Shown here piece by piece: positions 1 through 64,000 of a stretch of 64,000 nucleotides of DNA. Both the position numbers and the translations under genes were made by a program. This stretch comes from Parcubacteria group bacterium Gr01-1014_31 (GTDB lineage Bacteria > Patescibacteriota > Patescibacteriia > Buchananbacterales > GWA2-38-13). Location of the stretch: NCBI GenBank assembly GCA_007376135.1, contig VMFR01000001.1:379016-443015 (forward strand). Direction: 5' to 3'. How positions within the stretch are numbered: position 1 is the first letter of the stretch; the number at the start of each line of letters is the position of its first letter. Below the pieces are notes generated by a model, which worked only from the letters and a program-made list of their open reading frames with translations, had not been told where the DNA came from and ran no database searches.

Positions 1-574
1 CCTCGTGATACATGAACATTGCGGCATCCAATAGGCCGACCCGGCGCAACACCGCGCACCGCAACAGCACGGCCGCGCCTGACGGATAGGCGATATCGCG
101 CACCGTCAACGGCACATCGGGCATCCCGTTCCCGCCGGCGTAGCCGAACCCCATAAAATGAATGGCATTGCCCCAGCTATTGATCTTGGCCGTGCCGTGC
201 AGCAGAAGCTTGGATTGCACCGCCGCGATCCGCGCATCCGTTTCCGCCACCTGCAAAGCTTGCCGCAAAAACCCGGGGTGGACGGCCGTATCCTGGTTCA
301 GAAGATAGGCAAAATCAAAACCGCGGTCCAGCGCATATTGGAGCCCGCGGTTGTTGGCACCCGTAAATCCCGTATTGATATCCTGCACCAGTACGGTCGC
401 GTGCGGAAACTTTTGCCGGATGTATTCCACCGTGCCGTCGGCCGACGCGTTGTCGACGACGACCGTCTCCCACCGGTCGGCGGGATAATCAACCGCCTGC
501 AACGACGACAAACAATCCGGCACATACTGCCGGCCCTGGTACGTGACGATGATGACCGCAACGCGAGGCAGCAT
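1..574 (-). CDS. Glycosyltransferase family 2 (partial; runs off the window start)
   Basis: Manual minus-strand translation from ATG at 574: MLPRVAVIIVTYQGRQYVPDCLSSLQAVDYP...WETVVVDNASADGTVEYIRQKFPH...DINTGFTGANNRG. GT2 N-terminal motifs are present. Absent from the ORF track because there is no stop codon inside the window. Confidence 0.6.
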   Translation of the reverse strand, partial: MLPRVAVIIVTYQGRQYVPDCLSSLQAVDYPADRWETVVVDNASADGTVEYIRQKFPHATVLVQDINTGFTGANNRGLQYALDRGFDFAYLLNQDTAVHPGFLRQALQVAETDARIAAVQSKLLLHGTAKINSWGNAIHFMGFGYAGGNGMPDVPLTVRDIAYPSGAAVLLRCAVLRRVGLLDAAMFMYHE

Positions 575-598
575 GGTCGAGGAATGAGGGACCATGAA

Positions 599-982
599 TC
601 ATGGGGTCGGGCCGGCCGAATCGATCCGCTCTCCTGATTCCTTATTCTTTATTCCCAATTCTCCGGTCCGCAACGCTTCATGCCGCACGATCTCGGTGAT
701 CTCGCGCTCGACCCGCTCCACCCGGGCCAGCAGCCAGGACACGAGAACGAAAAGCGCGACGATGGAGGCAAAGATGAGCAAGTCCGCGCCCCGGCCCACG
801 CCGACAGATCGCGCCACCACGTCGGTCGCATGCGGAAACCAGGCGGCGGAAAGCACTGCCACCCACAGTACCGACCACAACACCGCCTCTCCCCCGCCCA
901 ACTCATGCCGGTGCTGCCGCCGCCAAACTTTGGCCAACAGCCAGACAACGACCAGCGCGGTGATGACCTTCAGGATACTCAT
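599..982 (-). CDS. Small membrane protein, DUF2304-like (GT2-associated)
   Basis: ORF 599..1036; likely start at MSILKVITALVVVWLLAKVW (ATG 982..980), overlapping the upstream GT2 stop as ATGA. About 127 aa with two hydrophobic helices. DUF2304 proteins typically sit beside GT2 genes. Confidence 0.5.
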   Translation of the reverse strand: MSILKVITALVVVWLLAKVWRRQHRHELGGGEAVLWSVLWVAVLSAAWFPHATDVVARSVGVGRGADLLIFASIVALFVLVSWLLARVERVEREITEIVRHEALRTGELGIKNKESGERIDSAGPTP

Positions 983-1653
983 CGAAAGAGACGTGAGAAC
1001 AGCAGATCGCGAACGATCTTCCCCGCCTGCCACCACCCCTGGCCCTTGGCGCGCGAGTAGTCGGTATATCGGATGCGAACGGGGACCTCAACGAACTGCA
1101 ACTGGCAACGGACGACCTCGTCGAGCAGCTCGGACGCGTGCGCCATGCCGTCCTGGCGGATCGTGATGGCCCGTGCCGCGTCGGCACGCAACGCGCGCAA
1201 ACCGTTGTGCGTGTCGGTCAGCGGCAACCCCGTGCGCAGACGATCAAACCAAACGGCGATGCGTAACAGCATACGGCGCGCGGGCGGAACGTACCGCGCT
1301 CCGTCACCCAAGAACCGCGACCCGAAGACCACATCGGCCAACCCCTGACGGATCGGCGCCACCAGCGCGGGAATATCACCGGCTTCGTGCTGGCCATCGG
1401 CGTCCACCGTCACCACCGCATCGGCGCCCAACCCAAGGGCATAGGTGATCCCGGTCTGCAACGCCGCCCCCTGGCCGCGGTTCAAAAAATGCCGCACGAT
1501 GGCGGCACCCTCCGCCAGCGCGGCATCGGACGTCGCATCGACAGAACCGTCATCCACCACCACAACGGCAGTAACATTCTGGCGCAGCCCCCGTATGACT
1601 GCGCCCACGGTCGCCTCTTCGTTGTACGCGGGAACCACCGCCACCACTCTCAT
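979..1653 (-). CDS. Glycosyltransferase family 2 (DPM1/GtrB-like catalytic domain, soluble)
   Basis: MRVVAVVPAYNEEATVGAVI...VVVVDDGSVDATSDAA...; GT2 motifs (VVPAYNEE, DDGSxD, VTVDADGQH). Confidence 0.85.
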   Translation of the reverse strand: MRVVAVVPAYNEEATVGAVIRGLRQNVTAVVVVDDGSVDATSDAALAEGAAIVRHFLNRGQGAALQTGITYALGLGADAVVTVDADGQHEAGDIPALVAPIRQGLADVVFGSRFLGDGARYVPPARRMLLRIAVWFDRLRTGLPLTDTHNGLRALRADAARAITIRQDGMAHASELLDEVVRCQLQFVEVPVRIRYTDYSRAKGQGWWQAGKIVRDLLFSRLFR

Positions 1654-1744
1654 ATTAAAGCCAGGGGGGTTGTAGTTGGGTAGTTAAGTAGATTTAATAA
1701 CCGGCTGCGCTGCTACCAACTACGTACTACAAACTACGAACGGG

Positions 1745-2773
1745 CTAGAGTGCCTGACGCTCCATGCCCACCAGCGGTTTGTTCGCTTTGGTGTATTCGA
1801 TGATCTCCTTCAATCCTTCCTCCAACATCACGACCGGGAACCAGCCCAATTTTTCGCGCGCCTGCTGGATATCCGGCATCCCTTGCGGCGACATGAACAG
1901 CAGCGGCTCTTCATAGACCACCTTGGAACGGCTCTCGGTCAGTTCAATGATCTTTTTTGCCACGTCCGCGATCTTATACTCCAGGTCGGAACCGAAGTTC
2001 ATCGGACCGGTCTCGCCGCTGCGCATGAATTTCACCAGGCCGCTCACCAGATCATTGACGTGGCAGAACGACGATGAGAAATCCTCGCTGCCGTAGACGA
2101 TCAGGTCCTTGTTATCCAGCGCGGCCGCGACGAAATCCGGCAGCATTTGGCCGTCCTTCAGCCGCATCCGCGAGCCATAGGTCCGGAAGATACGGGCGAT
2201 CTTGGCATCCAGGTTATGCACTTCGCGGTACGTCGTGACCAGGGTCTCCGCGAACCGCTTACCCTCGTCATAGCAGGCGCGGGGACTGATCGGATCCACA
2301 TAGCCCCAGTATTCCTCCTGAAAAACCTTGAGATCATCGCGGCGCGGCCCGTAGATGACCGCGGATGACGCGTGCAGCAGCTTGGCCTGGTATTTGACGG
2401 CTAGGTCCAGGACGGTTTTTACGCCCAGTGAATTCGCCAGCGCCGTCTCCACCCGCCGCGTCTCGAACTGTTTGGGCGAGGTCGGGCACGCCAGGTGGTA
2501 GATCTCCTGGATACCCTGGAACTGGACTCGAAAGCGCTCCAACTCCCGCCGTTCATCCAGCGCCAACGGTTCGGTCAGGTCGACCCGCAGAAAAACGAAA
2601 TTCGGATTGGACAAGAGGTGGTCGATGTTGCGCTCGTCGCCGGAGCTGAAATTATCGACGCAAATGACCTTGGCGGTCTTGACCAGCTCATCGCACAAAT
2701 GCGAACCGATGAAACCGGCGCCGCCGGTTACCAGGATGTTCTTTTGGTCGAAAATCGGCTTGGTTGCAGGCAT
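1745..2773 (-). CDS. UDP-glucuronate decarboxylase (UDP-xylose synthase, UXS family SDR)
   Basis: ILVTGGAGFIGSHL...YHLACPTSP...GPRACYDEGKRFAET...RIFRTYGSRM...LGWFPVVMLEEGL matches UXS1 signatures. The ORF-track start at 2824 carries a 17-aa extension; ATG at 2773 (MPATKPIFDQKNILVTGG) is preferred. Confidence 0.8.
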   Translation of the reverse strand: MPATKPIFDQKNILVTGGAGFIGSHLCDELVKTAKVICVDNFSSGDERNIDHLLSNPNFVFLRVDLTEPLALDERRELERFRVQFQGIQEIYHLACPTSPKQFETRRVETALANSLGVKTVLDLAVKYQAKLLHASSAVIYGPRRDDLKVFQEEYWGYVDPISPRACYDEGKRFAETLVTTYREVHNLDAKIARIFRTYGSRMRLKDGQMLPDFVAAALDNKDLIVYGSEDFSSSFCHVNDLVSGLVKFMRSGETGPMNFGSDLEYKIADVAKKIIELTESRSKVVYEEPLLFMSPQGMPDIQQAREKLGWFPVVMLEEGLKEIIEYTKANKPLVGMERQAL

Positions 2774-2839
2774 AGATCGTATTTTCACAGGGCCACTATA
2801 CCACGCGTGCGCACTGGGGAGCAACGCCCGCGCACGATC

Positions 2840-3298
2840 TTAATGGCGAAAGGCCCAGAATTTGGTCACGGTAAAATTCCAGATCGTCGTGAATCCGATG
2901 GTCACGATATTGGCCGCAATGTCATGCCAGCCGAACTGCTCGACCAGGATGAAGAGCGCAATGTTCGAGCCCACCCCGCTGACGACGTTGGTGACGATGA
3001 ATCGGCGGTAGTGGTCCTGGGAATCTCCGCCGCCGACGCGGAAAGTCCAGCGCCGGTTCCAATAGAAGCTCCAGGTGACGGCGACCAGGAACGACAGAAT
3101 GCTCCCGGCCAGGAAATACCAGCGCAATCCGCGCGTCAACAACAGGTAGATGGTAAAGTAGACCGCGACATTGCTGGCGCCGACCAGACAAAATTTAATG
3201 AACTGGCGCGCCCCCCGATGACGATCGAGGACCGGAAACCAGCGCGTGATGACGCGCCGCACCGCCGTTACGCCCAAACGCACGTGATCAGCGAGCAT
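2840..3298 (-). CDS. GtrA-family polysaccharide biosynthesis membrane protein
   Basis: About 150 aa, four hydrophobic helices: FIKFCLVGASNVAVYFTIYLLL...WSFYWNRRWTF, typical of the GtrA family. Confidence 0.7.
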   Translation of the reverse strand: MLADHVRLGVTAVRRVITRWFPVLDRHRGARQFIKFCLVGASNVAVYFTIYLLLTRGLRWYFLAGSILSFLVAVTWSFYWNRRWTFRVGGGDSQDHYRRFIVTNVVSGVGSNIALFILVEQFGWHDIAANIVTIGFTTIWNFTVTKFWAFRH

Positions 3299-3305
3299 AC
3301 CGAGC

Positions 3306-5594
3306 TCAGCGGCCGGGGTTAGCCAGGAAAGTCACTCGCACGCCGCCGCGGAACGTCGCTGCATGCGCAAAGTACTCTCCCTTGAGGACGCCATCCATCG
3401 TCAGTATGCGTACGTGCGGACCGCCGCCCGGTCCAACGCCCGTAATGATCTCGACTTTTCCGTCGTCATCGACATCGCCCGCCGCCAGCGTCAGTCCTGC
3501 CTGCATATTCGTCGCATAGGCGTAAAATTCGGATATCCGTGTGTAGCCCGGGGCGTGGAACACCCGCACCAACGGCGGGCCTGAACGCGCAACGCTCGCG
3601 AGCACCTCGTCGAGGCCGTCCCCGTCGACATCGCCGGCGGCGACCGTCACCCCGGTGCGCGACAACGCATTATACGCGAAAAACTGTCCCCGCTGGTTAC
3701 CGTTGCCGGAAAATATCCGCACCTGCGGCCCACCCCCCGGCCCGGCGCCGGTGACCACCTCATCGATACCATCGCCGTCGACGTCGCCGGCCGCCACGGT
3801 CACGCCCCCGCGAAAGCCGGGCTCATACGCGTACCAACTGGCGATCTTTTCGCCAGCGGCAGTGAATACGGCGACTTGCGGCGCCGCATTGCCGGCGACC
3901 GCCACGATGATCTCGGCGGGACCCTTGCCGTCGACATTGCCGACCGCTACGTTCACGCCATGCCTGGTCCTGGAGTCAAAGGCGAAGAATTGCCCCCGGA
4001 CCTGGCCTTCACGGCTGAAAATCCGCACGTGCGGCCCACCCCCCGGCCCGGCGCCGGTGACCACCTCATCGATACCATCGCCGTCGACGTCGCCGGCCGC
4101 CACGGTGATGCTGCCGTTGAACGTCGGCGCGTAGGCAAAAAACGATTTCAATTCCTTGAAGGCGGAGGTGTGTAACTTGATCTGCGGGAACGAGCCGAAA
4201 CCAAGCGCCGATACGACCAGCCCCGATGGCTGTGCCGACGCCGGCGCAGAAGGACCGCGATACGCGACCGTTCGCGTCACAACCTTGGCGAGATTGATCT
4301 GGCCGCGGCCGACGCGGCCAATATGGCGGGGGTTGGCGGTTGTAATATCGTCGACGCTGGTCAATAGGATCTCGCGCACCGCCGCGGCGCTCAATTCCGG
4401 ACGCAGCGACCGGACGATCGCGGCCGCGCCGGAAATGATAGGTGTGGCCACCGAGGTGCCGGCCCACGAACCGCCGTACGGCTGCGTGTAGCCCGGACGC
4501 GCCGAATCGACATACAAAAGCCCGTAGAACTCCTGTCCGGGCGCCGCCAGATCGACGCAGTCCTTCCCGTAGTTAGAAAAACTGGACAGTTGCCGCTGGC
4601 GATTGAGCGCGACCACCCCAAGGATGAAATTATCCTTTTCGCCCGCATCCAAGCAGATCGGGTATGACGGGGTGAGTTCCAGATCCTTACCTGGCGTGCC
4701 GTCGGTGGTGTTGCCGGCCGCTGCGACGATAATGACGTTTTTGTCGGCCGCCGCCTTCAGCCCGTCATGGAGCGCCTGGCTGAAATCAACGCCGACGAAG
4801 CTCAAATTGACAATATCCGCCCGTTGGTTCACGGCGTATTCAACGGCGCGCAGCACATCATACACCGTGCCGTTGCCCTCCGAGTCCAGCACCCGCAGCG
4901 CCATGATCTTGGCCTTCCAGCTCACGCCGGTGATGCCGACGGCGTTATGGCTGTCGGCGGCCGCAACTCCGGCGACGATGGTGCCGTGATGGATAGCCTC
5001 AGGAAGGAATGCACCGTCGAACCGAGGGTTCGGATCGGGCGTGTTGCCGACGAAATCCCATCCTTGCCAGTCATCGATGAAGCCGTTCTGGTCGTTATCG
5101 ATGCGGTCACCCGCGCGTTCCGACGGATTGGTCCACAGCTTGCCGACCAACTCGGGCTGATCCGTATCGACACCGGTGTCTACCACGGCAATGACCGGCA
5201 CCTTCACCTGCCGATCCTCTTCCTCCAGCAGTTCGGCTGACCACGCGTCGCGCGCTTGAATGGCCGCCAGATACCATTGCTTGGCATAGTCCGGGTCGCT
5301 GGGGAACGCGCTGGCCTTGACGCGAAAATTCGGTTCCACATACGCGACGTCCGTACGCTGCCGGTATTCTTCCGCGACGGCGGCGAGACTGACATCGTCG
5401 GCAAAACGCAAACGCAGCACGCTGCCCGAACGCAAGCCGACCAGCAATTCCGCCGGCTGCGGATGGCTGACGGCCGTTGGCGCAGCCGCCGGCCAGACGC
5501 CAAGGATGATCGCGCACGCCGCCACCACCCACCGCCACGGACGGACCGAGGCGGGCGCGGTGTTGAGGTGCGGCGAATACGGCGCCATGATCAC
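3306..5594 (-). CDS. Secreted subtilisin-like serine protease (S8) with C-terminal FG-GAP/VCBS-type repeats
   Basis: N-terminal signal-like hydrophobic segment. Catalytic triad contexts VAVVDTGVD, HGTIVAGVAA and GTSVATPIISGAAAIV. Five or six C-terminal repeats of the form AAGDVDGDGIDEVVTGAGPGGGPHVRIF. Confidence 0.85.
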   Translation of the reverse strand: MIMAPYSPHLNTAPASVRPWRWVVAACAIILGVWPAAAPTAVSHPQPAELLVGLRSGSVLRLRFADDVSLAAVAEEYRQRTDVAYVEPNFRVKASAFPSDPDYAKQWYLAAIQARDAWSAELLEEEDRQVKVPVIAVVDTGVDTDQPELVGKLWTNPSERAGDRIDNDQNGFIDDWQGWDFVGNTPDPNPRFDGAFLPEAIHHGTIVAGVAAADSHNAVGITGVSWKAKIMALRVLDSEGNGTVYDVLRAVEYAVNQRADIVNLSFVGVDFSQALHDGLKAAADKNVIIVAAAGNTTDGTPGKDLELTPSYPICLDAGEKDNFILGVVALNRQRQLSSFSNYGKDCVDLAAPGQEFYGLLYVDSARPGYTQPYGGSWAGTSVATPIISGAAAIVRSLRPELSAAAVREILLTSVDDITTANPRHIGRVGRGQINLAKVVTRTVAYRGPSAPASAQPSGLVVSALGFGSFPQIKLHTSAFKELKSFFAYAPTFNGSITVAAGDVDGDGIDEVVTGAGPGGGPHVRIFSREGQVRGQFFAFDSRTRHGVNVAVGNVDGKGPAEIIVAVAGNAAPQVAVFTAAGEKIASWYAYEPGFRGGVTVAAGDVDGDGIDEVVTGAGPGGGPQVRIFSGNGNQRGQFFAYNALSRTGVTVAAGDVDGDGLDEVLASVARSGPPLVRVFHAPGYTRISEFYAYATNMQAGLTLAAGDVDDDGKVEIITGVGPGGGPHVRILTMDGVLKGEYFAHAATFRGGVRVTFLANPGR
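3708..4107. repeat. Intragenic near-identical direct repeat (about 90 bp, copies at 3708-3800 and 4015-4107) encoding FG-GAP repeat units
   Basis: gaaaatatccgcacctgcggcccaccccccggcccggcgccggtgaccacctcatcgataccatcgccgtcgacgtcgccggccgccacggt recurs almost exactly about 307 bp downstream. Confidence 0.8.
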
Positions 5595-8056
5595 TCGGGC
5601 TTACCTTCAAGCTGCTTGATGAAGGCATCAAATTCGGATTGTATCCCGGGGTCAAGCTGTAAAGCGCGCTCAGCCGCCTGCCGCGCCTTGGCTTTGTCGC
5701 CGTTGCGGGCGTAGGCCGTGGCGAGCTTGGCGTAGTGGTCGGCGGCCGGCGGATGCACGGTCAGCAGCTCTTCGTAGAGGGCGATCATCACCCCCCATTG
5801 GGATACGCTTTCGGCGGCGCGGATGACCCGCAGGTACTGGTCTTCCGGCACGACGCGCTTCAGCTGGTCTTTGATGATGCGAAATTCATTGCGCGCGTCA
5901 TCGGGACGATTCGCCAGCACGAACGCGACGGCCATATCGATGTGCGACTCCATGACGGTACCGGAAAGCGCGAGGCCCTGGCGGTAGTACTCCAACCCCT
6001 GCGTGATGTTGCCATCCATCAGGTAGGCTTGGCCGAGTTCGAAATACAGCTGCGGCCGCGTCGGGCTCAAGCTGATGGACTGCTCCACCAGCCGCGCGGC
6101 ATCGCGGGGAGCGTCGGCAATGACGGCCCGTGCACGATTAGCCACGCTCAAGTAGAACAAATGGTTCCGGATGTTGGTCGGCTCCTCGTCGACGCTTTTC
6201 CGCAGCTCCACGAGCGAATCGCGCACCACCTCCCCGACCGCAGCGCGGGGAACGCCGGAAACGCCCGCCAAACCCAGCGCATAGGTGGCGTACTGCTGAC
6301 GGGCCTCCATCCGGCCCGTGTAGGATCCGGCGATCGCCTCATGGAACAGCACACTTTGCTTTTCGGTATCCGGCTCCGAGAAAGTGAGCAACGCCTGATA
6401 GATCTTATGATTGGTGGCCAGGAGCTGATAGTTGAACAGGTAAAGCGAGCCGAGCATCGCCACGCCCAGCGCCACAAGCCCCGCGCTCTGCATCGAGGTC
6501 ATGACCGCGGCGCCGCGACCGGCCGGGAGCGGATGCTCATCGCCACGGACAACGATGGCCGCTAACACCAGGTGCGACAGTAGGTAGGACTCCAACGTGT
6601 CGAACACGAACATGTTCTGCACCAGATAGCCGACCAAGGCTGCCCCCAGCAGCGTGGCGCAAAACAGGTCATTGGCACGCCGCACGTAGCGAACGAGCCA
6701 CCAACCGGCCACGACGAACATCGCGATAAACCCGGCCAGCCCCAGCAGCCCGGTGGTAACGGCCGTATCCAGGATGACGTTATGCGCGCGGTCGAACCAG
6801 ATCTGCGAACCCAGGTCCTTGAAGATCCGCGCCGGGAAATGCGAATTGAATACCTGCGAATAATTCTCAAGGCCGTACCCAATGATGAACCGCACGGGTT
6901 CCTCGGCCCAGCCCTGCCAGCTCGCCCGCCAGGTGTCCAGCCGCGACTGGGAGGTCACATCTTCCAGCGAGATGGAGGCTAAGCGCGCCAAGGTCATGTC
7001 GTTCTTTACGAACGTGGTGTCGCGCGCAAAATAGAGGAACAGGGGCGCCAACAGCCCTGCGGCCAGCAACCCCAGGCTGATCTTGCCGGAGAGCGTTTTA
7101 CGACGGAAGAAGGAAAACAGCGCGCCGACCATCAACAATCCGGCCAACAGCCCGATAAGTGCGCCGCGCGTCTGCGTCTGATAGAAAATGAAAAAATCAA
7201 GCGCCGCCAATCCGGCAATGACACCGCGGATGACCCAGCGGTTCTGACGAAGGAAATATCCCGCCAAAGCCGCGGCCTGCGTCGCCAGGAGCGCGGTCAT
7301 TAAGCTGGGCGAGGCAGCCAGCTGAGTCAGCAAGGTGGTTTGCGCCTGCGGGTCCAATCTGGTCACCACGTCGTACCCGATCATGAACGCGTCAAAACCC
7401 AGAAAACTCCACCACAACAGCTTGGCGTCGAATTCGCGGTCACGGACGAAGAAATACGCTAGAAAGAACAGATGGAACAGGAGGTAGCCGGCCAGATAGG
7501 TCGCGTTCCCGATGGAGCCGGTCAACCGGGCGCCGCCCGATGACTTAAGCAGGAACGGGATCTGCAGCCACTGCCCCAGTGAGAACAGGCTCATCAGCGT
7601 GCTGACGAAGATGGAAAAGGTCAACAGCGACCGCCAATCTTCCCAGCGCCGGAACGTATTGGCAACGACAAAGAAAAAAGCGCCAACGTGCAGGTAGCCG
7701 AACAATCCGCCCATCCGTTCGTAGTTGCCCCAGAACCCCCAAGTCGGCTCGATGCCGGTGAGCGTGGTCAAAGCGGCGATGCCGACGAAGCTCAGCACCG
7801 CAATGGTCAGCGGCGTCCAACGCGGCCGGAATCTCGGGTCGCGGATGGCCAACGCCGCATAGGCGACGACCAATACTTCCACGATGGAACGGAAGAGAAC
7901 GTTCTTGAGGACGATGAACGGAAAGAAAAATTGGCTCCCCACGACCAGCGGTAACAAGAGCGTAGCGAGCGTGCCGAATCGGATGACCCACCACAGTAAT
8001 TCCGCGACGGGATCTTCGGTCCGCCGCCATAACCAGGATGGAAACTTGATAACCAT
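5591..8056 (-). CDS. O-antigen ligase (Wzy_C)-domain polytopic membrane protein fused to C-terminal TPR repeats
   Basis: About 500 aa with many TM helices, followed by about 300 aa of TPR-like repeats (ALQLDPGIQSEFDAFIKQLEG, MDGNITQGLEYYRQGLAL). 4-nt overlap with the downstream protease gene. Confidence 0.65.
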   Translation of the reverse strand: MVIKFPSWLWRRTEDPVAELLWWVIRFGTLATLLLPLVVGSQFFFPFIVLKNVLFRSIVEVLVVAYAALAIRDPRFRPRWTPLTIAVLSFVGIAALTTLTGIEPTWGFWGNYERMGGLFGYLHVGAFFFVVANTFRRWEDWRSLLTFSIFVSTLMSLFSLGQWLQIPFLLKSSGGARLTGSIGNATYLAGYLLFHLFFLAYFFVRDREFDAKLLWWSFLGFDAFMIGYDVVTRLDPQAQTTLLTQLAASPSLMTALLATQAAALAGYFLRQNRWVIRGVIAGLAALDFFIFYQTQTRGALIGLLAGLLMVGALFSFFRRKTLSGKISLGLLAAGLLAPLFLYFARDTTFVKNDMTLARLASISLEDVTSQSRLDTWRASWQGWAEEPVRFIIGYGLENYSQVFNSHFPARIFKDLGSQIWFDRAHNVILDTAVTTGLLGLAGFIAMFVVAGWWLVRYVRRANDLFCATLLGAALVGYLVQNMFVFDTLESYLLSHLVLAAIVVRGDEHPLPAGRGAAVMTSMQSAGLVALGVAMLGSLYLFNYQLLATNHKIYQALLTFSEPDTEKQSVLFHEAIAGSYTGRMEARQQYATYALGLAGVSGVPRAAVGEVVRDSLVELRKSVDEEPTNIRNHLFYLSVANRARAVIADAPRDAARLVEQSISLSPTRPQLYFELGQAYLMDGNITQGLEYYRQGLALSGTVMESHIDMAVAFVLANRPDDARNEFRIIKDQLKRVVPEDQYLRVIRAAESVSQWGVMIALYEELLTVHPPAADHYAKLATAYARNGDKAKARQAAERALQLDPGIQSEFDAFIKQLEGKPE

Positions 8057-8240
8057 AGTTCGCGGGATGACAAAAAATGAAACGGAGTAAGCGGAAACGT
8101 AACGCCGCGTAAAAAACGGCGTGGTTACGCCACTCTACAGTATTCGCACTCTACCATACCGCTCCATGACGGACAAGGGTGGAGATTTGCAAAAAACCAT
8201 AAATTACGCTAAAATTCCGGCCATCTGTAAAGAGCTGCCT

Positions 8241-9641
8241 ATGGACCGCGCTAACCGTCGCATGCGAACAACGATACTCGTCATCGGCGACATTGTCTGG
8301 TTGTACCTGGCGCTGTTTGCGACGCTTCAACTCCGTTACGGGGCCGTGGACGCAACGCTTTGGTGGGAACACTTCGGGCCGTTCACCATCGTCTTTGCGC
8401 TGTGGCTGGTCGTGTTCACGGTCTCGCGCTTGTACGACCTCAGCGCCAGCGGCGGACGGACCGATCTGGGCTTCCGGCTGTTCGGCGCACTGCTGGCTTC
8501 GGGCACGATCGCCGCCGCATTCTTCTACCTTGGGCACAACCGGCTGTTCACGCTGCGGCCGCAAAAAGTGCTGGCCTTGGTGCTGGTCGCAAGCTTCGTG
8601 GCGCTCTATGTCTGGCGGCTGCTCCTGCTGACGGCGCTGCGGTCGCAAGCGCTCTCGCGCCGCGTGGTATTCGTCGGCATCCAGCCGATCATCCCGCAGC
8701 TGATCGCGGAACTGGTCGCCAAACCGCAACTGGGGTTCACCCCGGCCGCCTGGATCAAGGTCAACGGCAACGCGGCGCAAAATATCGAAATTTCGAAATT
8801 TCGAAATATTGATGTGCCAACCTACCATGAAGTCACGGGTCTGCCCGATCTGTGCCAACGCCACGGCGCCGATCTCATTGTCTCGGGCATCAGCCCGCGC
8901 CAGCATACCACCCTGCTCAAAGAGCTGGTGGCGTGCCTGCCGCTGAGGATCGATTTCTCCGACCTTTCCACGTTCTACGAACGCATCACGGGGAAAGTGC
9001 CCGTCGACGCCATCGAGCAGGTCTGGTTCCTGGAAAACCTTCAGGAGGGCACCAAACGGCCGTATGAATCCATCAAGTGGATCACCGACCTGGCCCTGGC
9101 GGCCGTGCTGTTGGCGCTCACGCTGCCCATCCTTCCTCTGCTGTATATTCTGGTGAGGTTCACCAGCCCCGGCCCGTTCCTCTTCAAGCAGACCCGCGTC
9201 GGCCAGGCCGGACGCAAATTCACGGCGATGAAGATCCGCACCATGGTGGTGGACGCTGAAAAGCACGGGCCGCAGTGGGCCAGCCACAACGATGCGCGCG
9301 TCACCACCGTCGGCCGCTTTTTGCGCCAGATCCGGCTGGACGAGATCCCGCAGCTCGTCAACGTCCTGCGCAGCGAGATGAGCCTGATCGGTCCGCGTCC
9401 GGAGCGGCCGGAGTTCATCGAGCAGCTCAAACAAAGCATCCCCTTTTACGAGGAACGGCTGCTGGTCAAACCCGGCCTGACCGGCTGGGCGCAGGTGAAT
9501 TTTCCGTACGGCGCTTCGGTGCAAGACGCGCTGGAAAAACTGCAGTACGACCTCTTCTATATCAAACACCGCTCACTCGGACTGGACCTGAGCATTGTGC
9601 TGCGCACGATCGGCACGATGCTTGCCCACAGCGGCCGCTAA
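8241..9641 (+). CDS. Polyprenyl-phosphate hexose-1-phosphate transferase (WbaP/WcaJ-type priming phosphoglycosyltransferase)
   Basis: C-terminal bacterial sugar transferase domain ILVRFTSPGPFLFKQTRVGQAGRKFTAMKIRTMVVDAE...IRLDEIPQLVNVLRSEMSLIGPRPERPEF; N-terminal TM helices. ORF-track GTG at 8121 rejected; ATG 8241 (MDRANRRMRTTILVIGD) is preferred, and ATG 8166 is also possible. Confidence 0.85.
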   Translation: MDRANRRMRTTILVIGDIVWLYLALFATLQLRYGAVDATLWWEHFGPFTIVFALWLVVFTVSRLYDLSASGGRTDLGFRLFGALLASGTIAAAFFYLGHNRLFTLRPQKVLALVLVASFVALYVWRLLLLTALRSQALSRRVVFVGIQPIIPQLIAELVAKPQLGFTPAAWIKVNGNAAQNIEISKFRNIDVPTYHEVTGLPDLCQRHGADLIVSGISPRQHTTLLKELVACLPLRIDFSDLSTFYERITGKVPVDAIEQVWFLENLQEGTKRPYESIKWITDLALAAVLLALTLPILPLLYILVRFTSPGPFLFKQTRVGQAGRKFTAMKIRTMVVDAEKHGPQWASHNDARVTTVGRFLRQIRLDEIPQLVNVLRSEMSLIGPRPERPEFIEQLKQSIPFYEERLLVKPGLTGWAQVNFPYGASVQDALEKLQYDLFYIKHRSLGLDLSIVLRTIGTMLAHSGR

Positions 9642-10955
9642 TCCGAATATTCCCGCGACGGCCAGCGCGAACAGCTGCGGCTGCACCGGCTGGCGGTAGC
9701 GCGCGTGCGACAACGGACTGGAAAGCAACGCGGTCAGCACAATGGCTGCCGCGAACAGGAAAGCAAATGTCCTGGCCGGCGGAGACAGACGACGGGCCGC
9801 AAAGGTTCCCGCCAGGGCCAGCAGCGTGATGACCGCGCCGAATACCATGCCGGCCAGATGCGCCAGGGAAGGCGCGTCGGTTCTGGTCAACGCCCCGACC
9901 ACGGTCCCCCACTGCCGACGCGTCAATGCCGTGGTAATATCGACCGGCCGTTCCCCGCTGGGTAATCCGACCGATTCGGCCACGTCCCGCCACCCCGACT
10001 GCAAAAAGAACGGGGTGGTTTTTATGATATACAGCGGCACATACGACCGCCACTCGGAAAGCAGGATCTCGCGCGCCCGGCGCCCGGCAAACGCATCCCG
10101 CACGCGTTCGTCGTTCGGCAGCGCTTCCCACTCGCGGATCAGTTCCCCGCGCACCTGCCCCGGCGTTTTTCCTTCGCGCAAGGCCTGGGCCTGGTTGGCG
10201 TGGAAAAAGAGCAGCAAAAAATTGCTCTGCATCGTCAATTTCCATAACCCGAACTGGCGTCCGTTGCGGACGATCCACGGGGACAGCAACCCGCCAATCA
10301 CGACCACCATGACCAGCGTGCCTACCAGCGCGCGCCGCAGATCAACCTTACCGTGCCCAAACAACCACCAGACCATCAGCAACCCCGCCAGATAGATGCC
10401 CGAAAAACGCACGTAGGTAGCCGCGGCAAGTGTTACCCCGCACCCCGCGAGCCACGGCCAGCCCCGAGTCCACGCGCGCACGTAACAGTAGAACGCCAGC
10501 ATCAAAAGGGTAACGAACAGCGTATCGCTCATCAAAAGATTTGCCTGCAGCACCGTAAACGGTTCCAGGCCATAGAGCAAAGATGACCAGAATGCGACGC
10601 GGCGTCCGAACACCGCATCCATCACAAGGAACGCGAGCGCAATGGTCGCCAGGGAAAGCAGCTGCTGGACCAGGGCGGTGAACCAAGGCGCCGCATTGGC
10701 CGCCATCGTTGCCGCCAGAAACAGCGGGTAACCGGGCAGGTGCAGCATCGTGGGCGTCGGCGGATCCCCGGGGTACTCGGAAAATACGCCGTACTGTCGC
10801 AGATTTTGCGCTGCGGTCAGATACAGCGGCGAGTCATTGGAGCGCAAAAAAACCGCGTCTCCCTGCGTGACGGCGGAAACGAACAGGGCGGCGCGCAGCG
10901 CGACGCCAAAGATCAGCACGATGAGCAGCGGGCGGGAAACGGCGGGCCACACCAT
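9573..10955 (-). CDS. GT-C fold glycosyltransferase, ArnT/PMT-like (GT39/GT83 family)
   Basis: 460 aa polytopic membrane protein: PGYPLFLAATMA...LVMDAVFGRRVAFWSSLLYGLEPFTV...LMSDTLFVTLLMLAFY, typical of 4-amino-arabinose/mannosyl transferase superfamily N-termini. Converges with and overlaps the phosphoglycosyltransferase gene by 69 nt. Confidence 0.7.
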   Translation of the reverse strand: MVWPAVSRPLLIVLIFGVALRAALFVSAVTQGDAVFLRSNDSPLYLTAAQNLRQYGVFSEYPGDPPTPTMLHLPGYPLFLAATMAANAAPWFTALVQQLLSLATIALAFLVMDAVFGRRVAFWSSLLYGLEPFTVLQANLLMSDTLFVTLLMLAFYCYVRAWTRGWPWLAGCGVTLAAATYVRFSGIYLAGLLMVWWLFGHGKVDLRRALVGTLVMVVVIGGLLSPWIVRNGRQFGLWKLTMQSNFLLLFFHANQAQALREGKTPGQVRGELIREWEALPNDERVRDAFAGRRAREILLSEWRSYVPLYIIKTTPFFLQSGWRDVAESVGLPSGERPVDITTALTRRQWGTVVGALTRTDAPSLAHLAGMVFGAVITLLALAGTFAARRLSPPARTFAFLFAAAIVLTALLSSPLSHARYRQPVQPQLFALAVAGIFGLAAAVGKHRADRAQHNAQVQSE

Positions 10956-10958
10956 AGA

Positions 10959-14318
<3,360 letters not shown>

Positions 14319-14319
14319 A

Positions 14320-15279
14320 TCAGACGCTGTGGCGCGGGCCGTTGAGCACCTCGCGCACGACGTACTTGGGCCGCCGCTTAACCTCTTCGAAAATGCGCCC
14401 CAGATACTCGCCAATGAATGACAGCGACAGGAGCTGCACGGTGCCGAAGAACAACACGAGCAGAATGATGGTACGGATGCCCCGCTGGCCGGCCGGCAGG
14501 TACCCAAAGATATAGCCGCCGAGGTAAAACAGGATCGCCAGCGACGTCACGGCGACTAAAATGCCGGAGAGCGTCGTGATCCATTCCAGCGGCGCATAGG
14601 AGAACGAGAACAGTCCTTTGCGCGCGGTGCGCAGGTACCCCAACATTGTGAACTTGGTCGTGCCGGCGGTCCGCTCGCCGCGATGGTACGGAATGCCCGT
14701 GTGCTTGAACCCCACCCAGGCGCGTAACCCCCGCACGAAGCGGTTGCGCTCGGGCATGGCGTTGATGACGTCCACCACCTTGCGGTCCATCAGGGAAAAT
14801 TCCGAAACGTCCAGCGGAATATCCAGGTACGACGTTGATTTCATCAAACGGTAGAACAGTTTGTACCCGGCACGCCGCAGCACGCTCCCCTGGCGGCGTT
14901 TCCGAATGCCGTAGACGATGTCGTAACCTTCCTGCCACTTGCGGACGAACTCGGGGATCATTTCCGGCGGGTCCTGCAGGTCGGCGTCGATCCACACCAC
15001 CGCGTCCCCCGTCGCATACTCGGTGCCCGCCGAATAGGTGTGGTCCGGGGAACCGAAATTCCGCGACAGCAGCACGACCACGACGTTCGGGTCGGCTTTG
15101 GCCAGCTCGCGGTAGACGGTTTCCGAACCGTCGGTGGAACCGTTGTCGGCAAAGACGATCTCGTAGCGGGTGCTGACCTGAGCGAGCACTTCGCGCAGCC
15201 GCTGGTAGGTGCGCCGCAAATTCTCCTGCTCGTTGTAGCAGGGCACGACGACGGATATCTTTTTGTCGGTCAGCGGCAT
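14320..15279 (-). CDS. GT2 polyprenyl-phosphate sugar synthase (GtrB/ArnC/DPM1-like, C-terminal TM helices), paralog 1
   Basis: [14 protein letters not shown]...[11 protein letters not shown]...[36 protein letters not shown] plus two C-terminal hydrophobic helices. Confidence 0.8.
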
Positions 15280-15282
15280 AGA

Positions 15283-16587
15283 TTATGGGTAACGGGAAAA
15301 GAATTCCTTGAACACGGAGATCTCATAATCCATTTCCTCGTCGCCCAGGCCATGGAAACAGCCAACCCAGAAGGAGTTGCGCATGATGGCGTCGGTGTTG
15401 TCCAGACTTTCCGCGATGCGGTGCGGCACGCCGTAGGTTTGCAGGTAGGGCTGCTTGGCAAGGTTGCCCGCGAGGATGAGGCGCGTCACCACCTTGCGCG
15501 ATTCCAAGTAGTTGACCAATTCTTCGCGCGTGAAGGGTGAGCCCGGCTTGACCGTCAGATAAAAACCAAACCAGCTGGGAACCGTATTGGCGGGCGCTTC
15601 GGGCAGCTGCAGAAATTTCGTGAACGGTAGCAATCCCGCGTGCAAACGCCCGGCGTTGCGGCGCCGTTGCGCGGTGAACTCGGGCAATTTCTTGAACTGG
15701 GTGATGCCGGCGGCGATCTGGATGTCGGTAATTTTCAAGTTATACCCGATCTCGGTGAAGATGTACTTGTGGTCGTAGCCGGCCGGCATCTGCCCGAACT
15801 GGAAGGCAAAGCGCCTGCGGCACACATTGTCCTCGCCGGTGCGGCACCAGCAGTCGCGGCCCCAATCGCGGAAACGGCGCACCAGCTGCGCGAGTTCCTT
15901 GGTCTTGGCGACCACCGCTCCCCCCTCGCCCATGGTCATGTGGTGGCCGGCGTAGAAACTGAACGTCGCCAGGTCGCCGAAACTGCCGACCGGCTTGCCC
16001 GCGACCGTGCTGCCAATGGCGTCGCAACAGTCCTCTACCAGCCACAGCTTGTGCTGGTCGCAGAACGCGCGCACGGCGGGCGCATCGAACGGCACGCCCA
16101 AACTGTGCGGCATGAAGACCGCCTTTGTTTTGGGTGAATAGGCCTGGCGCAGTCGCTCCACGGTCGTGTTCATCGTCGCCAATTCTACGTCCACGAATAC
16201 CGGTATGGCGCCGTACAGGATAAGCGGATTGATGGTCGTCGGAAATCCGGCGGCAATGGTGATGACCTCGTCGCCGGGTTTCAGCCGCCGTTCGCCCAGC
16301 TTTTCCGACGTCAGCGCAGCTGTGGCTAAAAGGTTGGCGGAACTTCCCGACGTGGTCGTGATGCAGCTGGCAGCGCTAAAGTGCACGGCAAACATTTTTT
16401 CAAACACGGTGGCGTTCTTGCCTTCGGTCCACCAGCCTTCCAGCACCGCCTCAACCATGGCCGCCATATCGTCGGCGTCAATGCGCTTGCCCGACGCGGA
16501 AACCGGCGTCTCACCGGGGATGAATTTCTTGGCGCCGTAATTTTTACGGTAGTGTTCGTCGATGTACTGGCGCAACTGGTCGTCCAT
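15283..16587 (-). CDS. rfbH: CDP-6-deoxy-D-xylo-4-hexulose-3-dehydrase (E1; RfbH/DdhC/AscC, PMP-dependent DegT-family)
   Basis: TTTSGSSANLLATAALTSEKLGERRLKPGDEVITIAAGFPTTINP...IPVFVDV; active-site His pair FSFYAGHHMTMGEGG (His in the Lys position); Cys-rich FRDWGRDCWCRTGEDNVCRRRF; GYDHKYIFTEIGYNLKITDIQAA. About 434 aa like E1, longer than ColD. Confidence 0.85.
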   Translation of the reverse strand: MDDQLRQYIDEHYRKNYGAKKFIPGETPVSASGKRIDADDMAAMVEAVLEGWWTEGKNATVFEKMFAVHFSAASCITTTSGSSANLLATAALTSEKLGERRLKPGDEVITIAAGFPTTINPLILYGAIPVFVDVELATMNTTVERLRQAYSPKTKAVFMPHSLGVPFDAPAVRAFCDQHKLWLVEDCCDAIGSTVAGKPVGSFGDLATFSFYAGHHMTMGEGGAVVAKTKELAQLVRRFRDWGRDCWCRTGEDNVCRRRFAFQFGQMPAGYDHKYIFTEIGYNLKITDIQIAAGITQFKKLPEFTAQRRRNAGRLHAGLLPFTKFLQLPEAPANTVPSWFGFYLTVKPGSPFTREELVNYLESRKVVTRLILAGNLAKQPYLQTYGVPHRIAESLDNTDAIMRNSFWVGCFHGLGDEEMDYEISVFKEFFSRYP

Positions 16588-16590
16588 ACG

Positions 16591-16619
16591 TTGACAAAAA
16601 CTGAAAAAAATGATACTGT
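16591..16619 (+). promoter_or_regulatory. Possible sigma70-type promoter (TTGACA-N17-TACTGT with an upstream TG) in the divergent rfbH / HAD intergenic region
   Basis: AT-rich 120-bp intergenic region; consensus -35 hexamer ttgaca at 16591-16596. A strong RBS AAGGAGG sits 6 nt before the TTG start of the HAD gene. Confidence 0.3.
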
Positions 16620-16709
16620 CCTGCCTTACGTTCTTTTGCCGCGCGTCGTTGATTTAGTGTAAACTACGCGCAATTTTTTGACAACCAACCCCCAACAAGG
16701 AGGTTCCGC

Positions 16710-17453
16710 TTGGGAAAAACAAAGATTCGCGCAGTCTTTTCCGACCTGGGCAATGTGGTGCTGCGATTCTGCCCTCGCAACGAACGCCTGTGGCAATTAG
16801 CGCAGCTCGCCAACCCCGGCCGGTTCGGCCAGCCGGGGACCCTCTCCCTCTGTTCCCTGGAGCGGGCTGCCTTCAACGCGTCGCTTCAACAGTCGGAAAT
16901 CCTGGACTTCTCCCGTCCGGGCGAGGACGCAGCCTGGCGGATGGACGTCGGCCAGGTCTCGCACGGAGAATTCTACCGCGCGTTCCTCGCGGCCGTGGGC
17001 TGCAGCGAAGGCGACTTTCCGCCGGCACGCTTCTGGATGGCCTATTCGGCCGACCTGGTGGCCGTCCACCCGGTCGCCAACCTGCTGCGGCAGCTCCAAC
17101 ACCGCGGGACGAAGATCATCGCGGCCACCAACACTGAGATGTGGCCGACCGACCTGGTGTGGCGCCAGACCGGACTGCGCTTCGATGGCGAAGTCTACTC
17201 CTGGCGCGTCGGGCACAAGAAGCCCCGCCGCGAGTTTTACGAAGCGTGCCGGGCAACGGCGCGCGAGGCACTCTCCGAGCCGACGCTGGATTATCCGGCC
17301 TGCGTGCTCATCGACGATATCGCCGCCAACTGCGACAGCATCCGGCGCCTCGGCGGCCACGCCATCCGGTTCAAGGCCAGCGCCTGCCCACTAACGCTGG
17401 CCTGGCAGCTGCAAAAGCTGCGGCAGCAACTCTCCGAACTCAAGCTGCTATGA
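16710..17453 (+). CDS. HAD-superfamily sugar-phosphate phosphatase (YihX-like, DLGNV variant motif I)
   Basis: VFSDLGNVVLRF resembles YihX IFDLGNVIVDI; C-terminal motif IV LIDDIAANCDSIRRLG. TTG start preceded by AAGGAGG. Confidence 0.55.
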   Translation: MGKTKIRAVFSDLGNVVLRFCPRNERLWQLAQLANPGRFGQPGTLSLCSLERAAFNASLQQSEILDFSRPGEDAAWRMDVGQVSHGEFYRAFLAAVGCSEGDFPPARFWMAYSADLVAVHPVANLLRQLQHRGTKIIAATNTEMWPTDLVWRQTGLRFDGEVYSWRVGHKKPRREFYEACRATAREALSEPTLDYPACVLIDDIAANCDSIRRLGGHAIRFKASACPLTLAWQLQKLRQQLSELKLL

Positions 17454-17506
17454 GCAGCCGGCGTTTCACCGATGTGAACACCAACCCCAAAGAAGGAGGA
17501 TGAACC

Positions 17507-18058
17507 TTGAACGCGAACGACAAAACAGAGCTCCTGCGACTGTTCGGCATCCTGGTGGACGAACGGCGGCAGGGCATCCCGATGGACGGCCAAGTCTGGG
17601 AGGCAAGCCTCCAGATCTTCCCGCAGGTGGCCATCGAAACGGTCTTCCTGCGCCGCGTCGACGATGGCACTGCCGGCGGCACCATCGAGGTACTGCTCAC
17701 CAAACGGCCGCCCGACGACCGGTGGTTCGCCAACCAGGTGCATTCGCCCGGCAGCATCAACCGCGCCCGCGAGCGTACCGACGTCACCATCGCGCGGGTG
17801 GTCAAACGGGAGCTGGGCGGTTCCGCCAAGCTGATCTCAGCGCGGCAGGTAGCAGCGCTGAACTTTTGGGACGAGCCGCGCGGCTGTGGCTGGAGCGTGG
17901 TGTACTGCTGCGAGGTGGAAGGCGACCCGACCAACGGGACGTGGTACCCCATCACGCAGCTGCCGGAAAACCTCATCTACGGCCACTTCAACGTCATCAT
18001 GGTGGCCGCCTCCGTGCTCCTTGCCGAACCCCGCCCGTTCGGAAAGTGGTCGTGGTGA
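17507..18058 (+). CDS. Nudix hydrolase, GDP-mannose mannosyl hydrolase (Gmm/NudD)-like, paralog A
   Basis: VAIETVFLRRV...EVLLTKRPPDDRWFANQVHSPGS...ARVVKRELGG follows the Gmm pattern (PLVSLDFIV...LLGKR...GYWFVPGG...ELG). Confidence 0.55.
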   Translation: MNANDKTELLRLFGILVDERRQGIPMDGQVWEASLQIFPQVAIETVFLRRVDDGTAGGTIEVLLTKRPPDDRWFANQVHSPGSINRARERTDVTIARVVKRELGGSAKLISARQVAALNFWDEPRGCGWSVVYCCEVEGDPTNGTWYPITQLPENLIYGHFNVIMVAASVLLAEPRPFGKWSW

Positions 18059-18166
18059 ACGGCCGCTGAACAACCACTGCTCTTCCCTCTCCCCCGCATT
18101 CCGGCGACAGGCCCAGATCCCTTGGCCTGTCTTTTTTTACCCCTGCGGCTCGTGTACAATGCCAGC

Positions 18167-18655
18167 ATGCAACCGAATGACGAGCAGGTCCTGTTGCGAC
18201 TGCTAAAAAAACTTGCTGTCGCACAGCGGCAACGGCGGCCAATGCCGCCGGCAGTATTTGACGCGCTCCTCAAAGTCGTTCCGTTGGTCACCGTGGAAAC
18301 CGTCATTACTCGCACCGTGAAAGGAAAAACGCAGGTGCTGCTGACCCGCCGCTCAAAAAATGAAACCCGCTACCCGGGCATCTGGCACGTGCCCGGTTCG
18401 TTCCTGCGGAACCTCGAGCAGACCAAGGACGTACTTTCTCGCATCGCAAAAAAAGAACTTGGAGTACCCAAGTTCACCGAAGCAAAATTCGTCACCTGGC
18501 TGAACGTCTACGACTGTCCTGTCGGACATTTCGTGTCCATCTTCTACCGTTGCGAGCTGGGAAAAGCTACCACGCGGGGCCGGTGGTTCTCGCCAACGAA
18601 ACTGCCGGCCGGTGTCCTTGCTTACCACCGCGACATCGTCGCGGCCGTTGCCTAG
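18167..18655 (+). CDS. Nudix hydrolase, Gmm-like, tandem paralog B
   Basis: Collinear with paralog A (LLRLLKKLAV...VPLVTVETVITRTV...QVLLTRRSKNETRYPGIWHVPGSFL...RIAKKELG). ATG 18167 is preferred over ORF-track 18122. Confidence 0.5.
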   Translation: MQPNDEQVLLRLLKKLAVAQRQRRPMPPAVFDALLKVVPLVTVETVITRTVKGKTQVLLTRRSKNETRYPGIWHVPGSFLRNLEQTKDVLSRIAKKELGVPKFTEAKFVTWLNVYDCPVGHFVSIFYRCELGKATTRGRWFSPTKLPAGVLAYHRDIVAAVA

Positions 18656-19626
18656 GGTTCCAGCCGCCGCCCAATGGTCGCCGCAGGAAGTTGGCGGTCG
18701 TCGTTCAGGATCTCCCGCACAATGAACCGCGGACGGGCTTTCACTTCCACGAACATCCGCCGCAGGTACTCGCCGATGATGGCAATGCCCAGCAGCTGCA
18801 CGCCGCCCAAAAACAGCATTAAAAGCACGATGGTGGGCACGCCGCGCGGCGCGTCGGGATTGATGAAGTAGGCGACCAGGTACGCGATGATGAGCAAGGC
18901 GGAACCCGCCACCACTGTCAGCGCGATCTTGGACAGCCACTCCAAGGGCTTGAAAGAAAAATTGATGATGAGGGTGAGCGCCCAGTAGAGGTCTTTGAGC
19001 CAGTTGGTATCCGATACACCGGCCTCGCGATTTTTGCGCTCGTACGGCACGCCGGCCTGGCGGAATCCCACGTACGCGCGCATGCCGCGGATATACAGGT
19101 CGCGTTCGGTGACGTACGCGACCGCATCAATTGCCTTGCGGTCCAACAGCGAGAAATCACCGGCATCCAGCGGAATGGTGATGTAGGCCAATCGTTTGAA
19201 CAGCCGATAGAACGCCTTGTAGGACAGCCGGCGCAGCCATGTGCCCTGGCGGCGCACCCGCACGCCGTAGACGACCTCAAAACCCTGGCGCCATTTTTCC
19301 ACCAGCTGCGGGATGAGCTCGGGCGGGTCCTGTAGGTCGGCGTCTAAGAGCACCGCACAGTCGCCGTTGCAGTATTGCAGCCCGGCCAAGTACGACGGTT
19401 GCGGCGAACCGCCATTGCGTGCCATTAGGATGACGCGCACACGCGAGTCGGCCGCGATCAGCTCGCGGTAGATTGTCTCCGAGGTATCGGTGGACGCGTT
19501 GTCCACGTAGATGAGTTCGTACGGCATCCCCAATTGCCGCAACACCGCGCTGACGCGTTCATAGTTGCGCTTGAGGTTTGGCGCTTCGTTGTAGCAGGGA
19601 ATGATGGCCGAGATCTTTTTCTCCAT
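18652..19626 (-). CDS. GT2 polyprenyl-phosphate sugar synthase (GtrB/ArnC-like), paralog 2
   Basis: ISAIIPCYNEAPNL...YVDNASTDTSE...[36 protein letters not shown] plus C-terminal TM helices. Confidence 0.8.
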   Translation of the reverse strand: MEKKISAIIPCYNEAPNLKRNYERVSAVLRQLGMPYELIYVDNASTDTSETIYRELIAADSRVRVILMARNGGSPQPSYLAGLQYCNGDCAVLLDADLQDPPELIPQLVEKWRQGFEVVYGVRVRRQGTWLRRLSYKAFYRLFKRLAYITIPLDAGDFSLLDRKAIDAVAYVTERDLYIRGMRAYVGFRQAGVPYERKNREAGVSDTNWLKDLYWALTLIINFSFKPLEWLSKIALTVVAGSALLIIAYLVAYFINPDAPRGVPTIVLLMLFLGGVQLLGIAIIGEYLRRMFVEVKARPRFIVREILNDDRQLPAATIGRRLEP

Positions 19627-19632
19627 ACACCG

Positions 19633-20388
19633 TTATTTAGGAGGCTGGCGCAGCCCACCCAGCCGGGCCAGCCGGGGGCAACGCATCACCGTATAGGAAC
19701 GGTCGCTGTCCTGGCCGGGAGTTTGTCGTTCCTCCACCCAGCGCAGCGTGCCGTCCGGCAGCGTCTTTTTATATAAAGGAATAACTCCGGTCGGCGTGAA
19801 TCCTGTGCGCTCGTACAAACGGATGGCGCGCGGATTGTCGGTCATCACCTTCAAACGCAACTCATGCAAATCCAGTGCGGTGAACGCCCAATCCATCAGT
19901 GTTTGCACCGCTGGGGTCATCGCGCCCGGCAGGAGGTCGGCGCGGCCGCGCAGGATGCTGTCGATCTCGCAGTGCCGTTCGGCAAAGTTGCAGCGGAACA
20001 ACCCCAAATGTCCGACGTACTCCCCCGCCGGAGTCTGCAGCCACGCCAGCAGCCGGTCGGGAGCCTGCAACACCGCGTTGCGCAGCCAACGCGTCGTGCC
20101 TTCTACCGTAATTTCAAAACGTTCCGGATACCAACGCTGATTTTCCTGGCGCCAGCGCGCCAGGTATTCCACGTGCGCCGGGTCATCCAGCGACGCGGCA
20201 GTGACCGGCGAAATTTCGGCAACTCGAACGCCTGACATGACGACCGGCAACGGAGCACCCCCGAACGCCGCCAAATCACCGCGCTTCAAGGCGGAGAACA
20301 CCCCCGTGACGTACTGTTCGTACGTCGCTGCCATAGCGATTGCGTTACCCGCCCGCACGGCTGCCGTGCCGGGCCAGGTAATCATCAT
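19633..20388 (-). CDS. GNAT-family N-acetyltransferase with N-terminal extension (WecD/RffC-like architecture)
   Basis: C-terminal GNAT core LHELRLKVMTDNPRAIRLYERTGF. Start may be the internal Met at 20334 (MAATYEQY), which removes the 44-nt overlap with rfbG. Confidence 0.6.
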   Translation of the reverse strand: MMITWPGTAAVRAGNAIAMAATYEQYVTGVFSALKRGDLAAFGGAPLPVVMSGVRVAEISPVTAASLDDPAHVEYLARWRQENQRWYPERFEITVEGTTRWLRNAVLQAPDRLLAWLQTPAGEYVGHLGLFRCNFAERHCEIDSILRGRADLLPGAMTPAVQTLMDWAFTALDLHELRLKVMTDNPRAIRLYERTGFTPTGVIPLYKKTLPDGTLRWVEERQTPGQDSDRSYTVMRCPRLARLGGLRQPPK

Positions 20389-21373
20389 ACCACGCGATCG
20401 TCCGCTTGAGGCCCTCCTCCAGCGTGATTCCCGGCGTCCAACCCAATACCTGGCGCGCCTTCTCCGAAGACAGGTACTGCGCGGGAATTTCGTTGGTCGC
20501 CGTATTGAGGATGCGCGGCGGCAGGGGTTTCCCCATCAATTCGGTTATCTTTGCCACCAGCTGCAGCACGGTCTGCGGCTCGCCGCTGGCGAAGTTGAAT
20601 GCCTGTCCTTCCAGGCGCTTTTCGCGCAAATGTTGGGCCAGCGTCAGATAGGCGTTCGCCACGTCTTCAATGTAGAAATAATCGCGGACCAATTGGCCGT
20701 TGCTCCTGACGATCGGGTGCTCATCATGCCACAGCGACTGGATGGTGCCCGGCACGATGCGGTTGAAGTTCAGGTCGCCGCCGCCGAAAAAGTTGCCGCA
20801 GCGGACGATGCCGACCGGCAACCGATAGGTATGCCAATAGCTCTGCGTGATAAGGTCGACGCAGCTTTTGCTCACGTCGTAGGGATAGCGGCCGACCAGC
20901 GGCGTGTCCTCGGTGTAGGGAAGCTGGTCCTGGTTGCCGTAGGCCTTGTCGGACGACGCGACCAGCACCCGCTGCACGTGCGGGTTGCGCCGCGCGGATT
21001 CCAGCAGGTTCCAGGTGCCGCGGATGTTAGATTCCAGCGTGGAGAGCGGATTACGGTTGGCAATGCCGACGATCGCCTGCGCGCCAAGATGGAACACCGT
21101 ATCGATCTCGTGTTCGTTGAGCACGCGTTCCAGCAGGTCGCGGTCCAAAAGGTCGCCAAAGACCTGCGCCACGTGCGGCAGATACCCGCAGGTGTACAGG
21201 TGCGAACGCGGAGGAATATCGCGCACCAGCACCGTGACATTGGCGCCGCAGTCCACCAGCTGCTTGATCAGCCAGGGTCCCAGCAGCCCGGTCGGACCGG
21301 TAACAAAAACGCGGCGGTCATACCAAAAACCGCGCGCTGCTGCTGGATTGCTGTCCGTCAATGGAGTGCTCAT
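20345..21373 (-). CDS. rfbG: CDP-glucose 4,6-dehydratase
   Basis: RRVFVTGPTGLLGPWL...VFHLGAQAIVG...SSDKAYGN...YPYDVSKSCVDL...VRCGNFFGGGD, collinear with RfbG/DdhB. Confidence 0.85.
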   Translation of the reverse strand: MSTPLTDSNPAAARGFWYDRRVFVTGPTGLLGPWLIKQLVDCGANVTVLVRDIPPRSHLYTCGYLPHVAQVFGDLLDRDLLERVLNEHEIDTVFHLGAQAIVGIANRNPLSTLESNIRGTWNLLESARRNPHVQRVLVASSDKAYGNQDQLPYTEDTPLVGRYPYDVSKSCVDLITQSYWHTYRLPVGIVRCGNFFGGGDLNFNRIVPGTIQSLWHDEHPIVRSNGQLVRDYFYIEDVANAYLTLAQHLREKRLEGQAFNFASGEPQTVLQLVAKITELMGKPLPPRILNTATNEIPAQYLSSEKARQVLGWTPGITLEEGLKRTIAWYDDYLARHGSRAGG

Positions 21374-21450
21374 GCGATGAAAAAATCCCTTGAAAGCCGG
21401 GGTTTACCGTACAAAATTTTCCGTCAGATGTCAACTCTCCGGCCGGCCAG

Positions 21451-22617
21451 CTACCCCGCGCCGAACGCCCGCTGCAGGCGCGAAATTCCCTCCCGGCAAT
21501 TGGCCAGACTGGTTGCGAAACACAACCGCACGTACCCTTCGCCGGCCGGACCGAAGGCGGTACCCGGCAGCAGGGCGACATTGGCGCGCTGCAACGCCGC
21601 TGCAGTGAACTCCGCCGAGGTCATACCTGTGCCAGTAATGTTGGGAAACGCGTAGAGCGCCCCCGCCGGCTTCACGCAAGTAACGCCGGGCAATATACCC
21701 AGCCCCGCCGCGATAACATCCCGCCGCTGACGGTATTCGGCGACTTGACCGGCCACCCATTTACTCCCCTGCTGGAGGGCAACCGCGCCGGCTTCCTGAA
21801 TGAACGGTGGCACGGTGGAAATGAGCATTTGCAGCAGCTGCCCGACTTTTTGCATCAGCGGTGATGGGCCGATCCCCCACCCCAGACGCCAGCCGGTCAT
21901 CGCGTAGGTCTTGGAAAAACTGCGGATGATGATGGAGGACAACTGGCAGCGGTCGATGGCCGCGGGGCTGGAAAATGGCGTATCGTAACACAGTTGCGCG
22001 TAGGTCTCATCGGACAATAAATAAATGCCGCGCTGCGTGCACAGCTCCGAAAGTGCGCGGATCTCGTTGGCAGACATCACCGCGCCGGTGGGGTTACCGG
22101 GGGAGTTGATGATTACCAGGCGCGTTTTGCCGGTGCAGACGGCCGCTACGTCGCGCGGGTCCAAGCGAAAACCATTTTCCTCGCGCGCGGCAACGGGCAC
22201 CGGACGCACCGACTGAAACTCGCACACCGAGGCGTACGTGGGGTACGCCGGCTCCGGAATAATGACCTCGTCGCCGGGGTTGGCAACGCACCGGATGACC
22301 GTGTACAAAAAAGAAACCGCCGGAGCGATGACGATCTGCTCCCGCGCAGGATGAAAACCAAGTTCGCTTTTGGTCGCCGCGGCGATCGCCTGGGGCAGAT
22401 TGCCGCTGCCCGTGTAGTGCGTCTCGCCCCGCCGCAGCGCGTCAACCGCGGCGTCTACGATGAGCGGCGGCGTCACCGCGTCGGGCTCGCCCAATTCAAA
22501 ATGGATAATGGAACGCCCGGCCGCTTCCAGCTTCTTCACCTGGTCATGGAACGCGAACGTCGCGCGGGACCTCAGACTGCCGGCAGCAGCCGAAAGCGGC
22601 GGCATAGGAATCAACAC
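21451..22617 (-). CDS. Class I/II pyridoxal-phosphate aminotransferase (AspC-like)
   Basis: IIHFELGEPDAVTPP...NSPGNPTGAV...RSFSKTYAMTGWRLGWGIG; the SFSK PLP-lysine motif is present. Confidence 0.75.
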   Translation of the reverse strand: MLIPMPPLSAAAGSLRSRATFAFHDQVKKLEAAGRSIIHFELGEPDAVTPPLIVDAAVDALRRGETHYTGSGNLPQAIAAATKSELGFHPAREQIVIAPAVSFLYTVIRCVANPGDEVIIPEPAYPTYASVCEFQSVRPVPVAAREENGFRLDPRDVAAVCTGKTRLVIINSPGNPTGAVMSANEIRALSELCTQRGIYLLSDETYAQLCYDTPFSSPAAIDRCQLSSIIIRSFSKTYAMTGWRLGWGIGPSPLMQKVGQLLQMLISTVPPFIQEAGAVALQQGSKWVAGQVAEYRQRRDVIAAGLGILPGVTCVKPAGALYAFPNITGTGMTSAEFTAAALQRANVALLPGTAFGPAGEGYVRLCFATSLANCREGISRLQRAFGAG

Positions 22618-22621
22618 GGTA

Positions 22622-23419
22622 CTACTTTGCCCCCGCGTCCCACGATACCCACGGCCGGACGCCGCGGTCCCACATTTTGTTCAACTCCTCGTAGTGAAGG
22701 TACGTATCCATGGCATAGAAAAAGCCTTCGTGCTTGTAGACCGCCAGCTGCCGTTCAGCGGCCAACTGCCGCAACGGCTGCTGCTCCAGGATGCAGTTGC
22801 CGTCCGGGGACAGGTAGCGAAAGATGCCGCGGTTGAAGACAGCAAATCCCCCATTGACGTAGCCTTCCAGCTGCGGTTTCTCGCTGAAACTGGTCACCAG
22901 GTTGCCGTCTATTTCCAGGATGCCGAACCGCGAATTCGGATGCACGCCGCTCAAGGTGGCGATCTTTCCCTGCTGACGGTGAAATTCCACGACCTTGGGG
23001 ATGTTGACGTCCGAGACCCCGTCGCCGTAGGTCATGAGGAACGTCTCGTCATTGCCCAGGTACGGCTCGATACGGGCGATGCGCGAGCCCGTCAGCGTCT
23101 CCTGCCCGGTATCCACGAACGTAATGGTCCAATCCTCCAGCATCGCGGGCTTGTGAAAGCTGACGCGCTCACGCCCGTCCCCGCGCAGTTTCACCGTCAC
23201 GTCGTTGACCATTTCCTCGAATTTGAGGAAATAGTCGCGGATCATGTCGCCCTTGTAGCCCAAGCAGAGGACGAAATCCTTGTACCCGTACTGCGAGTAG
23301 AGCTTCATAATATGCCACAAAATGGGCCGGCCGCCGACCGACACCAAAGGCTTGGGCTTGTATTCGGTTTCCTCGCGCAGGCGGGTGCCCTTGCCGCCGC
23401 ATAACAAGACGACTTTCAT
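22622..23419 (-). CDS. rfbF: Glucose-1-phosphate cytidylyltransferase
   Basis: MKVVLLCGGKGTRLREETEYKPKPLVSVGGRPILWHIMKLYSQYGYKDFVLCLGYKG...LTGSRIAR...TYGDGVSDVNI...HPNSRFG, near-collinear with Salmonella RfbF/DdhA. Confidence 0.9.
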   Translation of the reverse strand: MKVVLLCGGKGTRLREETEYKPKPLVSVGGRPILWHIMKLYSQYGYKDFVLCLGYKGDMIRDYFLKFEEMVNDVTVKLRGDGRERVSFHKPAMLEDWTITFVDTGQETLTGSRIARIEPYLGNDETFLMTYGDGVSDVNIPKVVEFHRQQGKIATLSGVHPNSRFGILEIDGNLVTSFSEKPQLEGYVNGGFAVFNRGIFRYLSPDGNCILEQQPLRQLAAERQLAVYKHEGFFYAMDTYLHYEELNKMWDRGVRPWVSWDAGAK

Positions 23420-23619
23420 ACGTTTAAAATACTAGGGGAAATCGTACCATTGGTCAATGAATCACGTTTTTTGAAAAACGCAGCATTTTGGAATGGAACA
23501 AACCCCGCACCCCTTCCTCACCGGCGGTCGCGGACTCCCTTGTTGCGGAGGCAGGAGAATGAAAAAATGCCCATCGGTCAACGCCGACGGGCATTCGCAT
23601 CAGGGCGACGACTCGCGCT

Positions 23620-24183
23620 CTAGACTGGAAAGACCCCCAACGCCCGCTGGACCGCTTCCCGTTCATCGGGAAACATGGTAGTCAACTTGCCGAGACAGGC
23701 GAACGGCGCCGAGTCTTGGTAAATCCTTGTCGTGACGCCGTGGACCTTATCGGTCCGGTACAGTTCGTTGATCTTTTTCGCCTCATCGGCGGTCACCAGA
23801 CGGAGCCCGCCGGACGCGGGTCCCAGACGAACCTCCTACAGAAACTGCCACGGCAGTTCCAGATGGTATGTTGCCACCGGCTTGGACGGGTCATCCACCT
23901 GAGTCAGCACGACCTTCTGATCGACCTGGGCGCGCACTCGGCACGCCACTCCGGACCCAAGTTCCTCGGACACCTCGCGGATGAGCGCTTCATCATCGTT
24001 GCGCTCATAGTCCTTGAGCCGTCCGTGGGCGGTCACCTGGCAACCGCCGGGAAACGATTCATTGATGCCATCCGGCAAGTTCGCCGGATTTATCTCCCCG
24101 CGGATCTGCAGCACGGCGACCCTGGTGCCATCGGGTAACACGGTGGTCACCACCAGCCCCACCGAACGTTTTTGGTCGGCCAA
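23620..24183 (-). pseudogene. Nudix hydrolase interrupted by an in-frame TAG (codon on + strand 23836-23838)
   Basis: ORF 23836..24183 carries the Nudix box GGCQVTAHGRLKDYERNDDEALIREVSEELG but ends 40 aa later. The same frame stays open for 72 more codons after the TAG (EVRLGPASGGLRLVTADEAKKINELYRTDKVHGVTTRIYQDSAPFACLGKLTTMFPDEREAVQRALGVFPV*), giving a normal Nudix length of about 188 aa. Confidence 0.5.
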
Positions 24184-24300
24184 GGCATGTTCCTTTCAAA
24201 GAATGTCCTCCGGAAATGCGAACGCGGCCGGACCAGCCGTGGCCGCAATGGAAAAGAACCGACTTCCCAGGGTAGCCGAGACTTCGGTCTTTGTCAATGC

Positions 24301-24326
24301 AAAAAAACCGCGGCCTTCTGCCGCAG
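24301..24326 (-). terminator. Rho-independent terminator after the amidotransferase gene
   Basis: Minus-strand reading: GCGGCagaagGCCGC hairpin followed by an eight-U run. Confidence 0.5.
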
Positions 24327-24345
24327 TTGCTCGCTGGTCCTGCAG

Positions 24346-26211
24346 CTATTTCAACCACCGCCGGTGCCAGAGCTGAAAGCACATCAGCGTCCAGAGCTCC
24401 TTGTAGCGATTGGCGCGGCCGCTCTGGTGGTCGGACATCAACCGGGCAACCGCGGCGGGCTGGAAAATATTTTGGCGCTTGAGCGCGTCGGCGGACAAAA
24501 GTTCCTGTGCCAATGGTTTGAGGTCGGTGCGCAGCCAGGAACCGATGGGCACGGCAAACCCCTGCTTGCGCCGCGCCCCGATACCGGCCGGCAGGCGGTC
24601 GGCCATCAGGCGCTTCAGCAGGTACTTGGTCGTGAAGCGGCGCAGCCGCAACGAGGGCGGCAAGCTGGCGACGAACTCCACGATGCGGTAATCCAAAAGC
24701 GGGGCGCGCACCTCGAGCGACGAATACATCGAGGCACGGTCCACCTTGGCGAGGATATCATCCTGCAGGTAGCCCTTGAGGTACCAGTACGTCAGCCGCG
24801 TCCAGTGCTCCAGCGCGGCGCGGCCGGTCAATTGCCCGGTGGGGTCGGCGATCGCGTCCCCGCGGCACTGCTCGCGCGCGTCGTCGGTCAACAGTTTGGA
24901 CAGCTGATCATTCCGGAACGACCCGATCCACGCCTGATGCCACTGGTCGTGCGGGTACTGCAGTCCGGCAATGAACCGCTGGGCTTTGTAGCGCCAAGTC
25001 AGGTAATCGTACGAACGCGGACGCATACGCTCGGCCAGCTCATTGAGCCTCCGCCACAGCAACGGCATCGGCGGCAGCGCGTGCGCGATACGCTCGGCCT
25101 GGAACGTCGGATAGCCCAGGAAAAGTTCATCGCCGCCATCGCCGCCCAGCACCACCGTCACCTGGCGGCGCGCGAATTGCGACAGCAGGTAGGTGGGAAT
25201 GAGCGACGGATCGGCGAACGGTTCGTCGGTCAGGTCCGCCAGCTTGGGCACCAGCTCCAACGCCTGCGCGGGTCGCAACACCTGCTCGTAGTGTTCCGTG
25301 CCGAGGTGCTGCGCCACCCGCCGGGCGAAACTTGACTCATCGAACGTCGCTTCGGTGAACCCGATGGAGAACGTTTTGACGGGGCGCGAGCTTGCCGCCT
25401 GCGCGTAGTAGGCAATGGTGCTCGAGTCAATGCCGCCGGACAGGAAAATGCCCAGCGGCACGTCGGAAACCAAACGGCGCTTCACGGCATCGGCGAGCAA
25501 CGTATCCAACCGCGGCAGGGCTTCGGCCAGGGTGATACGCTCGGTATGCAGCGGTACGTCCCAATAGCGGGCGACCTGCGGCTCGCGCCCGGACTGGTAC
25601 TCCAAGTAACTTCCCTCCGGCAGCTTGCGCATGCCGGCAAATATCGCGCGAGGCGTAGGCACGTACTCGCGCAGAAGATACTGCGCCAGGCTCAACCAGT
25701 CCAGCTCGCGGGGGACCAACGGGTGCTGCAACAGCGCCTTGGGCTCGGAGCCATACACCATTGTTCCCTGCCATAGCCCCCAGTACAGCGGCTTTTTCCC
25801 CAGGCGGTCACGGGCCAAAACGATCCGCTGGCTCTTTCCATCCCACAGAGCGACGGCGAACATCCCGTTCATTTTTGCGAACACTTCGCTCCCCCACTGC
25901 TCATACCCGTGCACGATAACCTCGGTGTCCGATTGCGTTGCAAAATGGTGTCCGGCACGCTGCAACTCCGTTTTCAGCTCGCGGTAGTTGTAGATCTCGC
26001 CATTGAAGGTGACCGCAACGGATTTGTCCTCGTTGAACATCGGCTGATGGCCGCCAGCGAGGTCAATGATGGACAATCGGCGGAACCCCAGGCCCACGCC
26101 CTCACTAATAAAAAAACCGTCGTCATCGGGCCCGCGATGGGCAATGACGTCGGTCATCCGCTTCAGGATGGGCTGGTCACCCTGGCCAACGTAGCCGGCA
26201 ATGCCGCACAT
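24346..26211 (-). CDS. Asparagine synthetase B-family glutamine amidotransferase (WbpS-like sugar amidotransferase candidate)
   Basis: N-terminal MCGIAGYVG (Cys nucleophile), SIIDLAGGHQPM, PP-loop SGGIDSS. Confidence 0.85.
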   Translation of the reverse strand: MCGIAGYVGQGDQPILKRMTDVIAHRGPDDDGFFISEGVGLGFRRLSIIDLAGGHQPMFNEDKSVAVTFNGEIYNYRELKTELQRAGHHFATQSDTEVIVHGYEQWGSEVFAKMNGMFAVALWDGKSQRIVLARDRLGKKPLYWGLWQGTMVYGSEPKALLQHPLVPRELDWLSLAQYLLREYVPTPRAIFAGMRKLPEGSYLEYQSGREPQVARYWDVPLHTERITLAEALPRLDTLLADAVKRRLVSDVPLGIFLSGGIDSSTIAYYAQAASSRPVKTFSIGFTEATFDESSFARRVAQHLGTEHYEQVLRPAQALELVPKLADLTDEPFADPSLIPTYLLSQFARRQVTVVLGGDGGDELFLGYPTFQAERIAHALPPMPLLWRRLNELAERMRPRSYDYLTWRYKAQRFIAGLQYPHDQWHQAWIGSFRNDQLSKLLTDDAREQCRGDAIADPTGQLTGRAALEHWTRLTYWYLKGYLQDDILAKVDRASMYSSLEVRAPLLDYRIVEFVASLPPSLRLRRFTTKYLLKRLMADRLPAGIGARRKQGFAVPIGSWLRTDLKPLAQELLSADALKRQNIFQPAAVARLMSDHQSGRANRYKELWTLMCFQLWHRRWLK

Positions 26212-26295
26212 AGAATTCGTGCTCTGTGCTCAGTTCCCTGTGCACCGTACCGCCGAACGTACCGTCACGGAGCAGTGAGCACTGTGCACGGAGCA

Positions 26296-27249
26296 CTAAA
26301 AATTAATCTCTTCTTTCACCGCGTAGATCGGCTTATTCTGCGCCTCGTGGTGCATGCGCATCACCAGTTCCGCCAGCAGCCCGATGAGCACGAGCAGCAC
26401 CCCGACCAGCACGAACAGCGCGGTCAGCACCGGCAGCGGTGTTTCCACGAAATCTTTCTGACCGGTGGCCTTGAAGTAGACGGCAATCGCTGCCGCCAGC
26501 ACGCCGACGGCAAACGACCAAAACCCGATCTTGCCGAAGAAGTACATCGGCTTGGCCGAATAGTCGTTGAGGAACTTCAGGGTCACCAAGTCCAGCAAGA
26601 CTTTCGGGATGCGCGAAATGCCATACTTGGACGCACCGAACTGCCGCGGCCGGTAGGCAACGGACAGTTCCGCCACGCGCGCGCCCTGCCAGCCTGCCAG
26701 GGCGGGGATGAAACGGTGCATTTCGCCGTACAGGCGCACGCCCTTGATAATATCGGCGCGGTAGGCCTTCATCGTGCAGCCGTAGTCGTGGAGGTGGACC
26801 TTGGACACCCGCGAGATGAGCCAGTTGGCAGCTAGGGACGTCAGACGGCGCGTGACCGGGTTTTCCGTCCAGCGCTCCTGCCGCCAGCCCGACACGATGT
26901 CATAACCTTCATCCAATTTCGCAATGAGTTTCGGAATATCCGCTGGGTCATTCTCCAAGTCCGCGTCCATCGGCACGATAACTTCGCCATGCGCGCGGTC
27001 CACGCCGGCGGCAATCGCGGCGGTTTGCCCGAAGTTGCGACGAAAGGTTACGACCTTCACGCGCCGGTCGGCGGCTGCCAGTTTCCGCAGGACCTCAAGG
27101 CTCCCGTCGGTGGAGCCGTCGTTGACAAAGACTGCTTCAAATTCACCGGCGGCAGCCAAGGCCGCCGTTATCTTTTCCCACAGCGGAGGCAAAGATTCGG
27201 CCTCATTGAAGACCGGGATGACGAGAGAAATGCGCATAGCTTCAGACAA
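26296..27249 (-). CDS. GT2 polyprenyl-phosphate sugar synthase (GtrB/ArnC-like), paralog 3
   Basis: ISLVIPVFNEAESL...FVNDGSTDGS...VPMDADLENDPADIPKLIAKLDEGYDIVSGWRQER plus C-terminal TM helices. Confidence 0.8.
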   Translation of the reverse strand: MSEAMRISLVIPVFNEAESLPPLWEKITAALAAAGEFEAVFVNDGSTDGSLEVLRKLAAADRRVKVVTFRRNFGQTAAIAAGVDRAHGEVIVPMDADLENDPADIPKLIAKLDEGYDIVSGWRQERWTENPVTRRLTSLAANWLISRVSKVHLHDYGCTMKAYRADIIKGVRLYGEMHRFIPALAGWQGARVAELSVAYRPRQFGASKYGISRIPKVLLDLVTLKFLNDYSAKPMYFFGKIGFWSFAVGVLAAAIAVYFKATGQKDFVETPLPVLTALFVLVGVLLVLIGLLAELVMRMHHEAQNKPIYAVKEEINF

Positions 27250-27269
27250 CCAAACAACCTACCAGAAAA

Positions 27270-28409
27270 TCACGCTTTTGGCAATGCGTTCAGGGCGGCA
27301 AGGATAGTCGTTGCGCGCCCGTCCCACGTGTAGCGCTCCGCGAGTTTTTTTGCCGCGCCCTCGCGCGCGGACTGGTCATACTCCCCTGCTTCGCGGATGG
27401 CGCGCGCCAGATCCTGCGGGTCGTCGGGTTTGGCAAACACGACTTCCTTTTCGCTGACGATCTCACGGATGCTGGACAGGTCCGACGCGACAATGGGCCG
27501 TCCCGCCGCCAGATACTCGAACAACTTCAGCGGTGACGTGTAAAGGCGGGAGCGTTCGGTTTTCGCAGAATTGGGAATGACCAACACGTCAGCGGCGGCC
27601 AGCCAAAGCGGCACTTGGGTACGCGGTTGGTGGGTAACCACCTTGACGTTGGTAACTCCGATTTTTTGGCAATAGGACTGCAAAGCCGCCGCGTCCGGAC
27701 CCAGACCACCGACCATGACCACGAGCCAATCTTTAGCGGGCAGGCCGCCAGCCGCCTCGGCTAATGCTTGAACCCCTTTCCACTCATAGAAATGACCGAC
27801 ATACACCGCGATCTTCCGATCGCGGGGCAGGTAAAGCTGGTCGCGGGATGCGTCTTGGGATGGGAAAAACTCGACCACATCGCTTGCGTCCGGCGTGAGA
27901 ACCAACTTGCCCGCCGGTACCGAATATTGCCGCGCCACGCCAACTCCAAGGGCGCGCGAGATGACCGCGATGAGGGCCGCGCGCGTAAGTAATGAACGAT
28001 ATTTTCGCTTGGGCAGGCTATGTAGCTCTACTCCCACCCGCATCGGGAGCGGTCCGAGCAACCATAGAATAAGTTCATCACGACCCCACACGAAGTCGGC
28101 AGGATGCGAACGCAAATATTTCTTGACCGCGCGGGCAAAGGTGAATGACTCGATCCAAAACCCCAGGGAGCCAACCAGCCGCCGCGCGACCCCAACCAAG
28201 TCAACCACAGGCAGGCGCACAATGGGAAAGCGCTGCGCGATGCCGTAGCACGTGAACGGGTCGGTTTTTCCTAACGGATTACGGCGTGCCGGAACCACCA
28301 GCGTCACCTCCGCGCCTTGGGCCGTAAGTGCCGCGCAGGTGCGCATGATCTGATAGCCGTGCGCTTTTTCGGTCGGCAACCGGATGTTGGCGATGTAGGC
28401 GATTTTCAT
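27270..28409 (-). CDS. Glycosyltransferase family 4
   Basis: GT-B C-terminal motif LKLFEYLAAGRPIVASDLSSIREIV. Confidence 0.75.
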   Translation of the reverse strand: MKIAYIANIRLPTEKAHGYQIMRTCAALTAQGAEVTLVVPARRNPLGKTDPFTCYGIAQRFPIVRLPVVDLVGVARRLVGSLGFWIESFTFARAVKKYLRSHPADFVWGRDELILWLLGPLPMRVGVELHSLPKRKYRSLLTRAALIAVISRALGVGVARQYSVPAGKLVLTPDASDVVEFFPSQDASRDQLYLPRDRKIAVYVGHFYEWKGVQALAEAAGGLPAKDWLVVMVGGLGPDAAALQSYCQKIGVTNVKVVTHQPRTQVPLWLAAADVLVIPNSAKTERSRLYTSPLKLFEYLAAGRPIVASDLSSIREIVSEKEVVFAKPDDPQDLARAIREAGEYDQSAREGAAKKLAERYTWDGRATTILAALNALPKA

Positions 28410-30067
28410 AGCGACGAAATAGGGATCTCAAAGACCGTCACCGTCGGGCCGAGATTGCGAGCCGGAAAAATAGTGTACACGGGCTGGAGGAAATTACCGT
28501 TGACGTCGGAAATCTGTGCGGGGAATCGCTGCACTACGCGCGCGCCCGCCGCAATGAGCGCCGTTGTTTCCAGGCGCACGGTCGGCGCGTCCTCAACGAT
28601 CAGGAAACGAAAACCCGCGCGTTCCAGTGTTGGCGCGCTCAAGTCCGCCGCAAGGTCCACGGACAGAAAATGCAGCGGCAGAATTTCATACGAAGGTTGC
28701 GGGTAGCGTTCGTCGGGTACTTCCAAAAGCGTTCGGTCTTCCTGGCGCAACGATGCCGCGTCCAGCTCACGCTGCTGCGTGATGGAATCCTTCGTCGGCG
28801 TCAAGCGGAAGGTGGTGACGTCGGTGACGACCCGCGTCCCGGCGGGGATATTGTCCTGCACCCATGCGACCGCCTGCTGCCGAGTGTCCGGCTGGGTCAG
28901 GAGCCACAGGTACTTGCCGCTGACAGCGAGCGGGAACGCGAATACCAGCGCCAGCAGGCTCAGCGCGCTCGATTGCGCGAACGCCTTGGCACGGCCGTAG
29001 AGTTCGCTTAAGCCAAACCCGGCGACCACGGAAAGCAGCGGCAGGATGAGGAGCAGGTAGCGCACCTCGTCGTGGAAAATAAGGTACAACACCGTCAAGT
29101 ACGCGAACGGCATCACCGTCAGGAGCGCGAACGCCCGGCGTGATGCGCGCCAGACGAACGGCAGCCCCAGCAGCGTCAAAATGAACAGCGCCGGTTCCAA
29201 TTGCCAGTAATTGCGCAGGTGAAAGCCGTAGGACGCCAGCAGCCCGAACAAACTCTTGCTCGATCCGGCGCCGGAATCCTCGCCGAACGCGATGCGCCAG
29301 AACTCCTGCGGATGCAGAGCGACGAATAGGACGGCGATTCCTGCCGCGATACCCACCGACCACAGCAGGTCGCGATGAAGTATTCTTTTCCGGGTCTGCG
29401 GGTTGAGCCAATGCGCGATGCCGATCAGCAGCAGCGCGAGCAGCGGGATGTAACTGACGCCAAATCCCAACCCCGCGGCAACGCCGGCAAGCACGTAATC
29501 GCGCCGGCTCCCGCCGCGCGCGATGCGGGCGGCAAAGATGGCGACTACCGTAACGGCCAGCGTCGCCCCCACCCAATGCCGGATGAAGTGCGACAGCTGC
29601 ACATGCAGGAACGAAACGCTCAAAAGCGCGGCGGAAAGCAAGCCGGCGCGGCGGTCGAAAAATTCGCGCGCCAGGCGGTAGGTCGCGTACACCGTGACGG
29701 TGCCGAGCATCGCGGCAACCACCCGAGCGGTTACCCAGATCAGCGTCGGGTCTAACACCATACCCTGCACGAACGTAGCAACGTCGGCAGCGCCAGAGAA
29801 CAGATAGCCCACGCCCAAAGTCGTTCCCAACGGCGCCAAAACCAGGTACGGAAGCAACGGCGGGTAGTAGAGCGGACGGAACGCTTCCGGGTGCAGCACG
29901 GGAAGCAGGGTCTTTAACTGCAGCATTTTGAGAGCGCCCAGCACCATCGCCGGCTCATCGCCGACGAACACGTATGGCAAGCCGTAGGCAATACCCACCA
30001 TGCGCAGCAACAGTGCCGCCGCTATGATGGTAGTCAACACTCGATGTCGTCGCACCCAGGGCCACAT
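28406..30067 (-). CDS. GT-C fold glycosyltransferase, ArnT/PMT-like, with C-terminal soluble domain
   Basis: 553 aa; about 11 TM helices (LLRMVGIAYGLPYVFVGDEPAMVLGALKM) followed by about 150 aa of non-hydrophobic C-terminus. 4-nt overlap with the upstream GT4. Confidence 0.7.
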   Translation of the reverse strand: MWPWVRRHRVLTTIIAAALLLRMVGIAYGLPYVFVGDEPAMVLGALKMLQLKTLLPVLHPEAFRPLYYPPLLPYLVLAPLGTTLGVGYLFSGAADVATFVQGMVLDPTLIWVTARVVAAMLGTVTVYATYRLAREFFDRRAGLLSAALLSVSFLHVQLSHFIRHWVGATLAVTVVAIFAARIARGGSRRDYVLAGVAAGLGFGVSYIPLLALLLIGIAHWLNPQTRKRILHRDLLWSVGIAAGIAVLFVALHPQEFWRIAFGEDSGAGSSKSLFGLLASYGFHLRNYWQLEPALFILTLLGLPFVWRASRRAFALLTVMPFAYLTVLYLIFHDEVRYLLLILPLLSVVAGFGLSELYGRAKAFAQSSALSLLALVFAFPLAVSGKYLWLLTQPDTRQQAVAWVQDNIPAGTRVVTDVTTFRLTPTKDSITQQRELDAASLRQEDRTLLEVPDERYPQPSYEILPLHFLSVDLAADLSAPTLERAGFRFLIVEDAPTVRLETTALIAAGARVVQRFPAQISDVNGNFLQPVYTIFPARNLGPTVTVFEIPISSL

Positions 30068-30072
30068 AGTAT

Positions 30073-31140
30073 TTACGCGTTCGCTATTCCGCGCTCCCGC
30101 AACGCACTCAGGAGTGTAGCGCCGATCGTTAGCGGAGTTAAACGCTCGGCCACCAGACGACGGGCCTGCTCCCCGAGCCGATTTCGCAACGGCGCATCCG
30201 CGAATAACCTCCGAATGCTGGCAGCCAAGTCCTCTGGATCATTGGCGCGGCAAAACACAACTTCCTGGCGGTCGGTCAAAAGCTCCTCCATCCCGGGCAA
30301 ACGGGCGGTCAACACCGGCTTGCCGACCGCCATGGCTTCAAAAATTTTATTAGGGATGACCGGCCGGTCGCCGGAGCCAAAGACCCCCAGGCACAGGTCG
30401 GCCCGCTCCAGATACCCCCGCAGCGTCGGGTAATCCACGTCGTCGAGGAATTCCACGTTGGCGAGGTGCAACTCCTTGGCCAATGCCGCCACGCGCGGAT
30501 ATTCCTGGCCGCGGCCGATCAGCGTGAAGCGTACGGGCAGATCGGCAAGCTTCGCTGCCGCGCGCACGATGACGTCGGCCCCCTGGAACGGCGAATAATG
30601 GCCATGGAAATGCACGGCGAATTTTTCGGCGGCTTTTGGCGGAACCGGGACAGCCGAAAAATCCTGCAGGTCACAGCCGACATACACGACCGCAAAGCGG
30701 TTCCGCGGCACGCGCGTGATCCGCGCCAGGTAATCGGCGTGCGCTACTGTGTCCATCAACACCACGCGCGCCAGCCGGCACGACAGCCAGTCAAGAAAAA
30801 AATAGTACGCCGCGCGGAAGCTCAACGGCCTGACCTGCCGCCGCGCGACGACCAGCGCCTGGTACTGGGATGTGAACGCGTCGAACACCACCGGCACGCC
30901 GAGACGCTTGCCGATAACCCACGCCAACGGCATCACCGTGTGGCCGGGAAAACCGACCAGCAGAAGGTCAATGCGTCCGCGCAACCCGCGGCTCCCACGC
31001 CACAAGGCAAACCACTTGCGCACGCCGTGTTCCCGCGTGTGGCAATCCAACACCGCCACACCGTGCTGCTGCAGGCCCTTGCGCAGGATGCGCTGACGAG
31101 GGTAGTCCAACTTGTAGGTGCCAAAGAACCCGATGGTCAT
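30073..31140 (-). CDS. Glycosyltransferase family 4
   Basis: NKIFEAMAVGKPVLTARLPGMEELL. Start moved to the ATG at 31140 (MTIGFFGTY), which forms an ATGA overlap with the upstream GT4 stop; ORF-track start is 31167. Confidence 0.65.
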   Translation of the reverse strand: MTIGFFGTYKLDYPRQRILRKGLQQHGVAVLDCHTREHGVRKWFALWRGSRGLRGRIDLLLVGFPGHTVMPLAWVIGKRLGVPVVFDAFTSQYQALVVARRQVRPLSFRAAYYFFLDWLSCRLARVVLMDTVAHADYLARITRVPRNRFAVVYVGCDLQDFSAVPVPPKAAEKFAVHFHGHYSPFQGADVIVRAAAKLADLPVRFTLIGRGQEYPRVAALAKELHLANVEFLDDVDYPTLRGYLERADLCLGVFGSGDRPVIPNKIFEAMAVGKPVLTARLPGMEELLTDRQEVVFCRANDPEDLAASIRRLFADAPLRNRLGEQARRLVAERLTPLTIGATLLSALRERGIANA

Positions 31141-32213
31141 ACTGCCGAAGTACTTCCGCCACGACACGCGGCAACGATCTTAACGGCCAACGCCGGCAGA
31201 CTGTGGTCGCGCGCGACGGCGGCGCGCAAGCGCTCCCCCAGCGCACGGCGTTGCAATACGTCCCACCCCTGCACGCGGCGCAGGGCATCCGCCAAAAGTT
31301 GAGGGTTATTGGGCACTACCAGCAAGTCGGATGGCACCAGCGTGCGGAACGCGGCATTGGAGGTCACCAACGGCAACCCGCAGGCCATCGCTTCCAAACC
31401 GGCTTTGTCCACGCTGCCGGTTCCGCTCAAATTCACCATGACATCGGCGCGCTGATAATGAGCGGCGACGCGCTCGTTGGCCACCGGCCCAGGAAAGCGC
31501 ACCGCGTCCTTCAGCCCCAAACGCTGGGTCATGGAACGCAAACTTTCAAAATACTCCTGATGTTGCGGCAGTCCGGGACCGCCAACGATCTCGCAGATCA
31601 CCCCTGCAAGCCCCGCCTTTCGCAGTACTGCGACGGCTTGGATCAACGTTTCATAATCCTTGGTCGGCGAGATGCGGCCGACCGACACGATGCGAAATTG
31701 GCCGTCCGGCTGGCGAGGCTGCGGCCGGAACATATCCAGATCGATACCGTGGCCGGTCACCCTTACCTTGCGCGAATGCACGCGAAAACTCTCCGGGGAT
31801 GCCGTCAGCACCGCGTCCACGAGGTGCGCCATCAGACGCGTCTTCCACGTTACCGTGCCGTGGACATACCAGGCCACGACCCGCCGACCAAGCAGCTTGG
31901 CGATCGGCCACACCGCCAGCGCGTACTCCGGATTCTGATGACAGAACACCGCATGGCTGCGGGCGACCAGCGGCCAAGCCGCCGCAGGAAAACGCCCCCA
32001 GCGACGGAGGCGGGAAACCCCGCGCTCCTTTCCCAACGAGTGGACGGAAACGTTCTCCGGCAGTCCGCTGACGTCCCCCTGCTGCAGACAGAGCACCGAC
32101 AGGTGACCGTGGGTGCGTGCGACCTCCTGCGCCAAGGCCTGGACCCAGCGGTGCGTGTGCCCGGCATGGGAATCGAGGCGGTCAACCTTGCGCGTGATCA
32201 TCAACAAGTTCAT
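31137..32213 (-). CDS. Glycosyltransferase family 4
   Basis: DKAGLEAMACGLPLVTSNAAFRTLV, GT-B fold. Confidence 0.7.
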   Translation of the reverse strand: MNLLMITRKVDRLDSHAGHTHRWVQALAQEVARTHGHLSVLCLQQGDVSGLPENVSVHSLGKERGVSRLRRWGRFPAAAWPLVARSHAVFCHQNPEYALAVWPIAKLLGRRVVAWYVHGTVTWKTRLMAHLVDAVLTASPESFRVHSRKVRVTGHGIDLDMFRPQPRQPDGQFRIVSVGRISPTKDYETLIQAVAVLRKAGLAGVICEIVGGPGLPQHQEYFESLRSMTQRLGLKDAVRFPGPVANERVAAHYQRADVMVNLSGTGSVDKAGLEAMACGLPLVTSNAAFRTLVPSDLLVVPNNPQLLADALRRVQGWDVLQRRALGERLRAAVARDHSLPALAVKIVAACRGGSTSAV

Positions 32214-33373
32214 GGCGTTGGTGCGGTCAGCTCGCGCCAGAACTGGGTGACGGCGCGCAAGCTGGTGGCGCCATCGAACCGCTCGGCCACGAGCGCCTGG
32301 CCGCGCTCGCCCATCGCGCGCGCCAGGTCGGGATTTTCCAGCAGGTGAACGATCTTTTCCGCCAGCGCTTCGGGGTCCCCGATCGGCGCCAGGTACCCGT
32401 TCACGCCGGGCCGCACGATCTCCTTGCTCCCGGTGGTGTCGGTCGCGACGAGCGGCACGCCGGCGGCGTTCGCCTCGATGAGCACTTTACCGAAACTCTC
32501 ATGCCGCGAAGAGGAGACAAAGACGTTGGCGGCATGGTAGGCCGCGATCAATTGGTCCTGCGGCAGACGGGCGCGGGCGCTGACCGTGAGGCGGGCGGAC
32601 GGCGATGCGATCTTGGCGGCGATATCCTCGGCCGGCAAGCCCGCGCCCAACTGCGCCAGATGCACCACGCCCTCGTAGCGACGGCACACGGCAGCGATCG
32701 CCGCAAAGAGCGTCGGGTAATCCTTGGCGGGGTCATTGCGCCCGACCGACAGCAGCACCTTGGCGCCGTCCGGGATGCCATGTTCGCGCCGGAACTGGGC
32801 CACCGCCTCCGGCGCGACCGCGCTGAATTTACTCGCGTCCACGGGCGTGGGAATGACGCGGATGCGGTTGCGCGGGATGCCGAAACGCACCAGCTTGTCG
32901 GCGATGCCCTGGCTGACGGCGCGCAGCCCGTCAGCCTGGCGCACCACGGACTTCGCGAACGGCAGGAGAAACCGGTTCATCACGGCATCGGCCATCCAGT
33001 GGGGATTGTCAAAAAAATCGCCGTGGAAATGCACCAACAGCTTGCTGGCATGACGGCGCTTCATATGCGCGCCGATCAGTCCGGTCAGGAACGGGTCCTG
33101 CGTCACGACCAGGTCGTAGTTATGCCGGGCAAACAGCCCATCCGCCAGCCGGATACCGTCGGTCAAATAGAGCCAAGGTGAAATGGAATTCGTGGGGTGC
33201 GTTTGCACGTTCGGGGAGAGCGCGAACGGCGCACAACCCCGGCCGGACAGCACAACAATATCGAGCCGCTCTACTCCCGGTTGTTCTCCGTAGGCGCGGT
33301 GGCGGGCAACCACGTCGCCCAGCTGTCCCCGACCCAATAGTCCCTTGTCCAGACTCACCATGAGGATCTTCAT
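32210..33373 (-). CDS. Glycosyltransferase family 4
   Basis: ESFGKVLIEANAAGVPLVATDTTGSKEIV. Confidence 0.75.
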   Translation of the reverse strand: MKILMVSLDKGLLGRGQLGDVVARHRAYGEQPGVERLDIVVLSGRGCAPFALSPNVQTHPTNSISPWLYLTDGIRLADGLFARHNYDLVVTQDPFLTGLIGAHMKRRHASKLLVHFHGDFFDNPHWMADAVMNRFLLPFAKSVVRQADGLRAVSQGIADKLVRFGIPRNRIRVIPTPVDASKFSAVAPEAVAQFRREHGIPDGAKVLLSVGRNDPAKDYPTLFAAIAAVCRRYEGVVHLAQLGAGLPAEDIAAKIASPSARLTVSARARLPQDQLIAAYHAANVFVSSSRHESFGKVLIEANAAGVPLVATDTTGSKEIVRPGVNGYLAPIGDPEALAEKIVHLLENPDLARAMGERGQALVAERFDGATSLRAVTQFWRELTAPTP

Positions 33374-34542
33374 AGGCGCTCCAACTGAACAACCGTTGCC
33401 TCCAGCATGGCGGGCAGCGAAAATTTCTTCAACTCCTCCTGCGCCCGCTGCGCCAACGAAGCATACGCCCGGCGGTCCTGCGCCAGCGCCGCGATGGCCT
33501 GTTTGATCTTTCCCACGTCATTATACGGGATCAGCACACCCGTTTCCCCATCCCGGATCAATTCGCGGTTACCGCCGACCGTGGTCGTGATGACCGGCAC
33601 GCCGGCGTACATTGCCTCCAGGATGATGTGCGAGAGCCCCTCGTACGCGGTATTGAGCACGAACGCGTCGGCCGCCCGCAGCCAGTCGAAAACACGGCTA
33701 CTGTTCGTTACGCCAAGGCCGACGATCCTGCGTTCGGTCAACGCCAGGTCGGGCGCGTCGGCATCCGCCATCATCGCGCGTAGTTCCTCGTCGGTGATGC
33801 CGATACACACCAGCCGGATATTCCGGCCGGCGATCAGCAATTCCGCCACGGCGCGACCGAGCGCCCCGAACCCCTTCCACGGCACGGGGCGTCCGACGCT
33901 GACCACCAGCGTGTCGTTTGCAGCAATGTTGAACTGGGCGCGCAATTGATCCTTATCGCCCGCGACGATCGGAAAACTCGGCGCATTGTACACCACGGCG
34001 ATCCTTTCGTCCGGCACGCCCCAGCCGCGCACGATCGTTTTCAAAAACACGCTGGGGGTGATGACCAGGTCGGCATGGCGGCACACCAGGCGTTCGATGA
34101 ACCGCAGAAGCGCGTATTTCCCGCGGACCGACTGACGCTGGAATTCCTCGATGAACGCGCCCGTCGCGCCGGCGCGAAACGCCTGCTCCCAGGCGTAATC
34201 ACCCGTCACCTTGACCACCAATTTCTTGCGCCGAAGTTTGGTAACCACCAGCGCCGGCAGCCCGGAGCTGACCGTCCCCTGGGCGTACACGGCGCGAAAA
34301 TGCTTCGCCTCTTTCCAGATGGTAAAAAAATACCGGCAGTAGCGGGCCAGGGGCCCGCCGCGACGCGGCACGGCAATGACCGGGTCGGGGTACTCCCCCG
34401 CCACCTGGTCGGCATAGCAGACGACCGTCACCTCCCAGCCGAGGGCAGGCAGTTCGCGCGCCAATGTCGCCGCGTACGTCGCCGGCCCGCCGATGGCCGG
34501 CGGGAAGATCTCTGCGGCGATAAGAAGCCGGTGATCGCTCAT
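33370..34542 (-). CDS. Glycosyltransferase family 4
   Basis: EGLSHIILEAMYAGVPVITTTVGGNRELI. Confidence 0.75.
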   Translation of the reverse strand: MSDHRLLIAAEIFPPAIGGPATYAATLARELPALGWEVTVVCYADQVAGEYPDPVIAVPRRGGPLARYCRYFFTIWKEAKHFRAVYAQGTVSSGLPALVVTKLRRKKLVVKVTGDYAWEQAFRAGATGAFIEEFQRQSVRGKYALLRFIERLVCRHADLVITPSVFLKTIVRGWGVPDERIAVVYNAPSFPIVAGDKDQLRAQFNIAANDTLVVSVGRPVPWKGFGALGRAVAELLIAGRNIRLVCIGITDEELRAMMADADAPDLALTERRIVGLGVTNSSRVFDWLRAADAFVLNTAYEGLSHIILEAMYAGVPVITTTVGGNRELIRDGETGVLIPYNDVGKIKQAIAALAQDRRAYASLAQRAQEELKKFSLPAMLEATVVQLERL

Positions 34543-35681
34543 GGTCGTGCAAGAGATTGAAAAATATCGCCCATCTGCCGGGCAACATGGTCCCAGTCGT
34601 AGCGGCGGGCGGTTTCGCGACCGCTGTTGATCAGCCGCTCGCGTAAAAATCGCTCGTTGATGGCGCGGGAGAGCGCCGTCGACAGCATCGCGGGGTCATC
34701 GGGCGCGACCAATAATCCGTTCCTTTCGTGCTCCATGAAATCCGGAATGCCGCCGACGGGGGTCGCGACGACCGGCAGGCCGGCAGCCATCGCCTCGACG
34801 AATACGTTGCCGAATCCCTCGGTCCGCGAAGGCCGGCAAAACACGTGCGCGACCGACAACAGCGATGGCAGCTGGTCGTGGCTGACCTGACCGGCGAACC
34901 GGACCTGCGGCGCGATCCCCAGGGTTTCGGCCTGACGGCGCAGCGTCGCTTCCATCTGACCGGTGCCAGCGACCACCAGCGTCACCATTTCCCCGCGCCC
35001 CTTGAGCTGCGCCACTGCGGCGATGAGGTCGTCAACTGCGTTCTTGGCGACCAGCCGCGAGACGGTCACCACCACCGACTCGCTGCCCGACAGTTGCAAC
35101 CGTCGCAGCCAGGCTTCCCGCTCGACATTTGGGACCGCCCGGCTGAAGTGCGCCCCATCGACGCCGTTGGGAACGACCGTTACCTGGCGCGCACCGTAGC
35201 GCTTGGCCCGGTCCGCCAGATACCGGCTGATGGCAGAAACGGCGTCCGCCCGGCGGTAGATCTGCCGGTAGCGCCGGGCCCAAAACCAGGTACGGCGCCG
35301 AATGAACGCTTCGCTGTCGCCGCTCTGTTCCGACAGCACGTACGGCACCTGCGGGAAACGCTCTTTGAATTTCAACGCCGCCCAACCGCCCCAGCTGCCC
35401 ATCATTCCCCAGCACAACAAGAACGGCGCATGGACCTGCACCTCAGCTGCCGCGGCCATTGCCAGCCAAGGGTAGCGGTACTTATCCCAACGCGTACCGC
35501 GGCCGACCCGAACCACCGTCACGGCGCCGATCTGTTCGCGCGCCGGTAGGTCCGGCCGCAGACGGGCCGTGAAGACCGTCCAGGCATACTGCGGCAAACG
35601 CCGCGCGATCTGGTCGATCGCAACCTCCGCCCCGCCGACGAACGGCGGGTACGTCAAACTGAATACGGCAACGCGGGACAT
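34539..35681 (-). CDS. Glycosyltransferase family 4
   Basis: EGFGNVFVEAMAAGLPVVATPVGGIPDFM. Confidence 0.75.
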   Translation of the reverse strand: MSRVAVFSLTYPPFVGGAEVAIDQIARRLPQYAWTVFTARLRPDLPAREQIGAVTVVRVGRGTRWDKYRYPWLAMAAAAEVQVHAPFLLCWGMMGSWGGWAALKFKERFPQVPYVLSEQSGDSEAFIRRRTWFWARRYRQIYRRADAVSAISRYLADRAKRYGARQVTVVPNGVDGAHFSRAVPNVEREAWLRRLQLSGSESVVVTVSRLVAKNAVDDLIAAVAQLKGRGEMVTLVVAGTGQMEATLRRQAETLGIAPQVRFAGQVSHDQLPSLLSVAHVFCRPSRTEGFGNVFVEAMAAGLPVVATPVGGIPDFMEHERNGLLVAPDDPAMLSTALSRAINERFLRERLINSGRETARRYDWDHVARQMGDIFQSLARP

Positions 35682-35738
35682 CGTTGGCGCTTAGGGCTTG
35701 GGAATAAATAACTTGCGCAAGTCGCGCCCAGCGTGCGG

Positions 35739-37022
35739 TCAGATTTCGTCGCTCCGACCGAGCGGAACCGGAAACGTAGCCGCGCTACGGTGAGGATTGC
35801 GCGACCGCCTGCACACCGCGGCGAGCTTGGACGGCGGAAGTTCCAAAAAAACGCGGTGTGGGCTCACCACGACCACGGCGTCAAAACGAAGCGCGGTCTT
35901 CCTTGGATCGGCCACGCCCGCGATCCCCGGGTGGTGGGACAGCTCCTGTTCGGTCAGCAGCGGATCGTAGGCATACACCTTGGCCTTCAGCTTGGCAAAA
36001 CCTTCGACCAACTCGAACGCCCGACTGTTGCGCGTGTCATTGACGTTCTCCTTGAAGGTCAGCCCGAGCATCAGGACCATGGCGTCGCCAATACCGCGGC
36101 CGGCGGCATGCAGCATCGTCACCACCTGGCGCACGATGAACTTGGGCATGTAGTTATTGATCTCGCGCGCGCCCAGAATGAGTTTTGGTTCCAGCCCCTT
36201 GCGCAGCGCTTCATGCACCAGATAGTACGGGTCCACCGCGATGCAGTGGCCGCCCACCAGCCCGGGCGTGAACCGCTGGAAATTCCACTTGGTCGCCGCC
36301 GCCGCGATGACGTCGCGCGTGTCCAGTCCAAGCTTGTCGAATACCAGGGCGAGCTCGTTCATCAGGGCGATGTTGACGTCGCGCTGGATATTTTCCACCA
36401 CCTTGGCTGCTTCCGCGACCTTGATTCCCGGCGCGCGGTAGACCGTGGTGATCTGGCCGTAGACGGCCGCGATCCGTTCCAACGCCGCCGCATCGCGGCC
36501 CGCGACGATCTTCACGATACGATCGATGGCATGCTCGCGGTCGCCCGGGTTGACGCGCTCGGGGGAATAGCCGAGCTGGAAATCCTTGTCCGCGGTGAAC
36601 CCCGACTCCCGTTCCAGGATCGGCAGGCAGATATCCTCCGTGCAGCCCGGGTGCACCGTGCTCTCGTAGACCACCATCGCCCCGCGCTGCAAATACTTGC
36701 CGACCATGGCCGAGGCCTGCTCGACAAAACTGAAGTCCGGCACGTTGTTGACCGTCACGGGGGTCGGCACCGCGATGATGATGAAACTGGCCTTGGCAAT
36801 AACCGCAGGGTCGGCGCTGAACTGTACCGCGCATTCCTTCAGATCGCCGACCTCGCCGGTCGGGTCAATGCCCTGGCGGAGCTTGGCGATCTTTTCCTTA
36901 TTGCTGTCATACCCGTGCACCTTGAACTTACGGGAAAGCAGGGACGCCAGCGGCAGCCCGACGTAGCCCAAACCGACCACGCACACGGTTTCCGGTCCTC
37001 GCTGCGGTGGATTTTTTGGCAT
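35739..37022 (-). CDS. Nucleotide-sugar 6-dehydrogenase (UDP-glucose / UDP-GlcNAc 6-dehydrogenase, TviB/WbpA/Ugd family)
   Basis: VCVVGLGYVGLPLASLL...VHGYDSNKEKIAKLRQGIDP...IIIAVPTPV. ORF-track start 37133 is a spurious extension; ATG 37022 (MPKNPPQRG) is preferred. Confidence 0.85.
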   Translation of the reverse strand: MPKNPPQRGPETVCVVGLGYVGLPLASLLSRKFKVHGYDSNKEKIAKLRQGIDPTGEVGDLKECAVQFSADPAVIAKASFIIIAVPTPVTVNNVPDFSFVEQASAMVGKYLQRGAMVVYESTVHPGCTEDICLPILERESGFTADKDFQLGYSPERVNPGDREHAIDRIVKIVAGRDAAALERIAAVYGQITTVYRAPGIKVAEAAKVVENIQRDVNIALMNELALVFDKLGLDTRDVIAAAATKWNFQRFTPGLVGGHCIAVDPYYLVHEALRKGLEPKLILGAREINNYMPKFIVRQVVTMLHAAGRGIGDAMVLMLGLTFKENVNDTRNSRAFELVEGFAKLKAKVYAYDPLLTEQELSHHPGIAGVADPRKTALRFDAVVVVSPHRVFLELPPSKLAAVCRRSRNPHRSAATFPVPLGRSDEI

Positions 37023-37046
37023 ATACAAAAAAGGCTTTTCGGCCAA

Positions 37047-37076
37047 ACTATACCACAAAACCGATAAGTTTTGCAA
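37047..37076 (-). promoter_or_regulatory. Sigma70-like promoter (TTGCAA-N18-TATAGT) upstream of the sugar dehydrogenase gene
   Basis: Minus-strand reading cTTGCAAaacttatcggttttgtggTATAGTttgg, about 25 nt upstream of ATG 37022. Confidence 0.4.
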
Positions 37077-37093
37077 GATTAAGCCGAAATCAG

Positions 37094-37127
37094 AAAACCG
37101 CCGCCCACGGGATATGGACGGCGGCTC
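37094..37127 (-). terminator. Probable rho-independent terminator after the 700-aa hypothetical gene
   Basis: Minus-strand reading CCGCCG...(14 nt)...CGGCGG followed by TTTT. Confidence 0.35.
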
Positions 37128-37144
37128 ATTCATCCTCCCACTAC

Positions 37145-39247
37145 CTATGGTGACCCAAATCCACCAAAGCCTCCGCTCGGCGGCTGAAACCCTGGTCCCA
37201 TAGTATTGCCCGGCATGCCAGTATTCCCAAACCCTTCCGTCGGAGCAAGCCCCTCGGGGGCTGCGCCGCTCCTGCTAGGACCGCGGAATGCATCGGGCAC
37301 ATCGTACTGATACGGCTTTTCATTGACCTTTATCTCCGTTTCGTACTCATGCAGACCGGTGATCTCCGCCAGAGCGTCGCGGAGTTCCTCGCGGGTCAGG
37401 TACACATCCTCCACCAGCGCCACCAGATCTTCGCCGCTCGCACCGTCTTTGAGCGCCTGCTGCACGGCCGCAATATCTTCCTTGAGCTGGGCAACGAGCG
37501 CTTTCGCCGCACTGACATCTTCGCCCTTTTTCTCGTAGCCGGTCAGCTGCCGTTCAATGGTGCGCAGTTCGCGGTTCAAAACCGTCATCCCCTGCCGGGC
37601 GTTGAGTGCGGCCTCCACCGCCGCAAGGGTATTGTGCGCCTCCTCCACTGCCGCGTGGAACTCATCCAACGAGTCTTCCGCTTTCTCCACGTCGGTCGTC
37701 GCCAGCCCCGGGAGCTGGTCGGCCAGTTGCTGGGCGGCGTTCATTTTCTCTTCCGCGGCCTTGGCCAGCGCGATAACCGAGTCGTTCTTGCTGCGCTGGG
37801 CTTTGCCGTTGACGGTCTTGAACCGCCGCTGCAGGTTCTTCATCACCGTCTTTACCCGCTTGAGCTGCTCGCAGACCATGATGCGCTGCGGTATCTCCTC
37901 ACCCGCCTGTTGCATCCGCTCGCCGGCTTCCTGCGCCGTTTCCATCGCCTCCATGACCTCGTCAAAGCTCTGCGCAGCTTTGATCTTCGGAATGGCCTGT
38001 TCCATGGCGGCAAGTGCTTCCTCCAGCCCTTCCGGGAGCGACATCTTGCAGGCCTGCAGTTTCTTAACCGCCAGCCTCATCCCTTGGCGCATGAACTTCA
38101 CCCCCTGCTGCATACCCTTGGCTCCCTGCTGCATCTGCTTAAGTTGGTCGGTCTGCATGCGCTGGAAATCCTCTTCGCTCGGTCCCTGGAATCCCGGCCC
38201 GCCGGGACCAAACCCACCGGGACCTCCCGGACCGCCCGGGAACTGTCCCGGTTGCCCCTGAAATCCGCCGGGGGCTTGCCCCGGATACTGACTGCCAGGG
38301 CTGCCGGGAGGAGTGCTGCCGCCGCAATCCTTGGGACAATTCGACTGATTTTCACCCTTCCCCTCATCGCACATCGTATCGCCGCAGATCAACACCTGGC
38401 CGCCCTGACCCAGCAAGGGTATTTGACCGCTGCGCAGCTGTAGGCAGCCGCCGTTCGGGTCACGATAGCCGTTCTCGCCGCACGCGGGGTCGGCGAACAG
38501 CGTGCCGATGCTACCCCCGGGCGGAGGTGTCTGGTACTGGCCCCCGAAGGTCGGCTGCGAATACGGACTTCCCGACGGTATCGCAGCGCCGGAAGGGTAC
38601 GGGCTACCGCCGGGCATCGGGGGTTGCGGGTACGAACCCTCGGGCGGCATCGGGTAATAGTCTGGCGGGGGCGGTGGCACGGGGTAATCACCCGGGGTCG
38701 GCGTTGGTGATGGCGTCGCCTGGCTATCCTGGGCCAGCAGCGTGCTTACGCCGCGTACCTGCCCAAGCCTGGTACCGAGCACCTGGTAATCGACGGAGGA
38801 GCGGTTCTCCTCCGACTGCTGGGCAACGGCGATCCGCAACGACTGCCCGTCCCGCGCCCACAACGCTTCCGTGTCCTGCTGCACCACCGGTTCCCAACAA
38901 TCCGCCGCCAGCTCCGCCGCATAGTAGGCCATCACCTGCTCGGCCTGGGAGCGTACGGTGTACTGGCTGAAGCCACCGCCTTGATAATTCAACCGGACCG
39001 CATCCGGCAACCGCGGTACGGCAACCCCTAGGCCGCCGACGGTCAGTCCCTGCGTTGACCTGGGTACGCACACCCGCTCGGCCACGGCTGCAGGTTCAGG
39101 ACGGAAGAACACCAGGACGAACACGCGCGGACGGCTCGCGCTGGCATGGTCGGCGGCCGTCATCCCCATGGAGATGGTGATAACCGCGAGACCAACCGCC
39201 GCAACCACCCCCATATAGGCCTTCAGCAATACGTGCGTCCCGTGCAT
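37145..39247 (-). CDS. Secreted/membrane-anchored modular protein of unknown function (Pro-rich linker, 8-Cys module, Gly/Pro-rich segments, long coiled-coil)
   Basis: N-terminal hydrophobic anchor; PSPTPTPGDYPVPPPPPDYYPMPP; CGENGYRDPNGGCLQ...ICGDTMCDEGKGENQSNCPKDCGG; then about 300 aa of helical heptad-like Ala/Glu/Gln/Lys-rich sequence; G/P-rich C-terminus. Confidence 0.5.
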   Translation of the reverse strand: MHGTHVLLKAYMGVVAAVGLAVITISMGMTAADHASASRPRVFVLVFFRPEPAAVAERVCVPRSTQGLTVGGLGVAVPRLPDAVRLNYQGGGFSQYTVRSQAEQVMAYYAAELAADCWEPVVQQDTEALWARDGQSLRIAVAQQSEENRSSVDYQVLGTRLGQVRGVSTLLAQDSQATPSPTPTPGDYPVPPPPPDYYPMPPEGSYPQPPMPGGSPYPSGAAIPSGSPYSQPTFGGQYQTPPPGGSIGTLFADPACGENGYRDPNGGCLQLRSGQIPLLGQGGQVLICGDTMCDEGKGENQSNCPKDCGGSTPPGSPGSQYPGQAPGGFQGQPGQFPGGPGGPGGFGPGGPGFQGPSEEDFQRMQTDQLKQMQQGAKGMQQGVKFMRQGMRLAVKKLQACKMSLPEGLEEALAAMEQAIPKIKAAQSFDEVMEAMETAQEAGERMQQAGEEIPQRIMVCEQLKRVKTVMKNLQRRFKTVNGKAQRSKNDSVIALAKAAEEKMNAAQQLADQLPGLATTDVEKAEDSLDEFHAAVEEAHNTLAAVEAALNARQGMTVLNRELRTIERQLTGYEKKGEDVSAAKALVAQLKEDIAAVQQALKDGASGEDLVALVEDVYLTREELRDALAEITGLHEYETEIKVNEKPYQYDVPDAFRGPSRSGAAPEGLAPTEGFGNTGMPGNTMGPGFQPPSGGFGGFGSP

Positions 39248-39497
39248 AAAAAAATTGCGAAAAACAAAACCCCCGCCAATAGCAGGGGTCTATTTAAAGA
39301 CAGCGAAAGACAAGGTGTATACTGCAGCAAGGCACTGTGGATAACCACCTTGCATAAATTTAATTACAGTATAGCATTTTTTTTCACCGCATAGTAGCGA
39401 AGCTACGCGAATAATTACGCCATATTTTTCCTCTCACGGATACCGCTGCCAGCTCTTACGGTCCGGCCGCGCCCGTGCGATACTACCTCTATCGATT

Positions 39498-40649
39498 ATG
39501 CCTGCAAAGATCCTCTTCGTCGTCACCCAGTCGGAAATGGGCGGCGCTCAGCGGTATGTGCGCGACCTGGCAACTGCGCTGGGCCGCCATGACTTTATGG
39601 TCGGCGTTGCCGCAGGCGAGGGCGGCCCGTTGCTCGCCCAGCTGGCGGCAGTGAACGTCGCTACGTTCCCGCTCAAACACTTGCAGCGGCGTATCGCGCC
39701 GTTCAATGACCTCAAGGCCGTCGCGGAGCTTGCCAATCTCATCAAACGCTGGCAGCCCGACCTGGTCCACCTCAACTCATCCAAAGCGGGGGTGATCGGC
39801 GGACTGGCAGCCCGACGCTCCGGCACGCGCTGCCGGGTCGTCTATACGGCGCATGGATTCGTTTTTAATGAACCGCTCCCCGGGTGGCAACGCGTGCTCT
39901 ACCGGGTGGCGGAACGTCGCAGCGCATCGTGGAAGGATGTCATCCTGTGCGTTTCGGAAGCCGACCGGCAATCGGCCATTGCCGCCCGCATTGCTCCGCC
40001 CGGCAAGCTCGTCACCATCCACCTCGGCATTGGCGCTGCTGCCGGAGAGCGTGCACCGGCTGAAGCCCGCGATCGTTTGCGGGAACGGGGGGTCCCGCCG
40101 GAAGGCTTGCTGGTCGGCACCATCGCCCACCTCTATCCGACCAAGGGTTTGTTGGATCTCATTTCCGCTGCTGCGCAAACGGTCCGCCAAACCCCGGCAA
40201 CGTTTCTCATCATCGGCGAAGGTACACAACGCACTCTCCTGACCGAAAAGATCCGCGCCGCGGGGCTGCAACGTTCCGTGCTGCTGCTGGGAGAGATCCC
40301 CGATGCGGCTCGCCTGTTGCCGGCCATAGACGTCTACGCCAGCTCGTCGGTCAAAGAAGGATTCCCGTACGCGCTCTTGGAAGCGATGCTTGCGGCGCGA
40401 GCGATCGTGGCCACCGCGGTCGGCGGCGTGCCGGAAATGATCGGAGACAACCAGCACGGCCTGCTGGTACCCGCCGGCAACCCGGCCGCGCTCGCTGCCG
40501 TCGTCGCACGACTCTTGAGATCACCGGAAGAACGCGAACGCCTGGGCCAGGCCGCCCTGAATCGCGTCCGGCAAACCTTCACCCTGGACTCCATGGTGGA
40601 GGCGACCGTCAGCGCCTACCGCATCCTGCTGCCGCGGTCGACGCGATGA
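39498..40649 (+). CDS. Glycosyltransferase family 4
   Basis: MPAKILFVVTQSEMGGAQRYV... EGFPYALLEAMLAARAIVATAVGGVPEMI. Confidence 0.8.
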   Translation: MPAKILFVVTQSEMGGAQRYVRDLATALGRHDFMVGVAAGEGGPLLAQLAAVNVATFPLKHLQRRIAPFNDLKAVAELANLIKRWQPDLVHLNSSKAGVIGGLAARRSGTRCRVVYTAHGFVFNEPLPGWQRVLYRVAERRSASWKDVILCVSEADRQSAIAARIAPPGKLVTIHLGIGAAAGERAPAEARDRLRERGVPPEGLLVGTIAHLYPTKGLLDLISAAAQTVRQTPATFLIIGEGTQRTLLTEKIRAAGLQRSVLLLGEIPDAARLLPAIDVYASSSVKEGFPYALLEAMLAARAIVATAVGGVPEMIGDNQHGLLVPAGNPAALAAVVARLLRSPEERERLGQAALNRVRQTFTLDSMVEATVSAYRILLPRSTR

Positions 40650-40728
40650 ATTACCACCCCGCAAGCGGGCGGGTAGGCTGGAGGTGGGAAAATAAAAAAC
40701 CCGGCCGTCAGGCCGGGCGCGATGGTCC

Positions 40729-41451
40729 TCACTTCCCTTCCCGCCGGTAGCGCCACAATAGCCACAACGCCTGGACGCCGTCGCGCCAGGTGATCTTTTT
40801 GCCCTGAGAGAACCGCCGCGGATGGTAGCTGATGGGCACCTCCACCAAACGGAACTTGCGCTGCAGCACGCGGGCGGTGAATTCCACTTCAAAATCAAAA
40901 CGGTCGGCGTGGAGCTCCAGCCCATCCGCCAGCTCGCGCCGAAAAGCCTTAAAACCCGTCTCCACGTCGTGCACGCGGCGATAGAACAGCAGGCTGCACC
41001 ACCAGGAAATGAAAAAATTGCCGAACCAATACCGCCAGTAGCCGACGGGGTTGCCGTCGTGCATGCGATTGCCGTAAACTACGTCGGCGTAGCCCTCACG
41101 CAGCGGCGCAATCAACTGGTCGTGCTCCTGCGGGTCATACTCGGCGTCCGCGTCCTGGATAACGAGGTACTGCCCGCGGGCGGCCGCAATTCCCGTGCGC
41201 AACGCCGCACCCTTGCCGCGGTTCTTCTCATGAACGTACAGCCGCAGTATACCGCGCGACGCCGACTCTTGCAGCACCGCGCGACTGCCGTCCGTTGAAC
41301 CATCGTCCACGGCAACGAGCTCGAACGCGGGCCCATGCCGGTAGGCGCGCTGCAACGCCTCGATGGTCGCGCCCACGGTTGCCGCCTCGTTATAGACGGG
41401 CATGACCACGGTGACGACCGGAGCGACGGGTAACGGAGATTTCTGCTGCAT
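40729..41451 (-). CDS. Glycosyltransferase family 2 (soluble)
   Basis: VVTVVMPVYNEAATV...VAVDDGSTDGS...LVIQDADAEYDPQE. Confidence 0.8.
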   Translation of the reverse strand: MQQKSPLPVAPVVTVVMPVYNEAATVGATIEALQRAYRHGPAFELVAVDDGSTDGSRAVLQESASRGILRLYVHEKNRGKGAALRTGIAAARGQYLVIQDADAEYDPQEHDQLIAPLREGYADVVYGNRMHDGNPVGYWRYWFGNFFISWWCSLLFYRRVHDVETGFKAFRRELADGLELHADRFDFEVEFTARVLQRKFRLVEVPISYHPRRFSQGKKITWRDGVQALWLLWRYRREGK

Positions 41452-41465
41452 GCGGTCACGAACAA

Positions 41466-42209
41466 CTAGCGGCTGTCACGGTACTGGCGGTATTCTTGCT
41501 GCACGGCAGCATCGTTGGGGGTGAGGCGCAAGGCCTGTTGGTAGTACGCCAAGGCCTTGGCGCGCTCCCCGATCTGGGCGGCGTGGCGCGCGGCGCGTAA
41601 TGGCAGTTCTACCCGCGCGGGGTTCGCAGCGATCCCTTCGTCAATGACGGCGAACGCCTTGTCCTGGTCGTTGATCTTGTACCGGTAGAGGTCGAACAGG
41701 TTGGCCCAGAAAAAGGTGTTGCGGTCCTCACCGGCGGAATTGCTGATGGCCTGACGGTAGGCGGCCTCCGCCTGCACCGGGTCATAGAGAAAATTCGTGT
41801 ACAGGTCGCCCAGATTATTGAAGGACAAGCTGTTGGCCGGCCGTATTTGGCCGGCGTAATCCCACACCTCGGCCGCGCCCTCGAAATCGCCCATCGCCTT
41901 TTTGATGCCGCCGATGGTTATCCAGCCGTCGAAAAAATCCGGGTCCTCCCGCAACATTTTGACGGCCGAATCGAACACCCCCCGCTCGCGCTCCACCACA
42001 ATTGGGTCGATGTTCTTACTAACCACCTTGAAGGTGAAATAGCGTTCCAAGCCGGTGGGGGTCGGCGTCGCGGTGGGCACGGGCCCGCCACCAGACAGCG
42101 AGAACCGCAGCACAAACACCAGCACGATGAGGCCGATGCCGATACCGACGGCGACCAGCTTGCCGTTGCCGCGGGAAGCGTTGGGAACGGACGTTTCGTT
42201 GTTCGTCAT
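41466..42209 (-). CDS. TPR-repeat protein with N-terminal membrane anchor
   Basis: LVAVGIGIGLIVLVFVL TM segment; TPR-like AEAAYRQAISN, KALAYYQQALRLTPNDAAV. 4-nt overlap with the downstream GT-C gene. Confidence 0.55.
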   Translation of the reverse strand: MTNNETSVPNASRGNGKLVAVGIGIGLIVLVFVLRFSLSGGGPVPTATPTPTGLERYFTFKVVSKNIDPIVVERERGVFDSAVKMLREDPDFFDGWITIGGIKKAMGDFEGAAEVWDYAGQIRPANSLSFNNLGDLYTNFLYDPVQAEAAYRQAISNSAGEDRNTFFWANLFDLYRYKINDQDKAFAVIDEGIAANPARVELPLRAARHAAQIGERAKALAYYQQALRLTPNDAAVQQEYRQYRDSR

Positions 42210-43987
42210 AATGATGATGGCGTTGTGGTTACCTTCGGCTGCCCCTCCCCCGCCGGATTAAGAAACAGTTCGTAGACCTTGAACGCGGGTTGACCGTCCG
42301 CTGCGACAATCTCCGTGACTCTCCCCGGCGCTCCCCCGTCAAGCATTCGCTGCAGACCGGCTCCGATCTTTTTGCTTGCCAACTGCTCCCCCTCCTGGGC
42401 GGCCCACGGGTCGTAGACGCGGGGGTTGTTGCCGATCACCACGTAGGCGGTGCGAATGCCGGCCCGCGCCAGCCGCGGCAGCCAATCCTCCCCGAGACCG
42501 ACGACCACGTCGGTCGGCAGCAACAGCGCATCAACATCGTGGTACACGCGGTAACGCCGCAGATACCAAAAGGCCGAAAACCACGTCAGCCCGTCGTCGT
42601 ACAGCAGGACGTCCTCGCCGGCCGTGAGATGAATATTCTGCCACTCTTCGTAGGTGGCAAACGACCGCACGGCGGGCCGGTAGGTCGGGCTTTGCGCCAA
42701 TTTTGGCAGCAGGTAAGCGACCAATTCCTGAAAACCCAAGCGCTCCTGGCGGTAGGCGGCAAAATGGCGGCCGCGGGTACCGTAGGCTGCCAGGACGAGA
42801 TTGGTATTCCAATTAAACAGGAGTTCGACTCCGGCGGCAACTGCCGCCAAGACAATGATGGCAAGGGCCGCGTTCTTTCTTGACCCGCTGTTCCAGCGCG
42901 CGATCGCGGCAAGCGCCGCTGCGGAAGGCAGCACCAGCCATGGCACCAGAATGGGCAGATAGCGCAAACTGGGCGCCGTCAGCGCGAAGAACGCGGTTGC
43001 TGAAACCAGGGTGAAGAGCGGCAGCAGGTCGCGATTGCGGCGGCTGCCGCGCACCACGCTCCAGGCCGAGAACGCAAGCCCGGCGGCCAGCAGCAGGACG
43101 AACGGCGGCGAGAAAGCTTTGCTAAGGCTCAACCCCAGGTCGCGCAAATTCACGGCGATATTTCTCGTCCGCGGCCCGTCGAACAAGAGCGGCCAATCGC
43201 GGCTGGCCGCTTCCAACGACGAAGGCACCAAGGTCGTGAGCTGCACGTCCAGGTGGCCGCGGGCAAGCCACATCTGCCAGTTGTAGGTGACTACGGGCGA
43301 CAACAGCGCCACAACCACCCCCAAGGAAAGCCAGAACCGACGGTCAGAGAGCCACGCGCGGTGCCGCAGCAGCAGCAACGCGCCAAAGACGGGGATGAGG
43401 ATGAGCGCGCTGTACTTGGAAAGAATGGCCAGCGCCAGTCCCGCTCCCCAGACCGGGAGGAATCGCGAATCGCTTTCTGCTTTCAGCCACAGCCAGACGG
43501 CCAACAAAATGAACGCCTGCGTAACGCCCTCGAGGTAGCCGATACGGCTGGACCAGGTGAAGAACGTGGACACGGAAAGCAACGCGGCGGCAAGCAGCCC
43601 CATGGCCGGTCCGCCGCAGCGCCGGCCAATGCCATAAATGAGCAGCACCGACCATACGCCAGCGAGGGCGAACGGCAGCAGCGCGACCACATCGCTCTCG
43701 CCCAACAGCCGGAAGAACGCGTGCTGGATGAGAAAGACCAGCGGCGGGTGGTCGTGCATGGAAAACTTGGTCCACAACGGCGGTGCGATGGGTGCAAACC
43801 ACTGCAGCGGCGTGGTCTGGCGCGCCGAATCCAAGAAATCAAAGTACCCGAGCGCGCGCAGCGCGTAGTGGCCGGCATCCGTCTGCACGTCGGCGCGGTT
43901 CAACCGAAAAAAAATCAGCCCGCCGGCGATTACCGCGATTACCAACAGCACGAGGTGTTCCCGCCGTATGCGGAACGTTGATTTCAT
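42206..43987 (-). CDS. GT-C fold glycosyltransferase, ArnT/PMT-like (third copy)
   Basis: 593 aa polytopic: FRLNRADVQTDAGHYALRALGYF...HDHPPLVFLIQHAFFRLLGESD...LSKYSALILIPVFGALLLL. Confidence 0.7.
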   Translation of the reverse strand: MKSTFRIRREHLVLLVIAVIAGGLIFFRLNRADVQTDAGHYALRALGYFDFLDSARQTTPLQWFAPIAPPLWTKFSMHDHPPLVFLIQHAFFRLLGESDVVALLPFALAGVWSVLLIYGIGRRCGGPAMGLLAAALLSVSTFFTWSSRIGYLEGVTQAFILLAVWLWLKAESDSRFLPVWGAGLALAILSKYSALILIPVFGALLLLRHRAWLSDRRFWLSLGVVVALLSPVVTYNWQMWLARGHLDVQLTTLVPSSLEAASRDWPLLFDGPRTRNIAVNLRDLGLSLSKAFSPPFVLLLAAGLAFSAWSVVRGSRRNRDLLPLFTLVSATAFFALTAPSLRYLPILVPWLVLPSAAALAAIARWNSGSRKNAALAIIVLAAVAAGVELLFNWNTNLVLAAYGTRGRHFAAYRQERLGFQELVAYLLPKLAQSPTYRPAVRSFATYEEWQNIHLTAGEDVLLYDDGLTWFSAFWYLRRYRVYHDVDALLLPTDVVVGLGEDWLPRLARAGIRTAYVVIGNNPRVYDPWAAQEGEQLASKKIGAGLQRMLDGGAPGRVTEIVAADGQPAFKVYELFLNPAGEGQPKVTTTPSSL

Positions 43988-44036
43988 GAACGTATCCTAG
44001 CGAAAAAAACGGTCTGCGGCAAGGGACAATCCCGGT

Positions 44037-44072
44037 AAAAAACATTCCCCCGGGGGCGTATGCCCCCGGGGG
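44037..44072 (-). terminator. Rho-independent terminator after the giant surface-protein gene
   Basis: Minus-strand reading CCCCCGGGGGcatacgCCCCCGGGGG (10-bp GC stem) followed by aatgTTTTTT. Confidence 0.55.
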
Positions 44073-44117
44073 AAATGTGCTCCGCGAACGGTCCGACCGT
44101 TCAGCTAGTCCCTACGA

Positions 44118-47100
44118 TTAGGGGTAGTTGAAGGTGGCGTCCGTCGAGGTGGCGTTCAAACGCGAGGTCGCGCTGGCGCCACTCTTGACGCGGTAACCGT
44201 TGAACCATTGCTCGGAAGTGGTCGCCGTGCCCGAGGCAACGCCGACTGCCCCCATGATGGAGGCATCACTCCAGATGAAGTGGTTCTTGTTGTCCTGGTT
44301 ACCGGTGTAGAGCAGCAATGCGCTGTCCGGGTAGGTGGACGTCGCGTTGGACGCGCCGCCCGGGAAAGCCGCATCGCCGAGGAACGACAGTTCCAACACA
44401 CCGAAGCCGCTGGTCCCACCGCAACCGCCATCAGCCCAGCAGGCCAAGTCACCCTTGAGGGTGAAGACCTTGGACTGACCGGCGATGACGCGGTAGGGAG
44501 AAACGGTCAGGTTGCCCGCCGCCGGCGCATTGCCGTCGGAGGTGAACCACAGCAGGAACACATCGTCCCGGCGGGAGTTCGTGACCGTCATGGTCTGCGC
44601 AGCGGTCGTCGTCGCGGCGATCTGCTGCGAACCATCCACGTAGATCTTCGGATTGGTCAACGTCGCGCGCTGCTGCGAGACCAGGAAGCCGACCTGGAAC
44701 AGGTAGACGTCACCGGCCGAGTCAGCCGCCACGCGGAACTTGTACAGGTCCTTGTTGGACCCGGACGTCAGCTTGCCCGGCACCAGTTTGTCGGAGCCGA
44801 GGTCGCCGTTGACCGTGACGGTCGGGACAGTGTGCATCACCGCCCAGTCGTTCAGGGTCGCACCACTCAAGGTGATCGCGGACGCAGCCAGCGTGGTGCC
44901 CGACTGGGCGCCTTTGGCCGTAACGTCCAAGGCGGCGTTGACCGTGAGCGTGAAGCCCTGGCCCGGGTCGCCGGTGGACGCCTGCGGATACCGCGTCACA
45001 GCGTTGGTGTCGATCTTGACCAAGATGTCCTTGGCCGCCGACGTCGTGACCATGATCGGGTTGGAGGTCACGTCGATGAGGACGGTGACGCGGCCCGAGA
45101 CGTTGGTCGTGGTCGGTTGCACGCCGCCCTCCGGGGTCAATCGGGTGCCACCATCGTACAGGTGGATGGCCCGGATCTGGTTGAAGGCGCTCTTGGTATT
45201 GCCCGTCGTGAGGTTGCGGGTCGAGGTGGCAGAAAGGTAGATCTTTTCCACCTTAATGGTCTCGCGCACCGACGTCATGCGGAAGATACCGGCCTCCAGA
45301 CCGGAGGTGTTGGCCGGCATCAGGCCAGCCTGGTAGTTCTGCGTCAACGCGGCAATCGTCAGGGTGCCGCCCGACTGCAGGGTCATGGTCTGACCGTCAC
45401 CCACGCTCAGCGTCACGGTCGCCGACTGGCCCGAGTCCTTGCCCGTGGCCGAGAACTGGCTGCCGGTCGCGTGCGGGGTAGGCAAACCAACGCGGATGCT
45501 GCCGGAGGTTGCCGCCGAGCTGACGTTGGCAATGACCTTGATGGTCTTGACCGTGCCCTTCGTCAGGATGAGCGGGTTGACGAACACGAACGTGGTCGTC
45601 GCGCCGCCAGCGGTTGCGCCGGTCGGGTCCGGGCTGGACGAGGTCTGCAGCGTAGTGGAGCCGTCCATGATGCGCCAGTTGGTGAAACCGTTGGGCGCCT
45701 GCGTCACGGTGAACAGCTCGGACTTCATCTGCGTGACCTTGATGTCCTCGCCGGAATCCGCGGCATCAAGCCGGAATTCGGCAAAGACCCAGTCCTGCGA
45801 ACCGCCAACGACGTTCTGCGCCACCGGCGTGTTGGAGACGGATACCGCCATCGCCGCGGTCTTCACCGTGTAGATGGCAGAGGTCTGCACGCCTGCCGGC
45901 GTCTTGTCGGCGGCCACCAGCGTTTCCCCCGTGTCCTGACCCTTGACGGTCATGGCGGTCGGGTGAATGCGCGCGCGGATCGTGTCATTCGCGCCGAAGT
46001 CTGCGTTCAGATCACCCTTAACGGTGATCGTGTGCACGCCCGGCGGCAGAATGAAGTTATCCGTGATGGTGGCAGTACCATATTCATCGGTCGCGGTATC
46101 CTCACCGATGTGGTCGGACGTCGGATCCACCGGACCACCGAGGACTTTGCCGGCGGAGTCCACCAGCTTGACCGAGGTGATGTCGCTGATCCGGGCGCCG
46201 GCCGTGGAGGTAGCCAGACGGAACTGGATACCGACCGACTCGAACGACAGCGATTCACCACGCACGTCAAAGTCGAACTTACCCAAGGTCACCTCTTTGG
46301 TGTCCTCGGCAATGTTCGAGTTGGTTGTGCCCGCAGTGGAACTCACCGCAACCGTCCCGCGGCTGATGGTGATGGTCGCCCCCTGGTTGTGGTAGGGCTC
46401 GCTGCTGTTGTTGAACGTCGGCGTCGGAGAGAACCCGAAGGTCTTGCCGATCGCAATGACGTCGTCCTGCTTCTTGATGTCCCAGCGAATCGTGCGGGCC
46501 GAACCGCTGACGATGTCGCCGCGCAGGTTGACCTGCTTGGACTTGCCCTTGGTCAGGACGATGGGGTTGGCGCGCAGGTCGAACGCGGCATCCTTGCTGG
46601 TTGCCTTGGCGACCGTCGCCACCACTACGCCGTCAATGACCAGATCGAGGTTGGTGACATCGCTGTCACCGGCCGTGCCGCCCTGGTTAAAGACGATGCG
46701 GGTCACATTGACGTCTTCGGCCGAACCGGCGGTTACCCGCAGGCCGGTGAAGATGAAGTCGGTGGTGCCGATCTTCTGCGTCGAATTGGACGGATTGTCC
46801 GAACCCGTCGTGACCGTCAGCGAACCGATGACCACGGTGTTATTCAACGTCTGGTAGTTGCCAAACAGCGGCAAGCCCGCACCGACCTGCACCGTGGAGC
46901 CCTTCATGACGATGGACCTGATGCCCAAGGTCGGGACTTCACCGGCGTAGTTGGTGAGCGCTGCCGCCATGTTGCCGGCAATGATGATCCGGCGGGTCGT
47001 ACCAGCCTTGACCACGATGTCTTCGTTGAAGACCGCCTGGTGGTCAGTGTTGAGGGTCTTGGAGGTGTTGGACAAGCGTGAGTCCGTGTCGGCATCCCAC

Positions 47101-47927
47101 AAAAGGATACCGGCGAACGCGCCGTCCTGGGCCGCGCCGCCGCCGCGCTCCACGACCACCTGATCGATGGTGGCATCACCGTCCGAAGAGGCGGTGAAGT
47201 TCACGATGGTGAACGGGACGCGGATGGCGTTCTGGACCACGATGCCCGAGGCCGGCGTATCCGACGCCAGGGCCAGGGTCAGCGTGGAGCCGACCGGACC
47301 GGTCGGAACGGTGACCGTGCCAGACAGACCCTTATCCGTGCTGATGTCCGGGGACGAAGCCTGCTGTGCCACCCGGTCGAACTCCGAAGCGGAATTGACC
47401 TTCTTGGGGGTCACTCCGTCGGTCTCGACGGCGACGCTGTAGTTGGCGAAGAACGCATCCGGCAGGTCGTTGATCTCCTTGTTCCACATGCTGCCGTACA
47501 GCGCGGTCGCAACGGCTTCCGTGGCGACATGCCACAGGACGCCGCCCTTGGCGACGACGTAGACGCGCGGGTCGGTCGTCACCTTCAACATCTTCGTGCC
47601 GGGCCGGTAGTTGACGTTCCCGCCGATCAAGTAGGATTCCAATTCGGTCTTGGCGATCTCCTTGACGGTCGAGAAGTTGGCGTACCAGGTTTTGTACGTT
47701 TTTTCATCCGGGAAAACGTAACGCTTCCCATTGCTCGCCAGGTAGTAGACCGAACGGCAAGGATCGGTCGGACCGGCAACGCCGACGCACTTGAGTTTGA
47801 TCAAGTCGCCTGGCATTGCCGCGCCCAAGGCGATGGAAACGCCCATCACCCCTACCGACCATGCGATGGTCGTACCGGCTACGGTGTAGGTAAGCGCACG
47901 CTTTACCCGCTTGGTAAAGTTGCTCAT
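44118..47927 (-). CDS. Giant secreted Ser/Thr/Gly/Val-rich beta-repeat surface protein (S-layer/adhesin-like, unknown function)
   Basis: 1269 aa; N-terminal signal/anchor KRALTYTVAGTTIAWSVGVMGVSIALGAAMPG; distinct N-terminal domain (CRSVYYLASNGKRYVFPDEKTYKTWY); then low-Cys Thr/Ser-rich repeated beta-type modules with many N-x-S/T sequons and Thr/Ser clusters. Confidence 0.6.
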   Translation of the reverse strand: MSNFTKRVKRALTYTVAGTTIAWSVGVMGVSIALGAAMPGDLIKLKCVGVAGPTDPCRSVYYLASNGKRYVFPDEKTYKTWYANFSTVKEIAKTELESYLIGGNVNYRPGTKMLKVTTDPRVYVVAKGGVLWHVATEAVATALYGSMWNKEINDLPDAFFANYSVAVETDGVTPKKVNSASEFDRVAQQASSPDISTDKGLSGTVTVPTGPVGSTLTLALASDTPASGIVVQNAIRVPFTIVNFTASSDGDATIDQVVVERGGGAAQDGAFAGILLWDADTDSRLSNTSKTLNTDHQAVFNEDIVVKAGTTRRIIIAGNMAAALTNYAGEVPTLGIRSIVMKGSTVQVGAGLPLFGNYQTLNNTVVIGSLTVTTGSDNPSNSTQKIGTTDFIFTGLRVTAGSAEDVNVTRIVFNQGGTAGDSDVTNLDLVIDGVVVATVAKATSKDAAFDLRANPIVLTKGKSKQVNLRGDIVSGSARTIRWDIKKQDDVIAIGKTFGFSPTPTFNNSSEPYHNQGATITISRGTVAVSSTAGTTNSNIAEDTKEVTLGKFDFDVRGESLSFESVGIQFRLATSTAGARISDITSVKLVDSAGKVLGGPVDPTSDHIGEDTATDEYGTATITDNFILPPGVHTITVKGDLNADFGANDTIRARIHPTAMTVKGQDTGETLVAADKTPAGVQTSAIYTVKTAAMAVSVSNTPVAQNVVGGSQDWVFAEFRLDAADSGEDIKVTQMKSELFTVTQAPNGFTNWRIMDGSTTLQTSSSPDPTGATAGGATTTFVFVNPLILTKGTVKTIKVIANVSSAATSGSIRVGLPTPHATGSQFSATGKDSGQSATVTLSVGDGQTMTLQSGGTLTIAALTQNYQAGLMPANTSGLEAGIFRMTSVRETIKVEKIYLSATSTRNLTTGNTKSAFNQIRAIHLYDGGTRLTPEGGVQPTTTNVSGRVTVLIDVTSNPIMVTTSAAKDILVKIDTNAVTRYPQASTGDPGQGFTLTVNAALDVTAKGAQSGTTLAASAITLSGATLNDWAVMHTVPTVTVNGDLGSDKLVPGKLTSGSNKDLYKFRVAADSAGDVYLFQVGFLVSQQRATLTNPKIYVDGSQQIAATTTAAQTMTVTNSRRDDVFLLWFTSDGNAPAAGNLTVSPYRVIAGQSKVFTLKGDLACWADGGCGGTSGFGVLELSFLGDAAFPGGASNATSTYPDSALLLYTGNQDNKNHFIWSDASIMGAVGVASGTATTSEQWFNGYRVKSGASATSRLNATSTDATFNYP

Positions 47928-48191
47928 TACAATGATTATTGGTTACGTTCCTCCGCCGCACGGAAGTGGACCGACAACCGATTTGGAATACTGCCGGGCG
48001 CTGCCGTCCTCCGGGGGTTAAACCGGAATCGACCTTTGACGGTACGCCGGACAGCTCGGCTGCTGCCCTGCATCCCACGCAACGGATGAACTGTTAAAAC
48101 AACGACCGGGTTGCCAACGCCTGCAGTCCCCTTTCAGGCCGCCGGCGCCGATATCGTTCGTGCTCGCCCCAAATAGCGACACGATGACCAG

Positions 48192-48222
48192 AAAAAACCG
48201 ACGGCTTTCGCAAGCTGTCGTG
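48192..48222 (-). terminator. Probable terminator of the sigma/anti-sigma operon
   Basis: Minus-strand reading GACAGCttgcgaaaGCCGTC followed by ggTTTTTT. Confidence 0.4.
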
Positions 48223-48290
48223 TCGCCATTGTACCAGGAGAATTAACATTCATAAAACAAACCCTCTTGTGGATAATGGAATATCTCGGC

Positions 48291-49343
48291 TTACGGCAGC
48301 AGCCCCTGGGTCGTCTCACCGGCCAGGTTGTTATCACCGGCGGTCGGCACCGTTTCCGCGGTTGTGGAAGACGTGCCGCCATCGGTTGCCGCCTCCGGGG
48401 CCGCCGCGGGCTTGGCGGGCTCCAACTGCTGGCGCACGCTGTTGATGATACCAAGTGCTTCCGTGAAATTCCCGGCGGCAAGAGCTGCCTGGGCGGTGTC
48501 CAGCGCGTGGGCAAGCGTTGGCGCTGCCACCGCAACGGTGGTCGTCGCAACAGGATCAACTTGCGGTAGTTGCGCGCGCAGACGCTCCACTTTTTCGTTC
48601 AAATAGCGGCGCACGTCATCGGTCGGCAACTCCTGGCTGCTGCTGGCCGTGGCGCTGATGGCCGCCTCCAGGGTGCTGAAACTCGTTTGTTCCGCTGCCA
48701 TTAACGCTTCGTGGACGACCTGGTTCACCTCGTCGCCGCTGCCGCCGTCATTTTGCAGCTGCTGGGCAAGCTCAGTGCCGGCCTGCTCCACGGATACGGC
48801 CATCTTGAACGCGGCGCGCTGGTCGGCCGGCAAGCGCTGCAAGTCCTTCCGCATGGACGCAACCTCCTCGGCAAACCGCGTCACTACGCGGGAAACTTCT
48901 TTGGGCGTACTGCGACGATCGGCCTGGCGGGAGACCAGGTGGCCAAGTTCTTTGACGCGGTTACGCGCGAATTCCAGCTTCAATTCCGCCTTGCGGGTGG
49001 TGTCGCTGACCATCGCCAGCTGGGTGCGCTCGAACGCCAATTTCATCCGGTAGAGCGGCTCGCCCGGCAGGCTATAGAAGGCCGCATTGACCATCAGGCT
49101 ACTGACCATGACCGCGCCCAGCACCGCCACGAAGCTGACCACCGGCTGGCGGACGAACTGGGTAACGGACTGCCAGAACCGCGTCGTCACGCTCCAGGTT
49201 GCGGCTGGCAGCACCACCGGCATTACCTCGCCCTGACGCCGGACTTCCGCCAACAGCAGATCGTGGGTAGCCGAAACCCAGTCGGCCCGAGGGGCGACTT
49301 TTTGCAGCTGACGCAGGGAATCGATGACGTTACGACGGTTCAT
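48291..49343 (-). CDS. Putative anti-sigma factor (single-pass membrane protein downstream of and overlapping the ECF sigma gene)
   Basis: Cytoplasmic N-terminus, one TM helix (VVSFVAVLGAVMVSSLMVNAAFY), Ala/Gln-rich extracytoplasmic domain. 14-nt overlap with the sigma gene. Confidence 0.5.
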   Translation of the reverse strand: MNRRNVIDSLRQLQKVAPRADWVSATHDLLLAEVRRQGEVMPVVLPAATWSVTTRFWQSVTQFVRQPVVSFVAVLGAVMVSSLMVNAAFYSLPGEPLYRMKLAFERTQLAMVSDTTRKAELKLEFARNRVKELGHLVSRQADRRSTPKEVSRVVTRFAEEVASMRKDLQRLPADQRAAFKMAVSVEQAGTELAQQLQNDGGSGDEVNQVVHEALMAAEQTSFSTLEAAISATASSSQELPTDDVRRYLNEKVERLRAQLPQVDPVATTTVAVAAPTLAHALDTAQAALAAGNFTEALGIINSVRQQLEPAKPAAAPEAATDGGTSSTTAETVPTAGDNNLAGETTQGLLP

Positions 49344-49914
49344 GGGTGGATGGGGTCGTAGTTGCGGGATCGTTGAACTGCGTGCGAATTATTTGGAGGG
49401 CTCGGAAGAGGATGACTCGGACCGCCCCTTTTGATTTACCGACGATATCGGCAATCTCACCGATGGAGAGTTCTTCCACGTACCGCAGCAGCACGACATC
49501 CTTGTACTCGTCCTTGAGCTGCCGAACGGCGTTGGCAATGTCGACCAGTTCCACCGAGCGTTCGATCTGCTGGAACAGACGCTGCTGATGGTGGTCGACC
49601 GCATCCAGCAGAACGTCGGTGTCCAGGCTGACATCCTGGCTGGCGCGCTGCCGGTAATGGTCGATGACCAGGTTCCTCGCGATCTGGTACAGCAGCGCCC
49701 CAATACTCTGAACGCTGCGTTGCTGCTGGTACAGGTATTGCCACGCGCGCAGGAAAACGTCCGCGCTCAGGTCTTCCGCCTCTTCATGGGTTCTCACCTT
49801 GAAGAGGATGAAGCGGTAGATCCTTGCAATGTACTCGTTGTAGAGCTCACTGAAAGCGGCACTGTCGCCGGAGGCGATCCTGTGCGCCAGGTGATGCTGC
49901 TGAATCTTGTTCAT
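49330..49914 (-). CDS. ECF (sigma-70 family group IV) RNA polymerase sigma factor
   Basis: Region 2 FSELYNEYIARIYRFILFKVRTHEEAEDLSADVFLRAWQ; region 4 ELSIGEIADIVGKSKGAVRVILFRALQ. Confidence 0.85.
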   Translation of the reverse strand: MNKIQQHHLAHRIASGDSAAFSELYNEYIARIYRFILFKVRTHEEAEDLSADVFLRAWQYLYQQQRSVQSIGALLYQIARNLVIDHYRQRASQDVSLDTDVLLDAVDHHQQRLFQQIERSVELVDIANAVRQLKDEYKDVVLLRYVEELSIGEIADIVGKSKGAVRVILFRALQIIRTQFNDPATTTPSTHEPS

Positions 49915-49920
49915 CTAAAC

Positions 49921-49947
49921 AGACGTAACCAGCGAAAAAACGTTACA
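49921..49947 (-). promoter_or_regulatory. Candidate ECF-type autoregulatory promoter TGTAAC-N16-CGTCT, ending 6 nt before the sigma start codon (leaderless?)
   Basis: Minus-strand reading cgTGTAACgttttttcgctggttaCGTCTgtttagATG; resembles sigX/sigW-class AAC-N16/17-CGT promoters. Confidence 0.4.
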
Positions 49948-50057
49948 CGCGGTAGGGGTAACAATACTTATTTTTATTGATTTTGTCAAAAGGGGACTTA
50001 ACAAGGCCAATTTTCAATGAACGGATCCACAAAATCGATGAATCATAGTACTGAAAC

Positions 50058-50100
50058 TGGACAAGATAGTAACTATATGTCTACAATATTCTAGACATAT
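50058..50100 (+). promoter_or_regulatory. Promoter TGGACA-N18-TACAAT with a 9-bp perfect inverted-repeat operator (ATATGTCTA-N8-TAGACATAT) overlapping the -10
   Basis: Lies in a 250-bp AT-rich island immediately upstream of the HTH gene. IR arms at 50075-50083 and 50092-50100. Confidence 0.45.
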
Positions 50101-50103
50101 ACA

Positions 50104-50391
50104 GTGGATATGGCAGATGAAATACTAAGGGTTTCTATCTCTGAAGCGGCAAAATTCTTTGGCATTGACCAACGAACGATTCGGCGCGCGATCAAATCCG
50201 GCGAACTTTCGTATGTCATCGTGCGCGGCCGCTATCGCATTACCTTCAAGAGCCTGCTGCAGTGGTCGCAGGGAAAGCCGGCCGTGCGCAACAAGCTGAC
50301 CTCCCGCGGCGTGGGGCAATTCGTTGACCGCTGGAAGATAACCAACACGCACTTCAGCCCCAACCCGGCGCTGCTCAAACCGCGCCAATAA
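50104..50391 (+). CDS. Excisionase-family helix-turn-helix DNA-binding protein (HTH_17-like)
   Basis: ISEAAKFFGIDQRTIRRAIKSGELSYVIVRGRYRI matches the excisionase/MerR-like HTH signature. The first 60 nt of the gene are AT-rich, unlike the surrounding sequence. Confidence 0.7.
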   Translation: MDMADEILRVSISEAAKFFGIDQRTIRRAIKSGELSYVIVRGRYRITFKSLLQWSQGKPAVRNKLTSRGVGQFVDRWKITNTHFSPNPALLKPRQ

Positions 50392-50395
50392 CCGA

Positions 50396-50427
50396 ACAAA
50401 AAAAACCGGCCTACCGCCGGTTTTTTT
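50396..50427. terminator. Bidirectional rho-independent terminator (A7-CCGGC-ctacc-GCCGG-T7)
   Basis: aaaaaaaccggcctaccgccggttttttt lies between the convergent HTH gene and the membrane-protein gene. Confidence 0.5.
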
Positions 50428-50441
50428 CGTTGCCGAAAATG

Positions 50442-51458
50442 TTATTGGGTGAGCGCGGGAAAACGAATGATCATCTCCACGCAGGAGATCGCAACGTCGC
50501 ACTTGGCCGTCAACAGCACCACGGCAAGCGATGCGACGCTGATGACCACGTACCGCAGCACGACCCGACGGTCCAGGCTGCCCAGCAGCTGGTTGCGGCT
50601 GCACCCTGACGCCACGTACCATCCGGCGGTCAGCACGAGTGAGCCGACATACACGCTGGTGGGCAGGAAACTGACGGCCCACAGCAGCTCCATGGTCAAG
50701 AGCGGCATGACGACCAGGTATGGCCAGCCACGCTCCATCGCTATCCCCAGCGCCCACAGCCCCTGGTACGTCAAGAGCAGCGCAATGCCGGCCAACAGCA
50801 GCGCTGCCAGCCACAGGGGGAACGAAAAAAATACCATCAGCCAGAGCAGTCCGGCGGCGTAGAGAAAGTACGTCACCATCGAAAGGTAGCTGGCGATGTT
50901 CACGGGCGCATAGTCCTGATGTTTCTCGGGCTCATGGAATGCGAGGTACAGGTCCTCCAGCGCAACGAACAGCAACAGGGCGAACACCCCCGCCACCAAA
51001 CGGCGGAACCAATACCCTTCCAGTGCCAACAACAGCAGCACTTCCCCCGCCGCCAGGTACACGGGAGTGAGCGTCTGCGGCAGCAAAGTGATGCGGCGCG
51101 CCGCAAAGACAACCAGCGTCCCCGCGGATATCAGAACGACTGCCGTGACCACCCATGGCAGCTGCGTCACGCTGGTGTCGCCTTCCGCCTCCGTCACCGT
51201 CAGTACCTGCTGGAATCCGAGCAGCGGCGTACTGATGACCAGCAGCACGCCACCCAACAGTAAGCCGGCGCTGGTCAGCGGCCGCGCGGCCAGGCGGGTG
51301 AGGCCCGGCCGCACCAGCATCACCGTCACTCCCGACACCAGCAACCCAACGACAGTAACCACCCACGGCAGGCTATCGGGCACCGCGAACAGATGCCCCA
51401 TCAGCACCAGCACGGCCAATGGCGTCAAAAGCGTCGCAAAATGGACCAGCTTGCGCAT
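50442..51458 (-). CDS. Polytopic membrane protein of unknown function
   Basis: 338 aa, about 10 predicted TM helices, no recognisable catalytic motif. Confidence 0.45.
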   Translation of the reverse strand: MRKLVHFATLLTPLAVLVLMGHLFAVPDSLPWVVTVVGLLVSGVTVMLVRPGLTRLAARPLTSAGLLLGGVLLVISTPLLGFQQVLTVTEAEGDTSVTQLPWVVTAVVLISAGTLVVFAARRITLLPQTLTPVYLAAGEVLLLLALEGYWFRRLVAGVFALLLFVALEDLYLAFHEPEKHQDYAPVNIASYLSMVTYFLYAAGLLWLMVFFSFPLWLAALLLAGIALLLTYQGLWALGIAMERGWPYLVVMPLLTMELLWAVSFLPTSVYVGSLVLTAGWYVASGCSRNQLLGSLDRRVVLRYVVISVASLAVVLLTAKCDVAISCVEMIIRFPALTQ

Positions 51459-51464
51459 AGCAGG

Positions 51465-52133
51465 CTACTGCGGTCGCGGATAACCGCTGACGCGCAGCGT
51501 TCCCGCGTCGATCTGCAATCCGGTAATGACATACGCGGCGTTCCATTGCCCCGCGTACTGCGACAGTATCGGCTCAAGTATTGGACGCGCCACGGCGTCC
51601 GCCGCGACGGAAGGCAATACCCCGACGCGGATATCCTGAAGACTGACCACCATGCCCTGCCCCTCAAGACGCGGCACCACCCGGACTTCAATAGGTAATG
51701 AGGCTTGGCCGACCAGGGTGGCGGAGACCAGCGCGGCACCCTGCAGGAAACGAACCGCGGGTTCCTGCAGCTGGGGGTATGCGGCGGCGGCCGTGCGCAC
51801 CCAAACGGTTGCCTGCGCGTCCGTGAACGTCATGACCTCGTCGGCGTGCGTTTTCGGAGCCGACGTCGGGATGACCACCGTTTCCGCCGGGCGCGGCGCC
51901 CAGGGAAGCACCGTTGGCCGCTGCAGCATGCCGCTGCGCCACAGTACGATCCCGACGACCACCCATGGACCGACCAAAAAGAACGCCAGCGCCCCGTTAT
52001 ACGCGATGGCGAACGACACCCGCCGTACCGTCCAGTAGCGGCGGCGCAGCAACCGCAACGCCGCCTCAGCGTCGTGCAGCGACGGCGCGCGGCGCGGCAG
52101 ATCGTGCCGGGGTTTGGGTTTAATCGTTGCCAT
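51465..52133 (-). CDS. Hypothetical membrane-anchored protein
   Basis: ORF 51465..52205; one TM (FAIAYNGALAFFLVGPWVVVGIVLW); start probably MATIKPKP at 52133. Confidence 0.35.
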   Translation of the reverse strand: MATIKPKPRHDLPRRAPSLHDAEAALRLLRRRYWTVRRVSFAIAYNGALAFFLVGPWVVVGIVLWRSGMLQRPTVLPWAPRPAETVVIPTSAPKTHADEVMTFTDAQATVWVRTAAAAYPQLQEPAVRFLQGAALVSATLVGQASLPIEVRVVPRLEGQGMVVSLQDIRVGVLPSVAADAVARPILEPILSQYAGQWNAAYVITGLQIDAGTLRVSGYPRPQ

Positions 52134-52563
52134 CGGGAGCAGTGAACGAAAAACGCTCGAGCGCCCGCGTGAACTCCTGAGTGGCCGACCTGCGAGCATC
52201 GGCATCGCCGGAACGCTGGGCCTCCTTGAGCGCGGTGGCCGCGATGACGAGATCCAAATGCGGCTGACGGAAACGGCTCGGGACCGTGATATCCATCAGG
52301 CGCTGCTGCATCGCGCCATACTCCGGCGGACGCTCTCCATCATTCCAACCGGCGATGGCCGCCCGCACCTCGTCGCGATACCGGATCTCCGCCGCCAGCA
52401 ACACCGCACTGGAGGTTGCCGTCTCGGTGCCGCCGGAGTTCCCAGGGATGGCCGGAACCGCCGGGGATGCGCCCCGCTGGGCCACGAACACCACCGCCAC
52501 CCCCCCGGCGATGATCACGCCGACCCCGAGCCATTGGATCAACCATTTTGGTGCCTGCGGCAT
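52120..52563 (-). CDS. Hypothetical protein with N-terminal TM anchor
   Basis: MPQAPKWLIQWLGVGVIIAGGVAVVFVA... 147 aa. Confidence 0.35.
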   Translation of the reverse strand: MPQAPKWLIQWLGVGVIIAGGVAVVFVAQRGASPAVPAIPGNSGGTETATSSAVLLAAEIRYRDEVRAAIAGWNDGERPPEYGAMQQRLMDITVPSRFRQPHLDLVIAATALKEAQRSGDADARRSATQEFTRALERFSFTAPDGND

Positions 52564-52569
52564 ACGGAC

Positions 52570-52905
52570 CTACGCCAGCGTATCCAGGGCATCGCCGCGC
52601 ATCTCCACCCAGCGGCTCCCCGGAGCGTCCCATCGGTAGGCGGCGAAACGGTGCACCCGTTCGTGCTCATCGTACTGGTGAACGACGGTCACGTCGCTGC
52701 CGATGCGCTTGGACGCGAACGCACGGGTTTCCAGCTTCAATGGCTCGTCGCTCCACTCCAGGCGCATCCGGCCCGCGGGGGTCGCAAATTCCAACACCTC
52801 CAGCGTTCCGGGCCCGCCATGCGGCATCGGGTCCTGGCGTTCGGCAAGCACGGTGAATTTATCCTTCACCATACCTTTGACGTCTTCCCAGCGTTCCGGG
52901 CTCAT
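52570..52905 (-). CDS. Hypothetical soluble protein (111 aa)
   Basis: No recognisable motif; 4-nt overlap with the upstream Nudix gene suggests co-translation. Confidence 0.35.
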   Translation of the reverse strand: MSPERWEDVKGMVKDKFTVLAERQDPMPHGGPGTLEVLEFATPAGRMRLEWSDEPLKLETRAFASKRIGSDVTVVHQYDEHERVHRFAAYRWDAPGSRWVEMRGDALDTLA

Positions 52906-53474
52906 ACGCGGGCAGTATACCGTGGAACGACGGAATCGGCCACGTGGCCGGGCGGCGAACGCCGACGTGAACCGCGCCGCCGTGCCGCGGAACGGGAACG
53001 CGCACGGAAGACCGCCCCGACCTGCTGCGCGGGCAAAGAAAGATACGCGGCCGCTGCGGCCAATATTTTCCTCCCCCCCGGATAATAGAGCCGAACTTTG
53101 GCGTCATCGGCATCCACCCAGGCAAATCCAAGATGCTCGTGCGAAACCGCGATCGGCGCGTCGCGCGTCAATTCGCCCAGATAGAAGATCGCCAGCTTGG
53201 TAACGAGTTCAGGCTTGCCGAGCGCGTCATGCCCCCGGAAACGGTAACGATACGTGGCGCGGAAACGAGGCCGCAGCGAAACGGCATCGCGCGGAATGGC
53301 CGTCTCTTCGCGCAGCTCGCGGAAGGCCGTCATCAATTCTTTCCCAGCTTCCCCGGCCTCGATGCGCCCTTTGGGAAAATTCCAATACGGTCCGCGATGG
53401 TGCAGTAGCAAAAACAACGGCCCGTTGGGGGTGCGGCGGTATACTACGACGCCGATGGTCTTGACGAGGGACAT
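52902..53474 (-). CDS. Nudix hydrolase
   Basis: HHRGPYWNFPKGRIEAGEAGKELMTAFRELREETAI Nudix box; start probably MSLVKTIGVVVY at 53474 (ORF track 53513). Confidence 0.6.
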   Translation of the reverse strand: MSLVKTIGVVVYRRTPNGPLFLLLHHRGPYWNFPKGRIEAGEAGKELMTAFRELREETAIPRDAVSLRPRFRATYRYRFRGHDALGKPELVTKLAIFYLGELTRDAPIAVSHEHLGFAWVDADDAKVRLYYPGGRKILAAAAAYLSLPAQQVGAVFRARSRSAARRRGSRRRSPPGHVADSVVPRYTARV

Positions 53475-53535
53475 AGAAAAAACGCAAAGCGTAAAGCGTA
53501 AAATGCAAAGCAATGGAAAATTCTTTTTTCGACCG

Positions 53536-54828
53536 TTATTTTTCGTTTTGCACTTTACGTTTTGCGCTTTCTAAATACCTCCTCCCTCTCAAACTCGGCG
53601 GCAGGTACTCTTGTGTTTCCTGCCAGTCGTGGTCCGGGGAATACTGGTAGCCCTTGCCGTAACCGACCTCGCGCATCAGGCCCGTGGAAGCATTCCGCAA
53701 ATGCAGCGGCACCGGCTCGTTGACCGTGGTTCTCACATCCTGTTTGACCTGGCCGTAGGCGCGGTAGACTTCGACGGACTTGGGCGAACGGGCGAGGTAG
53801 ACGGCGCACTGGGCCAGGATGACGTCGCACTCCGGCATGCCAATGACCTGGCAGGCCTGATAGCACGCCAAGGCCTGCGGCAGCGCTGCGGGGTTGGCCA
53901 GCCCGATATCCTCCACGCTCATCCGGATGAGCCTTCGGGCCACGTACAACGGATCTTCGCCCGCTTCCACCATCCGGCCCAGCCAATAGAGCGCGGCATC
54001 GGCATCCCCGCCGCGGACCGACTTATGCAGCGCCGAAATGATATTGTAGTGCTCCTCGCCCGCCCGGTCGTACATCAGGTGGGTCCGCTGCAGCGCTTCC
54101 TTAATGAGGGCAACCGTCAGCGTCGCCGCATCGCCGGTTTTTTTGGCCTGTGTGCGCACCGCCAGCTCCAAGGCGTTGAGCGCCACCCGCGCATCGCCGG
54201 ACGCCAGGGTGGAAAGCATGGTAATGGCCTGGGGCTGGGCGGTAATTCGGTATTCGCCCAGCCCGCGCTCCCGGTCAGCGATCGCGCGCAGCAGAATACG
54301 GGAAAGCGCGTCCACGGTCAGCTGCTCGAAGACAAAAACCCGGCTGCGCGACAGCAGCGCCGCGTTAACCTCAAAGGATGGGTTCTCGGTGGTCGCCCCG
54401 ATCAGCGTGATCACTCCCCGCTCCACGTACGGCAGAAGCGCATCCTGCTGGGATTTGTTCCAGCGGTGGATCTCATCCAAAAAAAGCACGGTTCTTTCAC
54501 CGTGCAGCTTGCGCCGCTCTTCGGCCTGCGCGACGACCTCCCGCAGCTCCTTCATCCCGGAGGTGACAGCGGAAAACTGTACGAACACCGAGCTGGTCAG
54601 GCGCGCGATGACCGACGCCAGCGTCGTTTTGCCCGACCCCGGCGGACCCCAAAAGATCATAGACGGCAGCTGGTCGGAAACGATCGCCTGCCGCAACAAC
54701 TTCCCCGGGCCGACGATATTCGCCTGCCCCTCGAATTCCTCCAAGGTCTGCGGCCGCACGCGGTCGGCCAGCGGCCCGTGTGCCTTGAGGTCCTGTTCGA
54801 GTTTATGTGTGAACAAGTCGTTGGGCAT
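53536..54828 (-). CDS. rarA: Replication-associated recombination protein A (AAA+ ATPase)
   Basis: MIFWGPPGSGKTTLASVIA (Walker A), LFLDEIHRWNKSQQDALLPYVERG, C-terminal MgsA domain. ORF-track start 55020 rejected; MPNDLFTHK at 54828. Confidence 0.85.
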   Translation of the reverse strand: MPNDLFTHKLEQDLKAHGPLADRVRPQTLEEFEGQANIVGPGKLLRQAIVSDQLPSMIFWGPPGSGKTTLASVIARLTSSVFVQFSAVTSGMKELREVVAQAEERRKLHGERTVLFLDEIHRWNKSQQDALLPYVERGVITLIGATTENPSFEVNAALLSRSRVFVFEQLTVDALSRILLRAIADRERGLGEYRITAQPQAITMLSTLASGDARVALNALELAVRTQAKKTGDAATLTVALIKEALQRTHLMYDRAGEEHYNIISALHKSVRGGDADAALYWLGRMVEAGEDPLYVARRLIRMSVEDIGLANPAALPQALACYQACQVIGMPECDVILAQCAVYLARSPKSVEVYRAYGQVKQDVRTTVNEPVPLHLRNASTGLMREVGYGKGYQYSPDHDWQETQEYLPPSLRGRRYLESAKRKVQNEK

Positions 54829-54913
54829 AGCCAGGGTTCTGCGGCTCAATTCTACGCCAATTTTGTTCCCTCCGCTACCAAAAAAGAAGCCCGCGGGAAC
54901 ACCGTGGGCTTCA

Positions 54914-55612
54914 TCAGCGGCCACCAAAGCGACGCTGACGTTCGGCATAGGCGGCCAAGATCTGGTCCAGCTCGGCCTCGGAAAAATCGGGCCACAACGT
55001 CGGGGTAAAGTACAGCTCACTGTACACCGCCTGGAAGGTCAGGAACCCGGACGTGCGCAGCTCGCCGGAGGTACGCACGATCAGGTCGGGGTCAGGAACC
55101 CCGCTGGTCCACAAATGGGCGGCGACCGTTTCTTCGGTCACCTGGTCGGCGGGAATGCCCGCGCGGATGATTTCCTGCACGGCCGCAACGATCTCGGCGC
55201 GGCCGCCGTAGTCAAGCGCGATCTGCAGTAGCAGATCTCCGGCATCGGCCGTGTGCGCTTCCGCAGCGGTAATCAGGGACACCAGGTCCGGCGGCAGCTT
55301 GGCGTTCCTACGCCCGATGACGCGCAAACGCACGCCTTCCCGCTGCAGCTCCGGCAGGTCGCGCCCCAGCGCCAGGCGGTTAAGGTCCATCAGGTAGCTG
55401 ACTTCTGCCGCGGGACGGCGCCAGTTCTCGGTCGAGAACGCGTAGACGGTCACGACTTTGATGCCGCGACGTTTACACCAGCGCGCGAGGTCCTTGACCT
55501 TTTCGTAGCCACGACGGTGGCCTTCCAGCTGCGGTACATGGTGGGCTTTGGCCCACCGACCATTCCCGTCGATGATGAAACCAACGTGGACGGGTAAAGT
55601 TTTGGACTCCAT
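54914..55612 (-). CDS. uppS: Undecaprenyl-diphosphate synthase (cis-isoprenyl transferase)
   Basis: VGFIIDGNGRWAK...TVYAFSTENWRRP...RTSGELRTSGFL...LWPDF. Confidence 0.9.
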   Translation of the reverse strand: MESKTLPVHVGFIIDGNGRWAKAHHVPQLEGHRRGYEKVKDLARWCKRRGIKVVTVYAFSTENWRRPAAEVSYLMDLNRLALGRDLPELQREGVRLRVIGRRNAKLPPDLVSLITAAEAHTADAGDLLLQIALDYGGRAEIVAAVQEIIRAGIPADQVTEETVAAHLWTSGVPDPDLIVRTSGELRTSGFLTFQAVYSELYFTPTLWPDFSEAELDQILAAYAERQRRFGGR

Positions 55613-55710
55613 AAGCCCACTTCCTTTCAGGTGATAATTCGCTCAAAGGACGACAACGACGCTTGAGATATAAGTCTACGCTTGGGATAAATGACGGTCA
55701 AATGATAATG

Positions 55711-55739
55711 TTGACAAAATAAGTAAAATGTGCTATTAT
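55711..55739 (+). promoter_or_regulatory. Near-consensus sigma70 promoter TTGACA-N17-TATTAT upstream of the amidase gene
   Basis: ttgacaaaataagtaaaatgtgcTATTATtagata; this is why the ORF-track GTG start at 55730 (inside the promoter) is rejected. Confidence 0.5.
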
Positions 55740-55807
55740 TAGATAGTGTTCTTTATCATTTTTTCGCTCAACAAACCAATTTCGGCTATGCCGAGAGAGG
55801 AAGAATC

Positions 55808-56566
55808 GTGAAGAGATCAAAAACGATTGATTTCATCTTCGTGATGACGGCTATCGGCGCGGCATTGGCCACCGCCGGTCTCTACCAGCGGGAGCTGAAT
55901 TCCGAACGCCAGCGCCATCGGGCCTTGGCCCAGGAACATTCCCTGCTTGGGGAAACGCTCGAACAGTGCGGGCAGGAGTTCACGCAGTCCCAGGAAAAAC
56001 TCCTGGAAACGAGCGCCACACTGCAAGCGGCAAGCGGTGAACTCCGCCTCCGCACCGAGCAGGCCAACGGGCTGCTCGCCCGTCTGGAAGCCAGCGAACG
56101 CCTGTGCGCGCTGTTGGAATGCGAAGTGGAGCGCCTTCAGCCCATGCGCAAGGTGGCCACCATCATCGTCCACCATTCCGAAAGTCCCTTTGGGGACGTA
56201 CCGACCGTGGACGCCTGGCACCGCGAGCGCGGGTTTGCGATCGGGTACCATTACCTCATCTGCAACGGCCAAGGCGGCGGCGAGGATGGCGAGATCCAGT
56301 TCGGCCGCAACGAAGACGTCCAGGGAGCCCACGCGAAGGCAAACTACCGCAACGAGGGAACCCTGGGGGTCTGCCTGATCGGCACGGACCAATTCACGGC
56401 GGCGCAAAAAAAGTCGCTGCAGGAGCTCCTACTCCATCTGTGCCGGCGGCACGGGCTCACCCCAGGGACGGGGACCATTCAAAGGCACCATGAGCAGTGC
56501 CCGGGTCCGAACCTGGATCTAGCGGCCATTATCGCCGGAGTCCAGGGCCATCTGGCCCGCAATTGA
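55808..56566 (+). CDS. N-acetylmuramoyl-L-alanine amidase (Amidase_2/PGRP domain) with N-terminal TM and coiled-coil
   Basis: ATIIVHHSESPFGDVPTVDAWHRERGFAIGYHYLICNGQGGGEDGEIQFGRNEDVQGAHAKANYRNEGTLGVCLIG. GTG start at 55808 preceded by GAGAGGAAGAA. Confidence 0.65.
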   Translation: MKRSKTIDFIFVMTAIGAALATAGLYQRELNSERQRHRALAQEHSLLGETLEQCGQEFTQSQEKLLETSATLQAASGELRLRTEQANGLLARLEASERLCALLECEVERLQPMRKVATIIVHHSESPFGDVPTVDAWHRERGFAIGYHYLICNGQGGGEDGEIQFGRNEDVQGAHAKANYRNEGTLGVCLIGTDQFTAAQKKSLQELLLHLCRRHGLTPGTGTIQRHHEQCPGPNLDLAAIIAGVQGHLARN

Positions 56567-56597
56567 GCGAAGCTCGTTCAACACAAGTTCTTTGGAA

Positions 56598-56635
56598 GCC
56601 GTCTGCATCCCTGCAGGCGGCTTTCTCTTGTATTT
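56598..56635 (+). terminator. Rho-independent terminator after the amidase gene
   Basis: gccgtctgca-tccc-tgcaggcggc (10-bp stem with one G-U pair) followed by tttctcttgtattt. Confidence 0.5.
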
Positions 56636-56704
56636 GAGCGAAATATCGGTTATAGTGAAATCCTCCGTCGGCGCGTTGCGCCAACGGCTTCAACACCGCT
56701 TTTT

Positions 56705-56728
56705 CGGGTATTAGCGCAGCGGTAGCTC
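56705..56728 (+). repeat. Partial copy of the tRNA-Pro 5' end (23 of 24 nt identical)
   Basis: cgggtattagcgcagcggtagctc compared with tRNA 5' end cggggattagcgcagcggtagcgc; no matching 3' acceptor strand follows. Confidence 0.5.
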
Positions 56729-56813
56729 CGCCATTCGACGGGGCAGGCGGACTTGGCTTGCCCCACACCTTTCCTGAATCTTTTATCCACTCTTTTCTTT
56801 TTTCGCTCTGACT

Positions 56814-56885
56814 CGGGGATTAGCGCAGCGGTAGCGCGCTTGGTTCGGGACCAAGAGGCCGGGGGTTCGAATCCCCCATCCCCGA
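56814..56885 (+). tRNA. tRNA-Pro: tRNA-Pro (anticodon CGG)
   Basis: Cloverleaf folded by hand: acceptor CGGGGAT/ATCCCCG, D stem GCGC/GCGC, anticodon stem CTTGG/CCAAG with loop TTCGGGA, T stem GGGGG/CCCCC with loop TTCGAAT, discriminator A; CCA not encoded. Confidence 0.85.
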
Positions 56886-56963
56886 GCAAGAGCGAAAACA
56901 AAACTTCCGTTTTCTGCTCCAAAACTTAAACCCCGTTGGAAAATAAGAAAGGTGTGGGGTGAA

Positions 56964-57058
56964 GGACCAAGAGGCCGGGGGTTTCCCGCCACCGAAATAT
57001 TTCTTTAAAAAGATGGGCGGGATCCCGCCGCAGGCGATGACGAATCCCCCATCCCCGA
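56964..57058 (+). repeat. Duplicated 3' half of tRNA-Pro (anticodon-stem 3' strand to acceptor end plus cccgag), interrupted by a 57-nt insertion with its own hairpin
   Basis: ggaccaagaggccgggggtt [tcccgccaccgaaatatttctttaaaaagatgggcgggatcccgccgcaggcgatgac] gaatcccccatccccgag; the flanks are identical to tRNA positions 39-73. Resembles att-site remnants of integration at a tRNA 3' end. Confidence 0.5.
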
Positions 57059-57099
57059 GAGAACGGTGATTTTTCTTGGCACGACGGGCTCAACAAGGT

Positions 57100-57993
57100 A
57101 TGTCCAACCAAGGAACGCACAACACCATCCCGGTCGCCATCATCGGCACGGGCAACATCGGCAGCGACCTGCTGGTGAAGGTCCTGCGTTCCCCGTACCT
57201 GACCTGCGCAATGTTCACCGGCCAGCATCCTGACTCGCCGGGCATCGCCAGGGCGCGGGAACTCAATATCCCCACCTCGGCGGATTCCATTGCCGCCATT
57301 GAACGCGACCCTGGTTGCTGCGACATCGTGTTCGACGCGACTACCGCCGAGGCCCATCGTCGCCACGCCACGGTCCTCGCCCGCCTGAAAAAATTCGTGA
57401 TCGACATGACCCCGTCGCAAGCCGGCGGGATGTGCGTGCCGCTCCTCAATCTGGAAGACAGCCTTGCCAAACAGAACGTCAACATGGTGACGTGCGGCGG
57501 CCAGGCCAACGCCCCCATCGCGCGCGCCATCATGGCGGTGCACCCGGACATCCAGTACATGGAAGTCGTTTCCAGCATCGCCTCCAAGTCGGCCGGCATC
57601 GGCACGCGTAACAACATCGACGAGTACACGCAGACGACCAGCGACGGCATCCGCGCGCTGGCGGGCGTGCCGCAGGTGAAAACCATCATCATCCTCAACC
57701 CCGCCGACCCGCCCTACCTGATGCACAACACCCTCTACGCCGAGATCGAACGACCCGACCTGCCAGCGCTGGAACGTTCCATCAAGCACACGGTGGAAAA
57801 GATCCGGGAGTACGTGCCCGGTTTCAGATTGCTCTACGGGCCCGTGCAGGAAAGCGGGCGCGTCACCACTATCACCGAGGTGGTCGGCCGCGGGGACTAC
57901 CTGCCCGCCTACGCCGGCAACCTGGATATCATCAACTGCGCGGCCGTGGCGGTCGCCGAACGCTACGCGAAAAAAAAACTGGGGCTGCACTAA
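57100..57993 (+). CDS. Acetaldehyde dehydrogenase (acetylating), DmpF/MhpF/BphJ family
   Basis: VAIIGTGNIGSDLLVKVLR...VNMVTCGGQA...SIASKSAGIGTRNNIDEYT...ILNPADPP...YLPAYAGNLDI, collinear with MhpF. ATG at 57100 is preferred over the TTG at 57076. Confidence 0.85.
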   Translation: MSNQGTHNTIPVAIIGTGNIGSDLLVKVLRSPYLTCAMFTGQHPDSPGIARARELNIPTSADSIAAIERDPGCCDIVFDATTAEAHRRHATVLARLKKFVIDMTPSQAGGMCVPLLNLEDSLAKQNVNMVTCGGQANAPIARAIMAVHPDIQYMEVVSSIASKSAGIGTRNNIDEYTQTTSDGIRALAGVPQVKTIIILNPADPPYLMHNTLYAEIERPDLPALERSIKHTVEKIREYVPGFRLLYGPVQESGRVTTITEVVGRGDYLPAYAGNLDIINCAAVAVAERYAKKKLGLH

Positions 57994-57996
57994 CCT

Positions 57997-59043
57997 ATGG
58001 AACGCCGCATCTTCATCGTTGATTCCACGCTGCGCGACGGCTCCCACGCCGTTTCCCACCAGCTCAACGCCGACCAGGTGCGCGGCTATGCGCAGCGCGC
58101 CGAGGCCGCCAATATCCCCCTGGTGATGGTGGGCCACGGCAACGGCCTGGGCGCGTCGAGCCTACAGCTGGGCCGTTCGCTGCTCCCCGACCGCGAAATG
58201 CTGGCAATCGCCCGGCAGGAACTGAAGCGTTCCAAACTGGGGGCGTTCCTCATCCCGGGATTCGGCACCATCAAAAACGACATCGGCCCCGCCATTGACG
58301 CCGGCATCGACGCGCTGATGGTCGCCTGCCACTGCACGGAGGCCAACATCACACGCCAGCACCTCCAGTATGCCGCCAGCCGCGGGGTTACCGCCTACGG
58401 CGTGCTGATGATGACCCACATGGCAACGCCCGGCGAGCTGCTGGAGCAAGCCAAGCTGATGGAATCCTACGGCGTCCAGGGAGTGCTCCTGATGGATTCG
58501 GCCGGCGCCTACCTGCAACGCGACGTGACCGAAAAGGTCGGCACCCTCGTTGCCGGCCTGCGGACCGCGGTCGGCTTTCATCCCCACAACAACCTCGGGC
58601 TGGCGGTCGCCAATGCGGTTGCCGCCGTCGAGGCGGGCGCCAGCATCATTGATGGAACTGCGCGCGGCTTTGGCGCCGGCGCGGGCAACGTCCAACTGGA
58701 GGTCATCATCGCCGTCCTCCACCGCCTGGGCTACCCGACCGGCGTGGACCTCTATCGCCTCATGGATGCATCCGAGTACGTCGCGCGCGAGGTGATGAAA
58801 AAACCCATTGCTATCAATGCCGTGACCCTCACCAGCGGACTGGCCGGGGTGTTCTCGGGATTCGCGCCGCACGCCATCCGCGCCGCGGAACGCTTCGATG
58901 TGGACGTACGCGACATCCTGATGGAATTGGGACGCCGCAAAGCCGTCGGCGGCCAGGAAGACCTCATCTTGGACGTGGCGATGAACCTGAAACAGAAGAA
59001 AGAACAACGGCCTGAGGATTTTCAATTGGAATCCCTGTCATAA
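57997..59043 (+). CDS. 4-hydroxy-2-oxovalerate aldolase family (DmpG/MhpE/BphI-like, HMGL-like TIM barrel)
   Basis: IVDSTLRDGSHAVSHQ...VGHGNGLGASS...HPHNNLGLAVANAVAAVEAGASIIDGTARGFGAGAGNVQLEV...GRRKAVGGQEDLILDVA. Confidence 0.85.
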   Translation: MERRIFIVDSTLRDGSHAVSHQLNADQVRGYAQRAEAANIPLVMVGHGNGLGASSLQLGRSLLPDREMLAIARQELKRSKLGAFLIPGFGTIKNDIGPAIDAGIDALMVACHCTEANITRQHLQYAASRGVTAYGVLMMTHMATPGELLEQAKLMESYGVQGVLLMDSAGAYLQRDVTEKVGTLVAGLRTAVGFHPHNNLGLAVANAVAAVEAGASIIDGTARGFGAGAGNVQLEVIIAVLHRLGYPTGVDLYRLMDASEYVAREVMKKPIAINAVTLTSGLAGVFSGFAPHAIRAAERFDVDVRDILMELGRRKAVGGQEDLILDVAMNLKQKKEQRPEDFQLESLS

Positions 59044-59052
59044 CTTCAGCCT

Positions 59053-60843
59053 ATGCGCGTTGCCGACTACATCGTCAAATTCCTGGAAGACCAGGGGGTC
59101 CGCACGATCTTCATGATCGCCGGCGGGCAGGCAATGTGGCTCAACGACGCGCTGCAGCGCAGCGGAATCTCCCCCGTCTGCACCCACCACGAACAAGCCG
59201 CGGCCATGGCCGCGGAAGCGTACGGCCGCATCTCCGGAAAACTCGGCGTCTGCATGGTCACCGCCGGCCCGGCCGGCGTCAACGCGCTCAACGGCGTGGT
59301 CGGCGCCTACGTGGATTCGTCGCCAATGCTGGTCATCTCGGGCCAGTCGGCGCTGCCGAACGTCGAGTACATGAAACAGAGCGGCATCCGCCAGTACGGC
59401 CTGCAAGGCATCTTGCTCGAACCGATGATCAAGCCCGTGACCAAATACTTCGTCACGGTGGACGACGCGGCGTCGATCGCCTACTACCTGGAGAAAGCGG
59501 TCTGGGAGGCGACCACCGGACGACCCGGCCCGGCCTGGATAGAAGTGCCGCTGGACGTGCAGCGCATGGAGGTGCCGGAAAAATTGCTGCGCCACTTTAC
59601 CCCGCCCCAGCTCCCCGCACCCGCGGCGCAGTTATTCGAGCACGCGGCCGCGACCGCGGCGCTGGTGAGCAAGAGCAAACGCCCGTTGCTGCTCGTCGGC
59701 CAGGGGGTGCGCATCGCCAAGGCGCAGGCGGCGGTCGCCAAACTTTTGGCGCGCGCGCCCATGCCGGTCGCCACCACCCGATTGGCCATTGACGTCGTGG
59801 ACAGCGGTAATCCCCTGTTTGCCGGCCGCCCGGGATTGTACGGCGACCGCTCGGCCAATTTCGCGGTGCAGACCGCCGACGTCATCGTGGCAATCGGCGC
59901 GCGGCTGGATCCGGGGATCGTCGGCTACGACGCCAAAGACTGGGGTCGGCGTGCCCAAAAGGTCATCGTGGACCTCGACGACAAGGAGCTACACAAGCCA
60001 GGCCTTGAGCGCGCCACCCGCTACCGCCATGACGCGCGCGCGTTCCTGGAGGCTTTGGAGGGGGCGCTGGCCACGACCGCCTGGCCCGACCGGCAGCGCT
60101 GGATCACCCGCTGCCAAACGTGGCGGCGCGACTATCCCACCGTCAGTCCCGCCTATCAAAAAGAAACCCCGGTGAATTCCTACTATCTTGCCGAACGCCT
60201 GTCCCACGCGGCCGACGTTGGTGACGTCGTCGTGGTCGACACCAGTTCTCCGTTCCACGTCGTCTGCCAAGCCTGGCATCTAAAACTCGGCCAGCGCTTC
60301 CTTACCACCGGCGGCATCTCCACCATGGGCTACTGGGCGGCGGGCATCGGCGCGTGCCTCGGCGACGGCAAACGGCGCACCATCATCGTCACGGGCGACG
60401 GCTGCCTGCAGATGAACCTCCAGGAACTGGCGACCATCAAGCACCATCAGCTCCCCATTAAACTGTTCGTCATCAACAATAACGGTTACCTGCTCATCCG
60501 CCACACGCAGAAAACCCACATGGAAGGCCGCATGATCGGGGAGAGCCCGGCCTCGGGCCTGTGGTGCCCCGACAGCACCAAGATCGCGGGGGCCTACGGC
60601 ATACCGGCGGTACGGATTGCCTCGCCCGAGGGCATTGACGACAAGATCCGGCAAGTGCTGAACACCGACGGACCGGTCATCTGCGACGTCCTCTCCCCCG
60701 AATGGCAAATGATCGTACCCCGCGTCGCGTCCGAAAAGCGGCCGGACGGCTCGATGGTATCGCGGCCGTACGAAGACCTCTTCCCATTCCTTCCCCCCGA
60801 CGAACTGCGGCGCACGCTCGCCGTGGATGACCCCGCGCAGTAA
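59053..60843 (+). CDS. Thiamine-diphosphate-dependent enzyme, acetolactate-synthase large-subunit family (YerE-like candidate for 2-carbon branch attachment)
   Basis: N-terminal Pyr domain TIFMIAGGQAMWLNDAL...HHEQAAAMAAEAYGRISGKLGVCMVTAGPAGVNALNGVVGAY; C-terminal ThDP-binding GDGCLQMNLQELATI...FVINNNGY. Confidence 0.75.
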   Translation: MRVADYIVKFLEDQGVRTIFMIAGGQAMWLNDALQRSGISPVCTHHEQAAAMAAEAYGRISGKLGVCMVTAGPAGVNALNGVVGAYVDSSPMLVISGQSALPNVEYMKQSGIRQYGLQGILLEPMIKPVTKYFVTVDDAASIAYYLEKAVWEATTGRPGPAWIEVPLDVQRMEVPEKLLRHFTPPQLPAPAAQLFEHAAATAALVSKSKRPLLLVGQGVRIAKAQAAVAKLLARAPMPVATTRLAIDVVDSGNPLFAGRPGLYGDRSANFAVQTADVIVAIGARLDPGIVGYDAKDWGRRAQKVIVDLDDKELHKPGLERATRYRHDARAFLEALEGALATTAWPDRQRWITRCQTWRRDYPTVSPAYQKETPVNSYYLAERLSHAADVGDVVVVDTSSPFHVVCQAWHLKLGQRFLTTGGISTMGYWAAGIGACLGDGKRRTIIVTGDGCLQMNLQELATIKHHQLPIKLFVINNNGYLLIRHTQKTHMEGRMIGESPASGLWCPDSTKIAGAYGIPAVRIASPEGIDDKIRQVLNTDGPVICDVLSPEWQMIVPRVASEKRPDGSMVSRPYEDLFPFLPPDELRRTLAVDDPAQ

Positions 60844-60849
60844 TTCTCT

Positions 60850-61971
60850 ATGCCGCTCAAACCCTCAAAGAAAAAGATCGCGTTTGCCGGCTCCTCCATG
60901 ACCCAAAAAGAGGTCGACTACGTCGTCGACGCGGTCAAGCACGGCTGGTACGACACTTTTGACAAGGATACCAAACTGTTCGAACAAGGAATTGCCGCCT
61001 ATACCGGACGCGCCTACGCGCTGGCCGGTTTTTGCTGCACCCATTCCATGCACCTGGGGTGTCTGGTCTCGGGCTTCGGACCCGGGGACGAGGTCATCTG
61101 CACCGATTTTTCCTGGGCGGCCACCGCGCACGTCATTGCCTACACGGGGGCCACTCCCGTGTTCGTGGACATCGACCCCGATACCTGGTGCATCGACCCC
61201 AAAGCGATCGCCGATGCCATCACGCCAAAGACCAAGGGCATCATGCTGGTGCACAGCTTCGGCCAGCCGGCGGATATGGATGCTATCATGCGAATCGCGC
61301 GCGAGCACAACCTGCGTGTGGTGGAGGATGCCGCGCCGTCACTCGGCTCGATGTACCACGGGAAAAGCGTCGGCAGCTTCGGCGACGTCGGATGTTTTTC
61401 CTTCCATGGCGCCAAGATCGCGGTCAGCGGCGAAGGCGGGGTATTTCTGACCGACCGCAAGGAGATGTACGACCAGGCGGTGTTACAATCCAACATGGGA
61501 CGCACGAACCGTTTGGCGAACTTCTGGTGCGATTCCATGGGCTACGAATACCAAATGGCCAATGTCGTCGCGGCCCTGTGTCGCGCCCAGGTAGAACGCA
61601 TCGAAGAATTGGTTGCCATGAAACGCCGGATCTTTGACTGGTACTGGGAACGGCTCAAGAACGTGCCGGAGCTCAAACTCCTGCGCGAAAAACCCGATAC
61701 CCGCTGCAATTACGCCTACCCGGCGGTGCTGCTGCAGACCGACGAGATCAGCCGCAACGACCTTGTTTCCCAGTTAAAAACTCTCAACATCCACGCCCGC
61801 GCGGCCTTTCCGCGTATGAGCAAATTCCCGATGTACCAGGCGCGCTTCAAAAATCCGGTCGCCAGCCTCGTGGAAACCCATGGCTTTAATCTGCCGTCCG
61901 CGCTTAATATCACGGAAGCGGACGCGGACTTCGTATGCACCGCCGTCAAACACCTGCTGGGCCGCAGCTAA
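60850..61971 (+). CDS. DegT/DnrJ/EryC1/StrS-family PLP-dependent sugar aminotransferase
   Basis: DVGCFSFHGAKIAVSGEGG (catalytic Lys present, unlike rfbH), DEVICTDFSWAATAHVIAY, RVVEDAAPSLGS. Confidence 0.85.
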   Translation: MPLKPSKKKIAFAGSSMTQKEVDYVVDAVKHGWYDTFDKDTKLFEQGIAAYTGRAYALAGFCCTHSMHLGCLVSGFGPGDEVICTDFSWAATAHVIAYTGATPVFVDIDPDTWCIDPKAIADAITPKTKGIMLVHSFGQPADMDAIMRIAREHNLRVVEDAAPSLGSMYHGKSVGSFGDVGCFSFHGAKIAVSGEGGVFLTDRKEMYDQAVLQSNMGRTNRLANFWCDSMGYEYQMANVVAALCRAQVERIEELVAMKRRIFDWYWERLKNVPELKLLREKPDTRCNYAYPAVLLQTDEISRNDLVSQLKTLNIHARAAFPRMSKFPMYQARFKNPVASLVETHGFNLPSALNITEADADFVCTAVKHLLGRS

Positions 61972-63152
61972 AAAAAATCGGCTCGCCGATATCCTGCCTG
62001 CGGCCGCTGCCGGAGGACGAGATCTTCGGTCTCCAACGGGCCTTTGCCGCCGACCCGCGACCGGAAAAACTGAACGGCGCCATTGGCGTATACACCGACG
62101 AGACCGGCAAACCCTTCGTCCTGCCGGTCGTTCGTCAGGCGTTCGAGCATTTACAGGCGTCCAATTTCAACTACCTGCCCATTAGCGGCGACCCGCGATT
62201 CTTGGAACTGACCGCAAAGCTGGTATTCGGCGAGCAGCGGTACGCCACCCTCGCGCCAACCTTGGCGGCCCAAGGCGTTTCCGGCGGCACCAACGCGCTG
62301 TCGCTGTTCGGGAGTCTGGCAAAAGCCGCCGACCGGCGGCCGACCCTGATCATCGGCGAACCGACCTGGGAAAACCACAAAAAGATCTTCGACCACCTGG
62401 GCTTTGCCTGGAAAATATTTCCGCACCTGACCGCGGCGTACACCTTCAACCTGACGGCAGCCCTCGCGGCGCTCAAAACGCGGCGGCCGTCATGGGTGCT
62501 GCTGCACGGCGGAGCAACGCACAACCCGACCGGCGTGAACCCGGCCCAACAGGAATGGCAGATCCTTGCCCGCACCATGGCCGAGTATGGCCACACGGCC
62601 TGCGTGGACCACGCCTATACGGGTTTGGGCGACGGACTGATTGAGGACTCCGCGCCCATTCACCAGTTGATTGCCGCCGGCGTGCCCACGTTCATCGCCG
62701 TCTCTTTTTCAAAAAATATGACTCTCTACCAGCACCGCGCCGGTGCGCTGCTGTATGCGGGTAAAACCGCCAAGGAAAAAACCGCCGTTGCCAGCCATCT
62801 GGAGCACCTGTTCCGGGCAACGAACTCCAACCCGCCGGCGGCCGGCGAACTGGTGGTCGGCAAGATCCTCTCCGAACCGCAGCTCCGGCGGCAGTGGGAG
62901 GGAGAACTGGCCGCAATGCGCTCCAGCATCAATGAACGGCGCGCGCAGTTCATAAAACTCGCCGGCGCACCCTACGGCTACCTGGCGCGATGCCGCGGGC
63001 TGTTCTCCCTACTGCAGCTTGGAATCAAGCGCATCCGAGCACTGCGGGAACAGCAGGGCATTTACCTGCTGTCCAGCGGCCGCGTGAACTGGGGCGGCAT
63101 CGCCAGTGCCGACCTGCCGCGACTGGCCGAGGTCGTCCGTACCGCCGATTGA
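61935..63152 (+). CDS. Class I aminotransferase, AspC/TyrB-like
   Basis: Collinear with E. coli AspC: LNGAIGVYTDETGKPFVLPVV, HGGATHNPTGVNP, SFSKNMTLYQHRAGAL, NSNPPAAG, SGRVNWGG. Only ATG is at 61935, overlapping the DegT gene by 37 nt; start uncertain. Confidence 0.75.
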   Translation: MHRRQTPAGPQLKKIGSPISCLRPLPEDEIFGLQRAFAADPRPEKLNGAIGVYTDETGKPFVLPVVRQAFEHLQASNFNYLPISGDPRFLELTAKLVFGEQRYATLAPTLAAQGVSGGTNALSLFGSLAKAADRRPTLIIGEPTWENHKKIFDHLGFAWKIFPHLTAAYTFNLTAALAALKTRRPSWVLLHGGATHNPTGVNPAQQEWQILARTMAEYGHTACVDHAYTGLGDGLIEDSAPIHQLIAAGVPTFIAVSFSKNMTLYQHRAGALLYAGKTAKEKTAVASHLEHLFRATNSNPPAAGELVVGKILSEPQLRRQWEGELAAMRSSINERRAQFIKLAGAPYGYLARCRGLFSLLQLGIKRIRALREQQGIYLLSSGRVNWGGIASADLPRLAEVVRTAD

Positions 63153-63316
63153 TCTGCCTGCCGGTTCCGGAGAGTATTGCCCGAAGAGCGTTGACCGGAA
63201 GAACCTCCCGGTTGACCCATTGACTGACCAATAGTGTTCCACTGTCCGTTGAAAATTAAGCGTCCGTTTCCATATTGCACATTCTACAGCGGTGATCATT
63301 CACCAAGGAGTCAAAC

Positions 63317-64000
63317 GTGCCCCAGAACAAAGTAGTGTTGTCCCCCCGTACGCCGCAGTCCCTGCGAAAGGTCGTGGTCATCCTCATCAAACCGACGAGC
63401 TACGATGATGAGGGCTTCCCGCTCCGCTTCCTGCGCGGCGTGCTGCCATCCAACGGCCTGGCTGCCATGTACGCCCTGACAAAACAAGCCCTGTCGCAAG
63501 TGGTACCTGCGGGCGTGACGACCGAAGTCTACATGCTCGAAGACGGCATCCGCCGCCACGCCAAGACGCTTACCCGTCTGTACCGGCGGTTCCCTGAAAC
63601 GGGGGCCAAGCTGATCGTGGGGCTCGCCACGGTACAAACGGCGCAATTCCCCCGCGCCTGCGACCTCATTGACCGCTGGCAGGCGGTGGGCGCAACGTGC
63701 GTCATCGGCGGCTTCCATGTGTCCGGCTCCATTTCCGTCATGACCGACGGCGTCAGCGACCCGCGGCGACCGGGTATCCCCTGTCCGCACCGCATGCCCG
63801 CCGAAATTCAGGCGCTCATGGATCGAGGGGTGGTCGTTTTCCACGGCGAGGCCGAGGAGAAATGGCCGACGGTGCTGGGCGACATCCTGCGGAACGACCC
63901 ACAACCGCTCTACCGCGGCGGGCTACCCGACCTCCGTCAGGCGCCGCTGCCCGAGTACACACCGGACTACTTCCGTAGTAGCTTCGCGACCGCCATCGGC
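63317..64000 (+). CDS. B12-binding-domain radical-SAM-type protein (partial; N-terminal cobalamin-binding domain only, runs off window end)
   Basis: GTG start 6 nt after AAGGAG. VVVILIKPTSYDDEGFPLRF...GLAAMYAL...IVGLATVQTAQFPRACDLIDRWQAVGATCVIGGFHVS...VVVFHGEAEEKWPTVL matches the class-B rSAM B12-binding domain pattern; CxxxCxxC would lie beyond the window. Confidence 0.4.
   Translation, partial: MPQNKVVLSPRTPQSLRKVVVILIKPTSYDDEGFPLRFLRGVLPSNGLAAMYALTKQALSQVVPAGVTTEVYMLEDGIRRHAKTLTRLYRRFPETGAKLIVGLATVQTAQFPRACDLIDRWQAVGATCVIGGFHVSGSISVMTDGVSDPRRPGIPCPHRMPAEIQALMDRGVVVFHGEAEEKWPTVLGDILRNDPQPLYRGGLPDLRQAPLPEYTPDYFRSSFATAIG

Follow-up and report, generated by a model that had tools for sequence, protein, structure and literature searches.

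The closest described counterpart of the locus studied here is the erwiniose pathway of Pectobacterium atrosepticum SCRI1043, which comprises the ErwJ acetaldehyde dehydrogenase, the ErwI aldolase, the ErwE ThDP carboligase, and the ErwF reductase (Steitz 2022, PMC9306805). In this pathway, the aldolase product donates a C4 branch to CDP-4-keto-3,6-dideoxyglucose, and ErwE accepts (R)-4-hydroxy-2-oxopentanoate but not pyruvate (PMC9306805). Yersiniose A depends on YerF and on the ThDP flavoenzyme YerE (Chen, Guo and Liu 1998, cited in PMC9306805); YerE draws a C2 branch from pyruvate and lacks aldolase/dehydrogenase partners. Structures are available for JanthE (PDB 8RPH/8RPI/8RPJ; PMC12188165), a YerE-like carboligase. 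Aldolase/dehydrogenase pairs are also found in the catabolic complexes DmpG/DmpF (PDB 1NVM), BphI/BphJ, and HsaF/HsaG.

We analysed a stretch of 64,000 nucleotides (the window) from an uncultivated Parcubacteria bacterium. The tRNA-Pro gene, its two pseudo-halves, and the six same-strand genes described in the earlier note were all found where it had placed them. We put at roughly 70% the probability that the five tightly packed genes at 57100-63152, next to tRNA-Pro, form one operon building the branch of an erwiniose-type "longer-branched" CDP-sugar, in an amino variant. By family and gene context, the locus resembles that of erwiniose: it has the same three enzyme families in one cassette, with genes for CDP-4-keto-3,6-dideoxyglucose nearby, and it would follow the same logic, the aldolase product being the donor used by the ThDP enzyme for a C4 branch. 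It differs in having no ErwF-type SDR; the cassette is instead followed by a DegT and an AspC-like aminotransferase, a GNAT is encoded at another place in the genome, and the acceptor-sugar genes lie 34-41 kb away. This type of C4-branch pathway has been known since 2022, and the window probably encodes a version ending in an amino rather than a hydroxyl group, the branched sugar most likely being one of the cell surface. The pair that the earlier note regarded as unusual in a glycan locus is indeed present, but its match to the published pathway means that it is already explained in the literature (PMC9306805).

The first gene of the cassette (57100-57993, + strand) encodes an acylating acetaldehyde dehydrogenase of the DmpF/BphJ/ErwJ type (TIGR03215, 367 bits for a cutoff of 282). 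Its best PDB match is 7z3s (281 bits), and it retains the catalytic Cys in TCGGQA. The second (57997-59043, +) encodes a 4-hydroxy-2-oxovalerate aldolase, a class II pyruvate aldolase of the DmpG/BphI/ErwI type (TIGR03217, 398 bits for a cutoff of 286) with a DmpG_comm domain, which keeps the equivalents of the DmpG residues Arg17, Asp18, His21, His200, and His202. The pair thus passes the equivalog cutoffs and shares with the DmpG/DmpF-type complexes the metal ligands, Arg17, His21, the catalytic Cys, and the DmpG communication domain. Unlike the catabolic complexes, it is proposed to be biosynthetic, and it has no meta-cleavage genes nearby. The third gene (59053-60843, +) encodes a YerE/ErwE-like ThDP carboligase with three TPP domains, which retains Glu47 and a GDG motif (CDG in JanthE). 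JanthE (8rph) is its best solved relative (1e-117, 397 bits) and aligns end to end, over residues 2-588 and including the C-terminal tail, whereas acetolactate synthases reach about 227 bits or less. The enzyme is therefore YerE-like and not IlvB-like. The names of the top-scoring curated families would suggest a housekeeping or catabolic set made of a lower meta-cleavage pathway, a biosynthetic acetolactate synthase, and an aspartate aminotransferase. We give this reading hardly any credence: there are no hydratase or decarboxylase partners, neither ilvN nor ilvC follows the ThDP gene, the ThDP enzyme scores far under every acetolactate-synthase equivalog cutoff, the Tyr that determines stereochemistry is replaced in all cassette aldolases, and the cassette is consistently surrounded by glycan loci.

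The dehydrogenase and aldolase genes directly precede the ThDP gene in 69 out of 69 loci with enough flanking sequence, across many phyla, and the three genes are a fixed cassette; its cultured carriers include Clostridium gasigenes DSM 12272. Its usual neighbours are rfbF (RfbF-like in 46 loci), rfbG (RfbG-like in 62), rfbH, and an SDR reductase; GT2 genes also occur. In the window aldolase, the BphI residues Tyr-290, Leu-87, and Leu-89 are replaced by Phe (F286), Phe (F84), and Ile (I86), respectively. All 73 cassette aldolases have a Phe at the position of Tyr-290, and all 73 have a Phe, Tyr, or His at that of Leu-87. Engineered L87W/Y290F variants of BphI switch to the (4R) enantiomer (PMC3962088). 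Because Tyr-290 and Leu-87 are both replaced, the cassette aldolases are predicted to be (4R)- rather than (4S)-specific. The presence of this residue signature in all of them appears to be new.

These data bear on the proposal that the locus makes a yersiniose-like sugar, with a C2 branch drawn from pyruvate, the pair supplying or removing acetaldehyde and pyruvate, and the radical-SAM protein encoded downstream C-methylating the sugar. The ThDP enzyme is YerE-like, rfbF, rfbG, and rfbH are present, and the radical-SAM fold is class-B-like. As in the yersiniose pathway, a YerE-like enzyme would act on the RfbH product before tailoring at the branch carbonyl. We nevertheless find this proposal improbable. 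The pair is invariably associated with this ThDP clade, whereas YerE is described without such partners; ErwE, the characterised enzyme of the cassette, rejects pyruvate (PMC9306805); and the (4R) signature of the aldolases fits the donor of ErwE. The obligatory pair and the ErwJ/ErwI/ErwE precedent argue for a C4 donor and against the C2 branch.

The genes for the acceptor sugar are all on the minus strand. RfbF, a glucose-1-phosphate cytidylyltransferase (22622-23419; TIGR02623, 300 bits, marginally under the cutoff of 300.25), is an orthologue of the RfbF-like neighbour of the cassette (family c5). An RfbG-like CDP-glucose 4,6-dehydratase (20345-21373; TIGR02622, 206 bits, below the cutoff of 278) is 45% identical to the corresponding neighbour family (c4), and RfbH, a CDP-6-deoxy-4-hexulose 3-dehydrase (15283-16587), is clearly above its cutoff (PRK15407, 596 bits for 423). 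The rfb genes that had been noted upstream are thus real, but they are not adjacent, lying at the distance given above and on the opposite strand. Their distance and strand count against the erwiniose-type reading, and so does the fact that none of the ORFs scanned with Pfam and NCBIfam was recognised as an E3 reductase partner of RfbH. The conserved rfb neighbourhood of the cassette and the presence of rfbF, rfbG, and rfbH in the window bear out the assignment of the gene set to a CDP-3,6-dideoxyhexose branched-sugar pathway. A candidate transferase for the completed sugar is encoded at 18652-19626 (minus strand), a PgfS/ArnC-like GT2 polyprenyl-phosphate glycosyltransferase (NF047588, 218 bits, below cutoff), whose orthologues (47-53% identity) flank the cassette in loci L013, L014, L021, L033, and L069.

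The DegT-family sugar aminotransferase (60850-61971, +; PF01041, 328 bits) retains the Schiff-base Lys. Its best PDB match is a perosamine synthase (225 bits), and it shares its fold and catalytic Lys with DegT-family sugar 4-aminotransferases such as the GDP-perosamine synthase Per (PDB 3BN1). Since the window also encodes Gmd (13308-14507, above its equivalog cutoff), the DegT could serve a separate branch as a GDP-perosamine-type synthase acting on the Gmd product, the branch ketone being reduced by another reductase or kept; the presence of a GNAT would suit this as well. We regard this as unlikely, if the most serious of the alternatives. The window protein reaches no equivalog cutoff, and its genomic partner is the ThDP carboligase, not Gmd: the gene starts 6 nt after the ThDP gene, and orthologues of 53-73% identity adjoin the ThDP gene along with a GNAT. 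In seven such loci (the above five, L091, and L097), the identity is 58-73% and no Gmd is seen in the flanks. In L091, a GNAT::DegT fusion directly follows the ThDP gene, in the same gene order as in the window. Furthermore, DegT orthologues and ErwF-like SDRs near the cassette are anti-correlated (counts of 2, 8, 54, and 16; Fisher p = 7e-4), although both are present in two loci (L060 and L065). The window GNAT N-acetyltransferase, a candidate partner of the DegT (19633-20388, minus strand; Pfam Acetyltransf_3), is 32-39% identical to the GNAT (family c9) encoded between the ThDP enzyme and the DegT in the same five loci, the family fused to the DegT in L091. Sugar amination, as previously suggested, is plausible. 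The replacement of an ErwF-type reductase by a DegT with a GNAT appears to be new, and an amino or acetamido branch is predicted from it.

The next gene (61935-63152, +) overlaps that of the DegT by 37 nt and encodes an AspC/TyrB-like class I aminotransferase (PRK09257, 316 bits for a cutoff of 377; 210 bits against the E. coli AspAT). All 35 sequences of the AspC-like clade keep residues equivalent to Lys258, Arg266, Arg292, and Arg386. In 11 independent metagenome lineages, the gene lies immediately 3' of a ThDP gene of the YerE/ErwE-like type. The clade is thus a real and recurrent companion of the ThDP enzyme, which appears to be new. The enzyme most likely acts on the amino-acid/2-oxo-acid (Asp-Glu) side of the pathway, a role that is tentative because an SDR (family c7) accompanies the gene in many loci.

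The data show the enzyme families, catalytic residues, synteny, and co-occurrence statistics; from these we infer the substrates, the stereochemistry, the position that is aminated, and the part played by the AspC-like enzyme in the following pathway. The DmpF-like enzyme would convert acetyl-CoA to acetaldehyde, which the DmpG-like aldolase, forming a complex with this dehydrogenase, would condense with pyruvate into (4R)-4-hydroxy-2-oxopentanoate. The ThDP enzyme would decarboxylate this compound and attach the 3-hydroxybutanoyl unit so formed at the C-4 carbonyl of CDP-4-keto-3,6-dideoxyglucose, presumably provided by RfbF, RfbG, and RfbH. In canonical loci, an ErwF-like SDR then reduces the branch ketone to give erwiniose; in the window, the DegT would aminate it instead, and the upstream GNAT would most likely N-acetylate the new amino group. 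The pathway is thus predicted to yield an erwiniose analogue with an amino or acetamido group, although to our knowledge no amino-erwiniose sugar has been described. The AspC-like enzyme could, for example, turn Asp and 2-oxoglutarate into oxaloacetate and Glu, with Glu feeding the DegT and a pyruvate equivalent feeding the aldolase. Finally, the PgfS/ArnC-like GT2 along with GT-C enzymes would pass the sugar on via a polyprenyl phosphate carrier.

The sixth gene (63317-64000, +) is cut by the end of the window, which holds the N-terminal 228 codons of a radical-SAM protein. Extension with an overlapping public contig (L001, 10980-12932) recovered the full protein of 650 aa with the CxxxCxxC motif CPFLCSFC; beyond it lie one more same-strand gene (PurM-like) and then convergent genes. 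The protein reaches no family cutoff and matches no methyltransferase family. The cobalamin-binding domain ascribed to it holds at the level of the fold, which is AprD4-like/class-B-like, but a Pfam search gives no B12-binding domain. AprD4, its best structural match, shares the N-terminal Rossmann-like domain and is not known to bind or use cobalamin. The Rossmann-like N-terminus, radical-SAM core, and CxxxCxxC are common to AprD4 and the cobalamin-dependent class B enzymes (TsrM, TokK, CysS, OxsB, and the GenK named in the earlier note), from which the window protein differs by an additional C-terminal domain, helical and about 200 aa long.

The seven same-strand genes are kept together in the closest relative and AspC-type enzymes use 2-oxo acids, which could fit a non-glycan small-molecule cluster where the ThDP enzyme, two aminotransferases, the radical-SAM protein, and a PurM-like ATP-dependent cyclo-ligase turn the hydroxy-keto acid into an amino-acid-like or heterocyclic metabolite. 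However, synteny in a relative that is about 90% identical tells little. Elsewhere, radical-SAM homologues (54-67% identity) occur in unrelated contexts, those of 60-67% identity never beside the cassette; rfb genes and glycosyltransferases accompany the cassette, but the radical-SAM and PurM-like genes never do (80 other species, 22 metagenome loci). The radical-SAM gene has a promoter-like site upstream and a strong terminator downstream, and strong terminators set it and the PurM-like gene apart. Such a cluster is therefore very unlikely, C-methylation by the radical-SAM protein is unsupported, which further weakens the yersiniose-like proposal, and the two genes are probably neighbours of the erwiniose-type pathway rather than members of it.

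The earlier note had also raised the prospect of an island confined to a few strains. An att-bounded island is not evident: no further tRNA-Pro copy was found downstream of the genes, there is no integrase or compositional shift, and the cassette is spread across phyla. The tRNA-Pro (anticodon CGG; 56813-56887, +; ARAGORN; Rfam RF00005, 71.5 bits) is 100% identical in a relative (L010). A 22-nt copy of its 5' part, read directly (56705-56726, +; acceptor 5' strand and D arm, 1 mismatch), gives no tRNA call by Rfam and is kept in L010, there with a perfect acceptor match. The copy of its 3' part (56961-57059, +), from the 3' strand of the anticodon stem to the acceptor end, consists of 56961-56983 and 57041-57059, its T loop being split by about 57 nt. 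The inserts of the window and of L010 show no sequence relationship, whereas both flanks are conserved.

The plus-strand ORFs that follow the tRNA-Pro gene, up to position 63152, are separated by gaps of 3 to 9 nt or overlap by 37 nt. The first encodes an acylating acetaldehyde dehydrogenase (57100-57993; TIGR03215, 367 bits for a cutoff of 282), whose catalytic Cys, within TCGGQA, aligns with that of 7z3s. It is followed by an aldolase (57997-59043), a ThDP enzyme (59053-60843), a DegT aminotransferase (60850-61971), and an AspC-like aminotransferase (61935-63152). When one genome per species was searched with a profile built on this ThDP enzyme, 80 loci were identified in Patescibacteria, Elusimicrobia, Omnitrophota, Gastranaerophilales, Lentisphaerae, Planctomycetes, Clostridia, and Lachnospiraceae, including one from a cultured bacterium, Clostridium gasigenes DSM 12272 (L055). 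In 69 out of the 69 loci with enough upstream flank, the ThDP gene is directly preceded by homologues of the dehydrogenase and the aldolase, always in this order. The core of the system is a conserved three-gene cassette. We then clustered all the ORFs flanking the cassette loci. This revealed an RfbF-like cytidylyltransferase near the cassette in 46 loci and an RfbG-like dehydratase in 62, in company that also includes RfbH-like 3-dehydrases and GT2 transferases. In 36 of 77 loci, the gene directly 3' of the ThDP gene encodes an epimerase/dehydratase-family SDR. Most of the 80 related loci have rfbF, rfbG, and rfbH next to the cassette; in the window the distance is 34-41 kb, and the cassette has evidently split off from these genes in this lineage.

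Some of these loci encode further ThDP enzymes. Split transketolase gene pairs (Transketolase_N and Transket_pyr/C) adjoin the cassette in L011, L033, L037, L040, L043, and L051; transketolases have been proposed in the literature as a second class of ThDP enzymes that branch keto sugars. One or two extra YerE-like paralogues (30-41% identity) are found near the cassette in L019, L020, L023, L025, L029, L052, and L053.

The ThDP enzyme has all three Pfam domains of its family (TPP_enzyme_N, _M, and _C), and the alignments show the catalytic Glu (Glu47) as well as the GDG of the cofactor motif GDG...NN. Its closest solved relative is JanthE, a YerE-like carboligase (8rph), which aligns from end to end with 397 bits, compared with about 227 bits or less for acetolactate synthases. 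The enzyme remains under the cutoff of every acetolactate-synthase model (TIGR00118, 335 for a cutoff of 538), and neither ilvN nor ilvC lies near its gene in the window or the extended flank. The earlier note had suggested a YerE-like enzyme, with grouping among IlvB/IlvG as the contrary outcome, and these results support its suggestion. The match to 5ahk, which we take to be PpYerE, reaches only 205 bits, and the window's enzyme thus belongs to a distinct subclade. A search of a plasmid collection returned only IlvB, at 30% identity.

The closest precedent for this arrangement is the erwiniose pathway, which was proposed and partly demonstrated in Pectobacterium atrosepticum (Steitz et al. 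2022, PMC9306805). There, the genes of a ThDP enzyme (ErwE), a reductase (ErwF), a BphI-like aldolase (ErwI), and a BphJ-like dehydrogenase (ErwJ) adjoin those for CDP-4-keto-3,6-dideoxyglucose, and ErwE accepts an (R)-hydroxy-keto acid and rejects pyruvate (PMC9306805). More than 200 YerE-like gene clusters were found in a 2024 in-silico survey, as cited in a 2025 review. As in the ErwE subtype, BphI-like aldolase and BphJ-like dehydrogenase genes adjoin the ThDP gene in the window (57100-59043), and the window's system is a member of the kind described in 2022. By gene order and protein family, its carboligase is a putative counterpart of ErwE. Unlike the ErwE subtype, the window has no ErwF/YerF-type SDR after the carboligase, and DegT occupies that slot. 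In such a pathway, acetyl-CoA would be reduced to acetaldehyde, which would condense with pyruvate to give 4-hydroxy-2-oxopentanoate. The ThDP-dependent decarboxylation of the latter would provide an acyl unit to be added to the 4-keto-3,6-dideoxyhexose, and a subsequent reduction would lead to 3,6,8-trideoxy-4-C-(1-hydroxyethyl)octose, i.e., erwiniose. In place of the two-carbon branch from pyruvate proposed in the earlier note, a four-carbon branch made through the aldolase is most likely, because the ErwE precedent rejects pyruvate and the aldolase/dehydrogenase pair is adjacent in 69/69 loci. Hence, a catabolic pair that seems out of place within a glycan locus is the signature of an erwiniose-type pathway for longer-branched sugars. 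The range of this pathway goes well beyond the hosts described so far, Pectobacterium and mycobacteria, and here includes Patescibacteria, Elusimicrobia, Omnitrophota, Gastranaerophilales, Lentisphaerae, Clostridia, and Lachnospiraceae. Sugar structures of unculturable organisms thereby become predictable from sequence, and the new candidate ThDP carboligases for ketone acceptors hold interest for biocatalysis.

The aldolase scores 398 bits on TIGR03217 (cutoff 286) and 95 bits on DmpG_comm. Aligned with DmpG (1NVM), it retains the metal ligands together with the Arg and His of the catalytic site. The equivalents of Arg17, Asp18, His21, His200, and His202 of DmpG are invariant in the 73 cassette aldolases, and the catalytic residues whose fate the earlier note had left to be checked are thus retained. 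The cassette aldolases differ from BphI at the two residues that enforce (4S) stereospecificity, Tyr-290 and Leu-87. The first is replaced by Phe in the window's aldolase and in 73/73 cassette aldolases; the second is replaced by Phe in the window's aldolase and by Phe, Tyr, or His in 73/73. The Tyr is kept at the first position in the three solved catabolic homologues whose alignments were displayed. The position of Leu-89, the chain-length gate, is Ile or Leu across the 73 cassette aldolases. BphI is strictly (4S)-specific and loses this control in the Y290F variant, and the double variants L87W/Y290F and L87N/Y290F use the (4R) enantiomer only (PMC3962088). Given the Phe at the position of Tyr-290, the aromatic residue or His at that of Leu-87, and the Ile/Leu gate, we predict from the sequences that these are natural (4R)-specific aldolases acting on short aldehydes. 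Their predicted (4R) product is what ErwE requires and fits the model of a four-carbon donor. Natural pyruvate aldolases of the (4R) type are of interest for biocatalysis.

The genes for the acceptor sugar belong to the first 44 kb of the window, which form one large glycan locus on the minus strand, very large for a CPR genome. On this strand are encoded RfbF (22622-23419, at its cutoff), an RfbG-like dehydratase (20345-21373), RfbH (15283-16587; 596 bits for a cutoff of 423), a GNAT (19633-20388), two PgfS/ArnC-like GT2 enzymes (one of them at 18652-19626), Gmd, an Fcl-like SDR, and one methyltransferase. The locus also contains three PMT_2 GT-C enzymes, seven GT4 enzymes, several GT2 enzymes, and a Wzy_C-TPR fusion (5591-8056). 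No E3 (AscD-like) reductase was found among the window ORFs scanned. An undecaprenyl-diphosphate synthase is encoded 1.5 kb before the cassette. Other genes of the glycan locus encode a UDP-glucose dehydrogenase, an asparagine synthase, and a subtilase with FG-GAP repeats. Between the locus and the cassette, ARAGORN places an 89-nt tRNA-Gly(TCC) on the minus strand (47781-47869) within the 5' end of an ORF of 1269 amino acids (44118-47927, minus strand, no Pfam match); either the start of this ORF or the tRNA call is wrong.

The function of DegT (PF01041, 328 bits) can be read in two ways. The protein reaches no NCBIfam equivalog cutoff (the best is the LegC family, 271 for a cutoff of 420), and its Schiff-base Lys aligns with the Lys of 3bn1, a perosamine synthase, where 3-dehydratases have a His. 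One reading, the less likely rival, is that DegT has a perosamine-type role and uses the Gmd encoded in the window; it is favoured by the presence of Gmd and by 3bn1 being the best solved relative of DegT. The other is that DegT acts on the branch. DegT orthologues with 71-73% identity are encoded two genes 3' of the ThDP gene, behind a GNAT, in five cassette loci (L013, L014, L021, L033, L069), and others with 53-59% identity follow a GNAT and a class I aminotransferase in three more (L060, L065, and L070, the last from the cultured Lachnospiraceae bacterium ZAX-1). Loci with a DegT orthologue tend to lack an ErwF-like SDR (both in 2 loci, DegT only in 8, SDR only in 54, neither in 16; Fisher p = 7e-4). 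The window has no orthologue of the three SDR clusters found in the flanks (c7, c8, and c10), the best matches, which fall on the RfbG-like gene and the Fcl-like gene, having 22-25% identity. Its upstream glycan locus does encode the GNAT (19633-20388) and the matching GT2 (18652-19626). A metagenome contig (L091) encodes, in this order, the dehydrogenase, the aldolase, the ThDP enzyme, a GNAT::DegT fusion, and an AspC-like protein, which is the order in the window with the GNAT fused to DegT. This natural fusion of 587 amino acids (L091 5833-7596) lies directly 3' of the ErwE-like ThDP gene. From the negative association, the lack of an SDR in the window, the presence of the GNAT, and the fusion, we infer that the branch ketone is not reduced but becomes an acetamido group through DegT and GNAT. 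This points to an amino-branched variant of the erwiniose-type pathway.

The AspC-like protein scores 316 on PRK09257, under the NCBIfam cutoff of 377. Its nearest relatives, at 39-48% identity, form one clade of 35 members in which the equivalents of Lys258, Arg266, Arg292, and Arg386 (numbering of the pig cytosolic AspAT) are invariant. The gene was not found at the 79 other genome loci of the cassette survey, and its context was studied by a scan of metagenome contigs and by contig look-ups (22 loci). It lies directly 3' of a YerE/ErwE-like ThDP gene, at a distance of about 20-100 nt, in L090, L091, L092-94, L095, L098, L103, L104, L106, L107, L109, and L112, and directly 5' of it in L102. 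The genes rfbF, rfbG, rfbH, and those of GT2 enzymes surround the metagenome loci. The AspC-like proteins are a distinct clade tied to ThDP genes, so far uncharacterised by anyone. We considered whether they replace ErwF and rejected this role, since an SDR of cluster c7 co-occurs with them in nine loci (L102-L108, L112, L114) and both carboxylate-binding arginines are kept. The retention of these arginines indicates that the AspC-like protein most likely acts on amino acids and 2-oxo acids. Speculatively, it could convert aspartate and 2-oxoglutarate to oxaloacetate and glutamate; the glutamate would serve DegT, and the aldolase would receive, in the oxaloacetate, a decarboxylatively activated pyruvate enolate. 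BphI has an oxaloacetate decarboxylase side activity.

Another class I aminotransferase is encoded in the window, in the interval from rfbF to the RfbG-like gene (21451-22617, minus strand). Its best NCBIfam matches are all under the cutoff: PRK06108 (306 bits), the aminotransferase equivalog PRK07682 (275), and the guanitoxin enzyme GntC (272). In L060, L065, and L070, distant relatives (cluster c14) occupy the place between GNAT and DegT, next to the ThDP gene. With the AspC-like clade, this makes two class I aminotransferase lineages associated with the pathway. At one of the metagenome loci of the AspC-like clade (L092 12193-15802), a second YerE-like ThDP paralogue (37% identity), a short-chain dehydrogenase, and a DHQ-synthase-like gene of the sugar-phosphate-cyclase type adjoin the cassette and the AspC-like gene. 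The same arrangement is found in L093, L094, and L099, and this set may constitute a second branching pathway.

We give about one chance in four to the most far-reaching reading of these data, in which CPR and other uncultivated bacteria have an envelope with an undescribed amino or acetamido analogue of erwiniose, made with a (4R) aldolase, an ErwE-like carboligase, DegT/GNAT, and an AspAT-like enzyme that couples aspartate. The proposed sugar would be a 3,6-dideoxyhexose with a 4-C-(1-amino-3-hydroxybutyl) branch, and would result from a naturally (4R)-specific aldolase of the DmpG family, the ErwE-like carboligase, and a DegT/GNAT pair replacing the reductase. We searched the literature for long-branched sugars bearing an amino group, and O-antigen papers for the gene triad; nothing emerged beyond the papers of the Müller group. 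The natural (4R)-type aldolase signature, the DegT/GNAT variant, and the AspC-like companion clade appear to be new features. Overall, the YerE-like branched sugar that is aminated is what stands of the earlier interpretation, and the pyruvate donor, the radical-SAM step, and the island have been abandoned.

The radical-SAM ORF starts after a gap of 164 nt from position 63152 and is cut by the end of the window. A public contig that overlaps this end (L001) provides the full gene (10980-12932), encoding 650 amino acids with the motif CPFLCSFC, and thus the complete CxxxCxxC-bearing gene that the earlier note had sought. The protein is under all NCBIfam cutoffs (the best are HpnJ and BchE, 64 bits), and the Pfam B12-binding domain was not detected in it. 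We used the structure model of a 91% identical homologue (P0001, pLDDT 91), which has a Rossmann-like N-domain and is most similar to AprD4, then to the cobalamin-dependent CysS, TsrM, TokK, and OxsB. To our knowledge, AprD4 works without cobalamin. On the basis of these resemblances, the modelled architecture is class-B-like, making the protein a candidate cobalamin binder or methyltransferase only. Homologues with 54-67% identity in three distant genomes adjoin unrelated genes (IspH, Lnt, and unknowns); apart from the approximately 90% identical relative, none of the 80 cassette loci and none of the 22 AspC-like loci contains one. The gene has a promoter-like site on its 5' side and a strong terminator on its 3' side. 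The C-methylation step that the earlier note had assigned to this protein is not sustained, given the lack of synteny with the cassette outside that relative and of a family match, and we rejected the gene as a member of the pathway because it is not syntenic elsewhere and has its own promoter-like site and terminator. The family itself, of about 650 amino acids, is well conserved, with an AprD4-like N-domain, a radical-SAM core, and a helical C-terminal domain of about 200 amino acids with many invariant Trp and Arg residues. Its members come from CPR bacteria, Polyangiaceae, and other groups, their neighbouring genes differ each time, and no curated family matches them.

Just past the window's end, on the same strand, is the gene of a divergent PurM-like protein of the AIR-synthase family (L001 13141-14253; purM, 138 bits for a cutoff of 236). 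It has terminators on both sides and is followed by convergent genes for a 2-oxoacid:ferredoxin oxidoreductase. We also rejected it as a pathway member, for lack of synteny elsewhere and because of the terminators on both sides. The protein has only 74% identity in the closest relative, where neighbouring genes have about 90%.

The tRNA-Pro(CGG) gene (56813-56887, plus strand) was identified by ARAGORN and Rfam. It is preceded by a copy of its first 22 nt (56705-56726) and followed by a copy of its 3' portion, which about 57 nt interrupt (56961-56983 and 57041-57059); only the true tRNA is recognised in an Rfam scan of the region. These fragments do not bracket the cassette genes: no repeat of the tRNA 3' end was found downstream of the genes in L001, and the single additional 3' copy is situated between the tRNA, from which it is 74 nt away, and the genes. 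There is no integrase among the annotated neighbours, the G+C content is uniform across the window (0.61-0.65), and the closest relative has the same layout. We thus rejected an island bounded by tRNA repeats, on account of the missing distal repeat, the lack of a nearby integrase, and the uniform G+C content. These observations, and the presence of the cassette in 80 loci of many groups, also leave without support the strain-confined island for which the earlier note had proposed a test.

The surroundings of this tRNA show two further peculiarities. The non-coding DNA on both sides of it (window 56567-56960) is 96-99% identical to that of the relative's contig (L010 6200-6581), for 85-92% identity between the DNA of the surrounding genes, and a 9-nt inverted repeat encloses the tRNA (CCCCACACC at 56761-56769, GGTGTGGGG at 56951-56959). 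The conserved flanks and the inverted repeat suggest a functional RNA, a regulatory element, or a longer tRNA precursor. The interruption of about 57 nt in the T-loop of the 3' pseudo-half (56984-57040), which in the window contains the hairpin TCCCGCC...GGCGGGA, is unrelated in sequence to its counterpart in the relative (L010, about 6590-6655), with both flanks conserved. Recombination at an attachment site in the T-loop may have left this interruption as a scar.

What the first reader, a model, noticed from the sequence alone, without database searches (positions are those of the whole stretch)
56705..57058. tRNA-Pro(CGG) flanked by a 5' partial copy and a 3' partial copy split by a 57-nt hairpin-containing insertion
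Seen in sequence: an intact 72-nt tRNA-Pro (56814-56885); a 24-nt copy of its 5' end 86 nt upstream of the tRNA 5' end (copy at 56705-56728); and, 78 nt downstream, a copy of tRNA positions 39-73 plus cccgag whose T-loop is interrupted by a 57-nt AT-rich insertion carrying a cccgcc...ggcggg stem. Established knowledge: integrative elements target tRNA 3' ends and leave direct repeats of the tRNA 3' half. Inference: these are scars of one or more integration/excision events, consistent with the downstream gene set being acquired. No integrase is present in the window, so the element is not intact here. A nested small mobile insertion inside the att scar is an alternative reading.
Basis: partly seen in the sequence, partly recalled or inferred. 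Interest (0 to 1): 0.55.

Follow-up and report, generated by a model that had tools for sequence, protein, structure and literature searches.

The report
Working tRNA nested inside broken tRNA
The two "partial copies" are the halves of an old proline tRNA gene that was split by inserted DNA carrying a working replacement copy. The same tRNA-inside-a-dead-tRNA layout recurs in other ultra-small (CPR) bacteria, which points to selfish DNA that targets tRNA genes rather than to a recently acquired gene island.

Summary
The 5' fragment (56705-56726, continuing at 56747-56756) and the 3' fragment (56964-56983 plus 57041-57059) are complementary. Together they make one "ghost" tRNA-Pro gene interrupted three times:
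- a 20-22-nt hairpin in the D arm;
- a 203-nt insertion in the anticodon loop, which holds the intact tRNA-Pro(CGG) (56814-56885) on a long leader/trailer stem closed by a perfect 13-bp inverted repeat;
- the 57-nt insertion between T55 and C56.

The ghost sits where relatives at about 75% ANI have an uninterrupted tRNA-Pro behind the same promoter. Two closer relatives (93-99% and about 88% identity) keep the nested layout and the same downstream genes, so those genes are not a recent island. No integrase, distal repeat or viral match was found.

The ghost carries lineage-specific stem-breaking changes, so it is probably dead. The inner cassette has been swapped between lineages. The same architecture occurs in Kerfeldbacteria and another Patescibacteria MAG. 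Elsewhere, intact small GIY-YIG nuclease genes sit between a tRNA and a hairpin-scarred ghost fragment, in one case with an insertion at the same T55/C56 site.

Best reading: a scar-rich landing site of tRNA-targeting selfish DNA. The mechanism is inferred, not shown.

The parts
56594..56625 (+). Intrinsic terminator of the upstream Amidase_2 gene (14-bp stem followed by a T run)
   Evidence: conserved in L083, L084, L086 and L087
56628..56656 (+). Promoter-like TTGTAT-17 nt-TATAGT that precedes the ghost tRNA. The same TTGTnT-17-TATA(G/C)T precedes the uninterrupted tRNA-Pro in relatives L086 and L087.
   Evidence: Read from the sequence. The stricter consensus scan did not call it, so this is an inference.
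56705..56726 (+). Ghost tRNA-Pro, 5' piece: sequence positions 1-22 (acceptor 5' strand, D stem/loop). 21/22 identical to the intact tRNA; the window-specific G5T change breaks the acceptor pair.
   Evidence: L083 and L084 have 22/22
56727..56746 (+). Insertion 1 (D arm): TCCGCCATTCGACGGGGCAG, a small GC hairpin. Equivalent to a 22-nt insertion because the flanking GC is duplicated.
   Evidence: A T-to-C change in L084 turns a T.G pair into C-G. Hairpins at the analogous position occur in L014, L018, L130 and L010.
56747..56760 (+). Ghost tRNA-Pro, second 5' piece: GCGGACTTGG matches tRNA 21-30 (8/10 here, 9/10 in L083, 10/10 in L084) and includes the anticodon-stem 5' strand CTTGG. It is followed by CTTG.
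56761..56773 (+). Left arm of the perfect 13-nt inverted repeat (CCCCACACCTTTC) that bounds the 199-nt module inserted in the ghost's anticodon loop
   Evidence: I2; these are the only two copies in the window; identical in L083 and L084
56774..56813 (+). Inner left flank (allele A). The last ~14-16 nt form the leader strand of the extended acceptor stem.
   Evidence: (I1). Replaced by unrelated sequence in L083, which again pairs with its trailer.
56814..56885 (+). Intact, presumably functional tRNA-Pro(CGG), without an encoded CCA
   Evidence: 100% identical in L083 and L084
56886..56946 (+). Inner right flank (allele A). The first ~14-16 nt form the trailer strand pairing with the leader.
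56947..56959 (+). Right arm of the 13-nt inverted repeat (GAAAGGTGTGGGG), followed by TGAA (56960-56963). TGAA also follows the equivalent repeat in L010.
56964..56983 (+). Ghost tRNA-Pro, 3' piece A: last anticodon base through T55 (sequence positions 35-54), 20/20
56984..57040 (+). Insertion 3 (T loop, between T55 and C56), 57 nt. Starts TCCCGCCACC (tRNA-3'-end-like), has an AT-rich middle and a CCCGCC/GGCGGG/CCCGCC hairpin set, and ends GATGA.
   Evidence: It is 93 nt in L083 with the same ends. It is replaced and deleted in L084.
57041..57059 (+). Ghost tRNA-Pro, 3' piece B: C56 to the discriminator plus 1 nt (19/19)
57100..57993 (+). First gene of the conserved downstream cluster (DmpF-like acetaldehyde dehydrogenase). 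Context only, not part of the element.

Best explanation
The region is a ghost tRNA-Pro gene containing its own replacement.

An ancestral tRNA-Pro(CGG) gene stood directly behind the promoter that follows the amidase terminator. It was split in its anticodon loop by a ~200-bp module bounded by inverted repeats. That module carries a complete tRNA-Pro(CGG) on a long leader/trailer stem.

Once the inner copy supplied the function, the outer gene was free to decay. It picked up further footprints: a small GC hairpin in the D arm, and an insertion exactly between T55 and C56 of the T loop.

The agent is most likely selfish DNA that targets tRNA genes. Candidates are a site-specific nuclease or recombinase acting in trans, or one whose gene has since been lost. 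The inner cassette has been exchanged horizontally between related lineages.

Shown here:
- the anatomy;
- its conservation and recurrence in other lineages;
- the decay of the outer copy;
- the exchange of the cassette.

Inferred, not shown:
- the enzyme responsible (small GIY-YIG nucleases are the best lead);
- the order of events;
- that the leader/trailer stem serves pre-tRNA processing.
For: 1. The fragments are complementary. Ghost pieces cover tRNA sequence positions 1-22, 21-30, 35-54 and 55-73, in that order, around the intact gene. Removing the three insertions in silico gives a cloverleaf that ARAGORN accepts. The whole region folds as a nested cloverleaf.

2. The ghost is at the ancestral position. 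In L086 and L087 (about 75% identity), an uninterrupted tRNA-Pro(CGG) follows the same terminator and promoter at the place of the ghost's 5' end.

3. The ghost is decaying while the inner copy is constrained. The inner tRNA is 72/72 identical in three genomes. The ghost has lineage-specific disruptive changes:
- window: G5T and C25G;
- L084: loss of the variable loop and the T-stem 5' strand;
- L083: an extra 40 nt near the 3' end.

4. The cassette behaves as a module. The 199-nt module folds with z = -5.6. L083, the closest relative, has completely different inner flanks between the same repeats and the same tRNA. L084, the more distant relative, shares the window's flanks at 92-98%.

5. There is a recombination-like tract. 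Identity between the window and L084 is 96.6% over about 56528-56970. The tract starts abruptly inside the amidase coding sequence. Four-fold sites are 74% identical and other intergenic regions are 50-80% identical.

6. The leader/trailer stem is kept despite unrelated sequences: 9 of 16 pairs change on both sides, and 84% of cells are paired against about 45% in slid controls. Stems this long are rare among the 197 tRNAs scanned.

7. The architecture recurs.
- L014 (Kerfeldbacteria) has a 5' ghost plus hairpin, an inverted-repeat-bounded insertion with an intact tRNA-Pro on a 12-19-bp stem, and a 3' ghost with a T-region insertion.
- L010 (Patescibacteria) has a nested tRNA-Pro(GGG) and a 5' ghost at its tRNA-Pro(CGG). 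The L010 ghost differs from its inner tRNA by compensated stem changes, which implies a foreign incoming copy.

8. There is a nuclease link. Small GIY-YIG ORFs (Pfam E 1e-13 and 1e-9) lie between an intact tRNA and a ghost fragment with a palindromic junction in L018, L160, L130, L210 and L211. L211 has an insertion at T55|C56, the same site as the window.
Against: - No nuclease, recombinase or transposase gene lies at the locus. No GIY-YIG similarity is detectable anywhere in the window, so the agent is not identified.
- The insertion ends do not restore a normal 7-nt anticodon loop when removed. CTTG on the left and TGAA on the right are unexplained, so no clean target site can be reconstructed.
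- The module and its repeats are single-copy in the 64 kb examined. Mobility is inferred only from comparison between genomes.
- Ghost and inner tRNA are nearly identical in this lineage. This fits a local duplication equally well.
- The high conservation of the non-coding block could reflect function rather than recent exchange.
- The association with GIY-YIG genes comes from a handful of loci found opportunistically. It is not a systematic survey, and one family member (L212) has no tRNA nearby.
Confidence: 0.6

Rival explanations
1. Classic att scars of tyrosine-integrase islands. One or more islands integrated into the tRNA-Pro 3' half and were later almost entirely deleted, leaving displaced 3' fragments. 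The downstream cluster is island cargo.
For: - A displaced 3' fragment starts in the anticodon loop and has a second break in the T loop. From memory (Williams 2002, not retrieved here), both are preferred integrase crossover sublocations.
- PMC4383910 gives the general model of a regenerated tDNA plus a displaced fragment.
- The 57-nt piece begins with a foreign-looking tRNA 3' end, TCCCGCCACC. This is what an island-borne replacement end would look like.
Against: - No integrase from 52.3 to 68 kb.
- No distal repeat.
- The downstream genes are syntenic in relatives, and there is no compositional break.
- An upstream 5' fragment and the nested geometry are not produced by 3'-end integration.
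- No viral contig carries these sequences.
Confidence: 0.15
2. Purely local origin. Tandem or fold-back duplications of the tRNA gene arose during break repair and partial copies then decayed, with no mobile element involved.
For: - Ghost and inner tRNA are almost identical in this lineage and in L014.
- The junctions carry palindromic GC hairpins.
- Partial tRNA-Pro copies next to intact genes are common in unrelated metagenome loci.
Against: - Two independent deletions would have to leave exactly complementary halves.
- The L010 ghost and its inner tRNA differ by compensated changes, so they have different origins.
- The inner cassette is swapped between close relatives and shared with a more distant one.
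Confidence: 0.12
3. The whole ~355-nt unit is a functional composite RNA. Either the outer tRNA is a multi-intron tRNA-Pro(UGG) whose anticodon-loop intron holds tRNA-Pro(CGG), or the ghost and long stems are a conserved processing scaffold for the inner tRNA.
For: - Removing the three insertions gives ARAGORN tRNA-Pro(TGG).
- The predicted fold is nested.
- The non-coding block is far more conserved than neutral sites.
- The leader/trailer pairing covaries.
- Patescibacteria do have tRNA introns at position 35/36 (PMC13011429).
- The L010 ghost has intact acceptor and T stems.
Against: - No Rfam family other than tRNA scores E <= 2 in the region. The sub-threshold hits (E 0.9-7, all far below their gathering scores) include no group I intron or self-cleaving ribozyme.
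- The 5' junction lacks the U and the 3' junction lacks the terminal G that a group I intron needs.
- No bulge-helix-bulge geometry is apparent on reading the junctions by eye.
- The ghost has uncompensated stem-breaking changes, and L084 has lost half its T arm.
- The identity tract begins abruptly inside a coding region, which suggests recombination rather than selection.
Confidence: 0.07

Closest known systems
Genomic islands integrated in tRNA genes by tyrosine integrases (Islander-type; PMC4383910)
   Same: A tRNA gene is split, a copy restores function, and a displaced tRNA fragment remains as a direct repeat. The breakpoints fall in the anticodon loop and the T loop.
   Different: There is no integrase and no island. 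Both 5' and 3' fragments are displaced, because a whole tRNA sits inside the old gene. The module is bounded by inverted rather than direct repeats.
Free-standing GIY-YIG homing endonucleases acting in tRNA gene regions (phage T4 SegB; PMC2330249, PMC13096335), and the small GIY-YIG ORFs found here beside tRNAs (L018, L160, L130, L210, L211)
   Same: A nuclease gene is associated with tRNA genes. Flanking tRNA sequence is co-converted or duplicated. In the loci found here there is an intact tRNA plus a ghost fragment with a palindromic junction, and in L211 an insertion at T55/C56.
   Different: The window has no GIY-YIG ORF or detectable remnant. The proteins seen elsewhere are catalytic-domain-only (85-100 aa), and their targets are untested.
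Group I introns at position 35/36 of Patescibacteria tRNA-Asn and tRNA-Asp (PMC13011429)
   Same: Same phylum, and the same place in the anticodon loop is interrupted by ~200 nt.
   Different: There is no group I intron signature (Rfam, splice-site nucleotides). The insert contains a tRNA gene and is closed by a terminal inverted repeat.
Archaeal multi-intron and split tRNA genes (Thermoproteales, Nanoarchaeum). This comparison rests on my own knowledge, not on a paper read here.
   Same: Interruptions in the D arm, anticodon loop and T loop. The halves are held together by a long complementary stem.
   Different: This is a bacterial genome. No bulge-helix-bulge motif is apparent, and the outer copy shows decay.
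MITE-like non-autonomous transposons
   Same: ~200-bp module with perfect 13-bp terminal inverted repeats. A possible 2-bp TG duplication occurs here and in L010.
   Different: It is single-copy in the 64 kb examined. It carries a tRNA gene. Removing it does not restore the target.

Membership tests
tRNA-integrated genomic island (tyrosine integrase) | Integrase gene next to the regenerated tRNA | tested here: not met
   Precomputed Pfam calls for all genes from 52.3 to 68 kb show no integrase. The rest of the window was not scanned.
tRNA-integrated genomic island (tyrosine integrase) | Displaced 3' tRNA fragment marking the far end of a cargo-bearing island | tested here: not met
   The fragment lies only 78 nt from the tRNA. 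No further copy exists in the window or out to 67993.
tRNA-integrated genomic island (tyrosine integrase) | Island present or absent among relatives | tested here: not met
   The downstream cluster is syntenic in L083 and L084.
GIY-YIG nuclease element at tRNA genes | GIY-YIG ORF between the intact tRNA and the ghost fragment | tested here: not met
   tblastn with two family members finds nothing in the window.
GIY-YIG nuclease element at tRNA genes | Intact tRNA plus ghost fragment carrying a short GC palindrome or hairpin at the junction | tested here: met
   Window 56727-56746, compared with L018, L160, L210 and L211.
GIY-YIG nuclease element at tRNA genes | Nuclease cleaves the cognate tRNA gene | not testable with these tools
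   Needs biochemistry.
Group I intron in a tRNA anticodon loop | Covariance-model match to the group I core | tested here: not met
   No RF00028 hit, even at E <= 10. None in the relatives either.
Group I intron in a tRNA anticodon loop | U before the 5' splice site and G as the last intron base | tested here: not met
   The junctions read ...CTTG|CCCC and ...TGAA|GGACC.
Archaeal-type spliced or split tRNA | Bulge-helix-bulge motif at the exon-intron junctions | tested here: not met
   Judged by reading the junctions by eye: a continuous 13-bp (16 bp with wobble pairs) helix with only a one-sided bulge. No motif search was run.
Archaeal-type spliced or split tRNA | Splicing endonuclease and ligase encoded in the genome | not testable with these tools
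   Only 68 kb of the genome is available.
MITE | Terminal inverted repeats | tested here: met
   13/13 (I2).
MITE | Multiple copies in the genome | tested here: inconclusive
   No other copy in 64 kb. L010 has two related repeat arms (CCCGCCTAA..) at two tRNA-Pro loci.

The most novel reading that the evidence does not exclude
The ~355-nt unit may be a functional nested RNA gene rather than a scar. On this reading, a bacterial pre-tRNA has an outer tRNA-Pro body interrupted in the D arm, anticodon loop and T loop. It harbours a second tRNA in its anticodon-loop insert. It is then processed into two tRNAs (CGG and UGG), or it uses the ghost cloverleaf and long stems as a dedicated maturation scaffold.

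A less radical version is also open: a previously undescribed family of inverted-repeat-bounded, tRNA-carrying cassettes that insert into the anticodon loop of their cognate tRNA in CPR bacteria.
Probability: 0.07. Interest if true: 0.9.

Novelty: new variant of a known kind. Interest (0 to 1): 0.58.

Why it matters
**Annotation.** tRNA fragments next to a tRNA are routinely read as integrase att scars that mark an island. Here that reading would wrongly label a conserved sugar-modification gene cluster as acquired.

**Biology.** A complete replacement tRNA nested inside the anticodon loop of its dead predecessor recurs in at least three Patescibacteria lineages. It comes with covarying leader/trailer stems and swappable cassettes. 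This suggests a tRNA-targeting selfish element, or a repair pathway, that has not been described in the literature I could search.

The repeated co-occurrence of small GIY-YIG nuclease genes with ghost tRNA fragments gives a testable candidate for the enzyme. It also suggests a role for a very large family of uncharacterised single-domain GIY-YIG proteins.

Ghost copies may also act as harmless landing pads that protect the working gene.

Tried and rejected
- **Second functional tRNA.** Rejected. Rfam and ARAGORN see only one tRNA.
- **Group I intron or ribozyme in the inserts.** None found. Apart from tRNA, Rfam gives only sub-threshold chance-level hits (E 0.9-7) to unrelated families.
- **57-nt insert as a dispersed repeat.** It is unique in the window. 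The motif YCCGCCAYYCGA and the 13-nt repeat occur at chance level elsewhere.
- **Phage or viral origin.** Five exact-pattern scans of viral contigs found nothing.
- **Genome-collection scan with RarA.** It returned only relatives at 60% identity or less. That did not give orthologous loci, but it did by chance give the nested L014 and L010 loci.
- **Metagenome scan with the anticodon-arm 23-mer.** The pattern was too generic: 120 unrelated loci and none from this lineage. It did yield L130, L135 and L160.
- **Contigs of the ~75% relatives.** They end inside the tRNA. Their downstream state is unknown, and P0023 (L208) starts too late to help.
- **GIY-YIG remnant in the window.** Not detectable.
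- **Bulge-helix-bulge geometry and a clean target-site duplication.** Neither fits; both were judged by reading the sequence.
- **Selection as the only cause of the conserved block.** Weakened by the abrupt start of the tract inside the amidase coding sequence.
- **Literature.** Searches found no description of nested tRNA genes or of GIY-YIG/tRNA ghosts in Patescibacteria.

Full report
**Observation**

The window contains one bona fide tRNA, tRNA-Pro(CGG) at 56814-56885 (Rfam 71.5 bits; ARAGORN).
- 56704-56726 matches the tRNA 5' end at 22/23;
- 56964-56983 and 57041-57059 match its 3' part at 20/20 and 19/19;
- these two blocks are separated by 57 nt.

Shuffles give no such matches by chance. 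An independent Logan assembly is base-for-base identical over 15.6 kb, so this is not an assembly artefact. The organism is a CPR bacterium, named in the protein database as Parcubacteria group bacterium Gr01-1014_31.

**Anatomy**

Reading outward from the intact gene shows more than was reported.

- *Leader/trailer stem.* The leader and trailer of the tRNA are complementary for about 14-16 bp, extending the acceptor stem (I1).
- *Inverted repeat.* A perfect 13-nt inverted repeat (56761-73 / 56947-59) closes a 199-nt module that folds far better than shuffles (z = -5.6).
- *Upstream of the module.* The 5' copy does not end at 56726. After a 20-22-nt GC hairpin (56727-56746) it resumes as GCGGACTTGG. 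This matches tRNA positions 21-30 at 8/10 here and 10/10 in relative L084.
- *Downstream of the module.* The 3' copy starts at the last anticodon base.

The fragments are therefore complementary halves of one tRNA-Pro gene. I call it the ghost. It is interrupted three times: in the D arm, in the anticodon loop (203 nt, holding the intact tRNA), and between T55 and C56 (57 nt). Removing the three insertions in silico yields a sequence that ARAGORN calls tRNA-Pro(TGG). The whole region folds as a cloverleaf within a cloverleaf.

**Relatives**

Exact-protein look-ups recovered the orthologous locus in two other assemblies:
- L083, at 93-99% nucleotide identity;
- L084 (GCA_030648715.1), at about 88% identity, with four-fold sites 74% identical.

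Both keep the nested arrangement and the gene order amidase - tRNA region - DmpF/DmpG/TPP enzyme/DegT/aminotransferase/radical SAM. GC content does not change across the tRNA. No integrase lies within 52.3-68 kb. No further tRNA-Pro fragment exists up to 11 kb downstream. This argues against the downstream genes being a recently integrated island.

In two more distant relatives (about 75% identity; L086 and L087), the same terminator and the same TTGTnT-17-TATA(G/C)T promoter are followed by an uninterrupted tRNA-Pro(CGG). It sits where the ghost's 5' end lies. The ghost therefore occupies the ancestral gene's position. Those contigs end inside the tRNA, so their downstream state is unknown.

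**Is the ghost alive?**

The inner tRNA is identical in all three genomes. The ghost carries different damage in each:
- window: G5T and C25G, both breaking stems with no compensation;
- L084: loss of the variable loop and the 5' strand of the T stem;
- L083: an extra 40 nt near the 3' end.

No Rfam family other than tRNA scores E <= 2 in the region. The remaining sub-threshold hits (E 0.9-7, far below their gathering scores) include no group I intron or self-cleaving ribozyme. This holds for the relatives too. The junction bases do not fit a group I intron. By eye, the junction geometry does not fit a bulge-helix-bulge motif. I therefore consider the ghost a pseudogene (about 0.75).

**Turnover**

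L083, the closest relative, has entirely different sequence between the inverted repeats and the tRNA on both sides. Yet its leader and trailer again pair perfectly for 13 bp. L084, the more distant relative, shares the window's flanks at 92-98%.

Across three independent sequence versions (allele A, allele B and Kerfeldbacteria), 9 of 16 leader/trailer pairs change on both sides. 84% of cells are paired, against about 45% when the partner is slid.

The non-coding block from about 56528 to 56970 is 96.6% identical between the window and L084. Four-fold sites are 74% identical and other intergenic regions are 50-80% identical. The tract begins abruptly 44 nt inside the amidase coding sequence, next to a stretch only 58% identical. 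That looks like a recombination or co-conversion tract.

Together these points indicate that the cassette is exchanged between lineages. They also indicate that the pairing of its flanks is either selected (a processing stem) or produced by the insertion mechanism.

**Recurrence**

Loci fetched for another purpose show the same design in other Patescibacteria.

- *L014 (Kerfeldbacteria).* A 5' ghost (17 nt) is followed by the hairpin TCCCGACGGAAGTCGGGA. A 7-nt inverted repeat brackets an intact tRNA-Pro(CGG) on a 12-19-bp leader/trailer stem. A 30-nt 3' ghost follows, then a ~180-nt T-region insertion and the ghost's last 19 nt.
- *L010.* It has a nested tRNA-Pro(GGG), and each of its other two tRNA-Pro genes also has a flanking ghost fragment. 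The ghost differs from the inner tRNA by compensated changes in the acceptor and T stems. The two copies therefore have different origins. The same CCCGCCTAA.. repeat arm occurs at two of its tRNA-Pro loci.
- *L031 (Uhrbacteria).* Its tRNA-Thr has an 18-bp leader/trailer stem without a ghost. Such stems are otherwise rare among the 197 tRNAs scanned.

**A candidate agent**

In L018 (Patescibacteria, tRNA-Asn), L160 and L130 (tRNA-Pro), and L210 and L211 (tRNA-Asn, other phyla), a small GIY-YIG ORF (Pfam PF01541) lies between an intact tRNA and a ghost fragment. Its stop codon falls inside tRNA-derived sequence. The ghost carries a short GC palindrome at the junction: TCCGCCAAGGCGGA, TGGCGCCGTCGGCGCCA or TTCGCCGCGGCGAA.

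The L018 hairpin starts with the same TCCGCCA as the window's D-arm insertion. L211 has a 24-nt insertion exactly at T55|C56, as in the window.

The window itself has no GIY-YIG similarity, and one family member has no tRNA nearby. This link is therefore a lead, not a demonstration. T4 SegB is a precedent for a GIY-YIG nuclease that acts in tRNA gene regions and drives co-conversion or amplification (PMC2330249, PMC13096335; abstracts).

**The 57-nt insertion**

On its own, its hairpin is unremarkable (z = -1.4), and it is unique in the window.
- In L083 it is 93 nt with the same first ~35 nt and the same last ~5 nt.
- In L084 it is replaced by a different sequence that begins with a near-copy of that genome's D-arm insertion.
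- It starts TCCCGCCACC, which matches the 3' end of the Kerfeldbacteria tRNA-Pro.

This piece could be the remnant of an event that brought a foreign tRNA 3' end.

**Verdict**

The finding is real and more structured than described. It is best read as a ghost tRNA-Pro gene containing its replacement. It was shaped by tRNA-targeting selfish DNA and later recombination, not as the edge of an acquired island.

The kind of thing is known: tRNA genes as targets, with displaced fragments as scars. The nested, inverted-repeat-bounded, tRNA-carrying cassette, its recurrence in CPR bacteria, and the GIY-YIG association are, as far as I could find, undescribed.

What remains unexplained:
- the enzyme;
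- the CTTG/TGAA junction bases;
- whether the leader/trailer stems act in RNA processing.

Noticed in passing
window 47781-47869 (-): ARAGORN calls an 89-nt tRNA-Gly(TCC) here. It lies inside a 1269-aa ORF (44118-47927, -) and has no Rfam support, so it is almost certainly a false positive.
   Followed up: yes
window 57100-63152 and on to ~66600 (L001): The downstream cluster is DmpF-like, DmpG-like, TPP enzyme, DegT aminotransferase, aminotransferase, radical SAM and an AIR-synthase-like gene. In a 67%-identical relative (L209), the DmpF/DmpG/TPP trio sits among glycosyltransferase, epimerase and DegT genes. It looks like a sugar-modification pathway rather than aromatic catabolism.
   Followed up: partly
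window 55613-55843: The UppS-amidase divergent intergenic region is 95.7% identical to L084. Neighbouring genes are about 88% identical and other intergenic regions 50-80%. The amidase N-terminal region carries a large indel between the two genomes.
   Followed up: no
L086 4923 and L087 4785 (contig ends): Two Logan contigs from different samples both stop at the same place inside tRNA-Pro (…GGACCAAGAG[G]). This suggests a repeat or strain variant beginning in the variable loop in those lineages too.
   Followed up: no
L010 1112-1524 (-) and 7509-7722 (+): One 7.8-kb Patescibacteria contig carries all three tRNA-Pro isoacceptors, and each has ghost fragments. After tRNA-Pro(TGG) there is an inverted copy of its T arm, about 130 nt of GC-rich structured sequence, and a 3' ghost preceded by GCAGTGA. 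Compare GCGATGA and GCGGTGA before the ghost T loop in the window and L083.
   Followed up: partly
L018 421-681; L160 4904-5137; L130 4261-4486; L210/L211 1501-1761: The small GIY-YIG ORFs end inside tRNA-derived sequence. The stop codon is supplied by the TAA of the tRNA-Asn anticodon loop (GTTAA), or by the TAG of the D loop (GGTTAG or GGCTAG). The L130 ORF is frameshifted.
   Followed up: partly
L083 2930-2969: A strain-specific 40-nt addition after the ghost's 3' end: a 30-nt piece followed by a repeat of CATCCCCGAG. The piece contains a scrambled T-arm-like sequence (GGTTCCCCCGAAACC).
   Followed up: no
L135 1400-1525 (-): In an unrelated metagenome contig, a 39-nt 5' copy of tRNA-Pro(CGG) lies 24 nt upstream of the intact gene. 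Upstream 5' ghosts are therefore not unique to CPR.
   Followed up: no
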